DNA of 61,101 bases, filler included, from Basidiobolus ranarum (Eukaryota), in assembly GCA_040143965.1 (NCBI GenBank). It is 4 parts of 4 records of this genome, joined end to end, with 100 filler letters (N's around TTAATTAATTAA, not from the genome) between each part and the next. Parts side by side here need not be neighbours in the genome. Positions count along the whole stretch, not along the records: positions 30,670 to 45,842 come from JASJQH010007265.1; 3 more parts are not named here. One strand, given 5' to 3'. The notes below the pieces were generated by a model. That model had not been told where the DNA came from. It did not search any database and saw only the letters and a program-made list of their open reading frames with translations. Within the stretch, counting starts at the first letter, position 1. Each line of letters begins with the position of its first letter. A program made the position numbers and the translations under genes. This document shows positions 1-61,101 of the stretch, one piece after another.

Positions 1-12
1 CATAGCATATAA

Positions 13-85
13 GGACTGGTAGCTCAGTGGTTAGAGCACCTTGCTAGAGTGAAGGAGGTCCCAGGTTCAATTCCTGGCCAGACCA
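13..85 (+). tRNA. tRNA-like sequence / probable tRNA pseudogene (apparent anticodon AGA, short variable loop)
   Basis: Cloverleaf: GGACTGG/CCAGACC acceptor (A.A mismatch at 3:70), D arm GCTC-AGTGGTTA-GAGC, CCTTG-CTAGAGT-GAAGG anticodon arm (G.G at 31:39), T arm CCAGG-TTCAATT-CCTGG. Only T3 follows. Confidence 0.65.
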
Positions 86-89
86 ATAT

Positions 90-1500
90 TTCTCCCTAAA
101 TAATTTCAACAGGATTGTGCATTGAGGCCATAAAATCGTACAAGCTTACTGATGGTTGGTATGTCACCAACACATACAATGATATCAGTTTTAAAGAAAT
201 ATTCACACATCTGAACCCCATTAGATAACCATTCAAATTTCATCAAAAAGCTCCCAGAAGCTATCTATAAGCACTGGTGATATAAGGCCAGATACAATGG
301 ATCATATCCAAATATTATAAATTTTATACCTATAGGAATGAGGAAGATGTAAGGTAATATTATTGACTAGCAAGCCTTTTCAATGGTAAATTAGTTTAGT
401 GAGAAACCATCCAGAGCTAATGCAAATACCTGATCATATGTGATTTCAAAGAAACCTTAACTTTGCAGATTCTGGTGGTGATATCCATCAAGTATATTGG
501 TAATACCATCAGCTGTATGGTGAGTACTTTGGTATTGGATCAATGATATATATTTGGGTGATTTCATCAAACTTTAAGATGGGGTATCAATGGTATGTAT
601 GCAGATATAAGCAATATTTACCTGAATCAGTGAATGGCAATTGAGTGCAAACAGTACATGAGTTCAGGTTTTTCAGATCACCAGTGAAAGCCAAACAACC
701 ATTTGTACCTGAAAGAAGTTTAATTAATGAAGGATTAGAAGTCATATAATTGATAACTGTTTTCTACTTGTACCAGGTCTGTGGCAAGCAACAGTTGCCA
801 GTCATCTTTGGTTGGAGTATAAGAAAACTAATAAGCACCTGCTTGCTCAGATTAGATTCAACTCTCCACTCCTCAGTAATCAATACTGCTTCCTTTGCTG
901 AAAGTGTTATGAGTGGACCAATGCAGCCAATCACAAAAGTGTGTAACAAAGTCATTGTTTTTCTTCTGCATCTTTTGATATATTACCATCAGTACTGGAA
1001 TAACCAAGGTCAACATCTAGCAGCATATCCTCAAAGTTATCCAGACTTACAGGTTCAACCAAAGTTGCACATCTAGCTACATCATTCTGGTCATATAACT
1101 TTGGTAACTGCACAGTATCTTGACTTTTGGCAGTGTTACCTAAACTTTGAGGTAAAGTACAGAAAGCAGACTCAGTGGGCAATACTAAAGTCAATTTTAT
1201 GCACTTATTACTATTGATATTCACCATGCTTAATGCAGCTGATGGCTTTGTATAGTGACCATGCATGTGATTCTTTTCTATTCAGCATCCAGCTTTCATG
1301 GCACTGGAATTTGTGACAATAATAGCAGGGCTTCTTGAAACGTTCATGTTGTGGCATGAAAAGAATATTATCAAAAAACAATATTTCCTGCATAAGGGTG
1401 GTACTTTAGGTATATTGCATCTATATCATCAGCTAATTCTGAGATGGTGTCACATATGAGTCATCTGGAGTTTTGGTTTCTCATAAGAGTTTTCCAAGCA
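90..1500 (-). mobile_element. Degenerate CMC/EnSpm (CACTA)-like transposase, copy A (N-terminal half)
   Basis: Visibly homologous to 7080-7910. N-terminal KKPCYYCHK..CH motif in ORF 1211-1393; many stops and frameshifts. Confidence 0.7.
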
Positions 1501-1679
1501 ATTTCATTATACCAAGTTTACCATGTGAAATAGCAATGCCCTCAAAAAGCATTAAAAATCCAAATCCAAATTAGCTTGCCAGCAATAGCCTGCTAGCATA
1601 AAAGGAAAAACCAGCAAGAACAGAGGACTCAAATGATGAGTAGTCCAGTGAGTAACTATCCTCTCTGAAAGGCATTAAC

Positions 1680-2950
1680 ATGCTGGAAACTAACTCAAGT
1701 AATGAAGGGACATTAATCAGCTTATCAGATGTGTACCTTTCCAGTAATAGTACAAGTGAAGAGATTATAATCCCCCAATTACAGAGCAAGTCAATAGTGG
1801 AGCAATGTTTACTAGAAAAATCATCAAGACCATCAACTTCCAAAATGCTTACTTTGCCAACTGCTGAACACTCTTCTGTGGACAATTTGGATAGAATTAT
1901 TACAAAAAGAGAATTTCTGGTAAAATGCTTCAATGATATATTTATGATCATAAGTAAAAACTACAAAAATGCTTTACAGGTCATGCAAAGCAAAAATTCT
2001 GCAATAGTGCAATTAATGCAGCATTCTCAAGCAAGTAGTCAGCAGTTAGAAAGTCACTCAACAATGATACTAAGCCATTAAAATGCTATACTTGAGCTAC
2101 AGCAACATGCTGCCCTCTCCATCAATTCCAATATGGGATTAAAATCCATCCCACACCATATCTATGAACACCACCATGACAATGTAGCAGAGCAGAATAT
2201 ATGCTAGACCATTAAAACTCTACAAAGACTCAATATTGCATGGGCACATAAAAGTAGAAATGTCATAGGAAACCAAGCAAACCAAAAGACTCCAAATGTC
2301 CGAGCTGCTGTCACTTACTCTGATGATGAGTTGTTTAACATCTTGGAATCTGTTTGGAATCTTGCCTGGAATTACCTCAATTTGAGCTAATTATGGAAAA
2401 ACCAAAAACCAAGCATTGCTTGTGGAAACATAAAAAACCAAGTATTACTCTGAAGGTTCTTGACTTATTTCATATGGTTTATTCTGGGTTTTTGCAAGCA
2501 AATGGCAACTAGGCTAATATAGGCCTATTCTTGGAACATCTTCAAAAATATAATCAATTATTAACTTGGTAAAGAAAAAAAAGCGGCTAGAGCTGAACTC
2601 AAGGAGCAGGAAGTTAATAAAGTTAAGGGAAAAGCAAAGGCATCAGTGAGTCTAGGCTCTACTGTCCCACTTAGCAAATTCTTCACACCATTACAAAGAT
2701 CTGTAATTCCAGAGTCAGATATACTGGCAAAAAAGCTTAATTTTACCATGGAACCTGGTACAGCAGTTGGAAAGTGCTAAGTTTGCAAGTTTATTCAACA
2801 CCTGGCATCACTCAACAAGCCAAAACACCAGCAGATAAAGCTCATGGCTCTCCAACCTCAACGCTACTTTCCAAAGTGTTAAATCAGCCTCAAACTTAAT
2901 GGCAAGAAAAGGCAACACAAACTCCACAAATTGCCCTCAATACTGTTGCA
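1680..2950 (+). mobile_element. Degenerate second ORF, divergent from the transposase (coiled-coil-like segment)
   Basis: ORF 1680-2081 (..NALQVMQSKNSAIVQLMQ..QQLESHSTMI) recurs at 14681-14971 in the same position relative to the transposase 5' end. Confidence 0.5.
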
Positions 2951-3259
2951 CTACAAGGACATATTAAATAGTAGAAGTGCATGGGGAGTGTTTTCCAAAG
3001 TATGAAGGGAAAAACACAGTGCAAGTATACAGAGAGTTGCTACAGAAGAAGGACATTTAGCTGGACATTCAGTTTGGTTTTGACCATGTAGATATCTGGG
3101 AAGAACTTAATACAGTGGCACAACATCACAGGGTATATGCTAGATAGCTGGAAAAAAGTTGATTCAGCAAGATTGATATAATGGTGGGCTTTGATGGAGA
3201 TATTGGTACAAACTCATGTTGGATACAAGCTAAACCTTGGGTTTGAAGAACTATATAAA

Positions 3260-3565
3260 AATATTCAAGTGAACATATCAAAGAAACTAGGGATTTCAAA
3301 GGTGACAAATTAGCATTCAAGTTGTGAATGTGTAAATTTGAGTAATGTTCTTCAAAAATGTGTTGATCCATAGTTCTCTGAATTTCTAGCCTATCATGTT
3401 CAACTAGTTTGCAAGATCTTGAATTTTCACTCCTGAAACTGTAAAAATCAATTGAAATCAAATCCAACTTGGCAATTTTACAATGGTAAGTAAATGTTCA
3501 ATCCAAAATGGATTAAAATTTTGACAGTTTTCCTACAATAGTAATCCTCAAATATCTGTCAGGGT
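3260..3565. repeat. About 300 bp repeat, left arm of an inverted pair
   Basis: Its reverse complement aligns by eye with 3808-4112; shared blocks include ATTGTAGGAAAAC, TTAATCCATTTTGGATT and CTTTGAAATC.CTAGTTTCTTTGA. Confidence 0.85.
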
Positions 3566-3569
3566 CTTT

Positions 3570-5200
3570 CAAAGAGTCCCAAGATTGGACCTATGCCTGC
3601 ATAGCTCAAATATATAAATCCTTGACTGTGAAAGCAACCTTGAATGGTTCTCACTTTACACATTGGAGATCTGCAATGGCTGATGAATACCAGGTTTGAT
3701 TGATAATCAAACTTGGATTTTAACAAACTTTTCTGTTGATAGAAAGAAAATGGGCTGCAATGTGTGTTTAGAGTAAAATACAACTCTGAACACAATATGG
3801 AAAGATACACTCTAGCAGAAATTTAAGGATTGACATTGTAGGAAAACCATCACAATGTTAATCCATTTTGGATTACCCCTTTATGTATCATCATAAAACT
3901 GTCAAGATATATTTGATTTTAATCAACTTTGTCAGTTTTAGGAATGACACTTCAAGAACTTGCAAAATAGATGCACATGATTGGCTACAATCTGAGAGAG
4001 CTATAGGTCAACATATGTGAAAAAAACATAACTCAAATCTTACACAATTGTCACTTGCACCCCAATTTGCCATCTTTGAAATCTCTAGTTTCTTTGAGAT
4101 ATTTTCCTGATATGCAGGAACCTTTGCTATTGTAAAAAAGTCAATTGCAATTAGATTGATTTTAGCAACTTCAGCTAGATATCAGTTTATTACAAATCCA
4201 ATGGATGGGAAAACTGCTTTTTTGATGGAAAGTTTGCTGAGGAGAGCAATATGGACCATCTTGAAGTATTTGGTGACACAGAAAACCTTAAAAAGCTTGC
4301 AGACTGTGGAAAACACTCCAGCTGGAAACAATCTCTAAGAGCTTATAATAGAAGCATAGTAGCTTTTTTGGATAAAGTCAAATTCAAACAGAGTTTTGTG
4401 GACTATAGTATTTGCTTGTGGTCAGATGAAACAAATCCAGTGTAGCTAGTTTTATATGTAGATAACCTTTCCATAGCCACCAATCACTTAGAGACTTTGA
4501 AAAGAATCAAATCCAAGTTATCTGTCTAACTCAAAATAGCTGATCTGGCTGAACTGACATACTATCTTGCAATTCAAGTTAACATAGATAGAACTGATAA
4601 AACAATAACTTTAAACCAGCTTCAGTATATCCTTGATATTCTAAAGAAGTTAAAAATGGAGGAATGTCATGCAGTATCTACCTCAATGAGGTCAAATCTT
4701 AACTTGACCAAAAGTGGCTCACACTGAATGTTCTTGTACTCAAACAAAGCCACAAATCTTCTTATCAATCTTTGGTTAATATGTTGATACATATCATTGT
4801 TGAAACATGTCCTGATAGTACATATTTTGTGGGAGTTACCTGCCAATATCTTCAGAATTTTAGAGCTGACTAATTCAATGCAGTTAAGCAGATTCTCAGA
4901 TATTCAACAGGATGTGTGAATCAGTACTTAAGATACACTTATTCTGGATCATACTTTGATTTGCTGGGATATCAGATGCAAATTGAGGAAGCAATATTGA
5001 AGACAGGAGATATACCACAGGATATTTATCTCTTATCTATAATGGAGCTATCTCTTAAAATGCAAAGAAACAACATACCAAGGCACTTTCATCAACAGAA
5101 GCAGAATACATTGCTGCCTGTAAAGTAAAATGAAAAGCAATTTGATCTAGAAAAGTCTCTCTAACAGAAATAAAATTGACTTAATTAGATTTAATCCAAC
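3570..5200 (+). mobile_element. Degenerate Ty1/copia RT-RNaseH fragment, interrupted at 3808-4112
   Basis: HWRSAMADEY..IDNQTW..DRKKMGC..VFRVKYN..ERY at about 3650-3810; after the insertion YAGTF..AIRLIL..MDGKTAFL, then YVDNL, LLGYQ and downstream RNaseH remnants. Confidence 0.8.
3808..4112. repeat. About 300 bp repeat, right arm of the inverted pair, embedded in copia RT
   Basis: Inverted homolog of 3260-3565. Confidence 0.85.
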
Positions 5201-5219
5201 CTTCTGGATTGCATAACCA

Positions 5220-7910
5220 TCAGAGAACCATTGCAACATTGGTGGCTTGCATTGTGCCTGGGATTTTGATTGTAAGACAGCAGCTTCTTGATGATACTTT
5301 GATGGTGTTTGTCCATGGTAAAATATTGATCCTCTTATTTGGCATGCATAATTGGATGTCCAACAATTTCTGCAACAAACTAATTTTTAATGGCAAGTTA
5401 CTGTGCTTACTGCTATAGATATTCAAAATAGTATGCATGCCTGTATTTAAATATTTTAGGCTTTGTCTTCCAGCCATAATGGGATTAAGAAATATAAGAA
5501 TCTTGTTGTGTTTAGTCTCTACATATTCACATACTTGTCTCATTAGACATAAGTTATCAACATCAATATGCTTTTCCAGCAAACTAATGGTGGAAATATT
5601 GTTAAATATCTGAAATTTTGAATAGCACTGACACTTGGCAAATAGCTGACTTATGTTGCTGTTCACAATGAGAATAAGCTCTTGGATTTTGGCAAATTGC
5701 AGTAGCTGTCAATAATGTCCTGTCAAAAGTTAATGACTCATTGGACTTGTTCCATTGTACCAAGATTTATCAGACCTTGGATCAATATATCAGAGTAAAT
5801 GTGATTGAAATTGATCATGCCAGAGGGTGATGGATAGTGCCAAATTGTGCCGCATAAATTTTAGAATACTTTATCCAATATGATATATACAGCACAATCT
5901 GGCACTATCACAGAGAACAAGTCCATTACTTGAATAGATTACCCCATGACTTAAACAATGATACTCTGCTTCTTGAGCTATCTTAACTAGAAATCTGTCT
6001 TGCAGCTGTCCTAGAAATTCCATCAGGTTATCACACAAACAAATTAGGCCAAGTTATAGAGGTACATATTCTGAGTCCAAGGATTGGGTGTTATTGGTTT
6101 TTTTGTGCTCAAACAATGCAAAAACCCGTGAGCATATTGAATAGAGCCTTTTGTTGAAAGGTTAATGTACTCTGGAGTCTCCTTAACCCATTGCATTACA
6201 CTAATCACTAATTTTGCTGATATGTTGTTAATCAGATTGGAACATGGTAGTACTGATGATTTGACAAGGAGCATCATATCACTGCAGGTGTTCTCCATTG
6301 GGAACCCTCAGAATGTATAACGAGGACCTAAAATCTCTAAGCATTGTGTAAGATGCAACAGGGAATGTATTGAATACCAGCATAAATTCAGTCTATCTTC
6401 TTACACCTGTAATACAGTTTAAAATCCATTTACAAAATCTTTGCATAGTTGCTGTATCTGGCTGAGATCTGCTGACATGAGTTGATGCCATAAAAATATA
6501 TCAGATGCTGAATCTGCCTAAGATCTCTAATATAGATTGATGCTGGAAGAATGTATCAACAATATTCACAAACAACACCCAATGTTGCCAATACTTATCA
6601 GGCAAAAATCTTTTCAAGATATCACTTCATTAAATATGAATCCAATACTTCCTGTCAATGAATTTTATTAAATGCCTGGATTAGTAGATATTGATAGCAG
6701 TCTTAACAAAATTAGAGGGTATTTTAACATTTCAAGAATTTTCTCAATTGATTCAAACTTTGATTCTATCTCAAATGGCTCATTCATATGGAGTTTTCCA
6801 TCTTATAGCTGAGTAAGTAGTATTGTAATGTTATTGAATAGTAGGTACATAATGCCTAACAGGCAGCTTTGGCACCAGCTGATCCACTTTAGCAATTAAA
6901 TGATAGGCTTACGACTATTCCAAAGTTTGATGTTAGCCTGACCATTTGGGGAAGTAATATCAGTGAGTATATTGAAATCTGACTGGGCTCTTGATGGTAA
7001 AATCATGGAGTTAAGTGTTATATCAGGATAGTAGTCATACATAGGCCAGGTAGAGTAAACTCCAATGATTTGACAAAATCTACAGCAATATTGTATGTAG
7101 TCCCTGCAAAAACCTTCAAGTTTAATGATGGCAGGAGTGTCACCAATACATACAATGGTATTAGGTTTAATAAAATATTTGTCCATCTTGACCCCATAAG
7201 AAAACCATTGAACTGCCACAATCAAGGGCTTGCAGAAGCTATCTGTAATCACTGGTGATTTAAATCCAAATATGATGGATAGTCTCAAAGTATGATGACC
7301 TTTGTACCAATCAGAAGGAGGAAGATTTAAGTTTAGTAAAATTATTGACCAGCAAGCCTTTCCAACAGTATATTTGTTTAGTGAGGAACCATCCAGAGCC
7401 AATGCAAATGCATGATCATATGTGATCTCCAAGAAACCTTGAATTTTGAGATTCTGGTAGTGATATCCATAAAGTATATTGGTAGTACCATCAGCTTTAC
7501 AGTGAGTACTCTGGTATTGGATCAATGATCCATATTTGGGTGATTTCATTGAAAACTTCAAGACAGGGAATCAACTGTATGTAAGCCAAATATGAACAAT
7601 AAGTACCTGATGTCATGATAGCTAATTGTGTGCCAACAGTACATGACTTCAGGTTTTTCAGATCACTGGTGAAAGCCAAGCAACCATTTGGACATGAAGG
7701 TAGTTTAATTACTGAAGGATTGTAAGTCATACAATTGTCAAATTTTTCCACTTGTACCTGGTCTGTAGCAAGCAACAGTTGCCATTCAACTGTGGTCAAA
7801 GTGTAAGAAAACAATATATACCTGGTTGCTAAGATTGGATTGAACTCTCCACTCCTCAATAATCAAAGCTGCTTTCTTTACAGTAAGTGTTATGAGTGGA
7901 CTAATGTTTG
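5220..7910 (-). mobile_element. Degenerate CMC/EnSpm-like transposase, copy B (most complete)
   Basis: ORF 6896-7561 has ALALDG..CWSIILLNLNLPPS..GFKSP..DSFCKPL..GDTPA..CRFC (Transposase_21-type core). SCPNGC motif upstream; DUF4218-like GP..GFPME..LVKS..NLINN downstream. Confidence 0.8.
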
Positions 7911-7989
7911 CCAATAAGAGCCCTTTGTTGGAAGAATAACATACTCAGGAGTCTCCTCAACCCATCCACTACATCCATCATGGATTTTG

Positions 7990-8890
7990 TGGATAAGTGG
8001 TTATTCAGATTAACATACAATAAAACTGACAATTTCACACATAGCATCATTTCACTGCAGGTGCACTCCATTGGGAGCTCCCAGAATGTATATCAAGGGC
8101 CTATAAGCACTAAGCATTGTGAAATATGCAGCAGGGAATGTATTGAATACTGGCATAGATTCAGTCTATCTTCCCTGAACCTGTAATAAAGGTTTTTGTA
8201 TCCAATTACAAAATGTTTGCACAGTCATAGTATCTGACTGAGATCTGCCAATGTAAGCTGATGCCATAAGAATATATTAACAATATTGACAAACTACTCC
8301 TTATGTTGCCAATGCTTTTCATGCAGAAATCTTTTCTAGATTCCACTTGAATATTTCAATCAAATACTTCCAGTTTGTGCATTTGAGTGAATGCCTAGAT
8401 GAGCGGAAATTGATAAGATCCCTGGTAAGATATGATGGGATCTTGACATTTTCAAGCATTTTCCCAATCAATACAAACTTTGATCCTATCTTAAATGGCA
8501 CATTCCAATTGAGTTTTCTACTATACAGATGAGTAAGTAGTATTGGAATGTTGTTGAATAGTAAGTGCATAGTGCCCAATCAGAAGCTCTGGCTCCAGCA
8601 GATCCCTTTCTGCAATAAAGTCTTAGGCTTACAGCTAATACCAAGTTTGATGGTAGACTGACTATTTGATATATTGATATTGATGAGCATGTTGAAATCT
8701 GACCAGGCTCTAGACAATAAAATCATGGAGTTTGGTGTTGTATTTGGATATTAATAATGCATACACCTCATAGAGTAAACTCCATTGATTTGACAAAATC
8801 TACAGCAAGATAGTGAATTGTGCATGTGAAAGCCTCACAGTTTACTAATGGCAGGAGTTTCACCAACACATACAATATTATTAGGTGAAA
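7990..8890 (-). mobile_element. Degenerate CMC/EnSpm-like transposase, copy C
   Basis: Direct homolog of about 6210-7160, e.g. GGGAATGTATTGAATAC..CATA.ATTCAGTCTATCTTC and AGAGTAAACTCCA.TGATTTGACAAAATCTACAGCAA. Confidence 0.8.
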
Positions 8891-8919
8891 GCATGTTTTC
8901 AATATAACAATAAATTCAG

Positions 8920-9650
8920 TTCATGTCTTGATTTTGAGCTTTCTCTTGTATAGGATGATGTCATACATCAATATGTTTCATCCTTCAGTTATGCTTAGGC
9001 TATTGGATGAGCTGAATAAAACTAATGTTTTCTTAACATAATGAGGTAGGATTAGCTTAGTGGTATCCCAATTCCTCAAAAACCCCTTGGCCATATAGCT
9101 TCCTAAACAGCCATAGACCTTGTCATATACTCTGCTCTGTAGTGAAGATGCAATTGTTTGTGGTTTCTTACTAATCCAGCTTATTAGTTCACCACCTAGT
9201 CCAAATACATATCCAGTTCTGTGTTTATGGTCTTCTGAGTTGCTAGCCCACTCTGCATCATAATATCCTTCCAAAGTGAGTGACATGTTGTACTGTGTAG
9301 TATATTGAATTTCAGAATGTTTAGTTCCTTTCAGATACTGTATTATCTGTTTCACAGCTACCCAATGTTGCTTTGCAGGATTTTCCTTATTTTGACATGC
9401 TATGCTTACAGCTTTAGCAAGGTAAGGCTCAATAGCAGCTGTTGCATATGTGAGAATTCCAACTGCTATATGGTAAGAAATATGCCTCATGATTTCTATA
9501 TCTTGGGAGGTTTATGGTTGCATGTCCTTAGTGCATTTCAGGATACATGATGAATGTGAAGTTTTTTAGATTTGGACACATCAGACTTGTTGCATTTCAT
9601 TTGGGCCATATCAGGCCAGCTAAAAAGCGTGCCAGCACAATTTAGCATGA
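8920..9650 (-). mobile_element. Degenerate Ty1/copia RT/RNaseH fragment
   Basis: QHWVAVKQIIQYLKGT..LEGYYDAEWAS..RTGYVF..ISWISKKPQTIASS. Confidence 0.85.
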
Positions 9651-9767
9651 TTGGGCACTGTCTAACACAATGTTATATACCATTTCAGAAGTGGTTGTTT
9701 CACTTATGTGGTATATTTAGAAAAAGTACTTTTGGATATTATGGCACATTCAAAAATGTTAAAAGAT

Positions 9768-10270
9768 TTATTCATAGTATCTTAAGTCAAGAGCTCCCAA
9801 TTGACACCTTTGAGTACAAATGTAGTTGGAATTAATCAAAATTTTGACTACTTTAGCTAACTTTGATTGAGGCCCACATAATAGTTTTCCTCTATACTCT
9901 TCTGCCACAATGCTATATCTCTTCAGCAAGGCAAAGGCATGCTCCACTCCAGCTCTCATGTTGAAAAATATCATGGTAAAGCTTTTGCCTCTTTGTAAGT
10001 ATCCCTCCACATAGCCTCTTGTTAACTGTGGCACATCCTGGCCCTCAGCATTATTCCCAGCATATGCCAGATCAGTCATAGTTATTGGGAAAATATGGGC
10101 TGTTTGGAGGAACTTTAGAAAAGTGGCATTGCAAATAGCTTTGTTGGATAATTATTTATTGTCCAGAAATGAAGCATTTATACATTGTGGTAGAAATAAA
10201 GAAAACTAACACTGGGGTTGTGTTCAGAGCATCTGTGGGAGTGAAACAAGATATCTTTGGGCAATTTGGA
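9768..10270 (-). mobile_element. DDE_Tnp_4-type (PIF/Harbinger-ISL2EU-like) transposase C-terminal fragment
   Basis: DLAYAG...RAGVEHAFALLKRYSIVAEEYRGK matches the D.GY.G / R..VE..F..LK signature. Confidence 0.6.
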
Positions 10271-10274
10271 CAGG

Positions 10275-10459
10275 TTTGAAATTTCCAGTATGGAATTGCT
10301 AATTCTCACATTATTCATGTATATATATCATATATGTTCCAATTTGCAGTTAAGTGATATTTGACTAAGTAATCTTAATTAGCTTATATGTCATATATGA
10401 AATAGTTAGGTATAATAAGATAGAGATAATAAATATGATAAACATAATAAACTTCAACA
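10275..10459 (-). repeat. 3' LTR of the copia element (left boundary approximate)
   Basis: TGTTG begins immediately after the PPT; a degraded AATTTCAA-like terminus lies near 10275. Confidence 0.6.
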
Positions 10460-13400
10460 CTCCCACTCAACTATATGTTTGTATATCTTAACCCTAACTT
10501 AAATCTGAATTCATCAAATTTTGGCTTGGGTAATGGTTTGTTAAGGATGTCAGCAATCATGTCCCCAGTTTGACAGTATTCTAGTTGGATGTGCTTTTTC
10601 TCAATAGCTTCCCTAACAAAGTGATGTTGAATGTCAATATGCTTACTTTTAGCATGAAATTTGGGATTTTTAGCTAAAGAAATACAGCTTTGATTAACCT
10701 TGAAAATTATGGTGGGTGAACTTTGAAAAATGCCCAAAGCTTTGAACAGTTTCCTTAGCCATATAGCCTCCTTTGTTGTATGAGATGCTGCCATGTCCTC
10801 TGCTTCAGTTACTGCAAGTGCTATGGTGGGTTGTTTATTGCTATTCCAAGATATGGCTGCTTCACTATAGAGAAAGATATATCCAGTGATAGATCTTCTG
10901 TCCTTAATTTCACATCTTTAATCAGCATCAGTTAACCCAATTAGATTGTTATTCTCATAAGAATATGTGTATCTTAATTGCTGATCAATTGTCCCCTTCA
11001 AATATCAGAAAATATGCTTAACTGCTGCAAAATGCTCAGATCCTGGGTTTTGCACATGTTGGCTAACTACTTCTGTTGCAAAGGAGATATCTGGCCAGGT
11101 TCCAGTCATAGCATAGATCCAACAATCTACCATGGATTGATAAGGGAACTCAGGGCCTTTAAATGACATATTTTGAGCCATATTTAGCTAATTTGCATCA
11201 TTTTTGATACAATTTTTGACTGGTTTCAAACCTGGATCCATGGGAGTTGTTACTAGCTTACTTTTCACCATCCTGTCACATCTGAGAATGTCTGCAATGT
11301 ATCTAGACTGATTCAGAGTAAGAGATTTGCACAATATATCTGTATGGATCTGCAGGCACACAAGATATGTAAGTTCACTTAAATCGGTCATCTTGAATTG
11401 GACTGATAGACCTCTTTTGGTGTTCCTGAGAGCTTCATCATTATTGGTAGCTATTATCAGATCACCTACTAATAAGGCAAGTATCTCCATACTATCCTTA
11501 TCTGTCTCAAAGTAGATCTCATAAGCCGCCATACTCTCTTGGAAATCAAGTGATTCCAAGTATGTGTCTATCTTAGTGTACCAGGCCCTTGGTTATTGTT
11601 TAAGTCCATAAAGTGAGTTATGTAGCCTACACACATTCTCAGGGTGTGCAGGATCCACAAAACCATCCGGTTGATCTATGAATATATCCTCTTCCAAGTT
11701 CCCATTCAAAAAGGCAGTTTTAGCATCCATTTGATGGATTTTTAAGCTGTGTTTTGCTGCTACTGATAGTATGGTTCTGATGGAATTAAACTTTGCTACA
11801 GGAGCAAATGTTTCATTGTAGTCCACTCCTTACATTTGAGAGTAACCTTTAGCAACAAATCTGGCTTTATATCTTTCTACAGATCCATCAGCTTGCATCT
11901 TAACTCTAAAGACCCATTTGCATCCAATTGGTTTTTGGTCATCAGGTAACTAGAGCAAAGTCCAAGTTTGGCTATCTATGAGTGACTGATACTTTTCTTC
12001 CATTGCAGCACTCCAAAACTTCATGTTGGGACTTTCCATAGCCTCCTGTGCTGATTAGGATTCATCAGAAAAGGCTAACTTAGACCTAGGCTCCTTTTAG
12101 GTAGTGTGAGAGTAGTAATCAGGTAGAGTTCTCATCCAATTAGATCTCCCAATACAGGAAACTGGCACTACAGCTTCTGGTATCACTTTCTGCTATGAAG
12201 CTACCTCAGGCTTGTTTGGGGAGACTGCAGGTGAGGAATTTTCAATGTTTGTCTCACTGATCTGGATCTGGTGAGAGAAAGAAGAATTTCCATCAAATTT
12301 TGGTTGTTTTTCTTGATCCTGGATTGTTTTGATTAAAATTTTTCTTCTTCAGCAAATTCCACAACCTCTGACTTGATTAGCCTCTTATTTTCAGTGTCAT
12401 GTAGTCTGTTCCCTTTTTGTTCCATCACAACATCCCAAAAAAAGACATTTCTGGCTTTTTTGGTCTAATTTTGATCTCTTCTGGTTGGGAATCATTGCAT
12501 ATATGGTACTTTCAAAAACTCTGAGATCAGCCACATCAGGTTTACTTCCAAACCAAGCTTGATATGGTGTCTTAGCTAATGGAGACCTAGAATGACATCC
12601 ATTCCCAATATATACTGCAGTTTCAACTGATTCAGCCCAGAACTATTATGGTAAATCTTGATCATGAAGCATTGCTCTTGCCTTTTCCATTATTGATCTT
12701 GCTTTTTCCATTATTGTTCTGTTTGCACATTCTGCTACTCCATTCTGCTGTGGAAAATATGGCACTGTAGTCTGCTGCTTCATCCCATGTGTTGAGCAGA
12801 AGTTAGAGAAGAGTTTTGAGGTAAATTCCCCTCCATTATCAGTATGGATAATCTTAATCTTTAGACCTGTTTCAGTCTCCACCATTGCCTTGAACTTCTT
12901 CGAGGTATCAAAGGCTTAATTGTTACTAGCCAGAAAGTATGCCCAAGAATACTTTGTCTCATTATCAATAAAGATCATATATTACATTTTCCCACCTCAG
13001 GATTTTGTCTGCATTAGGCCGCACAGATCTGAGTGTATCGAGCCCAATTGTTGATGATATTTGCTCATTCCAGAGCCCAAAAATGGCTGTGTGTGTTGCC
13101 TACCATATTGGCAACCTTCACATAGCTCCCAATCTGGTGGAATTCCAAAACATAGTCCCAAAACCATCTTGTCTTGGATTATATTTCTCATATTTTCAGC
13201 TCCAAGATGACCTAGTCTCCTATGCCAGATTTTTCAGTCTATCTCTTCAGCTGTGACAGTATTAACTTGTTCATGTATTGGCCTAATATAATCCAGTTTA
13301 TACAAATTATTTTACTTAGCTCCAGAAGCTACATAATACCCTTTTTGATCCCTAATTGTATAGCCATTTTGATCAAAATGAAAGCTATATCCCTCAGATG

Positions 13401-13880
13401 TAGCTTTACTAACAGATTACAATTTTTTTGCTATCCCAGGCATATATAGCACATTTTTCAGTGTAAATACATGTCCCAGAGATGCCCCCAAAATCCACAT
13501 CATTTTCTCTCACTACCAGAGCTTCTATTGGCTAGTCATCTCCCATATAAACCTTCTTGTTTATGTCAGTGTTGAGTATCTTAAACCAGTTTTCTTGATA
13601 GCAGAAATGTTGAGAGGCTCCAGAATCAATATACCACATCCTACAGTCTTGTTCAGAGGTCAATGATAGGGCAGAAATGAACAAAACCTCCTCTTTAGCT
13701 GAAACCTGATTTGCTTTTTCTGACTTCTCATTTCTGTTGTAATTTCTTGATTTGCAATTTTTTAACTAGGGTACTGGTTTGTTGCAACCATAGCATAAGC
13801 CTGGTTTCCTTCTTCTGTAACCTTTGTACCTGCCAAAGCTACATTTTCCAGTTCCAAAAAGAGCTACTTTCTCAGATTCT
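10275..13880 (-). mobile_element. Ty1/copia retrotransposon, 5'-truncated and degenerate
   Basis: Copia domain order: knuckle CYGC..C, protease WYIDSGASQH, CEGCQYG, integrase HSDLCG / TDNGGEF / QQNGVAE, RT ETFAPVAK / MDAKTAFLNG, RNaseH KSKHIDIQHHFVRE; then PPT GAGTGGGAG and an LTR starting TGTTGAAG. Confidence 0.93.
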
Positions 13881-13889
13881 TTTTCCAAA

Positions 13890-15239
13890 TTCTTACCAAA
13901 ACTTTGAGGCAAACTACAGTCAGTGGACTCAATAGGCAAACTAAAGTCATTTAGTGCACTTATTACTGTTGTTATACACCAGGCTTTGTGCAGCTTGTGG
14001 CTATGTATAGTGACACTGCTTGTGATTATTTTTTCTATGAAGCCTCCTGCCTTGATAGCTCAAGAATTTGTGACTATAATAGCAGGGCTTCTTTAAATGT
14101 TTGTGTTGCAGCATGATAAGGATATTGTAGAAAAAAGAACACCTCCCATGTAAGGGTGGTATCTTAGGTATAGCCCATCAATATCATCAGCTGATTCTGA
14201 GATGGTGTCACAGATGAGTCATTAGGGGATTTACAAGATATTTCTGGTAATGGATGGCAATTTTGGTTTATTATAAGCTGTTTCTAAGCATTTTCATTAA
14301 ACCAAGTATACCATCTGAAAATTTCAATGCCATTCAAAATGCATTCAAAATCTAAGTCAAAATTGGCTTCCAAGCCAAAGCCTGCTGGCACAAAACAAAA
14401 AAAACCAGCAAGAACAGAGGACTTAATTGATGAGCAGTGTAGCTATCGATTATCCACTTTGGAAGGCATTAACATATAGGGAACTAACTGAAGTAATGAT
14501 GAAGCATTAATCAATTTACCAGATGTGTTCCTTTCCAGCAATAGTGCAAGTGAAGCGATTGTAATCCTCCATTTACATAATAAATCAATATTTGAGCAAA
14601 GTTAAACCAAAACACTGTCAAGACCATCAATTTCCAAAATGGCTACTTTGCCCACTATTGAATAGCCCTCCATAGAAAATTTGGATACAATTATTACAAC
14701 CAGGAAATTGCAGGCAGAACACCATAATAATTCATATGTAATCATAAGTAAAAAGTATGAATTTGCCATACAGGCCATGACAAGCAATAACGCTGCAATA
14801 GCGCAATTAATGCAGTGTTTGGCAGCAAATAGACAACAGTTAGAGAGTCACTCAATAATGATACAAGACCTTCAGAATGCTGTACTTGTGCTACAGCAAC
14901 ATGCTGCTCCCTCCATCCATTCTCATATGGGATTTCAATCGATCCCACACCTTACATATGTGACAATCTAGTAGAACAGAATAGGTGCCAGACCATTAAG
15001 CCTACACAATGACCCAAAATTGCTTGGGCACATGAAAGTAGAATTCTTATGTCACCATGACAATCTACCAGAGCACAATATGAGTTTCACCATTAAGCCT
15101 ACACAACAACCCAAAATTGCTTGGGCACATGAAAGTAGAAATCGCATGGCAAAACCAGCAAACCAAAAGACTCTCAATGTCAGAGCTGCCATCACTTGCT
15201 CCAATGATGAGTGGTTTAACATTTTGGAAACTGTGCGGA
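13890..15239. mobile_element. CMC-like element copy D (transposase 5' end plus divergent ORF)
   Basis: Direct homolog of about 1140-2360, e.g. ATATCATCAGCT.ATTCTGAGATGGTGTCACA.ATGAGTCAT and AAAAACCAGCAAGAACAGAGGACT. Confidence 0.85.
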
Positions 15240-15339
15240 NNNNNNNNNNNNNNNNNNNNNNNNNNNNNNNNNNNNNNNNNNNNTTAATTAATTAANNNNN
15301 NNNNNNNNNNNNNNNNNNNNNNNNNNNNNNNNNNNNNNN
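15240..15339. other. Artificial contig linker N44-TTAATTAATTAA-N44
   Basis: Identical six-frame-stop linker occurs three times. Confidence 0.97.
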
Positions 15340-15577
15340 GTATGAAGATCAATAAGTCGCGTACACTTGGTACTACCAAGGCTACAGTAGCTAGTAAAGA
15401 AACCAGGAAGAATTCCCAAGGACTCGCTATGCAAGCAGTCACCAGAATCAGTCCAACCATGGCAACAAGTTCTAAGGTAACAATATTCCTCAGCTTATCC
15501 TGAGTGGTACGTATGAAAGGAATAATGGAAGTCCTTAACGTACTTTTGACGTTCACATTTTCAATACTAAGAATCAT
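15340..15577 (-). CDS. Possible 5' end of a membrane protein gene, cut by the contig end
   Basis: ATG at 15577, plausible gtacgt..cag intron, two hydrophobic stretches (LVAMVGLILVTACIA; FFLVSLLATVALVV). Family not recognised. Confidence 0.35.
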
Positions 15578-16092
15578 GGATGGCTATGGGAATGAGAATG
15601 AGTATGGTTATGGTTATGAACTCAGTAAAGGGTGTGTAATGGAATGAAGAGACAAGCGTTAGATATTGAATTACTCTTCTCTTAACTCTATTCATTTATA
15701 CGTGAAGTTTAACAAAGCAATATCACATGTAATATGCAGAGATTGGCAGGATCGGAACGCTGATTGGACATTTGTTCGATTAGATCTTTGGATGCGTTGA
15801 TTTTCATATGGCAGCGCTCAATTTGGTAGGTACAGATAACAATGAATCAACAATATACTGAGCATATGAAGAAAACTGGAAAAAAAGATTGTTCGGATTT
15901 GCGTTATGTCATTTTCAGGGGGGATACTTAATATGGATAGGTATCATGGGTAATTGCTTATTCCTTTAATCGTATTTGCTGTGACTATTCAATTACCGCA
16001 TTTACTTCTATGCCAGGTGGATAATCGGAAGCTATGGCATTCAGGGCATGTTCCATAATGTTGACACCATTTTCTTACATTATTAAACTGAT

Positions 16093-16287
16093 CTAAAGTA
16101 AAATCAGCCAATCACAATTGGCTCCGAAGGCGTTACACTCAGGTTTCTTCTCTGTACAAACATGTTGAATCCCTCCAGTGACGTATCTACCTGATCGGCG
16201 CAGGCATTTGAGCTCAGCCTGAGATAAAGTAGTAAGGGTCATAAGAGTCAATACAGGCATGGTGATGTTCTTGCTGACGAAATGCAT
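16093..16287 (-). CDS. Putative small secreted Cys-containing peptide
   Basis: MHFVSKNITMPVLTLMTLTTLSQA signal-like segment followed by 40 aa with 4 Cys. Confidence 0.35.
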   Translation of the reverse strand: MHFVSKNITMPVLTLMTLTTLSQAELKCLRRSGRYVTGGIQHVCTEKKPECNAFGANCDWLILL

Positions 16288-17721
16288 TTGCAAGGATTGA
16301 TCAAGTGGACGATTCATGATAATTAGAACAAATGCATTGCCTGATCTTTGTAGATGTGGCAGTGTAAATGTTGTCTATGCATAAGTGCATAAGACTGGAG
16401 TAAACACAGAGGAATTGAGATTGAGGAGAGTCCTAACCTGAGAATCAGTGATAACTCAACATATGCAGTATAATTTAATAATGCCTAAATCTAGTCTAGC
16501 CGGTAATTTCAAACGTGTATTCCTCTAGATCTAGAATGCGATTTAGGGAATGTTGGAAACCGCCACTTCAGTTTCCAATTCGATTGTAATTACTCCAAAA
16601 ACATGTCTTACTTAGAGGCGTTCTTGTTCTAATATTCTCGCTTCTTCAGTCCTTTGCAATAGCTGAATGAAGACCATTACTATGTGTGTATGTATATCTT
16701 GCTGGGTTACCAAATTGCTAGGGGCTTGATGACATATCCTCATTTATAATCCACTTGTTATATTTGTACTAGCTTGAGAACAAAACAGGCTGTTCTTCAA
16801 TAAAAACAGAAGTCATCATAAGCCTGCCAAATACAGGAGTCGCCATATGAAAATCTAGATTTTACGTACATTCGGAATTTCATTACTGACGATGTCAAAC
16901 CAATCATCATGAGTCTAGATTTCTGCTGCATCACCAGATCACTCACACCAAGACTTCCACACTGTACTTTTTATGCACAAAGATATTACAGGTTGTTAAT
17001 GCAAAACTGAACTCTTCAGTGGAAAACAGCGGGTGGTGGAATCCTGTTGAAATTGATGTCAATTGGATAAAATGTATAAAGTCATCAAAACACTTACATT
17101 ACAAAAATCACACCCAAAAGCCATCACGGTTTCCTGTACATACTAGAGGGAGAGTAGGTTGCGCTAGGTAAAGTACATCATTCGCTAACTCTTAATGAGG
17201 GAGAAGCGATTGGTATATAAACCAAGGCTATGCATTTTATACTTATTCAAGAAGTCAATATAAATCATGCACCTTGATTCACTGAAATGACATCCAACGC
17301 ACATTTACCGATTATCGTATGAGAGTTACTGGCTTTGAGCAAGCCTGTAAATGGCACTCATAAATTGGAAATGGTAATTACATCAAATCATTTTAGTAAC
17401 AATATATATATATTTCTTCGATTACTCTCTGGATAGCAGTATGGTAAATTATCACTCACTGTATACATATATCGACTTTTATTATATACACTCCATATTA
17501 ATCTCAGCCATATCTCTATGTATGCGATTTGGAATAGAGAATGTATCTCAAGTGTCCATCTCTGTCTTTCTTTGTTGGTGTAATTGATAAGTATAACAGA
17601 TAGGTGGGTTCGGTAGGTTTCCTTAGTCAAGTTAGTAGTTATATCAAAATTCGTGTAGCATAACTGTACATCGAAAGCCAATTGATAACACACTGATTCC
17701 TCAGAAAGGACTCCCCAACCC

Positions 17722-18510
17722 TAACCCTAACCGCCATCTCCAACTTCATACTCGAATCATCCCAAGCAGCCACTGAGAATTATAGTATTGCCAGAGAACA
17801 TACGCATGCCTCTGCTGATAGGATAACTGCAGATCATGATGTCAATCTAGTAGCTGTTTCAGTCAAAGTACCTTATCACAAGCAACTCATTTTGCCTGTC
17901 ATCGAAGCTAAGATGGATATATTTTCTGCTAGGTGCTAACTTTCCGGAAACCTAAGAGGCAGGTGTAAGAACCATGGTTGGTCTACAAACGCGGTAACAT
18001 GTAGCAGTTATTGAGGCTGAAAAGCTTGTAGATTCTGGAAAACTAGGTGAAAATTTATCAACCACTTTCATGGGAAATGGGCTTAGTTAGGACGATGCTG
18101 CAGATGTATCATATCAAAAACGGTGACACATTAATCATGATACCATCTGGGCATTCTCTGGATGCCCTACGCTATGTGGTGGGTGAGTTCAAATCAGTTA
18201 GTGCTACAGTAGTAGTATCGAGAAAACTACACACAATCCTTTAGCTACATCTAGCACTGTGGTCTCATACATAATGAAGTCTGGTGTACCAGCAACCAAG
18301 GGGATATCGGAAGATTATTGATAAAAAGGTGGTATAATACTGGAAAGTTCAATGTGTCTTTTGAGATCGTAGAACTTCAAAAATTAGACTATTCTTACAA
18401 CATCAAAGGCATATAAGAACATAGCTAATAATGAAGGTGGCTATCCTGCATTTGAGGATAGACATAACTTATTCATGCAATCGAAGCAAGGGCCGGTGAA
18501 AGGATACTTT
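17722..18510 (+). pseudogene. Gfo/Idh/MocA (Gal80-like) oxidoreductase pseudogene
   Basis: DVNLVAVSVKVPYH..LPVIEAK; GVRTMVGLQTR*; DSGKLG; IPSGHSLDALRYVVGEFKSVSA; YPAFED. Stops and deletions throughout. Confidence 0.8.
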
Positions 18511-18918
18511 TATAAATTTTTATTAACCATTATTCATTCTCTTAGTGACTGATGATACTTATAACTCAGCACAAGTCATTTCACCACTTTCAGTCTGCAT
18601 TGAAGAGTGACACAGAGCTGTTGATACACCAATAAAGAGTTCAAAGGTAAAAAATGCTCAAATGCAATGCAAACTTTATGAAAATAACTTGGCTAAGCCT
18701 TTAAGAATATCAACCCATCAAAGTATACGCATAGAGTACGAGAGTGAAGGTCGATAGTGTAAATGTTTAATTTTTTCAATTTGTTCCGCTTCCGTTCAGT
18801 TGTGTATCTATAAATTAAAGTGTACTTTCTGAGAATTGCGTCCTGAGATCTTATTTTAGTTAATTTAGCTCGGCTGCTATGATAACAAGAATATGACTTA
18901 TCTTAAGTTTGTATTCAG

Positions 18919-18990
18919 GGCTCAGTGGTCTAGTCGTATGATTCCTCGTTCGGGTCGTGGAGGTCCCGGGTTCAATTCCCGGCTGAGCCC
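18919..18990 (+). tRNA. tRNA-Pro(CGG)
   Basis: GGCTCAG/CTGAGCC acceptor, CCTCG-TTCGGGT-CGTGG anticodon arm, GTTCAATTCC T loop, T-runs downstream. Confidence 0.93.
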
Positions 18991-19631
18991 TTAATTTTAA
19001 GTTACAATTTACTTTTTTGAACTGGTTTTTCTATTTGCAAGTTAATATTTTTGCATAATGTTTAAGAAAAAGGCGTTTAAGATATATATATTATATATTA
19101 ATATAGGTACGAGTGGCCATGATAGTTTCTATCTCCAAGCTGACTACTTTTGCTCATAGTTGAACCTCCCTATTTCTCTTGTATTTTCAATTTTATACAA
19201 ATTGTTACATGGCCAGACTACTGATTAGTTATATTATGATGAAATTTCAATGTGCCGAAAATTGAAAAGAAAGACACATTAAGTTATTATTCAAAATATT
19301 AGTACATAACTCTTTATTTAATGTAGCATCAATTGTGTTCAGCATCCTGGAGTCATCTGATCAAATGTTCTTTTGGTAATAAGAATGACTGTACTAAGTA
19401 GAGAAATGTTGCATCTTCAGAGAGTTTATAGATAGATAGACAGAATATGGGTAGTCACCCATATACCTGTGTTCTATTTAAACCCTACTAAATACTTCTT
19501 AGTATAAAATATGTTTGTGACAGTAACTCTGTGAGTAGTGTCAATCACGCAAGATTTTACTTTGCTTAACTACTAAATGTTTATGTTTTTCTATATAAGA
19601 TGAAGATTGAAGCTTAGTTTACTGTTGAATT

Positions 19632-19953
19632 TGTTTAAATTAGCATAGCCTAAACATCTATAGACTTTTGTATAGTTCAGTATTTATTTATTCCATCTTG
19701 AACTAAGATACCGCCTCAAGAGGAGTTTACTTAGAAGTTCTCAGATATATAGATTTTTCAAACTTATGTTAGAAGCCCCAAATCTTGTACACATGCTCCT
19801 GAGACCTTTCTTAACATATCCTACGCGTTGGTTTATTCATGACTTGACAAAACTACCAATATCAACTTTCTACTCAATAAATCAATAAGTGAAAAATTTC
19901 AATTTTTCTAGTTCTCCAAACCACTTCCAACAAACTCCCAAAATACTTCAACA
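19632..19953 (-). mobile_element. Solo LTR (copia-type), family 1
   Basis: Reverse-complement homolog of 30724-31071 and 35805-36125; TG..CA ends; flanks GAATT / GACTT (4/5 TSD). Confidence 0.88.
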
Positions 19954-20779
19954 GACTTTACTGGCTTGGTTACTTTTAGTACCTTACCTTTGCCAAATCA
20001 ATTTCAACGACCTTACCGGTACAGTTAGCCTAATATGTCTGGAACTAATGCTCTTTCGCAGTTAGACTGGAACTTACACATAATAATTTTGGTAGGGAAT
20101 GATCTATTGCCAGTATGGGCCTACTTAGGGCCTATCTCTGAGAGAAGAAATGGTAATACCTACTGTCTATGTCAATGTGATGGAGACCGTCCAAGCCTTT
20201 TGGTTTGTATGCTGTTACAGGACGAGATGGAGAATGATAAGTTCGAAGATGAAGTATGTGATAAGGGGAAGCCTCCAAGTGTCCTAGAAGAGGACACTTG
20301 CACTTCTTTTGAGATGATGTCCCCACATGACATGCCATCCAATCATTTTGATATATTGGAAAGAGACCTAGCTATCAGTAATTGAGACATTGAACCTTGG
20401 TTTTTACCAGGTTATGACGATTCCCTAGATGATCAAATCTCCCGAAACTGGTCTCCAACTATAGGCAGATTGGGTGGATGATCTTCATGTTTCTAAACTG
20501 AACAACTTATGGTATGTCCTGGCTGACATGAATTGGAAGAGAGAAAGAAGACTGGCTTAATTGATGAGACGAGAACTCATAGTATTCCAATGCTACCTCT
20601 GTTTTGTTTGACACCTACTAGTTCCGAAACGTGAAATGTTGATAGAGATCTGCGTTTAAGAGCTAGTGAGATAGTCTTTGAGAAAGAGAGTAATTGTCAA
20701 CAAGAAGGGATACGCGACTCGCGATGACATCCCAAAATTCACCTTGAATCAATTGATCCGGAGTTGAGATCTTAGTCAC

Positions 20780-23260
20780 CATTCCATTAATCGAACAAAT
20801 CACCAGAATCGCGATCTTGATCAATACTCCATACGCTTACACTACCAAGACATATCTCTTGTGCGAGGTTCGCTTTGGCTTTGATCGATTCTATGTCATC
20901 ATAGACAACAATGTCCATCTTGGATTCGCCATGGGTAATGATGGTACTGAGCGTGTCTGGTTAAAGATTTCTCTTTCGACGTCACCTGGAGCACTATATC
21001 CAAATAGATCTCGAACTCCATAATATGGACAGATTCTTGAATTCTCAACACACATACTTAGAGATTCACCATTTGTCACTGCGCAGCCAGCCCAGTGACA
21101 GTTAGGATCTGCTAGTTTATAGGGCTTGCCAAAATTCACCTAAGGATAAGTTTCGGTAAATATCGAATAGAGTAAAATTAGAAAAATCATCTAAAGAAAC
21201 CACTTACATGCCAAAGAACCGAAGTCCCATTAAAAGTTTTTCACGAGGTACATCGAGAGCTCGAATTTGTTCTAGATTACTTTTTAGCTCACTACCGCTT
21301 GTAACAAACTTCGCTTTGGCATCTGCATCGGAATCTAGATTTGGAGTTATGCTAGTATAGTTCACTGGAAAACCAAGCTAGTCTATGTTAGAGATGGTAT
21401 GGTGAATGAAGCAATCAATATATCGGCTCCTACTAAATCTAGCACGTTTGTAGTTGAAGCTTTCCAGAAGTTACATGATGTGGCAACCGTCAATCTTTGA
21501 AGGCCTCTCGAAATTCCGTTATAGATATGACAAATTTTTCCCGATTGATTTCAGTAGCGAATTCCATATCAAGATCATTCAATTTACCACTAAGACAAAA
21601 TGGTTTATTTTGCATCAATTTGATAAGCAAAACTCAGTTTATACGTACCTAGTCAAGTACTGTCTGAAAGAGTTGACGATGATCTTACGCTTGCTATTAG
21701 AATGTACAAGCGAAATGAAATTGGCCGAATTGATGTTGAAATCCCACCCTCCAACTAAGAAAATCAGCAAGTTGCAACGTTTCATATGGATTAATTGAGT
21801 TGTGTGGATTATCGTCACTTGCTGCAACTATTAACTTAATTGCGTTACAAAGCCGTCCTAATTCGCTAGCAAATTCCGTTGACTCTCAGATGCTTATACT
21901 CCATCCCAATACGTGAATTTGTATCCCATCCGAATTGGGTCATCACATCCTTTGACGAACCTTCAGAGCTGTAGTAGGGTTGATAATCCAGATATGGCCT
22001 TTGCTCTTGCATTTGCTCTTTTAAGGTATTTCAGAAGGATATAATCTAAAATGATGGCTTAATATAATCACCATACATGATTCAGAGATGCACTTACCTA
22101 TGGACCTGGTAAAAATATCTTGGAGCATATATTGATTGTCATGATAATCGCTGGTCATCACGCCCCAAGAAACATACATGTTTTTTACGACTGGCACTCC
22201 AGCCCAAAGATCTACTCCTGGATGATAGTCGAAAAACTCTCCTTCGGGATCAAGTAGAAGCTTATTATCTCCTTTAATTCCAGCTCGACTCACGGTTCGA
22301 TCCACCATGTACCCCTTGAATTTCTTCGATGATTGAAGTGGTTTTATCATTTTTCTAATGAAAGTCCACACTACCCTCCAACAAATCCTTTGGGTGGAAC
22401 TTTTCCGTGGAGGGGCTAAAATTTTGGGGCTGCATCGCGATACTGAACTCTGAAAAAATCTCGACCTGACCAAATTCAACCATCTTTGGCAGTAATTTGA
22501 TAACTTTCAGTGACTACTTGAAAATACAGCATGGAGTCCGGATCCCAACGACTACCATTAGGGCTTAGATGCCATATATGGTATCAGAATTTGGCTTGAA
22601 TGATATTCTAGTAGAGCTAGGCTGCGTGGGGTCTGTCCCTTGGCCATTAATAAAAAAAAGCCATTTTGGAGAGATAAATTTAGTCAGATAATTGATGCAC
22701 CTCCAATCCAATTTGAATCCTTTTGCCAGCAGCCCGAGTCCCAATGTATTGAGAACATCCATGTCAACGCTTGGAGTAGTACAAAAACGCCTTCATCTCA
22801 TCTAAATCCAGAAAAAGGCTTTAGTAATATTCCATTACAACGTGGGTAAGACTAAGTAATATGAATATCGTGTCTATCAGATTAAGAGCATTCCATATCC
22901 CAGTCAGTAAACATGTTTCCATTAATCATCCTGCAGATTTGCAAACTTGGATTTACTTGCAGACTACCATACATGAATCCGAATACTTCATTTTTGGTTA
23001 CAGGAAATTATGATTACCTTTATATGGTAAAACAGAGTTAATTTTGGATATGTTTGTGACTTTGTGTTATTAATTTCTTTCCATATATAGCAGGCAGACG
23101 ACCTGAAAACCTCCAATGGAATTGAAATGTTTTGCAAACAACTTTACCTTCAAAAACAATGAAGATTGCAGTTCTAGATGGAGTGCTATTGTTGTTGGAG
23201 TTCTTTAATGCTAGCCAATCAGGATGAGATATAAATCCAAGACACTCAAATTTGCACACT
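20780..23260 (-). pseudogene. GH18 chitinase pseudogene (killer-toxin-like subgroup C features) with long unrecognised N-terminal region; core about 20800-21950
   Basis: In order: RMGY..W; LVGGWDFN..F..L..S..R; degenerate LNDLDMEF (DxxDxDxE position); VPREKLLMGL.FFG; YKLADPNCHWAGC; YDDIESIKAKA..CLGSVSVWSIDQD. Remnant GT-AG introns. The 5' limit is uncertain. Confidence 0.8.
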
Positions 23261-23744
23261 CAAAGAATCTATGTATATATTCAAGATTTTTAACGTTATC
23301 ATCATATGTTTATGCCCATCATTGATAATTCGGTTTATTCCATACCATTGCCATACATAATAACTACATTAAAAGCACCCTGCCGCCACCTAAAATATAC
23401 CAATTTGACCACAAAGAATAACGGTTTTGTGAATCTATCTATGCAGCTTGCACTACATTTCAGAACTTCTGGAACATCTAAGTGGAGTTTGGTAATGCAC
23501 GAACAAAACTGGGTGAAAAGCAATAATTGCTAGTTAGGAATAACTATTTGCTTACTGTTGGGGGCTAGATATGACTAGATAATAAATTGGCTGTGTTATA
23601 AAGATGTTGGTATAAAAAGAGTCGACTCTTTCAGAGTGTGTCGAATATTTCTATTAATACATATTAATCATCATCACTCTTTTATCCGTATACTAATGAG
23701 GTTCTCCAATACTTTAGTTCTCGCCATCTCCTGTATTTACTTCC

Positions 23745-24500
23745 ATGCTACACGAATCCCACAAGGGAAATGTCTACCAAAATAATATGCTGAAGATGGC
23801 TGGATGTAAAGCTTGGGTAGCATTGTGTGGAAATAGTACCTCCGTAGTAAACAATGTAAGAATGGGCCAGAGATTTCCAACATCCCTACTACCACAGAAG
23901 CATTCGATTTCATCATCAATATATGTACCGAGATGAATATACCAGGATGTGATCAATGTATAGTTGATCCTAAAGGCTGTGATAATATCTCTACCTAATC
24001 TGACTTGTGTACATCCATGCCCGAGATGAGCCAATGCAAAAAGTTATCCGCTATGTGTTATGCCACCACTAATATCCCTTTCTGTAATAGTGACTCCTCT
24101 AGCAGTGGAGAACCTGCTCCATCCATATTATGTACTTGCACACTGGCACTCACGAATGTATTTTATTCAAGAACTAGGTCCCAAAGTCCAATGGTCAATC
24201 GGTTGGAGCATGGTTTGCAGTTTTCTTCATTGGAGCGCTTTACGATGAATTCGGTGTTTTCGGAAACCTCGAATTCAAATGGGCACTGACTAATCAATCT
24301 AGCTCTTCAGTATCTTTGGGCTACTTTACTGCCAGTTGACCACGTGATCCATCAGATTGGCCATGAGATTTATGGATGCTACTGTGGGATATTCTCTCAT
24401 GTTGGTTATCATGACGTTGAATGTGGCACTGTTTTTCTCTGTAAATACTGGATTAGCAGTTTAGGATTTTTTGTTTACCAAGCTCCAAGCAGTTTCAGTT
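23745..24500 (+). pseudogene. Ctr copper transporter pseudogene with Cys/Met-rich ectodomain
   Basis: MLKMAGC, ICTEMNIPGCDQC and LCTSMPEMSQC repeats; MYLHTG..ILFKN*VPKS; GYSLMLVIMTLN (MxxxM); G-x3 TM3 remnant. Frameshifts and stops. Confidence 0.85.
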
Positions 24501-25253
24501 GAATCCAAAATTAGTTGTCATGAACTGCAAGCTTACTTCAATATCTACTTCCACAGGTAAACGATTGTGCAAGTATTAAACCCAGCATCGTGTCTCCATA
24601 CTTGTGAATCTAATCATTGTAATTGTTCAAATCATCTTTATCTCCACTATTACCAGTACTTAATAATGAACCAATATGTAAATTATCATCATTTTTTGTA
24701 GATTATAATTCCTTGACTGCTGCTTAGAGTAAACAAAATGAGTAAGTCAATAACTTTTCTATACTACCTTGAAACTTATCTTCTCAAGCATGATTAACCT
24801 ATGCAGAATATATTATTCTCATATGAGCAAGGTGTATTGGAGAAAGTATGTTTGGAAGGGAAATCCTGAAAGACCTAGTTTAGTGCTATTCAGGTTGTAT
24901 ACAACGACTTTATATTCTGAGATACTTTCTATGTGCATATCAAATATCCAAAACAATATACCAGTACTTGGCTTTTTCCACTATCAGAGTTGTGCAGATT
25001 GCCTACGCTGCGTTGTTACTTTCAATATGTTATGAATTTGATTGCCGTTCAACGTTTTCATGTGGAGTAAGTTGGGCAGATTATCCTCACTGAAGGTAAC
25101 AGCCATAATATAGCTATAACGAGTACATTATGTATCTTTTATTAGACAGTAAATCATGCAAGGCAAAAAATTATTGAAATCATAATTAAAAATTGTTTAT
25201 TAGCCTTATTTAACAACGACGCACGTCAATAATGTTGCATCCTAAGCACAAAC

Positions 25254-25687
25254 ATGGTTGGTGGACGTTATTTCGGAGACTTTAATTGTCTTTTCATGAC
25301 TATTGTCCCTCGCGCCGATCTGTTGTCTTCAGATGCCAAGTCAGCTTATCGTGTAGCTCACGTCATTAGATCGTCTCTAAATGAGCAACTTTCAACCGAA
25401 GCCATTGCGGATAGAATTCGCTCTATGGAAGCACCCGAACATACCATACCCCCGTCGAACTTTTTGGCCTGCTGATTAGGCATTTACCAATTGGTGTTGA
25501 TTCCATTTGCAAGGTGAAGACATGGATCTCGGATGGGAAAAACCTTGAAGCAACTGCAGGTGAAGGCATTCCCCTACCGGGTTATGTTTGTTCATTGAAG
25601 CAGAAGACTACTGAAGATGTAACTATTATCATGACTGTAGCAAAAGAAGGTTCAGATACGATGAAAACAGACACTTTGTTGAAGTGA
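25254..25687 (+). pseudogene. BAHD/transferase-family acyltransferase, C-terminal remnant
   Basis: YFGD..VAHVIRSS..FTNWC*..DMDLGWEKP (DFGWG motif equivalent). Confidence 0.7.
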
Positions 25688-25949
25688 AACCGATAGTATT
25701 ATCACAAGATCTAACAACGCACGAGAGCAGTATCCATATACGACTATCTATCAAGTGATCTACCCAGATATAATCAACATAAAGGGGAAATGCGCCACTT
25801 AGGTATAATCTTTATTTATAGAACAAGATAGAACCAGATTAAGGACTAGTAGGTTCAGACAACTATATGAATAAATATGAATGGTTAACTCAAGTTATTG
25901 GTCATGAACCTAAACTAATTAGCATGACATGTCTGGTCGGCTAAACTTT

Positions 25950-27025
25950 GGATGAACTTTAGGAGATTTAGACTTGGCTATATTTTTCCATGTTGCTCTT
26001 CCACACACCATTTTATATGCTTAGACTATTTGCATTTAATTTCCAGGCATGTCCACTCCTACCAAGTCTTGTACTACTTCCAGCAACCTCCATGGCAAAT
26101 GCCACATTATATACCAAGTGCAGGCTCAGCAAGTACTGCATCTGGATCCCTCAAAATTGCCTCAGCTTGCAGAGTAAGCAGCTTATTGAATGAGTTGAGA
26201 GTCTTCAAGAATACATCTAGATAATTATTAACGGTGTACTCCGGCTATACTACAGCGTCAACGACGAGAGATATGCCGATGCCCACCATAATTGGGATAA
26301 CCATCACTTATGAAAATGAATAAGCATATGCGCCATAGCCAAACTGGTAATTTTATAACTCAACCTACCACAATCTGAGGTAGAAATTCAGGAACAGGTA
26401 CCGCAGTGGTCATTGCGAAGATAAGAAGTATACAACCAAAAAATCGGCGAAATTGGCTGTATATGATGAATAGGATTAGGAAGTGCAAGGTTGAAATTTG
26501 ATGAAGTACCCACTCTTTGGATAGGTCGCTCTAGGCCAGTTGAGGAAGAAGGTTCTCACAAGTAGGAATGTAGCTAGGATGGCGCCGCTGCTTACTTGAA
26601 AGGGGCTCGGCTTGGTGTGGTCCCTCGAAAGATTCGCAAGATACATGCCTGACGTAATAATATGAGCCATTTAAACATGTTATTTCCAGCAAGAATTATG
26701 TACCAAGAATACTTCAAGCAGCACTGGTCGTTTCACTTGACCCACCTAGAATCGTTGCCTTATTACGTAGCAACAGTTAGCTATTACTCACCTCCAGCTT
26801 GGGTCCAACTGGTTTAACTGGGCACAGAAATATCGTTGCTACGCAGGCTAAGAGATTTCCTTTACCAATTCCTCTGTGAGTGACCAATTCAAGTACTAAT
26901 ACTAAAGTAACGGTTACAGCGATATCAGCCCTGAGCGCTTTTTGAGTTGGCCATAGGTCGGACATATTGTTCTTAACTTTAAAAGTATTACTTTGGCCAT
27001 TTTCCCACCAGATCATCTCTATCAT
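25950..27025 (-). pseudogene. FUSC / aromatic-acid-exporter-like (ArAE_2_N, Bre4-related) membrane protein pseudogene, N-terminal part
   Basis: KALRADIAV..IGKGNLLACVATIFLCPVKPVGPKLE; GMYLANLSRD..AILATFLL..RATYPK; IPIMVGIGISLVV..*PE. Confidence 0.65.
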
Positions 27026-27553
27026 GCTTGATGGTTAAGGAGGATTCAGCGTTTCATATTTCACAACTGCTCCTAAAGCATATGAGGTACTAGTTGATTC
27101 GAAAAGCCTTTGGGTTTCAAACCACAAAAAAAATAGTAATAAAACTTTAATCTAACTGGTTAACCATTTTTGATAAATCAGTTTGATCATATCTCGATTG
27201 GAGTAGCTGAATCTAGAAATTCCCGAGTTCAAAGTATTGAAAAAATGCTCTTGTGATCAGACTGAATTCAAAAACCATCAGACCAATCACATTGAAAAAC
27301 ACAGTACTTAATACGAGTTGCTGGTCCTCTTGTTTACCTTGAGCATTTATCGGGAAATCTGATCTGCCCTCTAATTCTCCGCGGTAATTCGGATGAGTAT
27401 GCCAAAAGAAAGTACCGTAGAGATTTGGGGTCCTTGAGATAAATATGGTATCAGATTTGCCATTGACTAAAGCATCATGAATTTAGTCTAACCTTACAGA
27501 GCGCTTTTTAAACCTTAGAGTTGGTTGAGAATATTGATAACATAGATTCCCAA

Positions 27554-29437
27554 ATGAACAACAAAGATAAACCCAATAGGCAACGAGTCACTCTGGCATG
27601 CGATGTTTGTCGTAAAAGAAAAACACGTTGCGATGGCGTAAGGCCTAGCTGTTCAATCTGCCAGAGTGATTCAATAACTTGCACTTACAAGGACAAGATG
27701 AAGAGAAGAGGCCCGCAAAAAGGATATACAGAGGCACTTGAACAGAGGCTACTCAAAATGGAATACGCCCTGGGTGAGCTCTTTCGTTATGATCCCAAGC
27801 TCGAGGAATTTGTTGAGAGAGGCGCAAAAACTCAGTCATGTTCGACAGGTAAACCGTTAAAATATATATGGTACCATGCTCCAAATGAAATAAACCGAAG
27901 CTCTCCTGTTACAGATGACAAATCGACCATCTTGAAGAGTAAACTCGCACAAAGCACCTCTAATTCTATGCAGGGTAACAAAGTGGATCCTTGGATTCTC
28001 GATGATGAAGGCCAAATGAGTCACTATGAGAATAGTTCCGACCAATGCCTATTTCGGTCTTCATCGGAGTTGCATAATAACATGATGGAAGCAAGTACTA
28101 ATGTGAACGCAGTCACCAAAAATACGTACACCCGCTCTCTTTTGGAAATTCTACCTGACCCGCAATTATTCAGTCGTCTTGTGGACATCTACTTCACGTC
28201 AATCAACCCTATATTCACATTGTTACACAAGGCGGAGTTTTTAGTCCGTTTAAATCAGAATGAAAAGGAGAAACCTTACTTTCTTCTGAATGCGATGTTT
28301 TCTCTCAGCAGTGCTATGGCATCCTTGAATAGCACTTGGAGACTAGAAAATTTGGATGCAGAAGTGTATTTCAGAAGGTCGCGCACTCTATTGTCCCAAG
28401 TTTGGGATAAAAGCACCATGGAAAATGCACAGGGATTAGTTCTATTATCGATTTATTCTCACTTGATACAAGATTTCAAGAAGTCATGGATATATAGCGG
28501 TATAGCTATTAGGATGGTTGAAGACCTAGGACTGCACCGTGACCCAAATATTTGGAACTCGAAACTGACACCAAACGAAATGGAAAGCAGAAAGCGGGTC
28601 TGGTGGGTATGCTACATAATAGATCGATTCTCTAGTGTGTGTGTTGGCCGGCCAGTGTCCATTTACTATCAGCAATTTGATACTCCGCTACCGAGATTGG
28701 ACGAAGAGGACATCTCCTCACTGAATCAAGTTTCTCTTCACAGCGGAATGTCCTTGAGGGTATTTGTTGAAGTGATCAAACTCCATGAGTTGATTGGTCA
28801 TGTCTGGAGTACTATCCACATAGCAAGAGCCACCCAAAAATTGAATAAGATTCATTATGCTCTTATCATGTGGCTGGATTCGTTACCGCTGGGTTTGGCG
28901 TATGTTCCTGCAGAGTACTTCGCCGGAAACCTACCTAAGAACCCCGCTATAATTTATGCTCATGTTTGGTACCACAGTGCTCTGATTCTATTGCATAGAC
29001 CTTTTATATCAAAGCCTGAATCATTTACATCAATGCAGGCTTCCTCTTCCCAGATCTGTATAGACGCAGCAAACAGCATAACCGCTATCATATCTGCGTG
29101 CAAGGATCATCCGGATTTTTCGCACATAATTCTATTGTTGCTATTCCCTACATATGCCGCGAGCGCAATCCATTTTTTGCAAGCTACATCTCACAAAGTA
29201 GACATCAAAACCTCTCAACGAACCAAACTGTTCAAAAACGTGAAGATCCTCAAACAAATCCATCAACAACATGGGTACGCCAAGAATTACTATAAAAATC
29301 TAATGAAGACGATTGAGGCAAGTAGTACTTGTTTTGAGACTGGAGATCAGAATAGATCACCAGCTGTAACACTGGAAGACATTCTCGAATTTCAGTCTTT
29401 TACCCAATCTTTTGTAGAAGCCGCTCTAGACCAATAA
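27554..29437 (+). CDS. Zn(II)2Cys6 transcription factor with Fungal_trans domain (intact, intronless)
   Basis: ACDVCRKRKTRCDGVRPSCSIC..C cluster; YFTSINPIF..LH; SWIYSGIAIRMVEDLGLHRD; RKRVWWVCYIIDR; LLHRPF. Confidence 0.96.
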   Translation: MNNKDKPNRQRVTLACDVCRKRKTRCDGVRPSCSICQSDSITCTYKDKMKRRGPQKGYTEALEQRLLKMEYALGELFRYDPKLEEFVERGAKTQSCSTGKPLKYIWYHAPNEINRSSPVTDDKSTILKSKLAQSTSNSMQGNKVDPWILDDEGQMSHYENSSDQCLFRSSSELHNNMMEASTNVNAVTKNTYTRSLLEILPDPQLFSRLVDIYFTSINPIFTLLHKAEFLVRLNQNEKEKPYFLLNAMFSLSSAMASLNSTWRLENLDAEVYFRRSRTLLSQVWDKSTMENAQGLVLLSIYSHLIQDFKKSWIYSGIAIRMVEDLGLHRDPNIWNSKLTPNEMESRKRVWWVCYIIDRFSSVCVGRPVSIYYQQFDTPLPRLDEEDISSLNQVSLHSGMSLRVFVEVIKLHELIGHVWSTIHIARATQKLNKIHYALIMWLDSLPLGLAYVPAEYFAGNLPKNPAIIYAHVWYHSALILLHRPFISKPESFTSMQASSSQICIDAANSITAIISACKDHPDFSHIILLLLFPTYAASAIHFLQATSHKVDIKTSQRTKLFKNVKILKQIHQQHGYAKNYYKNLMKTIEASSTCFETGDQNRSPAVTLEDILEFQSFTQSFVEAALDQ

Positions 29438-30569
29438 ATGCTTGACATAATGCCCAGACTTGAATCGCAGAATCTCTCAAACTAAGCTATCATGCTTCAT
29501 TCTCTGAAGTACGTTATACTATTTGGTGTTCCAGGCACGAACTCACCAATTGTAAGGCAACAGGGCGATGCTACAAATGCGATGAGTTGGATTCATATAA
29601 CCAATTATTCCCTTTTGCTGCAGTAACCAATATATAGGCCACCGACCGATTAGTAAAGTCTTACCTACATAAGGCAAAGGGGTGATGCTTCTGCCTAGAA
29701 AACGATTTGCGGTCAACCACTCTGATAAGGTTCTATCTTTCAGGGGTGCAGCATTCTGTGCACACGAACACATACAAATTTGGAATTAGGTTCAATGAGG
29801 CTTATCTGGATTCACCCCGTGGTTTTGCCTGTTCAAAGTTTACAATCGCAATAGGAAAGAAAAATCACTTTCATGAAGTGATCTAGCCCAGACTGAGCCA
29901 GTATCTCGTTAGTTAAACATAGAGCGCAGATGTTAAATCTTCGATCAAACAAGAGAGAGATTAGCCGGAACTGAACTCTAAACTGTGACATGTCATATTT
30001 TTGCCCTTAAAATTGCGTCTGTATTTGGTTAAAATAAACTGCTTTTCACCATAAGAATATCATAGAATACATCAGAATTTTATAACTCATCTTGTTTGCA
30101 GATCTTATCAGAAAGCCCAAGAAATATGGACATTTAGGATTCATGCTACAAGCTCCTTTCTATTTCCTTTTGACAAAATCTAACTTGAAGTGCGTGTCAG
30201 AGTAATCGTTATGTAGTTATATTTTCGATCTAATCGTAAGGTATTTTCTGATGTGTATTTTCTTCATCATATTTGTCATCTCTCTCTTTATATTCCAAAC
30301 CATTTCGTATATTACATCCAGGTCAGTACTATCAGTAAGTCAAATATTGCATAGATCCATATCACAACATATACTCAGGATATACACTATCGCTCAAAAC
30401 TGATCTATTTTCTTGCATACATTTTTCAAATGACAATAACTCGGTATTTACTCCATGCTTTAACGTGATATTTGTCACACTGCCTAAGCAGAGCCAAAAT
30501 GCTAGTTCTTCATGTTATGAAGGTGATTCCATCATCTTGGCAATACTATACACACTTATACTCAGTGCA

Positions 30570-30669
30570 NNNNNNNNNNNNNNNNNNNNNNNNNNNNNNN
30601 NNNNNNNNNNNNNTTAATTAATTAANNNNNNNNNNNNNNNNNNNNNNNNNNNNNNNNNNNNNNNNNNNN
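30570..30669. other. Artificial contig linker
   Basis: N44-TTAATTAATTAA-N44. Confidence 0.97.
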
Positions 30670-30723
30670 CCATAAATTTGAGAAGTAGACATTACAGAGA
30701 GTGCAAGCTTGGGGCTCATAACC

Positions 30724-31071
30724 TGTTAAAGTATTTGGGAGCCTGTTGGAAGTGGTTTGGAGAATTAGAGGAATTGGTGGTTTTCACTTGTTGATTTATT
30801 GAGTAGAAAGTTGACATTTATAGTTTTGTCAGGATGTAAACAAACTAATGAGTAGAATATGTTAAGGAAGGTCCCAGGAATATGTGTGCAAAGTTTGGGG
30901 CTTCTAGCACAAGCTTGAAAAATCTATATATCTGAGAACTTCTAAGTTGGTGTCAATATTCTAAGTAAATTCCGATTGAGAATAATTGATAATATCTTAG
31001 TGAGTTATAAGATAACTAATTACTAAGTTATATATGACTACATAGGTGTTTAGGCAATGCTAATTTCAACA
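30724..31071 (+). mobile_element. Solo LTR, family 1
   Basis: TGTTAAAG...AATTTCAACA; flanks TAACC / TAAGC (4/5 TSD). Confidence 0.9.
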
Positions 31072-32153
31072 TAAGCTTATTGATGATTTAAATTTCATAA
31101 CCAGCATTGCAGAATTCTTTATCAAGGTGCCGGAGAATACCTGTTTAGTAATCGATCGAAATATACACCAAATCTTTTACAAGTTTTTCATGATTTTATT
31201 ACGTTAGTGCCAAGTTGGATAGGCTTGAATGAAGACAACACTGATTAGAAATTAGATTTAAACAGCCCTTTACTTTCTTTTGAAAATTGATCACTTTTTA
31301 TACAGAGAAATATTTGATGATTTTGAATGATACTAAATAACATTTATCAGAATTTGAAGGGGCTTGAGATAAGAAACTTGGAATTGGGGATCAAACTTCC
31401 AGCTTTTGCACACCATGTCACCTAACTACTCTTGCCCCGACTCTCCAAAGTCAACATATCCGAGTGGTTTATACTTGAAAGCTGGCCTAATTACAATATG
31501 AATGTCGCTGAATAATTGTGAACTTTTTTCTTTCGGCCAATCTGAGCTTCAGTGGATGTGTCAGGGTTAATTACTGTTCTTGCTGATATTCCTGGGTAAA
31601 CTAGCTTGCTTCTGTTAGTAACTATCGAGATCACGTACCCTGTGTCTCCGAATAGCCAGAACTAAGTCAGCAAATCCACAAACGAAGATCCAGAAATCAT
31701 GAATATGAAACCAATCTAGATATGCTGTATCGACCAATCAATGTTTAGAAAAACCTGGAGATCATCACTCGATGAAAATAGGATCAATGCTCATGGAAAA
31801 CATGCCTAACCCTATGAACACATCAACTTCATCGAGTATCTAAGTCTGGCTAGCTCGAAACAAAAGTTGGTGGAATGAATAAAGAACAATCCGCAGAATC
31901 ACCAATTGCCACAAAAAGATGAAATATAGATGATTTCCGTTCCTGAATTGCATGGAGTGCCATATTTAAGCATCAGTCAATGGTGTTACAGCGCAATGTA
32001 GGTAACTGCGGTAGCCGGAAATGCTAAGGTATTTATTCTTTCAACCCACCCGCCAAGGCTATATAAAGCGTGCTCAAAAGTTTCTTACATAGCACGCTGG
32101 TTCATTATATAACTTCCACATCGCCTCTAAGCATCTTCCGCTTATCTACAAAT

Positions 32154-34163
32154 ATGAACGAGAAACAAGTGAAAACTAAGATCTTCCAAGAGGAAACTAT
32201 GAAAATGGTGCATCATTCCTATGGAGAGGAAAGCAAAAATCCAATATTTGAAGGAGATACTCTCAACACTATTTGGTCCCCTTTTACTTCACTATTTACG
32301 AGTGACCAGGTGAATATCGTATTAATGGCCTGGCTTCCATCTATGATATCCACTTCTGGGCATATAGCAGTGGATATGTTTTTAATTTCAGCACTGGTTG
32401 CAGGCCTTGTGGCACTATTGAAATTTGCTGGCCATATTTCAGCCAAAATGTTCAAGTTCAGAAGCGAAAAGAAAGCTGATTCTATCAGTATTCACATAGA
32501 ACCTGAGTTCATGGGACTTTACGAAGAACTTGAAATCAACACCCATCACAAGGCATTGTCTTGGCTTGTCTCTGAACAAAGCAAATTCCTATTGAAAGGA
32601 AACTTTTTAATGATTCCTGAGACTGGGAACCATCGTGATAGTGATGAAGAAGTACATGTTCCCAAGTTTACCGTTCTCCCACAAGATAACGAGAACCTGT
32701 TCATTTCTTTTAATAACGACATATTTAAAGTGTACTTCAAAGAATCCCCCGAGCAAGATAATCAAACAAAGGAGGAGGACAACAGAAATCGAACTTTTGA
32801 TGATGACAAGATCAAAAGCAAAGCCAAGGTCCTTCCATCAATTGTAGTTGAGCACTGTCCCAGTTTTGTATATCCGGACGGAACGAAGCCAACGAGCCGC
32901 AACCAGAATGTAACCAACGAAAAGCAAGAGTTGAGCAAGAGATTCTTGGATGACCCTGATTTTGCCATGAATAAAGTGATTGCTTTCATTCAAGCCACAA
33001 CAAGAGCGCATTTGATTGAGAATAAGTATGATCCCGCTCGTTCTAGATACGAAAGATCGACCTATGGATGGAGAATAGTACAAACACTCAGTCTAACCCG
33101 AGGTCTCAGCACGGTTTGTCTGGATGAAAGCAACGAAGTGTTATTAAAGCATGATTTGGATACCTTCTTGTCTGATAAAGATTTCTACCAACGAATTGGA
33201 CTTCCATACCGTCGAGGGATCTTGCTACATGGCAAGCCTGGCACTGGAAAGACATCACTCATCAATGCTATTTCCAGTGAGCTGAATCGCAACTTATATT
33301 TTATCAATCTAAAAGAGATAGACAGTGACTCCGCTTTGAATACCGCGTTCAACTCTGTTCCAGCAAATCAAATCATCGTGCTTGAGGATTGCGATACTCA
33401 AAGTAAGGTATTGCATGCTCGTAAACCCATTTCATCCGAGGATGAGTTTATGAAGAAACTAGGACCTGGTGTCGGTATTGGAAGTGGGGAATCATCGAAT
33501 AAGGTTGGGGGAGCTGAAGGATTCTTCAAGTTATTCTCATTGTCTACCTTCTTAGCAAATTTGGATGGGCATTCTCTTTCTGATGGTAATATCGTCATCA
33601 TGACCACCAATCACCCAGAGCTACTGGATCCTGCCGTGGTTAGACCAGGTCGCATGGATTTAAAGATTGAATTGGGCTACTGCACACATTATCAAATTCA
33701 AAATATGTACTCCTCCGTGTTGGAGGATCCTGAAGCAAGACTGGACGAAAAAATCCTCAAAGAAAAAGTCCCCGAAAGACTGCTTCCACCCTGCGAAGTC
33801 ATGACGTGCATGGTCTTGTATCGCCGTACACCGGAGGTTATACAGGATAAACTACTGGAATTAGTAGAGAAATTCCAGAAAGGTGCTAAATCTGTTATTG
33901 AAGAGGAATTGGAAAATAGAGCTCTCGAGGAGTTGGAAAATAAAATCCTCGAGGAAATCAAAGCCAGACAAAAAGATAAATCTTCTGAGAAAACTGCTGA
34001 AGAAAAGGAGAAAGCGAAAACGAAAGATCAAGTGAAAGTAGAAGAACCAACAAACAACAACAGTGCTGCTATCTCAATTGAGCAACCTCCCGAGATAACG
34101 GGGAATCACAAAACCCCCACCGATTCAGATTATGGGTCGGATACCGAGCGATTTGTCGGTTAA
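32154..34163 (+). CDS. BCS1-like AAA+ ATPase (intronless)
   Basis: FYQRIGLPYRRGILLHGKPGTGKTS (Walker A), IIVLEDCD (Walker B), LANLDG, TTNHPELLDPAVVRPGRMD; N-terminal hydrophobic helix. First ATG is at 32154. Confidence 0.93.
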   Translation: MNEKQVKTKIFQEETMKMVHHSYGEESKNPIFEGDTLNTIWSPFTSLFTSDQVNIVLMAWLPSMISTSGHIAVDMFLISALVAGLVALLKFAGHISAKMFKFRSEKKADSISIHIEPEFMGLYEELEINTHHKALSWLVSEQSKFLLKGNFLMIPETGNHRDSDEEVHVPKFTVLPQDNENLFISFNNDIFKVYFKESPEQDNQTKEEDNRNRTFDDDKIKSKAKVLPSIVVEHCPSFVYPDGTKPTSRNQNVTNEKQELSKRFLDDPDFAMNKVIAFIQATTRAHLIENKYDPARSRYERSTYGWRIVQTLSLTRGLSTVCLDESNEVLLKHDLDTFLSDKDFYQRIGLPYRRGILLHGKPGTGKTSLINAISSELNRNLYFINLKEIDSDSALNTAFNSVPANQIIVLEDCDTQSKVLHARKPISSEDEFMKKLGPGVGIGSGESSNKVGGAEGFFKLFSLSTFLANLDGHSLSDGNIVIMTTNHPELLDPAVVRPGRMDLKIELGYCTHYQIQNMYSSVLEDPEARLDEKILKEKVPERLLPPCEVMTCMVLYRRTPEVIQDKLLELVEKFQKGAKSVIEEELENRALEELENKILEEIKARQKDKSSEKTAEEKEKAKTKDQVKVEEPTNNNSAAISIEQPPEITGNHKTPTDSDYGSDTERFVG

Positions 34164-34815
34164 GGTTGGAAATTCTAATACTGGCACCACTACTAGCGCC
34201 TAATTGTATATAATTGTAGCACACTTAAGTCAATTAATTATGCATATTTCATTGTACGGACTTTACCAGTCACTACTAAAATCATCTCATCCTAGATAAT
34301 GAATGCAGTTTTTAGGCGTTGGTATTATTGGTATGTCATACTATGACAAAGCTATCGCTCAAGTCTGTAGATTAGGAACTTTATTCACGAAGGATATATG
34401 AATATTCATTACATCGATTACATCTCGCAGGATTTGTTAATGCCGAATTGACTATCTGCCTAAATATGTGGAGCCAAAATCTAGTTCCAGGCAAAAAAAG
34501 AATAAAAATATTTATTTGTTCAAATCTGCTTTATTGAAAATACAAATATAGCTAGCATCACAAGAAGTGAAAGAATTATCCTCATATTACAAGTTACCAA
34601 TACTAGCATTTTGATTGAGCTGTGTATTAAACATGAGATTGAATCATGCGGTGTCTTTTGCTGTGAAAATATGAGCTTTCTGAAGGAGTTTTAAGAAGCA
34701 GAGTTATTTTGAACTTGACAGATGTGCATTAATTGTCATAAGACAGTATGTTTATGCCTTTTGGCGGAACGAGAGAAATAAACAATGAGACTGTGTTCTG
34801 AACAGCAGTGTGAAT

Positions 34816-35064
34816 ATGAGCCTGGCGCTCTCGATATTCGATACGTTCCTATTCCTCGGCTTTCAATCTATCAATGCTATAATGTTGAAATGTGGAGGCT
34901 GTTACCGAGCAGATGACAATCAAGTCACCAAAAAATGTTGTGACAACGTTAAGGAGGCAATATATAGCGATGGTCACTTTTTTGGTTGTTATATCATGAA
35001 ACCTGAATCAAGTATTGTGACCCCCTTTAACGCCTGTTGTTTGAAGAATCGCTGCGAAAGTTAG
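34816..35064 (+). CDS. Small secreted cysteine-rich protein, KP6-like Cys pattern (possibly decaying)
   Basis: Signal-like MSLALSIFDTFLFLGFQSINA, then C-x2-C..T..CC..C..F..CC..C (8 Cys). Confidence 0.6.
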   Translation: MSLALSIFDTFLFLGFQSINAIMLKCGGCYRADDNQVTKKCCDNVKEAIYSDGHFFGCYIMKPESSIVTPFNACCLKNRCES

Positions 35065-35804
35065 GGTGGGTGGGGGATGAATTTTTTAAAGCTAGATTTT
35101 AAAAGAAGTATATTGATTAAAAACACGCATTTTGGTTGTGATTTACGAAAAGTTACCCTGGTTGATATTTTTTGCTTAATCAACATACATCTAGGTGAGA
35201 AAGATATGTGGTTTTTATATTAAAAAGTGTAAAAGATTCGAAAAATTGGTAGTAACGTCAGGGTTAATAGTAGGCGAGAAAATAAAGGTGGTGGTAAAAA
35301 AGACTGTTTTTGGGGGTATGCAAGTAAGGAAAAGTGTCCCTGCTATATCGGCAAATCTGGGATAGTTTGCAAATATATTTATAGTACAGGGGTATTTGAA
35401 GGAATAATTTAACTAACCTGACTGTTATATATGCAATAATTTGGTGTATAGTATTGGGAAGATGTGAGGTTTGCGCAAGCCAGTTTACAAAATGGAGTTC
35501 TGAACCACTGGCTGAATATTCACGAGTTGACTTGAAGCAAAGCATTCAAACGATTGGGTAAAAATACAAAAAACCAATGGGTTATATTATGAATAAGTGT
35601 GTGAATAAGATGAGCTATCTTGGGGATCGTTTGGAGAACTTTCTACTTCTTGTAGGGCATTGCTCATTCGCGGATAGTTTACAAATATATACAAACATGT
35701 TGTAACTTTCAGCCAATTGACATTGAACTAAAACTCCGAGCCAGCTTAAATGAAATACTGGGAGTACTCGGATGTATACATAGACCAATAATTAGTATGA
35801 TAGA

Positions 35805-36125
35805 TGTCGAAGTATTTTGGGGGCCTGTTGGAAGTGGTTTGGAGAATTAGAGAAATTGGTGGTTTTAACTTATTCACTTATTGAGTATTCAGTTGACATT
35901 TATACTTTTGTCAAGATGTAAACAAACTAACGTCTAGAATGTGTTAAGGAAGGTTACATAAATATGTGTGCAAAACTAGGGGCATCTTTGAAAAATCTAT
36001 ATATCTGAGAACTTCTAAGTAAATTCCTCTTGAGAATAATGGGTAATATCTTATTTTAATATGGGATAACTAAATACTAGGCTATATATGACTATATAGG
36101 TGCTTAGGCAATGCTAATTTCAACA
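35805..36125 (+). mobile_element. Solo LTR, family 1, with perfect 5-bp TSD
   Basis: TGTCGAAG...AATTTCAACA flanked by ATAGA (35800-35804) and ATAGA (36126-36130). Confidence 0.93.
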
Positions 36126-36147
36126 ATAGAGACAACAAACTTGTACA

Positions 36148-36965
36148 TGTAAAGATATGGGAAAATTCTGATAATTCTTATATGCACCAATATTTTTCAA
36201 GTGAGAATGTTCGAAGTCTTGGGCTTTACTAAGCTAGAAAAATAGTTGTAAGTAGGTTTTAGTCATAATGATTTGATTATGTTGTCCAAGAACATATGTG
36301 CAAAGCGTGGGGACCGTAGGACAAGTTCTCTAAATCTATATATCTTCAAACTTCTAAGTTGGCAAGAATATTTCAAGTAAATCCCTCTTGAGAATAGTGG
36401 GATATATCTTAATGAAAGATGGAATAACTAGACGACTATCTATAAGTAACTATATAGATGTTTAGGCTAGGTTAATTTCAACAAATATAAGAAACACAGG
36501 TTTGCATAATATTCTCCTACGTATTGTAGATGAACCTGTGGAAATATTTAAACTCCTCCAAAACTCACCAAACATTCTCTCTTTACTAGCTCGGTAATTG
36601 TTCCCTAATATTTGACAGAGTCAAGTTCTTGAAAATTTAACCACCAACTAAGAACATCTATAACAATAAGACGTTTGCTTCCTTTTTGTCATGTACCAAT
36701 AAGTAACCTGCCTATATTCGGGCCAATGAAGGTTCATCTAAGTTATATGCTTTTGTCAAGAGGTAAACAAACGCGTATATTGCGTTAAGGTCCCAGCAAC
36801 ATGTGTGCGAAGTGTGGGGCCTGTAGGACAACTTCTCAAAATCTGTAGATCTTTAAACTTCCAAGTCCTTCTTGAGAATAGTGTGTAATATCTTAGTTCA
36901 ATATGGAATAACTAAATACTAAGCTATATTTCTATATGGATGTTTAGGCTATGTTAATAAAAACA
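36148..36965 (+). repeat. Two more diverged LTR family-1 copies (ending 36483 and about 36965)
   Basis: Share ATGTG(TG)CAAAG..TGGGG, AACTTCTAAGT, TCTTGAGAATA and GATGTTTAGGCTA with the other copies; 5' ends unclear. Confidence 0.75.
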
Positions 36966-38059
36966 CACCATGGGATTATGCCCCAGACATATGTGGGAGT
37001 AAATAAGTTATCCCAGAGATAATTCAGATGACTTTGAGACCCTAAGTACAATTTTGCTAATTCTTGGATGACTTACATATCGCCCAAAAAGAAGTTGCGG
37101 TACAAATTATATGATATTTTACTGAGTTAATCTTAAGCAGCTTAGATGTAGTATATAATCATGTCCATCATGCAGGGAGAGGTTTAACATTCTGATCTTA
37201 AATTCTCATTCTAATTCTAATATTAGAGCTTCATATCACATGCTATACTCCAATATTTGAAGCTGTAGGGTGTTTGTCATATCTGGAAGATTATCCCAAT
37301 ATCCAGTCTACTAGGAAGGAATCCTCTCTATCAACGGACACAAATATAATAGTACCTGGTTAGATTTTTCAGAGCTTCTGTATTTCCGCAACATGGTATC
37401 TGTGCAGCTTTTCTGGAAGTACAGGATTCAAATATGTTATCTTGATGTCCATTTGGACTCTCTGTAATTGCAATTACCGCATAATTAAATAAAGCTGTGT
37501 TCAAAGTAGACAACTAGAATGAGCAGTTTTGCAAAATGAATTTGTAACTCTGGTAGTAGCTAGTACACTAGGCTTTGCTTGTTACGAGCACAGAGTAATA
37601 GACTGCATATGCATGAAAAACTCTATCTGAGGCTTATGTCAGCACGTTTAGCAAGAATCTCATTACAGTGGAGCCACATACTCTGTGTATTTTTGTGATC
37701 AGAATACGAGCATTGTAAGCGCAAAAGGGAACATCTTCGATGATGAGATTGTTCCGGTTTAACAACAAAGCCTGTGAACCCCAAGCACTCGTATCAAAGT
37801 ATCATCTACTACGAGAATGGATACTGTTCAGTATTGAGTACTAAGTACTTGAAATGATTTATAAATAAATGTGCGAAGTGGATTTCACGTGATGATTTCT
37901 GACGGCTATAATATTCTATTGAGCAGCTACCACTATTATTGTCCATATGCATGTCCTTTCGGAGATATCTGTAGCAAAGTATTCCCGAAACCTTACTCGT
38001 AGTAATAGGATTGACTAACACTATACAATACACTTCGTCAATACAAAATGATTTCTAAA

Positions 38060-38750
38060 ATATAACTACGTTGACACGGCCCAGAGGTGGTTTTGCTGGC
38101 ACTCTAAATTGTTTAGTCGTGTGTACAAAATAATGCAACTTCTGGGACTCAATGAATCATTCGTGTTAACTCTTCAATCATGAATTCCAAAGAGATCATG
38201 GGACAAGTTTACTAACCGTAGGGCATTATGTACCAGCCATCACTCAGATTCCTATAAACAAGGCAATATGGGACAGAGGTGGGTTTTAGTGTTTAGTGCA
38301 CAAGTTGCAGTATTGAGCTCCAGGTTGGTGAGGTATGTAAATTTGCATTCTCCAGACGGCATTCCGGTAAGATTGAGATAAGCAGAGTTGATCGGACCAT
38401 TGTGCGAGCTTGAGAAGAGAAAATTAGATCATCATATCGCATACAGAATTCATTGAAAACCCCCTAGCCGGGAATACTAGACTTCGTATATCGTGAGTAA
38501 CCACTGAACAAGAGAGTAGCGTTTGTAAACCCCAAATATTCGAGATGTTATCGGTGCCAACCCAGAGTGCCACAAAAGTGAAGATAATAATGATGGGTGA
38601 TGGATAATGATATTATCCTGCTATTCATCGAAGCACACAGCTGAGTTTGAGCTCCTTCGCAATTAATCATTTATATATGCCCCGAATCGGACATTCTGTT
38701 CCAAATTATGAATAGATATGAGCTGGATGAATATCTCAGGACCTTGTGGC
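38060..38750 (+). pseudogene. Heavily eroded serine carboxypeptidase (S10) remnant
   Basis: Ordered fragments VYKIMQLL, GHYVPAI (38221), NIRDVIGANP, IGHSVPNYE. Confidence 0.5.
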
Positions 38751-39806
38751 AAGGCTAGCACTCTGTAAAAGAGTCCTCCTCTGCTAGATGAGATGCATAA
38801 CGGAGTTTCTTATAACATACTGTGCACTGGAATGGTTCTAATATTTATGGTAGTGTCATGCCTATTTCTACCTCATTGACTATTGGTTCTTTCCAAATTC
38901 ATTAGAAATAAAACCAATTAAGGAGAACTTCTTTTAGAAATACGATCATTTAACTTCATTACAATCACCCATCTGGCCAAGTTTCAAGCGCACATATCAC
39001 CAGCTCATGATAGAAATGTGCTTTCTGTACATGGGATTGTACTAGAGCAATACTCTACCATCGAAGGTCACCGAAACAAATAGTGTCCCGCATTGCACCA
39101 CTAGTGGAGAACCTCGCATGCATTCAATAATTCTGCGCCAGGTGATATCGATGAACATCTATTACAGGCGTGCTACACTGTGCATCCGATGTAAATGTCA
39201 TTTTACTGGTAAGAGCATACAAGAAAGATATGCACTTGTTCTAGCGCAACGATGGTTTCGAGGAGATACTTCCCCGGAATCAAATCATGTGCAGCGTCCA
39301 TTGGATGTATGCATTTAATTGTTGCCGAGTGCCGTATAAATTATATTTCTAATATATAGTAATATATATTGCTATTTTGGTTAGGGATGGGATTCTTTTA
39401 GGGATTATGTATCACTTGATTCTATTAGTACAACGTTCCAGAAATGGCCTATTACTCAGCCACCTGATCAATCTCACTTCTTGTTATAGGTAAACCCCTG
39501 TAACCCTTTTCTATATACCAACCGCGCTTATATTTCAATTCATAAAGTAGTAGTCCTGTTGAGATATTGATGAGAGAGCGAGGCTTTTGATTTTGGCATT
39601 TAGAGTTTTCGCAAGTTATATTAGCAAGATATTCTAAAACACTTATATCGCGGCTTCTATCTTATTTTTGACTCCACTTTTCCTGTTATCTTAACCAACC
39701 CTGAGCTTTGAGCCAAGCTCAACACGCGACAACCACCTTTAGAGTAAAAGCAAACCCCATCTTTTAAGCTGAGTTCGAACGGGACCTCTTTCCCCTTTCA
39801 GATTAG

Positions 39807-41691
<1,885 letters not shown>

Positions 41692-42049
41692 GTTGATCAT
41701 TTTCACTATACGTCCACTTTGTTAATAACTTTACCATACTCTCAGTACTTCCATAATAAATATGTTCCACAGAAGTGAGCTCGATGAATCATAAGTTCTC
41801 CACGATAAACAGTGCGTATACAAGTATCTGGCATTAATCAAGTGCGATTATTATTGAACCATGGCTTTGATATCTTATAATGTTGATGAGAAATGCATTG
41901 GCCAGATGATATTAGGTTCGCTAGCGACTTCTCCACGCTTTACTCCAAACAGAGTATCCCTTACTGGCATGATATGGGTGGGAATGGCAATACCTGACTA
42001 ACCAATCAGCCATTTTCTAACTCCAACGTTTATTTCGTCTTGATATAAT

Positions 42050-42760
42050 TTCTACACGTTTATTTTGGATCATCTGGGGGAAATATCAACCCAGGACAAG
42101 GGTATTCGACTCCAATTGCTTGCCAATTGTTTATCGATGATTAACATCTCTACCATGTTAGATTTAAGACTATCTTCAGTCAAGTTGCATAGTACACCTT
42201 ACAGATGGAAGAATATCTATTTTGGAATGTGAAGGCTTCTATCTCCAGCATTCAGAATATCTTACTAGTTCCCAATTATTTCCATTAAAGGGTTTAGGCA
42301 AAGAGTGCAGTCCTTTACTATTGGCCAACAACCAGTTATTGCTTCTAGTAATACCTTGCTTAGGAATCTAGTAAGATGATGAAGTAGTTTACATGTAACC
42401 TCACCATATTCCTGTTCATGTAGAAATATGTTGCATACAGAGCAAAATCGGTAAAGAAAGTAACATATGATAGCTGGCATAAGTGTAGTGAACTTGTCAA
42501 GTGCTCATTCAGACATCATTGGAATTGGAGCCTGTTGCTACACTATTTAGAGCAAAAGTGGTATGATTATATGGTATGCAACTTCGATTGGATGAACTTT
42601 GAATTTTTGGTGGACCAACATAAGCTACAGTACGCATGCAAATTAGTTAGAGATATCCTGTTGATAAGAATGATATTCTATGCTACTCCTGGTATCCATA
42701 GATGTAGGTTCACTATTAGATTGCTTGCTTCAGTGTGTTGTACATGCAGCAACACTTCTT
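42050..42760 (-). mobile_element. Possible Ty3/gypsy integrase C-terminal remnant
   Basis: CpG-poor island with a frameshifted YVGP.KI..EVAYHI.IP resembling the GPY/F module. Weak. Confidence 0.3.
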
Positions 42761-42902
42761 GATTTCCAATTATTTGCCAATTAACCTTCCAATTGAAAAC
42801 AGTCATTTAGGCCGATCTTTGGTTGCTTACGTCACTGGCGCAGTCAAAAGTTAGACTAAGTTAAACCAGGACAAGTGACTTGACCAGTTGAACTTTGCTA
42901 AC

Positions 42903-44278
42903 ATGATAGGACTAATCCTATTAGCAGTTGGTTGTTACTACTCCTTTACTAGTAAACCTGACCCTGATTCCTTCCGTAAATTTATTGCCGGCGGTGAAAG
43001 TAATGAACCCTCTAGTTCTAAAGGATGGTTTAGTAAAGTTGTTAGTAAATTCCGTAATGTTCCCGAGTTTCAATATCACGACTATTTACTCTTCTCCTAC
43101 GTGAGTCTATCCGATGGTAGTGCCCATTTTCTCGGTTGGGGAAATCGTTGGTGGCTACTTTCCAAATTATTGGATGGTAATTTAAACCCTACTACAGGAG
43201 AAGAGAAGAATTTGGTGAATACGTTGGATCTTGTTGAACTGGAAAAGGAAAAGGCTCATAAAGCTAAATTAAAGAAGAATTGTAAGTTTGCTTTTGCTTT
43301 GATAAATAGAGTTTATTTTCTAAAGTAGTGGTACATTTATAGATATTGAAGCTGCCCAGTTCTTCCTAAAAGCTTCGCAATTTTTAAAAGATCAAAAAGA
43401 TGAGGAGAGTACTTATGAACAAGCTGTATGCCTCGAAGAAGCTTATAAAGCCTTTAAACAGGGGAATCAACTTGGTAAAATATTTAAGAACAAAAGCTAT
43501 GATAATGTCTAGCTAAACCCATTATTATACTAAATAGAGAAAGGATTGAACTACCTTGAACAAGCAGCCAGTAAATTTGGTACCTCGACTCGAAGGGCCA
43601 CTCGTGGCGCTAGGTTGTACGATCAACTTGGTGAGCACTACAACTCTCTTGGTAAACGTAATCAATCGCGCCAAGAACTTGTTAAAGCATGTAAAATGTA
43701 TGAGAAAGCAGCTGAACTTTATGATATGGAAGGGGACAGGTTGGTCATTTGAAAATACTTCCAAATGATCTACAGGATATTAATTATGTGTGAATATTCA
43801 GCCGATCAGTATACTCCATCTCACATCAGGCTGAGTTAGCTAGCGAGCTGGGTCTTTATGAGGAAGCGATACATTCCTACGACAAGGTCATTTCAGTAGC
43901 ATCGGAAGATCGGTTACTCCAATTCAAATTGAAGGACTATTTAGTCTCGGCATGCCTTTGTGTACTAGCAAAAGATGGGTGGGAAGAGTTCACCAGTACC
44001 TTCCATCGCTACCAAGACCTCTATCCGGCATTTAACTCTGCTCGAGAATCGCAGTTATTGAACGTAGGTTTCCTCTCGATAGCATAGATACCTATATGTT
44101 TACTTAACCATACTTTCTTTTTACCGAATAGGATTTGATCCAAGCTAAGAGTGACTTTGATTTGGAAAAGTATGAAACGACACTTGCACGACATATTAAT
44201 TTAACCCCTTTACCCATCTGGCAGTCACATATACTTGACAAAGCCAAGACAGGAATCCAACAGGAGGATTTATGTTAG
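42903..44278 (+). CDS. Alpha-SNAP/Sec17-like protein with an extra N-terminal hydrophobic-anchor domain
   Basis: Exons 42903-43281, 43343-43474, 43538-43739, 43802-44063, 44132-44278 splice in frame. YEKAAELYDMEG, LLQFKLKDYLVSACLC, YQDLYPAFNSARE, W..IL.KAK..IQQEDLC*. Confidence 0.85.
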
Positions 44279-45067
44279 CTTCCCTTGACTTCGAATATTC
44301 TTTCTATTGTGTGATAATTAAACAACCCATATGGGCATGAAATCCTCTCTATCCATTCCGACTGACAAGAAAGCAAGTTGCTCCTTAGGTAGAACTCTGT
44401 ACCATTGTTCTATCTCCTAGGTTTTGATCTATCGATCCAGCTGTATGTTAACATATGCTACTCTCCGTTTTGTTTCGCCTGATAAATGAATTAACAATAA
44501 ATACACGCATTCTTAAACCATTGGAAATTTTCAATAAACTTGGTGTAAGACACTTGACGGTCTCAAATCCTTTATGGGTATATCAAGCTTGGAGATGGTT
44601 CAGGTGTTTTGAACCAGATGTTCCAGCCTCGTAGATCGTGCTCTCAAAGTGCATCCTGCACCAAAAAATGATTATTATTATGAACAAAACTGTGAAATTC
44701 ATTCCAGCCATAACATGCGTTGCGTTAGTTTTGTTTTACGAAACATCATTGAGATTTGGCGACACGCAATCTGGACTGTTAATTACGAACAATACGTAAT
44801 TAACGCCATTAGTAAGCTTATGGTGTAGATTTCAATATTCCCATCACTATTTGTCTAAGTTTAGAACACCACTATCAACTAGATTGGCTAGAAGCCAGAA
44901 TTAATACTCTGGTCCGCACATGAAGCTGAAACTGGAATTGTTCATTTCTAATCAGAGATCAAGATAACCCGAGTGAACGCCCTGTGAAATCATCATCAAT
45001 GGAGTCTGAACGGTCTCCTGTGCGATGAACCTTCCTAATTTGAATGAACCTATGATATAGTTCCACA

Positions 45068-45274
45068 ACCTGGAAGGTCGCTGAATTACAATGCGTAGAT
45101 CAATTACAGGTAATCCATAGCCAGTAGGGTGTTCGATTCTGATTTCAAGTGCATTTGCCATTCTATAAATTTAACTAGGTTTTTTGGAAAGTTCCACAAT
45201 GAAACGTGAAGATAGCGGAGGATAATAATCCTCTGTCATAATGGCGATTATGTTAGGTTCATAACCTCAGAGGT
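45068..45274. promoter_or_regulatory. Two ZRE-like palindromes: ACCTGGAAGGT (45068-45078) and ACCTCAGAGGT (45264-45274)
   Basis: One and two mismatches, respectively, to the Zap1 ZRE consensus ACCTTNAAGGT; upstream of a His-rich gene. Confidence 0.55.
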
Positions 45275-45633
45275 ACTCGATATAGAGGAGATGGGAAGTC
45301 GCTGGGGATATTGCTTAGACGAGTTGCCAAACTAAGTATATTCAAATGATAATGATGATTGAATAGACTTGTATACACTAATACTATGGCAGCAATAGAA
45401 AGGAACCTATACTTAAAAAACGTACGCCAATGGGACGTGCATTCTTTGTCATTAAACCGGACTAATTCCATAAACTATTAGGAAACTCAGTACCATTGAC
45501 TATTAGTTTTAATAGAAAACTGAGTGTCTGGCAAAACAAACGAACGTATAAAACCCACTCGATTTCTGTCTTCAACATTAAGCCAACAGCTCTCGTATCT
45601 CTTACAACTGTACTCCGAATATTACAAGCCACG

Positions 45634-45842
45634 ATGAACTTCAAGCCTTCTGATAAAGCACTTCTACCTATCATTCTTATGGCGTTTGCAACCATAACCC
45701 TAGCCCAAGATACAACCATTGTACCCAAGCATGCCGGTATGTATTTCTTCCTTGCTTTGAATACCACCAAGTGGATATCCGTTTGACTAACCTTTGTTCT
45801 TTCTTGCTTTCCTTAGGCCCTGGACATGACCACGATCATGAT
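45634..45842 (+). CDS. 5' end of a signal-peptide, His-rich protein (probable ZIP zinc transporter or zinc-binding protein), truncated
   Basis: MNFKPSDKALLPIILMAFATITLA-QDTTIVPKHA, intron 45737-45816, then GPGHDHDHD at the contig end. Confidence 0.6.
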
Positions 45843-45942
45843 NNNNNNNNNNNNNNNNNNNNNNNNNNNNNNNNNNNNNNNNNNNNTTAATTAATTAANN
45901 NNNNNNNNNNNNNNNNNNNNNNNNNNNNNNNNNNNNNNNNNN
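45843..45942. other. Artificial contig linker
   Basis: N44-TTAATTAATTAA-N44. Confidence 0.97.
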
Positions 45943-47968
45943 GTTAGTATGCAATAATCAATTCTCAGGGTTAGCATAGACATTCACTTACTCGAATTTG
46001 CTTGTCTTCTGCTCCGGTAGCCAAGAATTTTCCGTCAGGACTGAAGCATACAGATCTAATGTAAAGATCGCCTTCTCTGTTGGCTGCTTCATCTTGTAAA
46101 ACACTGAGAGACTGTAAGTTATAGTTGACCTCTGTCGATGTACAATAACCACTTTACCAAATCTTATTTCCACTTTGAACGTCGTATATTTGTGCACTTC
46201 TATTACAGCCGGTAGCCAAGTATTTACCATCGTTACTGAATCGAACACAGCAGACAACACTAAACATTCAACTTTAGATGGAATCCAATTAAAAATATCA
46301 ATAGCATTGTATATATAGATTAGTACCTGCTATGATCCAAAGTATGTGCTAGATCGACATTTAACTGGCGAGGGACTCGAGGGTTAAAGCTATTAGAGAA
46401 GATATATATTAGCAGACTGGAATGCGAAAGTTCAGAAAAATCGAAAACTTACATGGCAAACCAATCAGATCCTTCACGCTTAAGTCCAGAAGGAAGATTC
46501 TCAAGATCTACGTCGTTGAAACTGCCACTTGCAGAGCCAGGACCTTTAACGGATGGTACTCTCACCGGACCAGTTACAGATTGCTGCTGCTGAACTGATT
46601 GTTGGGAAGGAAGGCCACTATTGCTCGACTTTCGATTGATACCTTGAGGACTAGTATTAGGATATGGAGAAGCACCTTGAGGAGGACCTTGTTGAGACTC
46701 ATTCTGCATGCCCACAGGTGGTTGAGAAGGGAGTGGTCCTTGCTGGCCCATCTAATCCAATAGTAAAAATTAGTTAGGCAATACGACTACAACAGATATA
46801 CAGAATACTCACCGGAGTATTTTGCGGACCACCTTGCATATAACCTATGTATGTGGTAGAAAACACGCAAACGTGTAAGTTTTATTATATGTAATAAATT
46901 AACGATTATATAAGCTACCCATTGGTGACTGTCCAGGTCCTGGCCCCATCATCCCTGGCATTTGATTAGGTGGTTGGCCTGGCATTGGAGGTGAAGAAGC
47001 AGGAACAGAGCCGTACATAGAAGGTTGTTGCATTGGTGTTTGTGATTGACCTCCCATGTGGTGGGGTGGAGCATCAGAGTCCCCACGAAGTCTTTTATTC
47101 GGAGGCTGATGTCCACCTTGTTGAGGTGGTACCTGTTGTGGAGTGCCAGGAGGGCCACCGCTAGAATAAGCAGCTAAGCCGGGAGGCCCAGACCCAGGGC
47201 CTGGATATCCTGGGTGTTGAGGTTGTGGTTGTTGATTTGGATCCATCATTTGAGGGGGCGCTGCTAATGAATTGGGTCCATTTTGTGCTCCGCTCATGAT
47301 CCCACTAAAAAGATTTGAAGGGCCGTGACCAATATTGGGAGGTGTAGGTTGATGGGCTTGATGGGGTGTACCACCGCTTTGAGGATGAGAGCCGCGGGCC
47401 TCGAGCTCCCGACGAAGTCTTAGTATTTCTTCTTCATATCTTGTGATATATATATATATAAGAATACCACTTCAAAAGATATGGACACTATTATACAGAA
47501 TAGATAATCTCTTACTGTTGTTTAATTTTCTGGTGAGTTCTCTCGAGTTCGTATAGATTCTGCTGGAATCCGGTCATTTCGTTCAGTTGTGCGGAGACTA
47601 AAAATAGTAAAGTTGTTTAATTCTATTCACTCATTCAAATTAAACTTGACAAAGACAGATGAAGTTATCCAAAGCAAGATGTGAGTAATACAACATCTGC
47701 TTTGGAAGAATCGCAAACTACGCGTTTAAATAATATCGGATTATCTTTATAAACGCGTCGCTTCAAACGAAGCTTGAAATGAACTCAGAAGAGATTGAAG
47801 TATCGAAGTAAACTTACTTTTGTGTTCAAACTCGTCACGCTGCATTTTGAACATGGAAACATCTTGGTTCACTTGTTCAAACTCAACCTTTAAAGCATCA
47901 AGAAGCTCAGGAATTCTACTCCCGGCTCCGGCGGGAACCATTGGACGATGATTATAGATGTTTGACAT
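45943..47968 (-). CDS. TUP1: Transcriptional corepressor Tup1, 5' part (3' end off contig)
   Basis: Tup_N ([30 protein letters not shown]), P/Q/G-rich linker, [11 protein letters not shown]40 [20 protein letters not shown] and [26 protein letters not shown]; multiple introns. Confidence 0.96.
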
Positions 47969-49435
47969 CTCGTCGTTGAAGAAATTTACGTAAGCTAACT
48001 GTCAATGGATTTCAAACCTTGAATTTTGCGTCGCAAATTTGAAAGTCTAAGTCAAAAAAAATAGACAGCTTGATTTTTCTTTCAAGGAAGTAAGATAACA
48101 AAGATTAAACAAGCAAGGAGAACTCGGCACAGATATAAAAATATCCCTTTTAATGAATGATTTTTCACTGACCATTAGGCATTAAGGAGGGGGAATTGAT
48201 GACCCTTTAATTTCAGATGAGCTCGTAATATATTAATAGTATTGTTTTTATTCTATCGTGATTCAATATCGAATTTGTATTCTATAGTCAATATAAATAT
48301 CTTCAGCTCCGAGTCAGCGAATTGGTTTTGAAATACTGATACAACGTTGTTTGTCACTCTTATCATTTGACCATATATATTAATTGGTAATCCATTTTAT
48401 GTTGTCTCAAATAGCAGTGATGAAGTTTGTCTTTTAGCCAGTTTCACCAACACAAACCTTCAGTGTTATTACTGATGGTATACTTACTGGACATTTGTAC
48501 CATTCTTTACACAAGTTTCCTTTTCCAGCCTGAAGAGAGTAGATTTGGGAAACGGAACTCAACATAAATATATCACCTACTCTAATCACTAATCCAAATC
48601 ATTGAATTGGTCGACTTGAATTCAAACAACTTCAATCGAGATCTAGATCAAACACTGCAACTGACACTGAGCCAAGTGGATACAATAGCATATAATGACT
48701 AGCGCTCTTGTTCTAATGCATACATACTAATGAGACAGCATTTATTCATATTTGACATGAGATCGCGCGTTTCTTTGTGACCTCAAACATCTTAGTTGCT
48801 GATATTTTATCAAGTACTTTAAGTACGGATTACCGGAAAAAGGTATTGTGAGTGAGCTTATATCTACAAAATGAGCTGTTCACAGGAGTTCATGATGAGC
48901 TCCTTTTTTCTATCGTTATGTTACAAAATGATCCGTCAGTCTCACGCTCAACGATAAAGTAGTTAACTCGGAAATATATGTCTAATTACGACTTTGCTAA
49001 TAACCATGTTGATGGAATATAAATGCTCTTGTGTTGACAGCAAAGCTACGTACTTTACCATCACAATACCTTGTAACGGATATTCTTTCTAGCTAACCAT
49101 GAACCCACTCAATAGTGTGGCAGTTAGAAATATGCTTGAAAGTATTTTGGATCAAGAATGTCAACTCGTAATTCATTTTTTCTTTCCAGTCTGCATGATT
49201 TTCGTTCGCTCAGCCTTTCGATAAGGTAGCTGTACTAGAACACTATACTGCACGCTACATCTTGCGGTTTTCCAAATAAATAATGAATATATGTATCATA
49301 TATAATGGTTACCAGACATGTCGGTCCTAACATGTTTAATGTGAAATTATGTGTACATAAAGAATGAAATACAAGTGACAAAAAACCTGTCACTAGCTTT
49401 CAATTTGAAATTCAAAAAACAGTTTTGCAGAAGAA

Positions 49436-50012
49436 CTATGCGGTAGGTTTAGTTTTCTTGACCTTCTTTCTTTCTTTTTTCTTCAGAGCGTCCATCTGCA
49501 CCTTCATGATGTTACCATATGCGTCGAGAAACTTTTCAAAGTCATTTGGTTGAACCTAAGGGAATAGATACAACTGTAAGTAAGTATTGTAGTGAATCTT
49601 AGCGAAATAGTAACACTACCAAAGTACTGATCTTGGCATTTCCGCAGCTGGCTCGAACTAAAGTAGAATACTCCGTTTCTTCGGTGACTTCGATGGTACT
49701 TCCCTTCTTTTTAGCTTCGTGATCGACTATGACAAAGGAAAATCATAAAATTAGCATTAGATTATAGGGAAGAAATTATCATGAAAAAAGTTTACATCTC
49801 TTCATATTTAGGTAGACAGTTCCAGAAGTCTTCGATTTTTCAAAGAATCGAGTGACTTGTGTGAGAAACTAGAACAACATTAGCTAGGCATCGATGAAGA
49901 GTCCAACATAACTTTGACAAGGATTAAACTAAAACTCATCTAAAAGCATTCATTGCGAAAAGGAAAAAATTAAAGAACTATTGAACTATACCGAATTATT
50001 ATCAACGAGCAT
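49436..50012 (-). CDS. SRP14: Signal recognition particle 14 kDa subunit
   Basis: Spliced: MLVDNNS | FLTQVTRFFEKSKTSGTVYLNMKR | ..LVRASCGNAKISTL | VQPNDFEKFLDAYGNIMKVQMDALKKKERKK..*. Confidence 0.9.
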
Positions 50013-50327
50013 TTTGAGGTATCTCAACTTCTAAATCTTTACGATACTAGATATATACTAGGTAAAGGTATAGTAATTAAAGCTAGAGCGTCTTTATCGT
50101 AAAGCAACTTTAAGCACCTTCACGCTATTTTTGCACGCAAAATTGTAGCTAAATTCCTGGGAATCACAGATCAAATTTAGACCAAAATTTATTGCTTTAG
50201 ATTTTCAAGTATATGAACCAATTATTGATTAAACTAACATTATTGGTTGGCTTGTTGTATGGTTTATTTGAACTGATTTTAATAATATAGACACATATAC
50301 GTAATTACATTATGTTACGAAAAATAA

Positions 50328-51504
50328 TCAATCATCCTCCATTTCCTCATTCAGAGATTCCTGCACAAGTATTAATACAGTTAGTAGGTTGTTTACAGGA
50401 ATAAAGTGGCGGTTGCTCACCTTTGCAAATCTTTCGGCCTCCACAACTAGATCTTGGGGGACAAATTGATGTTTGCCTTGGGTTTCTTCCGAGACCCAGG
50501 AGAGCTCTAGTTCGAAATCCCTATCTTTAGCCTCGTCATGTGCGGTGTAAATGCTGTATGCAGAGGCGAGATCAGTATATTATTGAATTATGATATCGAA
50601 TTAAATCATGGGAATTTACATTCTTGCTGCCTCCTTTATGGCTTCACGCACAGTCATTTCTTCCAATTTGAGTTTTTCAATCTCAGTCTTGGCCACTTGC
50701 CTTCCTTTACCAACAGCACAGCCATGGTATCCCTAATATAAGGGTTAATGATAATGAAGGTGAGAGATCGAATCAATGCTCACGAACCCAGTATACCCCA
50801 GAGGGCTCAATCATATAAAGTTGAGGTCCGTTTTCATCTATAAGACCAAGAATTGTGCTACAACCAAAAGGTCTAACGCTAGAATACAAAGTGTATGCTT
50901 GGATATATGAACCAACACGATCGGCAATCATCTGTTGGATTATCAGTATACATCTGTCAGAAACGTCGAATAAAAAGAGGAGAATATCATCAAAGTCCTA
51001 CTTTTCCTGAGATAGGGACCCTATAGTTGTCACGATAGCTTTGCGCCTCTTCTCTGGCCCTGTTTACGATATGTCTGGCATCCGCAATAAGACCGGCAGT
51101 GGCCTATGTCGATGTGAAATTCAGTACTGTGTCACGATTAGCCTTTTCAACTGAAGATGCATACCACGCCAATATGTTTATCCACGGTTTGAATTCGTTT
51201 GTTGGATCCAGGTACCAACAGTTTGGATTGAATAATTTTCTCGACAGCAAAAACGACGCCATCCTTTACTCGTAAGCCAATGACGGTACTAGGTACATTT
51301 CTATAAATACGGGGTTTTTACTGATATTAGCAGGAAGAATTACCCGCTATTATCAACTGCTTTGCCAGCGTATTCAACTTGAAAGACTCGGCCATCGGGT
51401 GAATATGTGCTTACTGATAAGTCGTACTGAATAAAACCGTTTACTATAGAGCTCAAGTATCGAAAAGGAATAATATAACTTACGCCAGTTCCGATAGAAG
51501 TCAT
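50328..51504 (-). CDS. PRE10: 20S proteasome subunit alpha-7
   Basis: MTSIGTG | [20 protein letters not shown]..; [34 protein letters not shown]; multi-exon. Confidence 0.96.
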
Positions 51505-52183
51505 ACTGTAGGATTGACTGCTTGCTAAGGAGATAGGAATGAAATAATACACGGGTTTTCCCTCTAGTATCTAGCTGACTTCCAGTATGTAAAACTTGAT
51601 TACGACATCTAAATACCCTAAATATTTAGGGGAGTCATATAATGGAAAGCTACGTCAATGCTCAGACTAGAAATTCTCAGAAACATCTAAATTTAAGCCA
51701 AATATCATTCTGATGTCCTCGTACGTAATAACTGAGATTTATTTTAACTGCCATACTTCTTATTTGAGCGATGATTTTGATGAGCCACGAACTTGATATT
51801 TACAACTTACTCCTTGTCATAAAGGTCGAATCAGGACCGCCCACGCTGATATAAAATTTATTGTAGGGATTTTACTAACTAGTTCAGATTTGTTTAAACT
51901 ACTCCAAGTGCATCTTACGTTAGCTCGAAATATTATTTTTCCCCTGCCAACCTTAACAATTTTCGTTAGTTGCTGTGGCGAGCTTGAACGACACATTACA
52001 TTTCAAAACCTCACCTAGACTACATTTCAGTTCGACTTTAGAAATCACAGGTATATATATCTTTTTATTAACTAGATTTGTATCTCTTAATCTTATTCCT
52101 ACAGTACAGTAAACAGATGAAAAAAAACTAATCCACATTTCCTCATTCTACAATTGTATCTAGTGAATCCTTCTTGTGACAAA

Positions 52184-55100
52184 ATGTCCAACGCGCCCCC
52201 CAATAATTATCCCCCACCACCAGGCCAATCTCGGTCTCCAAGACCTCCTATGTCTGGTGCCCCTCCCAATTTCCCGCCATCAGGACAGAACCAATCTCCA
52301 AGACCTCCTATGGCTGGTTCTCCACGACCCCCTATGGGCCAGCCTCAGCGCTCACCTAATATGGGAGGAGCAAGACCACCAATGAATGGACCACGTCCTT
52401 CATCTCCTTTTCCTCCTCAAGCTAAGCCGGGTCCTGGTTATTCTCCAATGCCACCCAACTCTCAGCCATATGGCCAAGCTGGGTCCCCACCTCTCAACAT
52501 GAGACCTTCTCCTTATAATGCTGCTTCTCCTTCTTTCAATCACCAAAATCCAGTTGCTAATTTACAACATAAACCTAGTTCTCCAGGTCCGCAAAACCAG
52601 ATGCCTCCAAGACCTATGTCGCCTCCTCTCCCTCAAGCACCACAGCCTGGTCCTGGTCAACCTGGCTTGATGCAGCGACAATTCGTTCCACCCGTGGGTG
52701 GAAGATCTCCTGTGATGCAAGGTGCTCAGGTACCTTCACCTCGTCCACCCATGCATAGTCCTACGACTCAGCAGTTGAATCCTCAACAACAAATCCAATC
52801 CCCGCAACTTAACAATTTTGTGTCAACTCAGCCTGACCCTACTGCACCTCCTGGCTCACCGCCTGGTAACGCCAGCAGCCCAGGACAACGCAGAAGAATG
52901 TACCCTGATCAAATAGCTACTGCTTATACTCAAGGCGAGGCACCTCAGCAATCTAACTATCCTGGACCTGCTTCAGGTCAATCTGACCCCTTACCTGGAG
53001 CTCAAGGTTCTCAGTTCTTTGTACCAGGCCTCCAAGGGCAAACATCTCCAGTGATGGGCTATGGCCAGCCACAAACCCCTGGTTATACCAGTGGGCAACC
53101 TTATGGGCAACAGTTTAATAATATGCAAAATCAATTTAATAACATGGCACTTGGTGGTCAAAACCAACTCTTCCATACACCATTGATGGGAACTCCTCTC
53201 AATCCTGCCGAATTGGACCTTCCACCTCCAGCTGCCAATATCCCTCCCGGTTCTGCTGTAACCCAATCACCCAAAATTATTTGCGATCCTTCTCTTAAAC
53301 GTTGCACTTTCAATGCTATTCCTCAAAACTCTAATTTATTGAAAAAATGCAAGATTCCGTTCGGTTTGATTATGACCCCTTACAAACTTGATAAGCAAAA
53401 CCCAGATGATATCCCCATATCTCACGAAATTATTCGTTGCCGTCGATGCCGTACATACTTAAATCCCTTCATCCAATTTGTTGATAGTGGTCGTCGTTGG
53501 AAGTGTAACATGTGTTTCTTCACAAACGATGTTCCTAGCACCTTCGACTACGATATTCAGAGTCAACAACCCATCGATCGTTTCCAGAGACCGGAGTTGA
53601 CTCATTCTGTAGTTGAGTATATTGCTCCAGCGGAGTATATGGTACGCGCTCCTCAGCCCCCTGTTTATTTGTTCTTGATTGATGTATCTCATACTGCGGT
53701 ACAATCTGGTATGGTCGCTACCGCTGCCAGAACCATCTTGGAATCTTTGGATCGTATTCCTGATGAAGAGAAAAGAGCCAAAGTTGGTTTTATAACCTAT
53801 GATAGTGCTCTACACTTCTACAACTTGAACAATGAACTCTCTGAACCACAAATGCTTGTTGTATCTGATTTGGAAGATCCATTCATCCCCATGCCCAATG
53901 ATTTGTTAGTTAACCTTGGTGAAGGTCGTCACATTGTGGAGTCTTTACTTTCACGACTCGGCGAAATGTTTAAGAGTACCCATAATGTCAGTAGTGCTCT
54001 CGCACCCGCTCTCCAAGCTGGTCTTAAACTTATTTCCTCTATTGGTGGTAAAATCATTGTGTTGCAAAATACTTTGCCTACTGCTAAGGAAGGTGCTTTG
54101 ACCGTTCGTGAGGACGTTAAACTTCTAGGCACACCAAAAGAGTCTAGTTTGTTGCAACCTGCCTCTCAATTCTACAAGCCTTTCGCCGTTGACTGTTCTC
54201 GTGCTCAAGTTTGTGTAGATACTTTCTTGTTCGGTACCCAGTATATCGATGTTGCTACTCTAAGTGGTACATCACGCTTTTCAGCCGGCCAAACATATTT
54301 CTATCCTGGTTTTAATGCTGGAAAATCGGAAGATGCTGTAAAATTCGCAAACGAATTCTCCGAATTTTTGTCTTGCCCTGCTGGTCTAGAAGCTGTTTTG
54401 AGAGTCAGAGCCTCTAAAGGATTGAGAATGACTGCCTACCATGGAAACTTCTTCTTGAGATCGATGGATCTTCTTGCTCTTCCTAACGTCACACCCAACC
54501 ACACCTATAGTGTTGAAGTTACCATTGATGAGCCAATTGAGACTAGCATTGTTTGCTTCCAAACTGCTTTGTTGCATACTAGCTGTAATGGAGAAAGACG
54601 AATTAGAGTATTAACTCTTGGTTTACCAGTTGCGAACAACATCTCTGAAGTATTCAAATCGGCAGATCAAGTGGCCATTGTTACTCTTTTGGCTAGGAAA
54701 GCAGTGGAAAGATCATTAAGCACTAAACTAGAGGATGCTAGAGACGCTTTAATCAACAAATGTATCGACATTCTTGGTATTTACAAGACCGAGCTAACAT
54801 CTGTTGGAACTGGTGCCTCTCCACAGTTGCAAATATGTCATAATTTGAAGATGCTTCCTTTGCTGGTACAGTCACTCATTAAGCATGTATCCCTTCGTGG
54901 TGGCTCTCAAACTCCCAGTGACGTTCGCTCATTTGCCATGAACCTCGTCAACACTATGCCAGCTGAACTTTTAATGAGATATATCCACCCTAGATTCTAC
55001 GCTCTCCATAATATGGCACCAGAAATTGCGGTTCCTACAACCGATGATTCAGCCATCTTGATGCCACAACCTTTACCTTTGAGTAGTGAAAGATTAGAGC

Positions 55101-55468
55101 GTAATGGATTGTTCTTGTTGGAGAGTGGACAACACATATTCTTCTGGGTTGCTAAAGAGGTATCACCTCAGCTTTGCCAAGAATTATTTGATGTTCCATC
55201 ATATGACGCCATCCGACCCGGCCGTACCACCCTTCCTATCCTTGATACTGATTTCTCTTCTCGTGTTCAACTCATCATTTCCAAGATTAGAGAAGCCAAC
55301 AGATATATCTATTATCCTCAAGTTTATGTTGTTAAAGAAGAGAGTGATCCTTCTTTGCGACTCTGGTTCCTTTCCCATCTGATTGAGGATCGCGCAAACA
55401 ACGTTATGAGTTATCAACAGTTCTTAAACCACCTGAAAGATAAAGTGAATACCGGTAATTTCAAATAA
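52184..55468 (+). CDS. SEC24: COPII cargo adaptor Sec24
   Basis: Pro/Gln-rich N-terminus, RCRRCRTYLNP..WKCNMC zinc finger, trunk FLIDVS, EAVLRVRAS beta-barrel, helical and gelsolin domains; intronless CDS. Confidence 0.97.
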   Translation: MSNAPPNNYPPPPGQSRSPRPPMSGAPPNFPPSGQNQSPRPPMAGSPRPPMGQPQRSPNMGGARPPMNGPRPSSPFPPQAKPGPGYSPMPPNSQPYGQAGSPPLNMRPSPYNAASPSFNHQNPVANLQHKPSSPGPQNQMPPRPMSPPLPQAPQPGPGQPGLMQRQFVPPVGGRSPVMQGAQVPSPRPPMHSPTTQQLNPQQQIQSPQLNNFVSTQPDPTAPPGSPPGNASSPGQRRRMYPDQIATAYTQGEAPQQSNYPGPASGQSDPLPGAQGSQFFVPGLQGQTSPVMGYGQPQTPGYTSGQPYGQQFNNMQNQFNNMALGGQNQLFHTPLMGTPLNPAELDLPPPAANIPPGSAVTQSPKIICDPSLKRCTFNAIPQNSNLLKKCKIPFGLIMTPYKLDKQNPDDIPISHEIIRCRRCRTYLNPFIQFVDSGRRWKCNMCFFTNDVPSTFDYDIQSQQPIDRFQRPELTHSVVEYIAPAEYMVRAPQPPVYLFLIDVSHTAVQSGMVATAARTILESLDRIPDEEKRAKVGFITYDSALHFYNLNNELSEPQMLVVSDLEDPFIPMPNDLLVNLGEGRHIVESLLSRLGEMFKSTHNVSSALAPALQAGLKLISSIGGKIIVLQNTLPTAKEGALTVREDVKLLGTPKESSLLQPASQFYKPFAVDCSRAQVCVDTFLFGTQYIDVATLSGTSRFSAGQTYFYPGFNAGKSEDAVKFANEFSEFLSCPAGLEAVLRVRASKGLRMTAYHGNFFLRSMDLLALPNVTPNHTYSVEVTIDEPIETSIVCFQTALLHTSCNGERRIRVLTLGLPVANNISEVFKSADQVAIVTLLARKAVERSLSTKLEDARDALINKCIDILGIYKTELTSVGTGASPQLQICHNLKMLPLLVQSLIKHVSLRGGSQTPSDVRSFAMNLVNTMPAELLMRYIHPRFYALHNMAPEIAVPTTDDSAILMPQPLPLSSERLERNGLFLLESGQHIFFWVAKEVSPQLCQELFDVPSYDAIRPGRTTLPILDTDFSSRVQLIISKIREANRYIYYPQVYVVKEESDPSLRLWFLSHLIEDRANNVMSYQQFLNHLKDKVNTGNFK

Positions 55469-55934
55469 GAGCACTCGGATCTCAACCTTCCCCACGTAAC
55501 TTTCAGTATGAATGAATATTTTTACCCTTAGTTTCATTATCAATTGTTTGCTCGTTCACTAAAGAAACCTTTTTTTTTAAATTTCCTCAACAATACCATC
55601 CTTCACCGCTTGTACGTTATATGAAATAATTTTACATTATATTTATCTTTCTTAAATCGGAATACACTACCACAAAATTGAGGAATGTTCGATACGAAAA
55701 CAAGTAATATAAGTAGTATTGAGGGGTTTTTTTTGAGAAGTACTGAATTTGATTTCCCTTACAATGTTTAGTAAATGGATACCATTTCTTTAGTGTGTTT
55801 GCTATTTGATCGTACAATTACAAATAAATCAATTGTTTTCAGATTGTGTGCTGTGTATTCAAAACAATCAAGTAATATATATATATATATGGAATTGATT
55901 GTTATGGTTACCTTGGTCTAAATCAAAAAAAAAG

Positions 55935-56007
55935 CGAGGCGCATGGGACTCGAACCCACAATCCCCAGATCCGAAGTCTGATGCCTTATCCATTAGGCCA
56001 ACGCCCC
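55935..56007 (-). tRNA. tRNA-Arg(TCG)
   Basis: GGGGCGT/GCGCCTC acceptor, TCAGA-CTTCGGA-TCTGG anticodon arm, GTTCGAGTCC T loop, T9 terminator. Confidence 0.95.
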
Positions 56008-56316
56008 TCGTGATAATTATCAGGTAATCCAAATAACAATGGTTATATTTTGTTGATCGTAGTAATTAAGAACATAGTAATCCAGTGGAAGTAAATGGCA
56101 AAAAATTTCTTCAAAGTCACAAAACCTTAACATATCTTCATTAAAATTCCTACCAAACATGGTTACAAGCCGTAGTTATTTGTTCGAAAATAGCGGATTT
56201 ATCTTATCAAGGAAAATGTTACATTATTGATTGACCTCGACTCCGCATTAATGTCGAAAGTAAAGCGAAATCACCATGCAAACCGATGTTACTCTTTTGA
56301 ACATCCGCCATCATGG

Positions 56317-56415
56317 ATGAGTCATAGGATAGTCTTCATTCAAAGTACTCTCGTGACTTGATGGCCTGAGGGGACACAAAGGTCTTATTTCGTTTTTAAA
56401 TAGTGACTGAGTCAC
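56317..56415. promoter_or_regulatory. Gcn4/CpcA-type sites upstream of ILV6
   Basis: ATGAGTCAT at 56317-56325; TGAGTCA at 56408-56414 inside the palindrome GTGACTGAGTCAC. Confidence 0.75.
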
Positions 56416-56610
56416 ATCGGGTCAACTAAGATAGATCATCACTCTAATAGGTAAGTGGGTAACCTAGGATAATGATACCTAGCTGGACGGTATTTTCATG
56501 AGTAGGGGATAAGGGAGGGGCTAACTACAATTTGTGAGTAGTATTAAAGTGCTTGAGGTCCCACTTGATCGGTAGTTTCTCGGTTTTTTCTTTCAGTCTG
56601 CACTGTTGCA

Positions 56611-57601
56611 ATGCTTTTTAGCCATTTAGCCATTGCCACTAGGCAGAAAAGTATTCAGGCATTGGTATGTTATTTGATGCACTTTCATTGTGCTTACATA
56701 TTTGTCATATTAAATTGGTTTGTCTAGCGGTCTGTTCAACCTCGTGTTTGCTTGCCAACTACACAATGCTTCTATTCTTCTGCACCAACAAAGCGTCAAC
56801 CACGTAGCCAAAAACTCCCACCGCTACCTACTATACCTACTTTAACACCTGAAGAAGCTGTTACTAACATAATCTACAATACCCCTACACCGCCTTCAGA
56901 CCCACCCACTCGACACACTCTGAACTGTCTAGTTCAGAATGAGCCTGGTGTTTTATCTCGTGTTTCTGGTATTTTAGCAGCCAGAAGCTTCAATATTGAT
57001 TCTTTGGTCGTCGCCAAAACTGAAGTTAGAGATCTTTCCCGAATGACCATCGTTTTAAGAGGCCAAGATCAAAATATTGAGCAAGCCAAGAAACAACTTG
57101 AGGACCTTGTTCCTGTTTGGGCTGTATTGGATTATTCCCATACCCAAATTGTTGAGCGTGAACTTTTATTAGTCAAAGTATCTATCTTCGGTCCTGATCA
57201 TGAGCAGGCCATTTTCGAAGATGCCGTGCACCCTCATGTAAGTGACTAGTGAGTCTGCTTACCTTGATACATATACTAATTCCTTCCACCAATAGGTTGA
57301 CATGTCTCCTGGGGAAATTCTCCTGACCACCCACAAGCACCTCCAAGCTATACAAGAGCTCACCAAACTTTTCCAAGGGCAGATTGTTGATGTTAGTAAT
57401 GAGAGTGTGATTGTTCAACTCTGCGCAAAGAACGCACGTATAGATGCATTCATGAAGCTCATTAAGCCTTTCGGGGTCTTAGAAGCAGCTAGAAGCGGTA
57501 TAATGGCCATGCCTCGAGCCATACATTTGCATGCTGAAGATGAAACAGAGACTCTAGAGGAGGCTGTTCAAGTTGATGCTACCATGCTTCCTCCTGGCTA
57601 G
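56611..57601 (+). CDS. ILV6: Acetolactate synthase regulatory (small) subunit, mitochondrial
   Basis: Exons 56611-56664, 56728-57237, 57296-57601. HTLNCLVQNEPGVLSRVSGILAARSFNIDSLVV, EAARSG, C-terminal LPPG*; basic transit peptide. Confidence 0.96.
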
Positions 57602-58069
57602 TTAATTTTCCTCCCACCCTCCTATGTATAGCGACATTCGCATAGCTCACACTAGTAATGGCACTGTTAAATTTATCGAAACCAATACACAATCTCATCC
57701 CCTTTAATCTGTGTTTCAATAAAAATATTCAAAGTAGAGCTTGTAATTATCAGTAGCTAGTGTTCACGTGAAAGCCCATGATTCCTAAAGCAAAGGCAAA
57801 TATGCATGTGACATTCCAATCCGAAGATTCAACCGAATATCCAAATGGCTTTTGCTCTCTCTCCAGCCCCCTCCCCATAAGTTACAGACTGTTACTCATC
57901 CTTGCCCCAGCAATGGTGCTAGGGTTAGGGTATAAACTAGAAGAACCACCTAATTTTAGTAAGAAGGTTGATTACAGGCCACGCGCAGTATCACTCATCT
58001 CTTACCTTGTATAGCTACAATCCTGCTCTCAATTTGCAAGAATGATTGAACGCCGTGGGAAACCATTCG

Positions 58070-58393
58070 TGAGTCAACATTGGTCAGCCAGAGTAATTCT
58101 ACCCGAAAACAAGCAGCGTTTCGTTGGGTGAATGTCAAGGTGACTCACGAAGACGGTAAATATGATCGGTAAGAATACAGATTAGGCATTCATTCAGTTT
58201 CTCCCTCATGTGAACCAAAACTATCTCCAGTAGTACAGTGTAACATGTATATTGATATCTGTTTCTAGTTTGTCTCCATGATTGATTGTAGATTATACAT
58301 AGCCAGTAACGACTTTTGAATGGCAAAGCTAAAGCTATCACATTGTGATTGTGTAATTGCAGAGACAAATAAGCAGTAATCAGAATGACTCAC
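58070..58393. promoter_or_regulatory. Gcn4/CpcA-type sites upstream of ILV2
   Basis: TGAGTCA at 58070-58076, TGACTCA at 58141-58147, ATGACTCAC at 58385-58393. Confidence 0.75.
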
Positions 58394-58673
58394 ATATGTT
58401 AATTGTATGATCAATATAAACTTTAGAAACGCAATTTATGTGGCCAAGGCTAAATCACTGTATATTCTAAACGTCACGAATTATCCAGATCGAAAAAAAT
58501 CTCTGTAGATGCCCTATAAATGTATTCCATCTCACTTGACGAACTTGCACCAATTTTATTTCGGATCTTCTGTTCTAGAGTTCGCGACTCCAAAAGTGTA
58601 CCAGACTATCTTTTCAATACATACATACTGATATCAACGCCTCAATTTTGACTTTCTGCTACACTCACAAAAT

Positions 58674-60723
58674 ATGCTCTCCTCAAGGTTTACCTCTCAG
58701 ATGCGCCAGCGCGCGCCCATGTTCTTGGCCGCAACAAAAAGATACATGCCTGCTACATGCTATCAGGGCCTAAATCGCTTCAAAAGTACCACCAGGTTTG
58801 TAGCACTTCCTACTTGATATATTTCGCTTGAGGCATTTTTTACTGACCTATTTTGTATTACACAGTACACGCCCCTCTCACGACATTCCTGCCACCTCAA
58901 CTACACCCTTAAGTGATCTTCACCCTGAGCCACTAAAGACCGTTGAACATCCGACTCATGAAAATTCATTCGTTGGAATGTCTGGTGGTGAAATATTTCA
59001 CGAAATGATGCTTCGTCATAATGTTGAACACATCTTTGGCTATCCTGGCGGTGCCATTCTTCCCGTTTTCGACGCTATTCACGACTCAAAGCACTTCAAC
59101 TTCATCTTACCTAGACATGAACAGGGTGCTGGCCACATGGCAGAAGGCTATGCAAGAGCAACCGGTAAACCTGGTGTGGTTCTTGTAACCTCTGGACCTG
59201 GTGCCACTAATGTCATTACCCCTATGCAAGATGCTCTCTCTGACGGTTTACCATTGGTGGTGTTTTGCGGTCAAGTTCCCACAAGCGCCATCGGTACTGA
59301 TGCTTTCCAAGAAGCCGATGTAGTAGGTATTTCTAGATCATGCACCAAATGGAATGTGATGGTCAAGGATATCAACGAACTTCCACGTCGTATTAACGAA
59401 GCATTTGCGATTGCAACTTCTGGTCGTCCTGGCCCTGTGTTGGTGGACTTGCCTAAAGATGTTACAGCTGGTATCTTAACCAAACCCATACCTATCAAGT
59501 CATCGCTACCCACTCGCCCTTGGAATCTCCATTATGATCCAGAAAAGATCAACGAGTCCATCAAGAAGGCAGCTAAAATGGTGAACGAAGCCAAGACTCC
59601 AGTTATCTATGCTGGAGCTGGCTTATTAAATCATCCCGATGGCTCAGCTCTTCTAAGAAAGTTTTCTAATGACGGTAATATTCCTGTAACTACCACTCTA
59701 CAGGGACTAGGGTTGTACGATGAATTAGACGAGAAGAGTTTGCATATGCTTGGAATGCATGGATCAGCCTATGCCAATTTAGCTATCCAATCCGCCGATG
59801 TTATTATTGCACTCGGAGCTCGCTTTGATGATCGTGTCACATTGAACCTCAAGAAATTCGCCCCAGTAGCTCAGCAAGCAGCTCTCGATGGTCGTGGAGG
59901 TTTCATCCATTTCGAAATCATGCCTAAGAATATCAACAAGGTCGTTCAAGCCACTGAGGCCATTGAAGGAGATGTCACTGAAAATCTGGCTAAAATGCTG
60001 CCAATGATTAAACAAGTCAACCGCGATGGTTGGTTCAGTAAGATAAAGACATGGAAACAAAAGTATCCATTTGTGTACCCTAGCGATGCTCCTGAAGGAA
60101 AAATGAAGCCACAAGCAGTTCTTGAGGAACTCAATCGTCAACTTGAGCCTCTCAAAGAAAAAACCATCATCACCACCGGAGTAGGTCAACATCAAATGTG
60201 GGCCGCACAATACTTGCGCTGGAGACACCCCAGAACCTTTATCACATCTGGAGGATTGGGCACGATGGGATTCGGTCTTCCAGCTGCCATTGGTGCTAAA
60301 GTAGCCAAGCCTGATCACATTGTCATCGATATCGATGGAGATGCATCATTTTCTATGACAGGTATGGAGCTCGCTACTGCCGCTCAATACAACATTGGAG
60401 TTAAGGTTCTCATTATGAACAACGACTTCCAAGGCATGGTGAAGCAATGGCAAGATCTTTTCTATGAAGAAAGATATTCAGGAACTGTGATGCACAACCC
60501 CGACTTTGTGAAACTGGCTGAAGCAATGGGTTGCCGAGGCATGAGATGTGATAACATGAAAGATTTACCAGGCAAGATAAAGGAGTTCTTAGAGTGCCCC
60601 GATCCAGTTGTATTCGATGCTCGTGTAGATAAAGCCGAACATGTGTATCCTATGGTACCAGCTGGTAAAGCTCTGCATGAGATGGTCTTGGAGAAATCAC
60701 TCATCCTGGATGAATCCAATTAA
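58674..60723 (+). CDS. ILV2: Acetolactate synthase catalytic (large) subunit, mitochondrial
   Basis: Exons 58674-58795 and 58866-60723. FGYPGGAILP, RHEQGAGHMAEGYAR, GQVPTSAIGTDAFQE, RFDDRVT, ThDP motif DGDASF..NN, GMVKQWQ. Confidence 0.97.
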
Positions 60724-60890
60724 ATTAGTTCTTTCTTGCATTCCGTTCATTAATACACCTTGATCTTTCCACCCTCACCAGTACTCCTTTCGTATATTAT
60801 ACATACATTCAACCTCGTCAACATCTATGCATCCATGTTTAAACAATCACCCTAATAAAACCATATATACATATATAACCTCGTTGAACG

Positions 60891-60980
60891 TACAAGTAGC
60901 GTGAAAATTAATAGCAGTTCTAACAACAATACATATACAAGTAGCGTGAAAATTAATAGCAGTTCTAACAACAATACATA
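60891..60980. repeat. Exact 45-bp tandem duplication
   Basis: TACAAGTAGCGTGAAAATTAATAGCAGTTCTAACAACAATACATA x2. Confidence 0.95.
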
Positions 60981-61020
60981 TTTAAAATGTTGTTGAAATC
61001 TCGTAGCATGCTTTTTCTTA

Positions 61021-61073
61021 TCAACTCTCACCACCTTCATAGAACTCAATACGATGATAATACTCACCATCAC
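61021..61073 (-). CDS. Probable terminal exon of an unidentified convergent gene
   Basis: ttctattag acceptor followed by (x)DGEYYHRIEFYEGGES*. Confidence 0.45.
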
Positions 61074-61101
61074 CTAATAGAAATATAGTATCATACCAGG
61101 C

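Follow-up and report, generated by a model that had tools for sequence, protein, structure and literature searches.

By definition SNAPs are soluble, and these adaptors reach the membrane by a weak apolar loop. An artificial departure from this plan is TM-Sec17, a Sec17 with the transmembrane anchor of Vti1 fused to its N-terminus (Song et al. 2017, PMC5540461). In the in vitro experiments reported there, TM-Sec17 acting with Sec18 stimulates HOPS/SNARE fusion and the anchor removes the need for an apolar loop, whereas the loop of TM-Sec17 is still required when the SNAREs are incompletely zippered (PMC5540461). Here we describe a gene of Basidiobolus ranarum that encodes an alpha-SNAP/Sec17-type protein in which helix 1 and the loop are replaced by a hydrophobic helix, a DUF4359-related domain (the N-domain) and a flexible linker. 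It belongs to a small, conserved family with members from early-diverging fungi and aphelids. The protein resembles alpha-SNAP/Sec17 (PF14938; PDB 1QQE, 3J96, 9CRU and 9OJZ) in fold, in sequence, in the putative counterparts of K56, R116, K122, Y200 and K203 and in its C-terminus, but it is without helix 1 and the apolar loop, and its counterpart of K163 is not basic. While alpha-SNAP and Sec17 are soluble, the fungal protein carries a hydrophobic helix and a 75-aa foreign domain and is predicted to be membrane-bound. With TM-Sec17 it shares a SNAP that follows an N-terminal membrane anchor, predicted in the fungal case; TM-Sec17 keeps the whole of Sec17, however, whereas in the fungal protein the loop region has been deleted and a folded domain and a linker have been inserted.

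The gene lies in a 61,101-nucleotide stretch of B. ranarum DNA (the window), and its features are listed in Table 1. All four introns are of the GT..AG type, 61-68 nt long, with a GC content of 0.24-0.34, against 0.37-0.46 for the exons. The spliced frame of 1122 nt translates into 373 amino acids that match, letter for letter, an NCBI 'hypothetical protein' of B. ranarum (P0001). The protein begins MIGLILLAVGCYYSF-TSKPDPDSFRKF... and ends EDLC*, exactly as an earlier reading made from the DNA alone (the sequence-only reading) had given both ends.

Table 1. Features of the anchored-SNAP gene (positions are those of the window)
Feature	Position	Strand	Remarks
Five-exon gene	42903-44278	+	window of Basidiobolus ranarum
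Exon 1	42903-43281	+	
Exon 2	43343-43474	+	
Exon 3	43538-43739	+	
Exon 4	43802-44063	+	
Exon 5	44132-44278	+	
Intron 1	43282..43342	+	61 nt, GTAAGT..TAG, phase 1
Intron 2	43475..43537	+	63 nt, GTAAAA..TAG
Intron 3	43740..43801	+	62 nt, GTTGGT..CAG
Intron 4	44064..44131	+	68 nt, GTAGGT..TAG
Hydrophobic helix, putative membrane anchor (MIGLILLAVGCYYSFT)	42903..42950	+	codons 1-16, at the very start of the protein
Small alpha/beta domain, DUF4359-like	42951..43175	+	codons 17-91, ~75 aa
Linker	43176..43235	+	codons 92-111, poorly conserved, disordered at 92-102
SNAP domain	43236..44260	+	codons 112-368, across introns 1-4; PF14938
Acidic C-terminus, penultimate Leu	44264..44278	+	codons 370-373 (E-D-L-C) and stop

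Exon 1, set apart from the remainder by intron 1, encodes the first SNAP helix as well as the putative anchor and the N-domain. Joining exons 1 and 2 restores the codon of Y127 within KAKLKKN-Y-IEAAQ; the same stretch reads KAKLKRNYVEAAQ in the B. meristosporus orthologue and has a match in other species too. For several short 'proteins' that databases list from other organisms, the alignment ends exactly at the site of intron 1 (..KK(D/N)-C-K/W), as would be expected of read-through into an intron at this site. The B. meristosporus orthologue (ORX99984.1), a 287-aa model 74% identical to the window protein, is annotated without the N-terminal 85 residues and starts at the position of residue 86. 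This annotation favors an artefact, in which the part of exon 1 before residue 86 would be a chance frame or a misjoined small gene and the product a soluble SNAP resembling that 287-aa model. In B. ranarum, however, residue 86 is a leucine (CTT) and the next in-frame methionine after residue 1 is at 224, so a soluble form cannot arise by initiation at an internal AUG. The frame runs open and continuous, with no intron, from the N-domain into the first SNAP helix, and the same N-terminal module joined to a SNAP domain is found in independent gene models of six or more further named species, which bears out the earlier assignment of exon 1 to this protein. Mean pairwise identity in the family is 33% for the N-domain, 28% for the SNAP domain and 10% for the linker, and the N-domain is thus under constraint. 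We regard the artefact as largely refuted and extremely improbable.

Residues 112-368 match the Pfam SNAP family PF14938 with an E-value of 1.1e-39 and 137.1 bits (cut-off 25), over profile positions 36-282 of 282, and exons 3, 4 and 5 match it collinearly (profile positions 95-149, 161-239 and 240-282). The runner-up Pfam family, TPR_MalT, stays under its own cut-off with 23 bits. Among PDB sequences, the protein matches alpha-SNAP (E 1.3e-18) and Sec17 (E 3.5e-18). AlphaFold2 models the full-length protein with a pLDDT of 83.9 overall, exceeding 90 for the greater part of residues 110-370, as a Sec17-type TPR-like helical sheet followed by a C-terminal helical bundle. The linker has a pLDDT below 50 at 92-102 and passes into helix 100-123, with which the long helices of the SNAP part begin. 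Foldseek aligns the model with Sec17/alpha-SNAP chains over ~260 residues at 24-30% identity, with TMt 0.73-0.79 and E-values down to 4.2e-12; generic TPR proteins do not exceed TMt 0.43. The SNAP fold claimed from sequence is therefore borne out against a generic TPR assignment, and is specifically alpha-SNAP/Sec17-like.

Gamma-SNAP (PDB 2IFU) has the general SNAP architecture too (TMt 0.71 and E 5.1e-7 by Foldseek), and 'Gamma-soluble NSF attachment protein' is the UniRef name of two members, those of Ambispora and B. meristosporus. This identity was considered and rejected. With the family profile, alpha-SNAP and Sec17 reach 152-157 bits but gamma-SNAP 2ifu 51.6, structural identity to gamma-SNAP is 16% versus 24-30%, and gamma-SNAP is not among the eight PDB matches of the single sequence at E <= 0.01. 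As profile bits, identity and PDB matches all favor alpha-SNAP/Sec17, the 'gamma-SNAP' label is unsupported.

Alignments to alpha-SNAP start at its residue 36-43, past the F27/F28 loop, so that neither helix 1 nor the membrane-insertion loop is present. The loop had been thought swapped out, and it has been: the loop region (F27/F28 of alpha-SNAP, F21/M22 of Sec17) is absent, and the linker and foreign N-domain precede the SNAP domain in its place. On the SNARE-binding face, for which the residue roles in alpha-SNAP are described in PMC6457932 and PMC12019078, most residues appear to be retained. Counterparts were assigned by alignment only and counted over nine aligned family rows. A basic residue is found in 8 of the 9 rows at K125 (alpha-SNAP K56), R189 (R116) and R196 (K122), and in 7 of 9 at K282 (K203); L276 (L197) is apolar in 8 of 9, and F279 (Y200) is aromatic in every row. 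The exceptions are K163 (Sec17 K159), whose counterpart Y242 is Y, F, A, H or T across all nine rows and basic in none, and K167, whose counterpart is basic in three rows if histidine is excluded and is histidine in three more. The acidic C-terminus with its penultimate leucine is likewise retained: position 372 is L in six of the nine rows and F, I and P in one each. By sequence, the EDLC end is the counterpart of the Sec18/NSF-activating C-terminus of alpha-SNAP/Sec17, where the double change L291A,L292A in Sec17 is reported to alter the Sec17:Sec18 interaction (PMC5540461). The second paralogue in B. ranarum (P0016) lacks the leucine motif, its C-terminus reading ..LDGNPA.

Exon 1 alone retrieves 14 proteins at E <= 0.001 among 1.84e9 representatives, the best at 6.5e-12, a match that is not due to chance. 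Homologues of the same architecture, proposed earlier as a check, thus exist: seven of the relatives are full-length with the same build as the window protein, and come from Ambispora, Jimgerdemannia, Calcarisporiella, Linnemannia, Amoeboaphelidium, an unnamed assembly and a second B. ranarum gene. PF14938 lies behind the N-domain in 8 of 16 aligned family sequences. The named sources of the N-domain family also include Mortierella and Olpidium; Dikarya and Mucorales are not among them. Word-indexed protein searches have poor sensitivity for so divergent a family and are silent on its absence elsewhere. With these, the whole window protein finds itself and the B. meristosporus orthologue, exon 1 (at the 'longer' lengths) finds the window protein alone, and the family profile finds four proteins among 8000 scored candidates, missing most of its own members. 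The supposition that this architecture was new agrees with our search of the open-access literature, in which we found no description of it.

Another reading of these data is that the protein is the housekeeping Sec17 itself, or one of two copies of it, which became membrane-anchored in these fungal lineages rather than arising as an extra paralogue. Identity between Sec17 and alpha-SNAP is not far above the 24-30% seen here with Sec17/alpha-SNAP chains in structural alignments. Several members are called simply 'soluble NSF attachment protein' at source, and no canonical Basidiobolus Sec17 appeared among the matches of our word-limited searches, which were designed for other questions. Such a reading would nevertheless have to explain why the family is rare and patchy, with the 14 matches and the named sources given above, and why B. 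ranarum has two divergent copies of it, one of them without the leucine motif. An essential general adaptor must also serve all organelles, which is hard if it is anchored, and a separate alpha-SNAP is reported beside a 'gamma-SNAP' in the early-diverging fungus Blastocladiella (PMC1550239). We therefore consider it very unlikely that this is the housekeeping protein.

The N-domain contains, in order, the motif SKP (of the (K)TNP type), SFRKF, a low-complexity loop, VPEF, DYLLFS and FLGWGNRWW. P19, F24, F64, G78 and W83 are invariant across 13 sequences. The predicted elements are a helix at 21-29, four strands at 56-85 and a helix at 86-91, in a model of moderate confidence (pLDDT 71.7). Pfam matches for exon 1 at E <= 10 do not include DUF4359 (PF14271), and in the 16 family sequences no Pfam model matches the N-domain, DUF4359 being absent from the 25 families listed. 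The sole Pfam match of the domain, DUF6876 at E 0.14, was rejected as chance. A HMMER profile of the N-domain has no match among PDB sequences at E <= 10, and its model has none in the PDB by Foldseek at E <= 0.001. The likeness to DUF4359 suggested by the sequence-only reading is nonetheless upheld by profile-profile and predicted-structure comparison. Aligned by hhalign with 30 cyanobacterial DUF4359 sequences, the family gives a probability of 86.7%, a P-value of 4.3e-6 and a score of 38.1 over 92 columns, while two reversed and 30 column-shuffled controls reach a score of at most 17.1 and a probability of at most 1.8%. Without the hydrophobic helix the probability is 66.4% and the score 30.0 (controls at most 20.7). 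The structure neighbours in the Atlas are DUF4359 clusters, with TM 0.57-0.61 for the window protein and 0.66-0.72 for a second family member (P0008), and one row 'meets the bar for a name'.

The two families share the same order of elements: a hydrophobic helix, a T-N-P motif with an aromatic residue four residues on, a helical stretch, a strand with (N/D)Y-x-hydrophobic-F-S and then a strand with G-x4-F/W. The fungal helix is shorter (median 15 residues versus 20) and has no basic residue ahead of it; cyanobacterial DUF4359 has a helical insert where the fungal N-domain has the low-complexity loop; and bacterial DUF4359 is a stand-alone protein of about 120-140 aa, whereas the fungal proteins join the domain to a SNAP part. 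We conclude that the N-domain is a remote relative of bacterial DUF4359, not a member of that family.

The hydrophobic helix has a mean Kyte-Doolittle value of 1.96 over residues 1-15 and is modelled by AlphaFold2 at 2-16 (block pLDDT 78-90). All eight full-length relatives open with the same kind of hydrophobic start, and the window protein is predicted to be membrane-bound rather than soluble or cycling. The fungal run is 11-19 residues long, and only 4 of 15 fungal sequences reach the 19-residue Kyte-Doolittle threshold of 1.6, so that a cleaved signal peptide or an anchor that does not span the membrane may apply. The charged flanks of the helix were compared in 27 of the 30 cyanobacterial DUF4359 sequences, the other three being left out as their first 'NP' precedes the helix. 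In 26 of the 27, K or R stands upstream of the helix, and their domain is accordingly predicted to lie outside; in the fungal proteins the helix comes first and K or R follows, a placement that would fit an inverted orientation with the C-terminus in the cytosol. As the DUF4359 domain and the corresponding domain of Tim29 are non-cytoplasmic, a cytosolic N-domain would need a flip in topology.

No such flip is needed if the helix serves as a type II anchor, or as a signal peptide that is cleaved off, and both domains are lumenal or extracellular, with the SNAP fold serving as a scaffold unrelated to NSF. This would retain the 'outside' location of both related domains, namely that predicted for the bacterial relatives from their flanks and that of the Tim29 domain, which lies in the intermembrane space (10.1101/869289). 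The hydrophobic run itself also suits it: the run starts from Met1 with an uncharged N-flank, few of the sequences pass the threshold, and the median length of 15 residues is commoner in signal peptides than in anchors. It would, however, leave the Sec18/NSF-acting C-terminus, with its leucine in most rows, and the retained K125, R189, R196, F279 and K282 without a reason in a lumen. The helix also continues into the conserved Y-K-T-N-P motif, as in the bacterial family, and by eye there is no consistent small-residue cleavage motif. Weighing these, we think a lumenal protein unlikely.

Tim29 (PF10171, formerly DUF2366), a subunit of the TIM22 carrier translocase of Holozoa, is a second system to which the N-terminal module may be compared. 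The only PDB match of the N-domain model with TMq above 0.3 is chain C of 7cgp, a structure of human TIM22 (TMq 0.55, probability 0.60, E 1.7); judging by its 223 residues, we take this chain for Tim29. Some Atlas clusters near the window protein have PF10171 in 20-22% of their members, at a feature score of 0.79 that is within the range of shuffled proteins. Both Tim29 and the fungal protein have a single helix and a small juxtamembrane domain; in Tim29 this domain docks a partner, holding the Tim9/10a/10b hexamer in the intermembrane space (10.1101/869289). Tim29 differs in having a matrix helix ahead of its transmembrane segment and a chaperone-recruiting tail where the fungal protein has its SNAP domain, and no sequence or Foldseek E-value between it and the N-domain is significant. 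The N-domain is possibly related to the TM-plus-IMS module of Tim29.

A mitochondrial protein, put on the outer or inner membrane by a Tim29-like anchor and juxtamembrane domain and docking non-SNARE partners such as chaperones or another AAA ATPase with its SNAP-shaped TPR scaffold, would accommodate the 7cgp match and the Tim29 members of the Atlas clusters, as well as the loss of the K163 counterpart. Signal-anchored proteins of the mitochondrial outer membrane typically have a short, moderately hydrophobic N-terminal anchor followed by a basic residue, a pattern that the start of the fungal proteins resembles. The Tim29 link loses force, however, as the Foldseek E-value is not significant, the HMMER profile finds nothing in the PDB, shuffled proteins can reach the same Atlas score, and the best named matches of P0008 are all DUF4359, with no Tim29. 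Most SNARE-face and Sec18-facing residues, moreover, are kept. A mitochondrial scaffold of this sort seems to us quite unlikely.

On balance, the protein is somewhat more probably than otherwise a natural, constitutively anchored adaptor of the SNAP type for Sec18/NSF. In such an adaptor the hydrophobic helix would serve as a permanent tether to a single membrane, and both the N-domain and the SNAP domain would face the cytosol. The SNAP domain would align along SNARE bundles via its retained basic and aromatic face, and the acidic, penultimate-leucine C-terminus would recruit and activate Sec18/NSF. SNARE disassembly or the promotion of fusion would then be restricted to, or favored on, the organelle where the protein resides, and the N-domain may contribute localisation or a docking site for partners. 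By analogy, the engineered TM-Sec17 would have its natural counterpart in the fungal protein.

HMMER searches reported in PMC7523481 found no homologues of Tim29 outside Holozoa. A broader and doubtful extension of our reading is that the DUF4359 superfamily is an ancient bacterial-type module recruited twice by opisthokonts: in Holozoa as the TM-plus-IMS docking module of Tim29 in the TIM22 translocase, and in Holomycota by fusion to an alpha-SNAP, yielding a Sec18/NSF adaptor resident on an organelle. If this is true, Tim29 would not be a holozoan invention without relatives, and SNARE recycling on at least one organelle of these fungi would be run by a dedicated anchored adaptor. The uncharacterised DUF4359 fold, of unknown function, gains its first eukaryotic functional context and a possible bridge to Tim29.

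To what extent SNAPs act by mere membrane recruitment and to what extent by perturbing the bilayer is debated, and has so far been approached with the artificial TM-Sec17. A natural family in which the loop has been deleted and an anchor and a folded domain installed amounts to an evolutionary experiment on this question, and it supplies testable proteins from culturable fungi (Mortierella/Linnemannia, Basidiobolus and Calcarisporiella). The automatic 'gamma-SNAP' labels of family members are corrected. A recent survey refers to a 'single alpha-SNAP' in fungi (PMC12019078); some fungi hold more than that.

The gene at 42903-44278 has four introns of 61-68 nt, all of them (4/4) bounded by GT..AG and with a GC content of 0.24-0.34 vs 0.37-0.46 in the exons. 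Its spliced frame of 1122 nt translates into a protein of 373 aa that is letter-identical to P0001, which NCBI holds as 'hypothetical protein K7432_007674' from Basidiobolus ranarum, a species of the phylum Basidiobolomycota (NCBI taxonomy). The coordinates, N-terminal sequence and EDLC* end given in the sequence-only reading are right. Upstream lies a multi-exon protein-kinase gene (Pfam Pkinase in two exons, E about 5e-17) whose motifs, by eye, look like the NDR/Dbf2 type. Downstream in the window, on an adjoining part that need not be its neighbor in the genome, a minus-strand gene in which Tup_N (E 2.6e-9) precedes a long stretch rich in Gln and Pro probably encodes a Tup1-type corepressor. 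Neither neighbor suggests a functional link to the SNAP gene. Between them an open frame enters a string of X, a run of N that was read as an assembly gap and falls within the filler joining two parts.

Features of the SNAP gene, its product P0001 and its surroundings
Feature	Position	Strand	Detail
Exon 1	42903-43281	+	five-exon gene
Exon 2	43343-43474	+	five-exon gene
Exon 3	43538-43739	+	five-exon gene
Exon 4	43802-44063	+	five-exon gene
Exon 5	44132-44278	+	five-exon gene
Protein-kinase gene	about 40024-41663	+	
Tup_N gene	about 46449-48001	-	
Run of N	about 45845-45890		
Helix	P0001 2-16		AlphaFold2 models
Helix	P0001 21-29		AlphaFold2 models
Loop, low confidence	P0001 32-51		AlphaFold2 models
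Four strands	P0001 between 56 and 85		AlphaFold2 models
Short helix	P0001 86-91		AlphaFold2 models
Linker, disordered	P0001 92-102		AlphaFold2 models
alpha-SNAP K56	P0001 K125		basic 8/9
alpha-SNAP R116	P0001 R189		basic 8/9
alpha-SNAP K122	P0001 R196		basic 8/9
alpha-SNAP K163 (Sec17 K159)	P0001 Y242		basic 0/9
alpha-SNAP K167	P0001 H246		Lys 3/9, His 3/9
alpha-SNAP L197	P0001 L276		apolar 8/9
alpha-SNAP Y200	P0001 F279		aromatic 9/9
alpha-SNAP K203	P0001 K282		basic 7/9
alpha-SNAP penultimate Leu	P0001 L372		L 6/9, F 1/9, I 1/9, P 1/9

The C-terminal three quarters of P0001 is a true SNAP. Exons 3, 4 and 5, each searched singly, match Pfam SNAP (PF14938) collinearly, and the whole protein matches it with 137 bits (E 1.1e-39; residues 112-368, profile positions 36-282 of 282). 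Seven of its eight PDB sequence matches at E <= 0.01 are alpha-SNAP/Sec17 chains (E about 1e-18); the remaining one, a hypothetical protein, is matched weakly (E 5.7e-4), and gamma-SNAP is not among the eight. The AlphaFold2 model, made with a nine-sequence family alignment as input (mean pLDDT 83.9), best matches Sec17/alpha-SNAP chains of 20S complexes (E down to 4.2e-12, TMt 0.73-0.79, identity 24-30%), with gamma-SNAP ranking after them (E 5.1e-7, identity 16%). Because all TPR families in Pfam score under their own cut-offs and generic TPR proteins reach a TMt of at most 0.43, a generic TPR identity is ruled out, and P0001 is a SNAP as first proposed. Two relatives, P0002 from B. meristosporus and P0005, carry the UniRef label 'Gamma-soluble NSF attachment protein'; since the profile built from nine family sequences gives alpha-SNAP/Sec17 152-157 bits vs 51.6 bits for gamma-SNAP 2ifu, and the structural ranking also favors alpha-SNAP/Sec17, this label is unsupported. 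This family might also include the EST described as 'gamma-SNAP' in Blastocladiella emersonii (PMC1550239).

Counterparts of working alpha-SNAP residues, the roles of which are described in PMC6457932 and PMC12019078, and for the Sec17 KEKE and LALA mutants in PMC5540461, were taken from HMMER alignments to alpha-SNAP and the nine-row family alignment. As they are mostly kept, most, not all, of the SNARE and Sec18/NSF contact determinants appear to be preserved in the family. The C-terminus of P0001 is acidic with a penultimate Leu. Position 372 is P in P0016, the product of a second B. ranarum gene (K7432_006248; 393 aa, 31% identical to P0001) with the same build of anchor, DUF4359-like domain and SNAP; it ends LDGNPA without the acidic penultimate-Leu motif, and thus may be unable to activate Sec18.

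Every alignment of P0001 and its family to alpha-SNAP begins at alpha-SNAP residue 36-43, so that P0001, judged by these alignments, is without helix 1 and the apolar loop (F27/F28 in alpha-SNAP). Sec17 has F21/M22 in this loop (PMC5540461). Other N-terminal elements stand in place of the loop, as the sequence-only reading had claimed, beginning with MIGLILLAVGCYYSF, whose Kyte-Doolittle mean is 1.96 over 15 residues.

These elements are part of a conserved fusion and not an annotation accident. With exon 1 (126 aa) as a single-sequence query, a full HMMER pass over 1.84e9 cluster representatives returned 14 proteins at E <= 0.001 (best 6.5e-12, just one at <= 1e-10). Seven (P0005, P0006, P0008, P0011, P0012, P0014 and P0016) are full-length at 350-463 aa and match from their own N-terminus or an internal Met; the remaining seven are short or partial. 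PF14938 follows the N-domain in five of the ten matches scanned, the other five being fragments, and occurs in 8 of the 16 sequences of family alignment A2. Besides P0016, the members with source names come from Ambispora gerdemannii, Jimgerdemannia flammicorona (two entries), Calcarisporiella thermophila, Olpidium bornovanus (partial), Amoeboaphelidium protococcarum, Linnemannia zychae and Mortierella sp. (partial). Several phyla of early-diverging fungi, and the aphelids, are represented, a placement confirmed for three of these sources; Dikarya or Mucorales names were not found among them in this one search of 1.84e9 representatives, which is not proof of absence. All full-length members start with a hydrophobic helix followed by Y-K-T-N-P...S-F, and P19, F24, F64, G78 and W83 are invariant across 13 N-domains. 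Among eight full-length proteins the N-domain is no less conserved than the SNAP part, with mean pairwise identities of 33% and 28%, and 10% in the linker.

The closest orthologue, P0002 (ORX99984.1, 287 aa, 74% identical), is modeled from the position of P0001 residue 86, without anchor and N-domain, as would be expected if exon 1 had been joined to the SNAP gene in error. Such an artefact is hardly credible, however, for residue 86 is a Leu (CTT) in the window, no in-frame Met occurs between residues 1 and 224, and the fusion recurs in proteins of other species. For P0002 this leaves two readings, a gene model cut short or a truly soluble variant. Four short metagenome or assembly entries (P0003, P0007, P0010 and P0017) cease to align directly past ..K(K/R)(D/N), and all except P0003 run on into C-K or C-W, like the window frame read through into intron 1 (KKN-CKF, 43278-43290); this shared run-on suggests that a phase-1 intron may be kept at this spot in other species.

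No Pfam model matches the N-domain in exon 1 or in 16 family sequences, and its profile has no match at E <= 10 among PDB sequences. The likeness to DUF4359 that had been proposed from the sequence is nevertheless upheld. In a sample of 81 genomes from the cyanobacterial phylum to which Trichodesmium belongs, 28 have a DUF4359 match, three with two copies; 30 loci were used and one further match without a locus was left out. With few exceptions, these proteins open with MK.. and show a helix of about 20 residues, a TNP motif and conserved Cys pairs in a helical insert, which the fungal domain lacks. Aligned by hhalign with the 13 fungal N-domains, they give a probability of 86.7% (P 4.3e-6, score 38.1, 92 columns), pairing helix with helix, TNP with TNP, DY-x-FS with NY-x-FS and the terminal G-x4-W/F strands, vs at most 1.8% and a score of 17.1 in controls (reversed template, reversed query, 30 column shuffles). 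With the hydrophobic helices removed, the values are 66.4% and 30.0 vs at most 10.5% and 20.7. The nearest structures in the Atlas are DUF4359-bearing bacterial clusters, both for P0001 residues 1-105 (TM 0.57-0.61) and for the Calcarisporiella member over its residues 1-95 (TM 0.66-0.72), where one row 'meets the bar for a name'; by Atlas features the latter best matches a cluster in which the DUF4359 share is 82% (score 0.84). We take the fungal N-domain to be remotely related to DUF4359 and not one of its members.

Tim29 is a weaker lead. Foldseek of the N-domain model found no significant match in the PDB; a single match exceeds TMq 0.3, namely 7cgp chain C from the human TIM22 complex (TMq 0.55, probability 0.60, E 1.7), which from its chain length we take to be Tim29. 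In the Atlas, two of the clusters listed for P0001 have Tim29 at a share of 20-22%. Tim29 is described as having a helix in the matrix, a single TM and, in the IMS, a domain that docks the small-Tim hexamer (10.1101/869289), and PMC7523481 reports no homologues outside Holozoa. A mitochondrial, Tim29-like scaffold is given little likelihood.

In 27 of the 30 cyanobacterial proteins (3 were skipped) the hydrophobic run has 13-23 residues (median 20), passes the Kyte-Doolittle threshold in 22/27 and is preceded within eight residues by K/R in 26/27, so the positive-inside rule predicts that the bacterial domain lies outside. The fungal run extends from Met1 for 11-19 residues (median 15), and 4 of 15 sequences exceed the 19-residue threshold of 1.6. 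As the basic N-flank is lost and K/R is kept past the helix, an inverted N-out, C-in orientation would fit the fungal proteins. The short run is also compatible with a non-spanning anchor or with a cleaved signal peptide; the latter would suit a lumenal scaffold, yet this is improbable, since retention of most SNARE and Sec18 determinants is hard to explain unless the SNAP domain works in the cytosol.

Already in NCBI as a hypothetical protein, P0001 has an architecture apparently new to the literature: in agreement with the sequence-only reading, no paper on it was found among the open-access papers and preprints listed (main texts), judged by titles and abstracts, and DUF4359 itself is mentioned there in one unrelated paper. 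A single alpha-SNAP is general in fungi according to a 2025 survey (PMC12019078); that P0001 is this housekeeping Sec17 in anchored form seems quite unlikely. The nearest precedent is artificial: when fused to a Vti1 anchor, Sec17 supports the stimulation of fusion that depends on Sec18 and no longer needs an apolar loop, except under incomplete SNARE zippering (PMC5540461). We propose that P0001 is a resident, anchored Sec17-type adaptor, in which anchor and N-domain may be the constitutive counterpart of the apolar loop's transient job, the linker would allow the SNAP domain to align along SNARE bundles of its own membrane, and the C-terminus would bring in Sec18.

Follow-up and report, generated by a model that had tools for sequence, protein, structure and literature searches.

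Why do the genes for the two subunits of a single enzyme, acetolactate synthase, lie side by side in the fungus Basidiobolus ranarum? The subunits are a textbook pair, and a valine-sensitive mitochondrial holoenzyme is established for the family. In Saccharomyces cerevisiae the genes for the catalytic subunit (ILV2) and the regulatory subunit (ILV6) are unlinked, on chromosomes XIII and III, and are under Gcn4 control. Basidiobolus has the same two proteins, with a (predicted) mitochondrial location and promoter elements of the TGASTCA type, as in S. cerevisiae, but differs in that its two genes are neighbours. We analysed this arrangement in a stretch of 61,101 nucleotides of the B. ranarum genome, filler included (the window, below), for which a preliminary description made from the sequence was available.

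Structure of the ILV6 and ILV2 genes

Both genes lie on the + strand and were read from the sequence as follows: ILV6, the acetolactate synthase small (regulatory) subunit gene at 56611..57601, has three exons (56611-56664, 56728-57237 and 57296-57601) and two introns (56665-56727, 63 nt, and 57238-57295, 58 nt), ends in a TAG stop codon and encodes 289 aa. ILV2, the large (catalytic) subunit gene at 58674..60723, has two exons (58674-58795 and 58866-60723) and one intron (58796-58865, 70 nt), ends in a TAA stop codon and encodes 659 aa. All three introns have GT..AG borders, and the genes are arranged in tandem, head-to-tail, with 1072 bp between the ILV6 stop codon and the ILV2 ATG. The spliced ILV6 translation is identical, letter for letter, to the 289 aa B. 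ranarum protein deposited as KAK9711639.1 (P0526), and that of ILV2 is a 100% match to the 659 aa protein KAK9711640.1 (P0001); these two proteins have consecutive accessions (KAK9711639/640) on one 15159-base contig. The preliminary description of two adjoining genes, 1072 bp apart and each with introns, is exact. The 100% match of ILV2 identifies the source as B. ranarum; the pair is nuclear DNA, and both genes are intact.

The identity of the two proteins is clear from their domains. The ILV6 exons match the Pfam families ACT_AHAS_ss (PF22629, in exon 2) and ALS_ss_C (PF10369, in exon 3) and score 140.8 and 74.2 bits against TIGR00119, above its cut-off of 56.9, as expected of an acetolactate synthase small subunit. 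All three thiamine-diphosphate enzyme domains (TPP_enzyme_N/M/C; PF02776, PF00205 and PF02775) were found in ILV2, which scores 769.9 bits against TIGR00118 (equivalog cut-off 538.35) over model positions 1-556 of 557, and it is by these measures a biosynthetic acetolactate synthase large subunit. The mitochondrial-type leaders noticed at the outset are borne out in composition: the first 50 residues contain 8 R+K and 0 D+E in ILV6, and 8 R+K and 1 D+E in ILV2, and these basic N termini are compatible with a mitochondrial presequence on each protein. The C terminus of ILV6 is LPPG, and the view that this ending is of fungal type agrees with its presence in 15 of the 17 ILV6 proteins from fungi that were aligned.

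The spacer and the two promoter regions

The spacer (57602..58673, + strand, 1072 bp), which would hold the 3' end of ILV6 and the promoter of ILV2, contains no ORF that matches Pfam and no Rfam family. On its + strand lie a candidate polyadenylation signal, AATAAA, at 57718..57723, 117 nt 3' of the ILV6 stop codon, and a candidate TATA box, TATAAA, at 58515..58520, 154 nt 5' of the ILV2 ATG. Because AATAAA follows ILV6 and TATAAA precedes ILV2, the two genes are most likely separate transcription units, as far as such signals can be read from DNA. The ILV6 promoter region is limited on its 5' side by a tRNA-Arg(TCG) gene (55934..56007, - strand), besides which an Rfam search of 55500-61101 found nothing.

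Both promoter regions contain motifs of the Gcn4/CpcA type (TGASTCA; no strand is assigned to them). Upstream of ILV6, TGAGTCA occurs at 56318..56324 and 56408..56414, 293 and 203 nt 5' of the ATG, respectively. Upstream of ILV2, TGAGTCA occurs at 58070..58076 (604 nt 5' of the ATG) and TGACTCA at 58141..58147 and 58386..58392 (533 and 288 nt 5' of it). Five of the ten TGASTCA sites in the window are thus found in two promoter regions that together amount to 1674 bp, or 2.7% of it (binomial P = 3.5e-6, a post hoc value); over the window as a whole there is no excess of the motif (10 found and 11.1 expected). Of Leu3-type sites (CCGNNNNCGG) the window has a single one, at 47922; none occurs near the pair or in its promoters.

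Relatives of the two proteins

The best 120 matches to each subunit were collected, and trees of ILV2 and of ILV6 were built, as the preliminary description had suggested. The named proteins among these matches are all fungal, with 66-92% identity for the best of them. Both trees follow fungal taxonomy, Basidiobolus is monophyletic in each, and the ILV2 and ILV6 of the window are sister to the linked copies of B. meristosporus (below). ILV6 and ILV2 are ordinary, vertically inherited fungal genes with spliceosomal introns.

Linkage in other fungi

NCBI numbers proteins in contig order, and linkage in other genomes was judged from the order of accessions and from contigs of equal size, not from DNA read. 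By accession order the B. meristosporus genes are consecutive (ORX99927/ORX99928) on one 176536-base contig, and those of Thamnocephalis (RKP08818/RKP08820) share a 30442-base contig. In four species of Mortierellomycotina, ILV2 and ILV6 are two to three accession numbers apart on the same contig: Podila clonocystis (in two assemblies), Actinomortierella ambigua, A. wolfii and Linnemannia elongata (a MAG). Their contigs are equal in size in Podila verticillata, in both assemblies of P. horticola and in another assembly of A. ambigua. Contigs of unequal size carry the two genes in 12 Mucorales species, 7 Glomeromycotina, Calcarisporiella, Dimargaris cristalligena and the chytrid Borealophlyctis, and this is also true of the second copies of the two genes in both Basidiobolus species. 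The same was seen in six Mortierellomycotina, in which the assemblies are fragmented and there are paralogues. An apparent linkage in Paraglomus brasilianum was rejected: an ILV6 fragment (P0122) and the ILV2 of this species are both on 10512-base contigs, but the fragment is not close to the Paraglomus ILV6, which sits on a 16198-base contig.

Metagenomes were scanned with a fungal ILV6 alignment, which gave 80 loci, and these were searched by tblastn for ILV2, with five fungal sequences of it as queries and the window as positive control. ILV2 was found in none of the 80 loci, many of which are only ~1 kb long, and in 0 of the 26, mostly Dikarya-like, that are flanked by 5 kb or more on a side. 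The best matches of most loci are Dikarya references, and many loci are this short; we therefore take the scan as a negative control of Dikarya type. The only Mortierellomycotina-like locus (L033) has ILV6 adjoining leuB, and the Bifiguratus protein P0074 is a merged ILV2+leuB gene model.

The preliminary description had reckoned with a linkage absent from all relatives, and thus due to chance; accession order indicates instead that the genes are linked in B. meristosporus, Thamnocephalis and Mortierellomycotina. On this genome comparison the ILV6-ILV2 adjacency is more than chance would give: B. meristosporus has it too, and two further lineages show close linkage of the genes. By the same measure the linkage is patchily distributed among early-diverging fungi.

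The published precedent is Mortierella alpina, for which a 2022 paper (PMC8880518) describes the clusters ilvB-ilvF1-ilvE1 (large subunit, small subunit, reductoisomerase) and ilvF2-ilvE2-leuB1, in whose promoters it finds no Leu3-type CCGN4CGG sites. M. alpina and Basidiobolus are alike in being early-diverging fungi with large and small subunit genes on one contig and in the absence of Leu3-type sites from the promoters concerned. The Basidiobolus pair has both the closeness of a cluster of the M. alpina type (one contig, 1072 bp) and, by accession order, its conserved linkage (ORX99927/ORX99928 in B. meristosporus). The published M. alpina cluster, however, includes ILV5 and runs large-then-small, whereas in Basidiobolus two genes are seen, small-then-large, with nothing between them. 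No ILV5 domain was found in ORFs of at least 85 aa in the window, which ends 378 bp after ILV2, nor in ORFs of at least 45 aa in 34200-56600, the 22 kb on the 5' side. The accessible text of PMC8880518 yielded no mention of linkage in Basidiobolus or Zoopagomycota, and apart from that paper full-text searches of the literature found no statement on ILV2-ILV6 linkage; PMC11127833 was discarded as a linkage report, its word "adjacent" concerning only a PAM site. The pair is thus less novel than first supposed, in view of the published M. alpina cluster and of the public annotation, in which the two genes already stand as neighbours.

Explanations for the linkage

The above observations are in our judgement likely to mean that ILV6 and ILV2 are separately transcribed, co-regulated fungal genes of vertical descent, placed in a patchy neighbourhood of branched-chain amino acid genes and kept there for a benefit of linkage. 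Each gene would be transcribed from its own TGASTCA-rich promoter region, and upon amino-acid shortage a general amino-acid control factor of the Gcn4/CpcA type would induce both together. The two precursors would then be imported into mitochondria by means of their basic leaders and, from what is known of the family, would assemble into the valine-sensitive holoenzyme. The pair would be part of a neighbourhood of branched-chain amino acid genes in early-diverging fungi, and selection has probably kept the linkage because two subunits that are needed in matched amounts are then co-expressed in balance and inherited together. The GAL, DAL and nitrate assimilation clusters of fungal primary metabolism are likewise neighbours from one pathway that are transcribed separately and distributed patchily, but they comprise successive pathway steps, not two subunits of a single enzyme.

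How did the linkage arise? Two or three independent gains, selected for co-regulation or dosage balance, are a serious candidate that we would put somewhat short of an even chance. The patchy distribution speaks for such gains, as do the differing arrangements, with direct adjacency in Basidiobolus and one to two genes between elsewhere; the joining of two specific genes is rare, yet three such events would be needed. It is also possible, though we say so tentatively, that the ancestor of Zoopagomycota and Mucoromycota had an ILV2, ILV6, ILV5, LEU2 neighbourhood that was later broken in most lineages. This would account for linkage in Basidiobolus, Zoopagomycotina (Thamnocephalis) and Mortierellomycotina together with vertical trees for both proteins, and it fits the other branched-chain linkages of Mucoromycota (ILV6-leuB in locus L033, the Bifiguratus model P0074 and the M. 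alpina clusters), but it requires at least four independent losses (in Kickxellomycotina, Mucoromycotina, Glomeromycotina and Dikarya), the spacing varies by lineage (0, 1, or 1-2 genes between), and the sampled chytrid is unlinked.

Neutral adjacency, that is, a chance rearrangement in the Basidiobolus lineage that has no regulatory effect and was kept as the two sequenced species are close, we consider improbable. The genes are apart in most fungal groups examined, the 26 metagenome loci with long flanks lack ILV2, and each gene has a promoter-like region of its own, all of which would suit a chance event; by our own estimate, however, two genes at most three positions apart in about ten thousand are expected at only ~5e-4 per lineage, and close linkage is present in three separate lineages in addition to the M. 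alpina cluster published in PMC8880518. That an assembly misjoin created a false adjacency is highly improbable, given the same two proteins on one 15159-base contig in the public record, the same order in the independently sequenced B. meristosporus, and a stretch from one gene to the other that shows neither a repeat nor a shift in composition.

The gain of a bacterial ilvBN-type operon by horizontal transfer can be set aside as extremely improbable. The pair does resemble the bacterial ilvBN, ilvIH and ilvBNC operons in that catalytic and regulatory genes adjoin on the same strand and encode proteins of the same families (TIGR00118 and TIGR00119), and Basidiobolus reportedly carries many transferred genes, to judge by the title of one study. 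Such operons, however, run large-then-small in one transcript, have no introns and show bacterial affinity, whereas the Basidiobolus order is reversed, three spliceosomal introns interrupt the pair, signals resembling those of a promoter and of a poly(A) site lie in a 1072-bp spacer, each protein carries a leader of the mitochondrial presequence type, the named best matches of both are all fungal, and both trees place Basidiobolus among the fungi. The introns, presequences, fungal matches and fungal trees thus uphold the original proposal of eukaryotic clustering and no transferred operon.

Significance of the pair

In terms of comparative genomics, the ILV6-ILV2 pair is a sound, if modest, finding. 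Eukaryotes seldom show stable linkage of the two subunit genes of a housekeeping enzyme, and Basidiobolus and Thamnocephalis join a pattern that until now was in print for Mortierella alpina alone. That the pair is a remnant of a very ancient ILV2, ILV6, ILV5, LEU2 neighbourhood, which selection would have preserved in Basidiobolus, Zoopagomycotina and Mortierellomycotina over hundreds of millions of years, we regard as rather unlikely; a bolder idea, that the M. alpina order (large, small, reductoisomerase) still reflects the ilvBNC operon of a bacterial gene donor, is very unlikely. If the linkage is ancestral, it would rank among the most ancient metabolic gene neighbourhoods conserved in fungi, and it would also serve as a natural test of whether linked subunit genes gain a balanced expression. 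For early-diverging fungi in general, the prediction is that ILV6 and ILV2 would be governed by general amino-acid control and not by Leu3.

The ILV6 and ILV2 genes

When the sequence is read against stop-to-stop frames, the region 56611-60723 contains two protein-coding genes on the + strand: ILV6, with exons at 56611-56664, 56728-57237 and 57296-57601, and ILV2, with exons at 58674-58795 and 58866-60723. Three introns, of 63, 58 and 70 nt, interrupt them, each bounded by GT..AG. The spliced ILV6 translation is identical to the 289-aa database protein P0526 (acetolactate synthase regulatory subunit, Basidiobolus ranarum), and that of ILV2 is identical to the 659-aa protein P0001 (acetolactate synthase, mitochondrial, B. 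ranarum). The preliminary description had placed the two genes next to one another, and the gene models and deposited proteins agree that this is correct; the 1072 bp that it gave between the genes is exactly what separates the ILV6 stop codon from the ATG of ILV2.

The AHAS small-subunit ACT domain lies in ILV6 exon 2 and the ALS_ss_C domain in exon 3, and the ILV6 exons score 140.8 and 74.2 bits with TIGR00119, both above its cut-off of 56.9. All three thiamine-diphosphate enzyme domains lie in the large ILV2 exon, which matches positions 1-556 of the 557 in TIGR00118 at 769.9 bits (cut-off 538). Residues 1-50 include 8 R+K and 0 D+E in ILV6 and 8 R+K and 1 D+E in ILV2; such basic, nearly acid-free N-termini fit putative mitochondrial presequences. 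The LPPG C-terminus is common to 15 of 17 aligned fungal ILV6 proteins.

Ancestry of the pair

The closest ILV2 match is that of B. ranarum (100% identity), with B. meristosporus second at 92%, followed at 66-73% identity by Mortierellomycotina, Entomophthora, Thamnocephalis, Mucorales, chytrids and Dikarya. All named matches among the 120 listed are fungal, and a search with the ILV6 exon gave the same pattern. Rapid maximum-likelihood trees, built from 44 ILV2 and 52 ILV6 proteins hand-picked from the match lists, recovered the major fungal groups (Basidiobolus, Zoopagomycotina, Kickxellomycotina, Mortierellomycotina, Mucoromycotina, Glomeromycotina and Dikarya). In each tree the linked B. 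meristosporus copy is the sister of the window's protein, and linked-gene lineages form no grouping that contradicts taxonomy. A transferred bacterial operon is ruled out because the trees and matches are fungal and both introns and leaders are present, which bears out the earlier proposal of a eukaryotic clustering; the trees and match lists also give no sign of transfer of the pair between fungi. ILV6-ILV2 is a real, vertically inherited and conserved two-gene neighbourhood, and it is not an operon.

Second ILV2 and ILV6 copies are present in both Basidiobolus species (database proteins P0390, P0389, P0418 and P0419). The second ILV2 copies are about 90% identical (90-93%) and the second ILV6 copies are more diverged (58-72%); they lie on contigs of unequal size that are not those of the pair. 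In the trees all Basidiobolus copies are monophyletic within the genus.

Linkage in other fungi

In NCBI genome submissions, protein accession numbers follow contig order. Linkage elsewhere was judged indirectly, from these accession numbers and from the size of the contig carrying each protein, where the recorded size is that of the longest contig of a 90% cluster, so multi-member clusters can mislead the comparison. The two proteins are on one 15159-base contig in B. ranarum (ILV6 KAK9711639.1, ILV2 KAK9711640.1), a 176536-base contig in B. meristosporus (ORX99927.1 and ORX99928.1) and a 30442-base contig in Thamnocephalis sphaerospora of the Zoopagomycotina (ILV2 RKP08818.1, ILV6 RKP08820.1). 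Podila clonocystis has KAG0032815/818 on a 32624-base contig and KAG0028314/317 on a 41787-base contig. Accession proximity indicates linkage in Actinomortierella ambigua (KAF9975826/824), A. wolfii (KAG0236974/976) and a Linnemannia elongata MAG (KAK3840598/595), and the contigs are equal in size in Podila verticillata (40195), P. horticola (128265 and 86876) and a second A. ambigua assembly (53779).

Contigs of unequal size were found in 12 Mucorales species (Halteromyces, Cunninghamella echinulata, C. blakesleeana, Absidia repens, A. glauca, Hesseltinella, Radiomyces, Lichtheimia hyalospora, Backusella, Phycomyces nitens, P. blakesleeanus and Sporodiniella), 7 Glomeromycotina (Geosiphon, Gigaspora rosea, G. 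margarita, Diversispora eburnea, Paraglomus brasilianum, Funneliformis geosporum and Rhizophagus irregularis), Calcarisporiella, Dimargaris cristalligena and the chytrid Borealophlyctis. The same holds for six Mortierellomycotina (Podila humilis, Lunasporangiospora, Mortierella sp. AM989, Mortierella sp. GBA39, Linnemannia schmuckeri and M. antarctica), which are not decisive because of fragmented assemblies and the presence of ILV6 paralogues. Scanning metagenomes with a fungal ILV6 alignment yielded 80 loci, most with best matches to Dikarya references; flanks of 5 kb or more were present on one side in 26 and on both in 14, ILV2 was found in 0 of the 80, and the window was recovered as a positive control.

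Two explanations of the linkage have roughly equal odds: one ancient origin followed by several losses, or clustering that happened repeatedly. Chance alone is unlikely to lie behind the linkage, because three lineages show it.

Genomic surroundings

Upstream of ILV6 is a tRNA-Arg gene (55934-56007, - strand). Beyond it, domain searches of ORFs identified a Sec24-type gene (52121-55468, +), proteasome alpha subunit exons (50776-51570, -), an SRP14-like exon (49602-49742, -), a Tup1-like repressor gene with Tup_N and WD40 domains (45974-48001, -), alpha-SNAP (43534-44084, +), a protein kinase (40442-41270, +) and an AAA ATPase (32067-34160, +), all ordinary housekeeping neighbours. The window reaches only 378 bp beyond the ILV2 stop, so the neighbour search covers the upstream side; it found no further branched-chain amino acid genes among ORFs of at least 85 aa in the whole window or of at least 45 aa in 34200-56600.

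A long exon 27 kb upstream of the pair (27512-29434, +) encodes a Zn2Cys6 transcription factor (Zn_clus and Fungal_trans domains), with no evidence tying it to ILV regulation. Farther away are mobile-element remnants, namely a weak Transposase_21 match (6896-7567, -), a copia-type reverse transcriptase (RVT_2) fragment (11191-11592, -) and an integrase core fragment (12649-12915, -), and genes for tRNA-Ser(AGA) (13-85, +) and tRNA-Pro(CGG) (18918-18991, +). The ILV2 3' flank carries a perfect tandem duplication (60891-60981; 45-nt unit, 2.0 copies, 100% match) that starts 168 nt after the stop.

Putative promoter motifs

The spacer contains AATAAA 117 nt past the ILV6 stop and TATAAA 154 nt ahead of the ILV2 ATG, and it matched no Rfam family. 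Gcn4/CpcA-type factors have the heptamer TGASTCA as their core site. The whole window contains it 10 times against 11.1 expected from shuffles, so there is no overall excess. Five of the ten sites are in two short regions upstream of the ILV6 and ILV2 starts, two in the 602 bp between tRNA-Arg and the ILV6 ATG and three in the 1072-bp spacer. These regions make up 1674 bp, 2.7% of the window (binomial P 3.5e-6, for an enrichment spotted post hoc and not a planned test), and the concentration is a numerically strong lead. Neither region has Leu3-type sites (CCGN4CGG), and in PMC8880518 the M. alpina ilv and leu promoters are likewise reported without them.

These motifs, with what is known of the family, suggest separate promoters: ILV6 and ILV2 would be two transcription units, both co-induced by Gcn4-type general amino-acid control, and linkage may bring a benefit.

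Branched-chain gene neighbourhoods

PMC8880518 describes two M. alpina clusters, ilvB-ilvF1-ilvE1 and ilvF2-ilvE2-leuB1. The first comprises IlvB (large subunit), IlvF (small subunit) and IlvE (reductoisomerase), all three on contig ADAG01000936. Beyond that paper, full-text literature searches turned up nothing on ILV2-ILV6 linkage, and nothing for Basidiobolus or Zoopagomycota.

One Mortierellomycotina-like metagenome locus, L033, has 86% identity to a Benniella ILV6, and its order at 797-8255 is a 3-hydroxyisobutyryl-CoA hydrolase-like gene (ECH_2), ILV6 and a 1033-aa open frame. This frame has a leuB domain (TIGR00169, 419.9 bits, cut-off 353) and an aconitase / isopropylmalate dehydratase-family domain, and may represent either a fusion or a pair of genes that no stop separates. 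The 905-aa deposited model P0074 from Bifiguratus adelaidae (Mucoromycotina) joins ILV2 (residues 8-582) to leuB (581-904), and the two are probably tandem neighbours in that genome. Both cases are consistent with a broader neighbourhood of branched-chain genes in Mucoromycota.

The ILV6-ILV2 linkage belongs to a known but little-noticed kind. It is in print for M. alpina; in Basidiobolus the genes are directly adjacent, small subunit then large, and the linkage now extends to Basidiobolus and Thamnocephalis.
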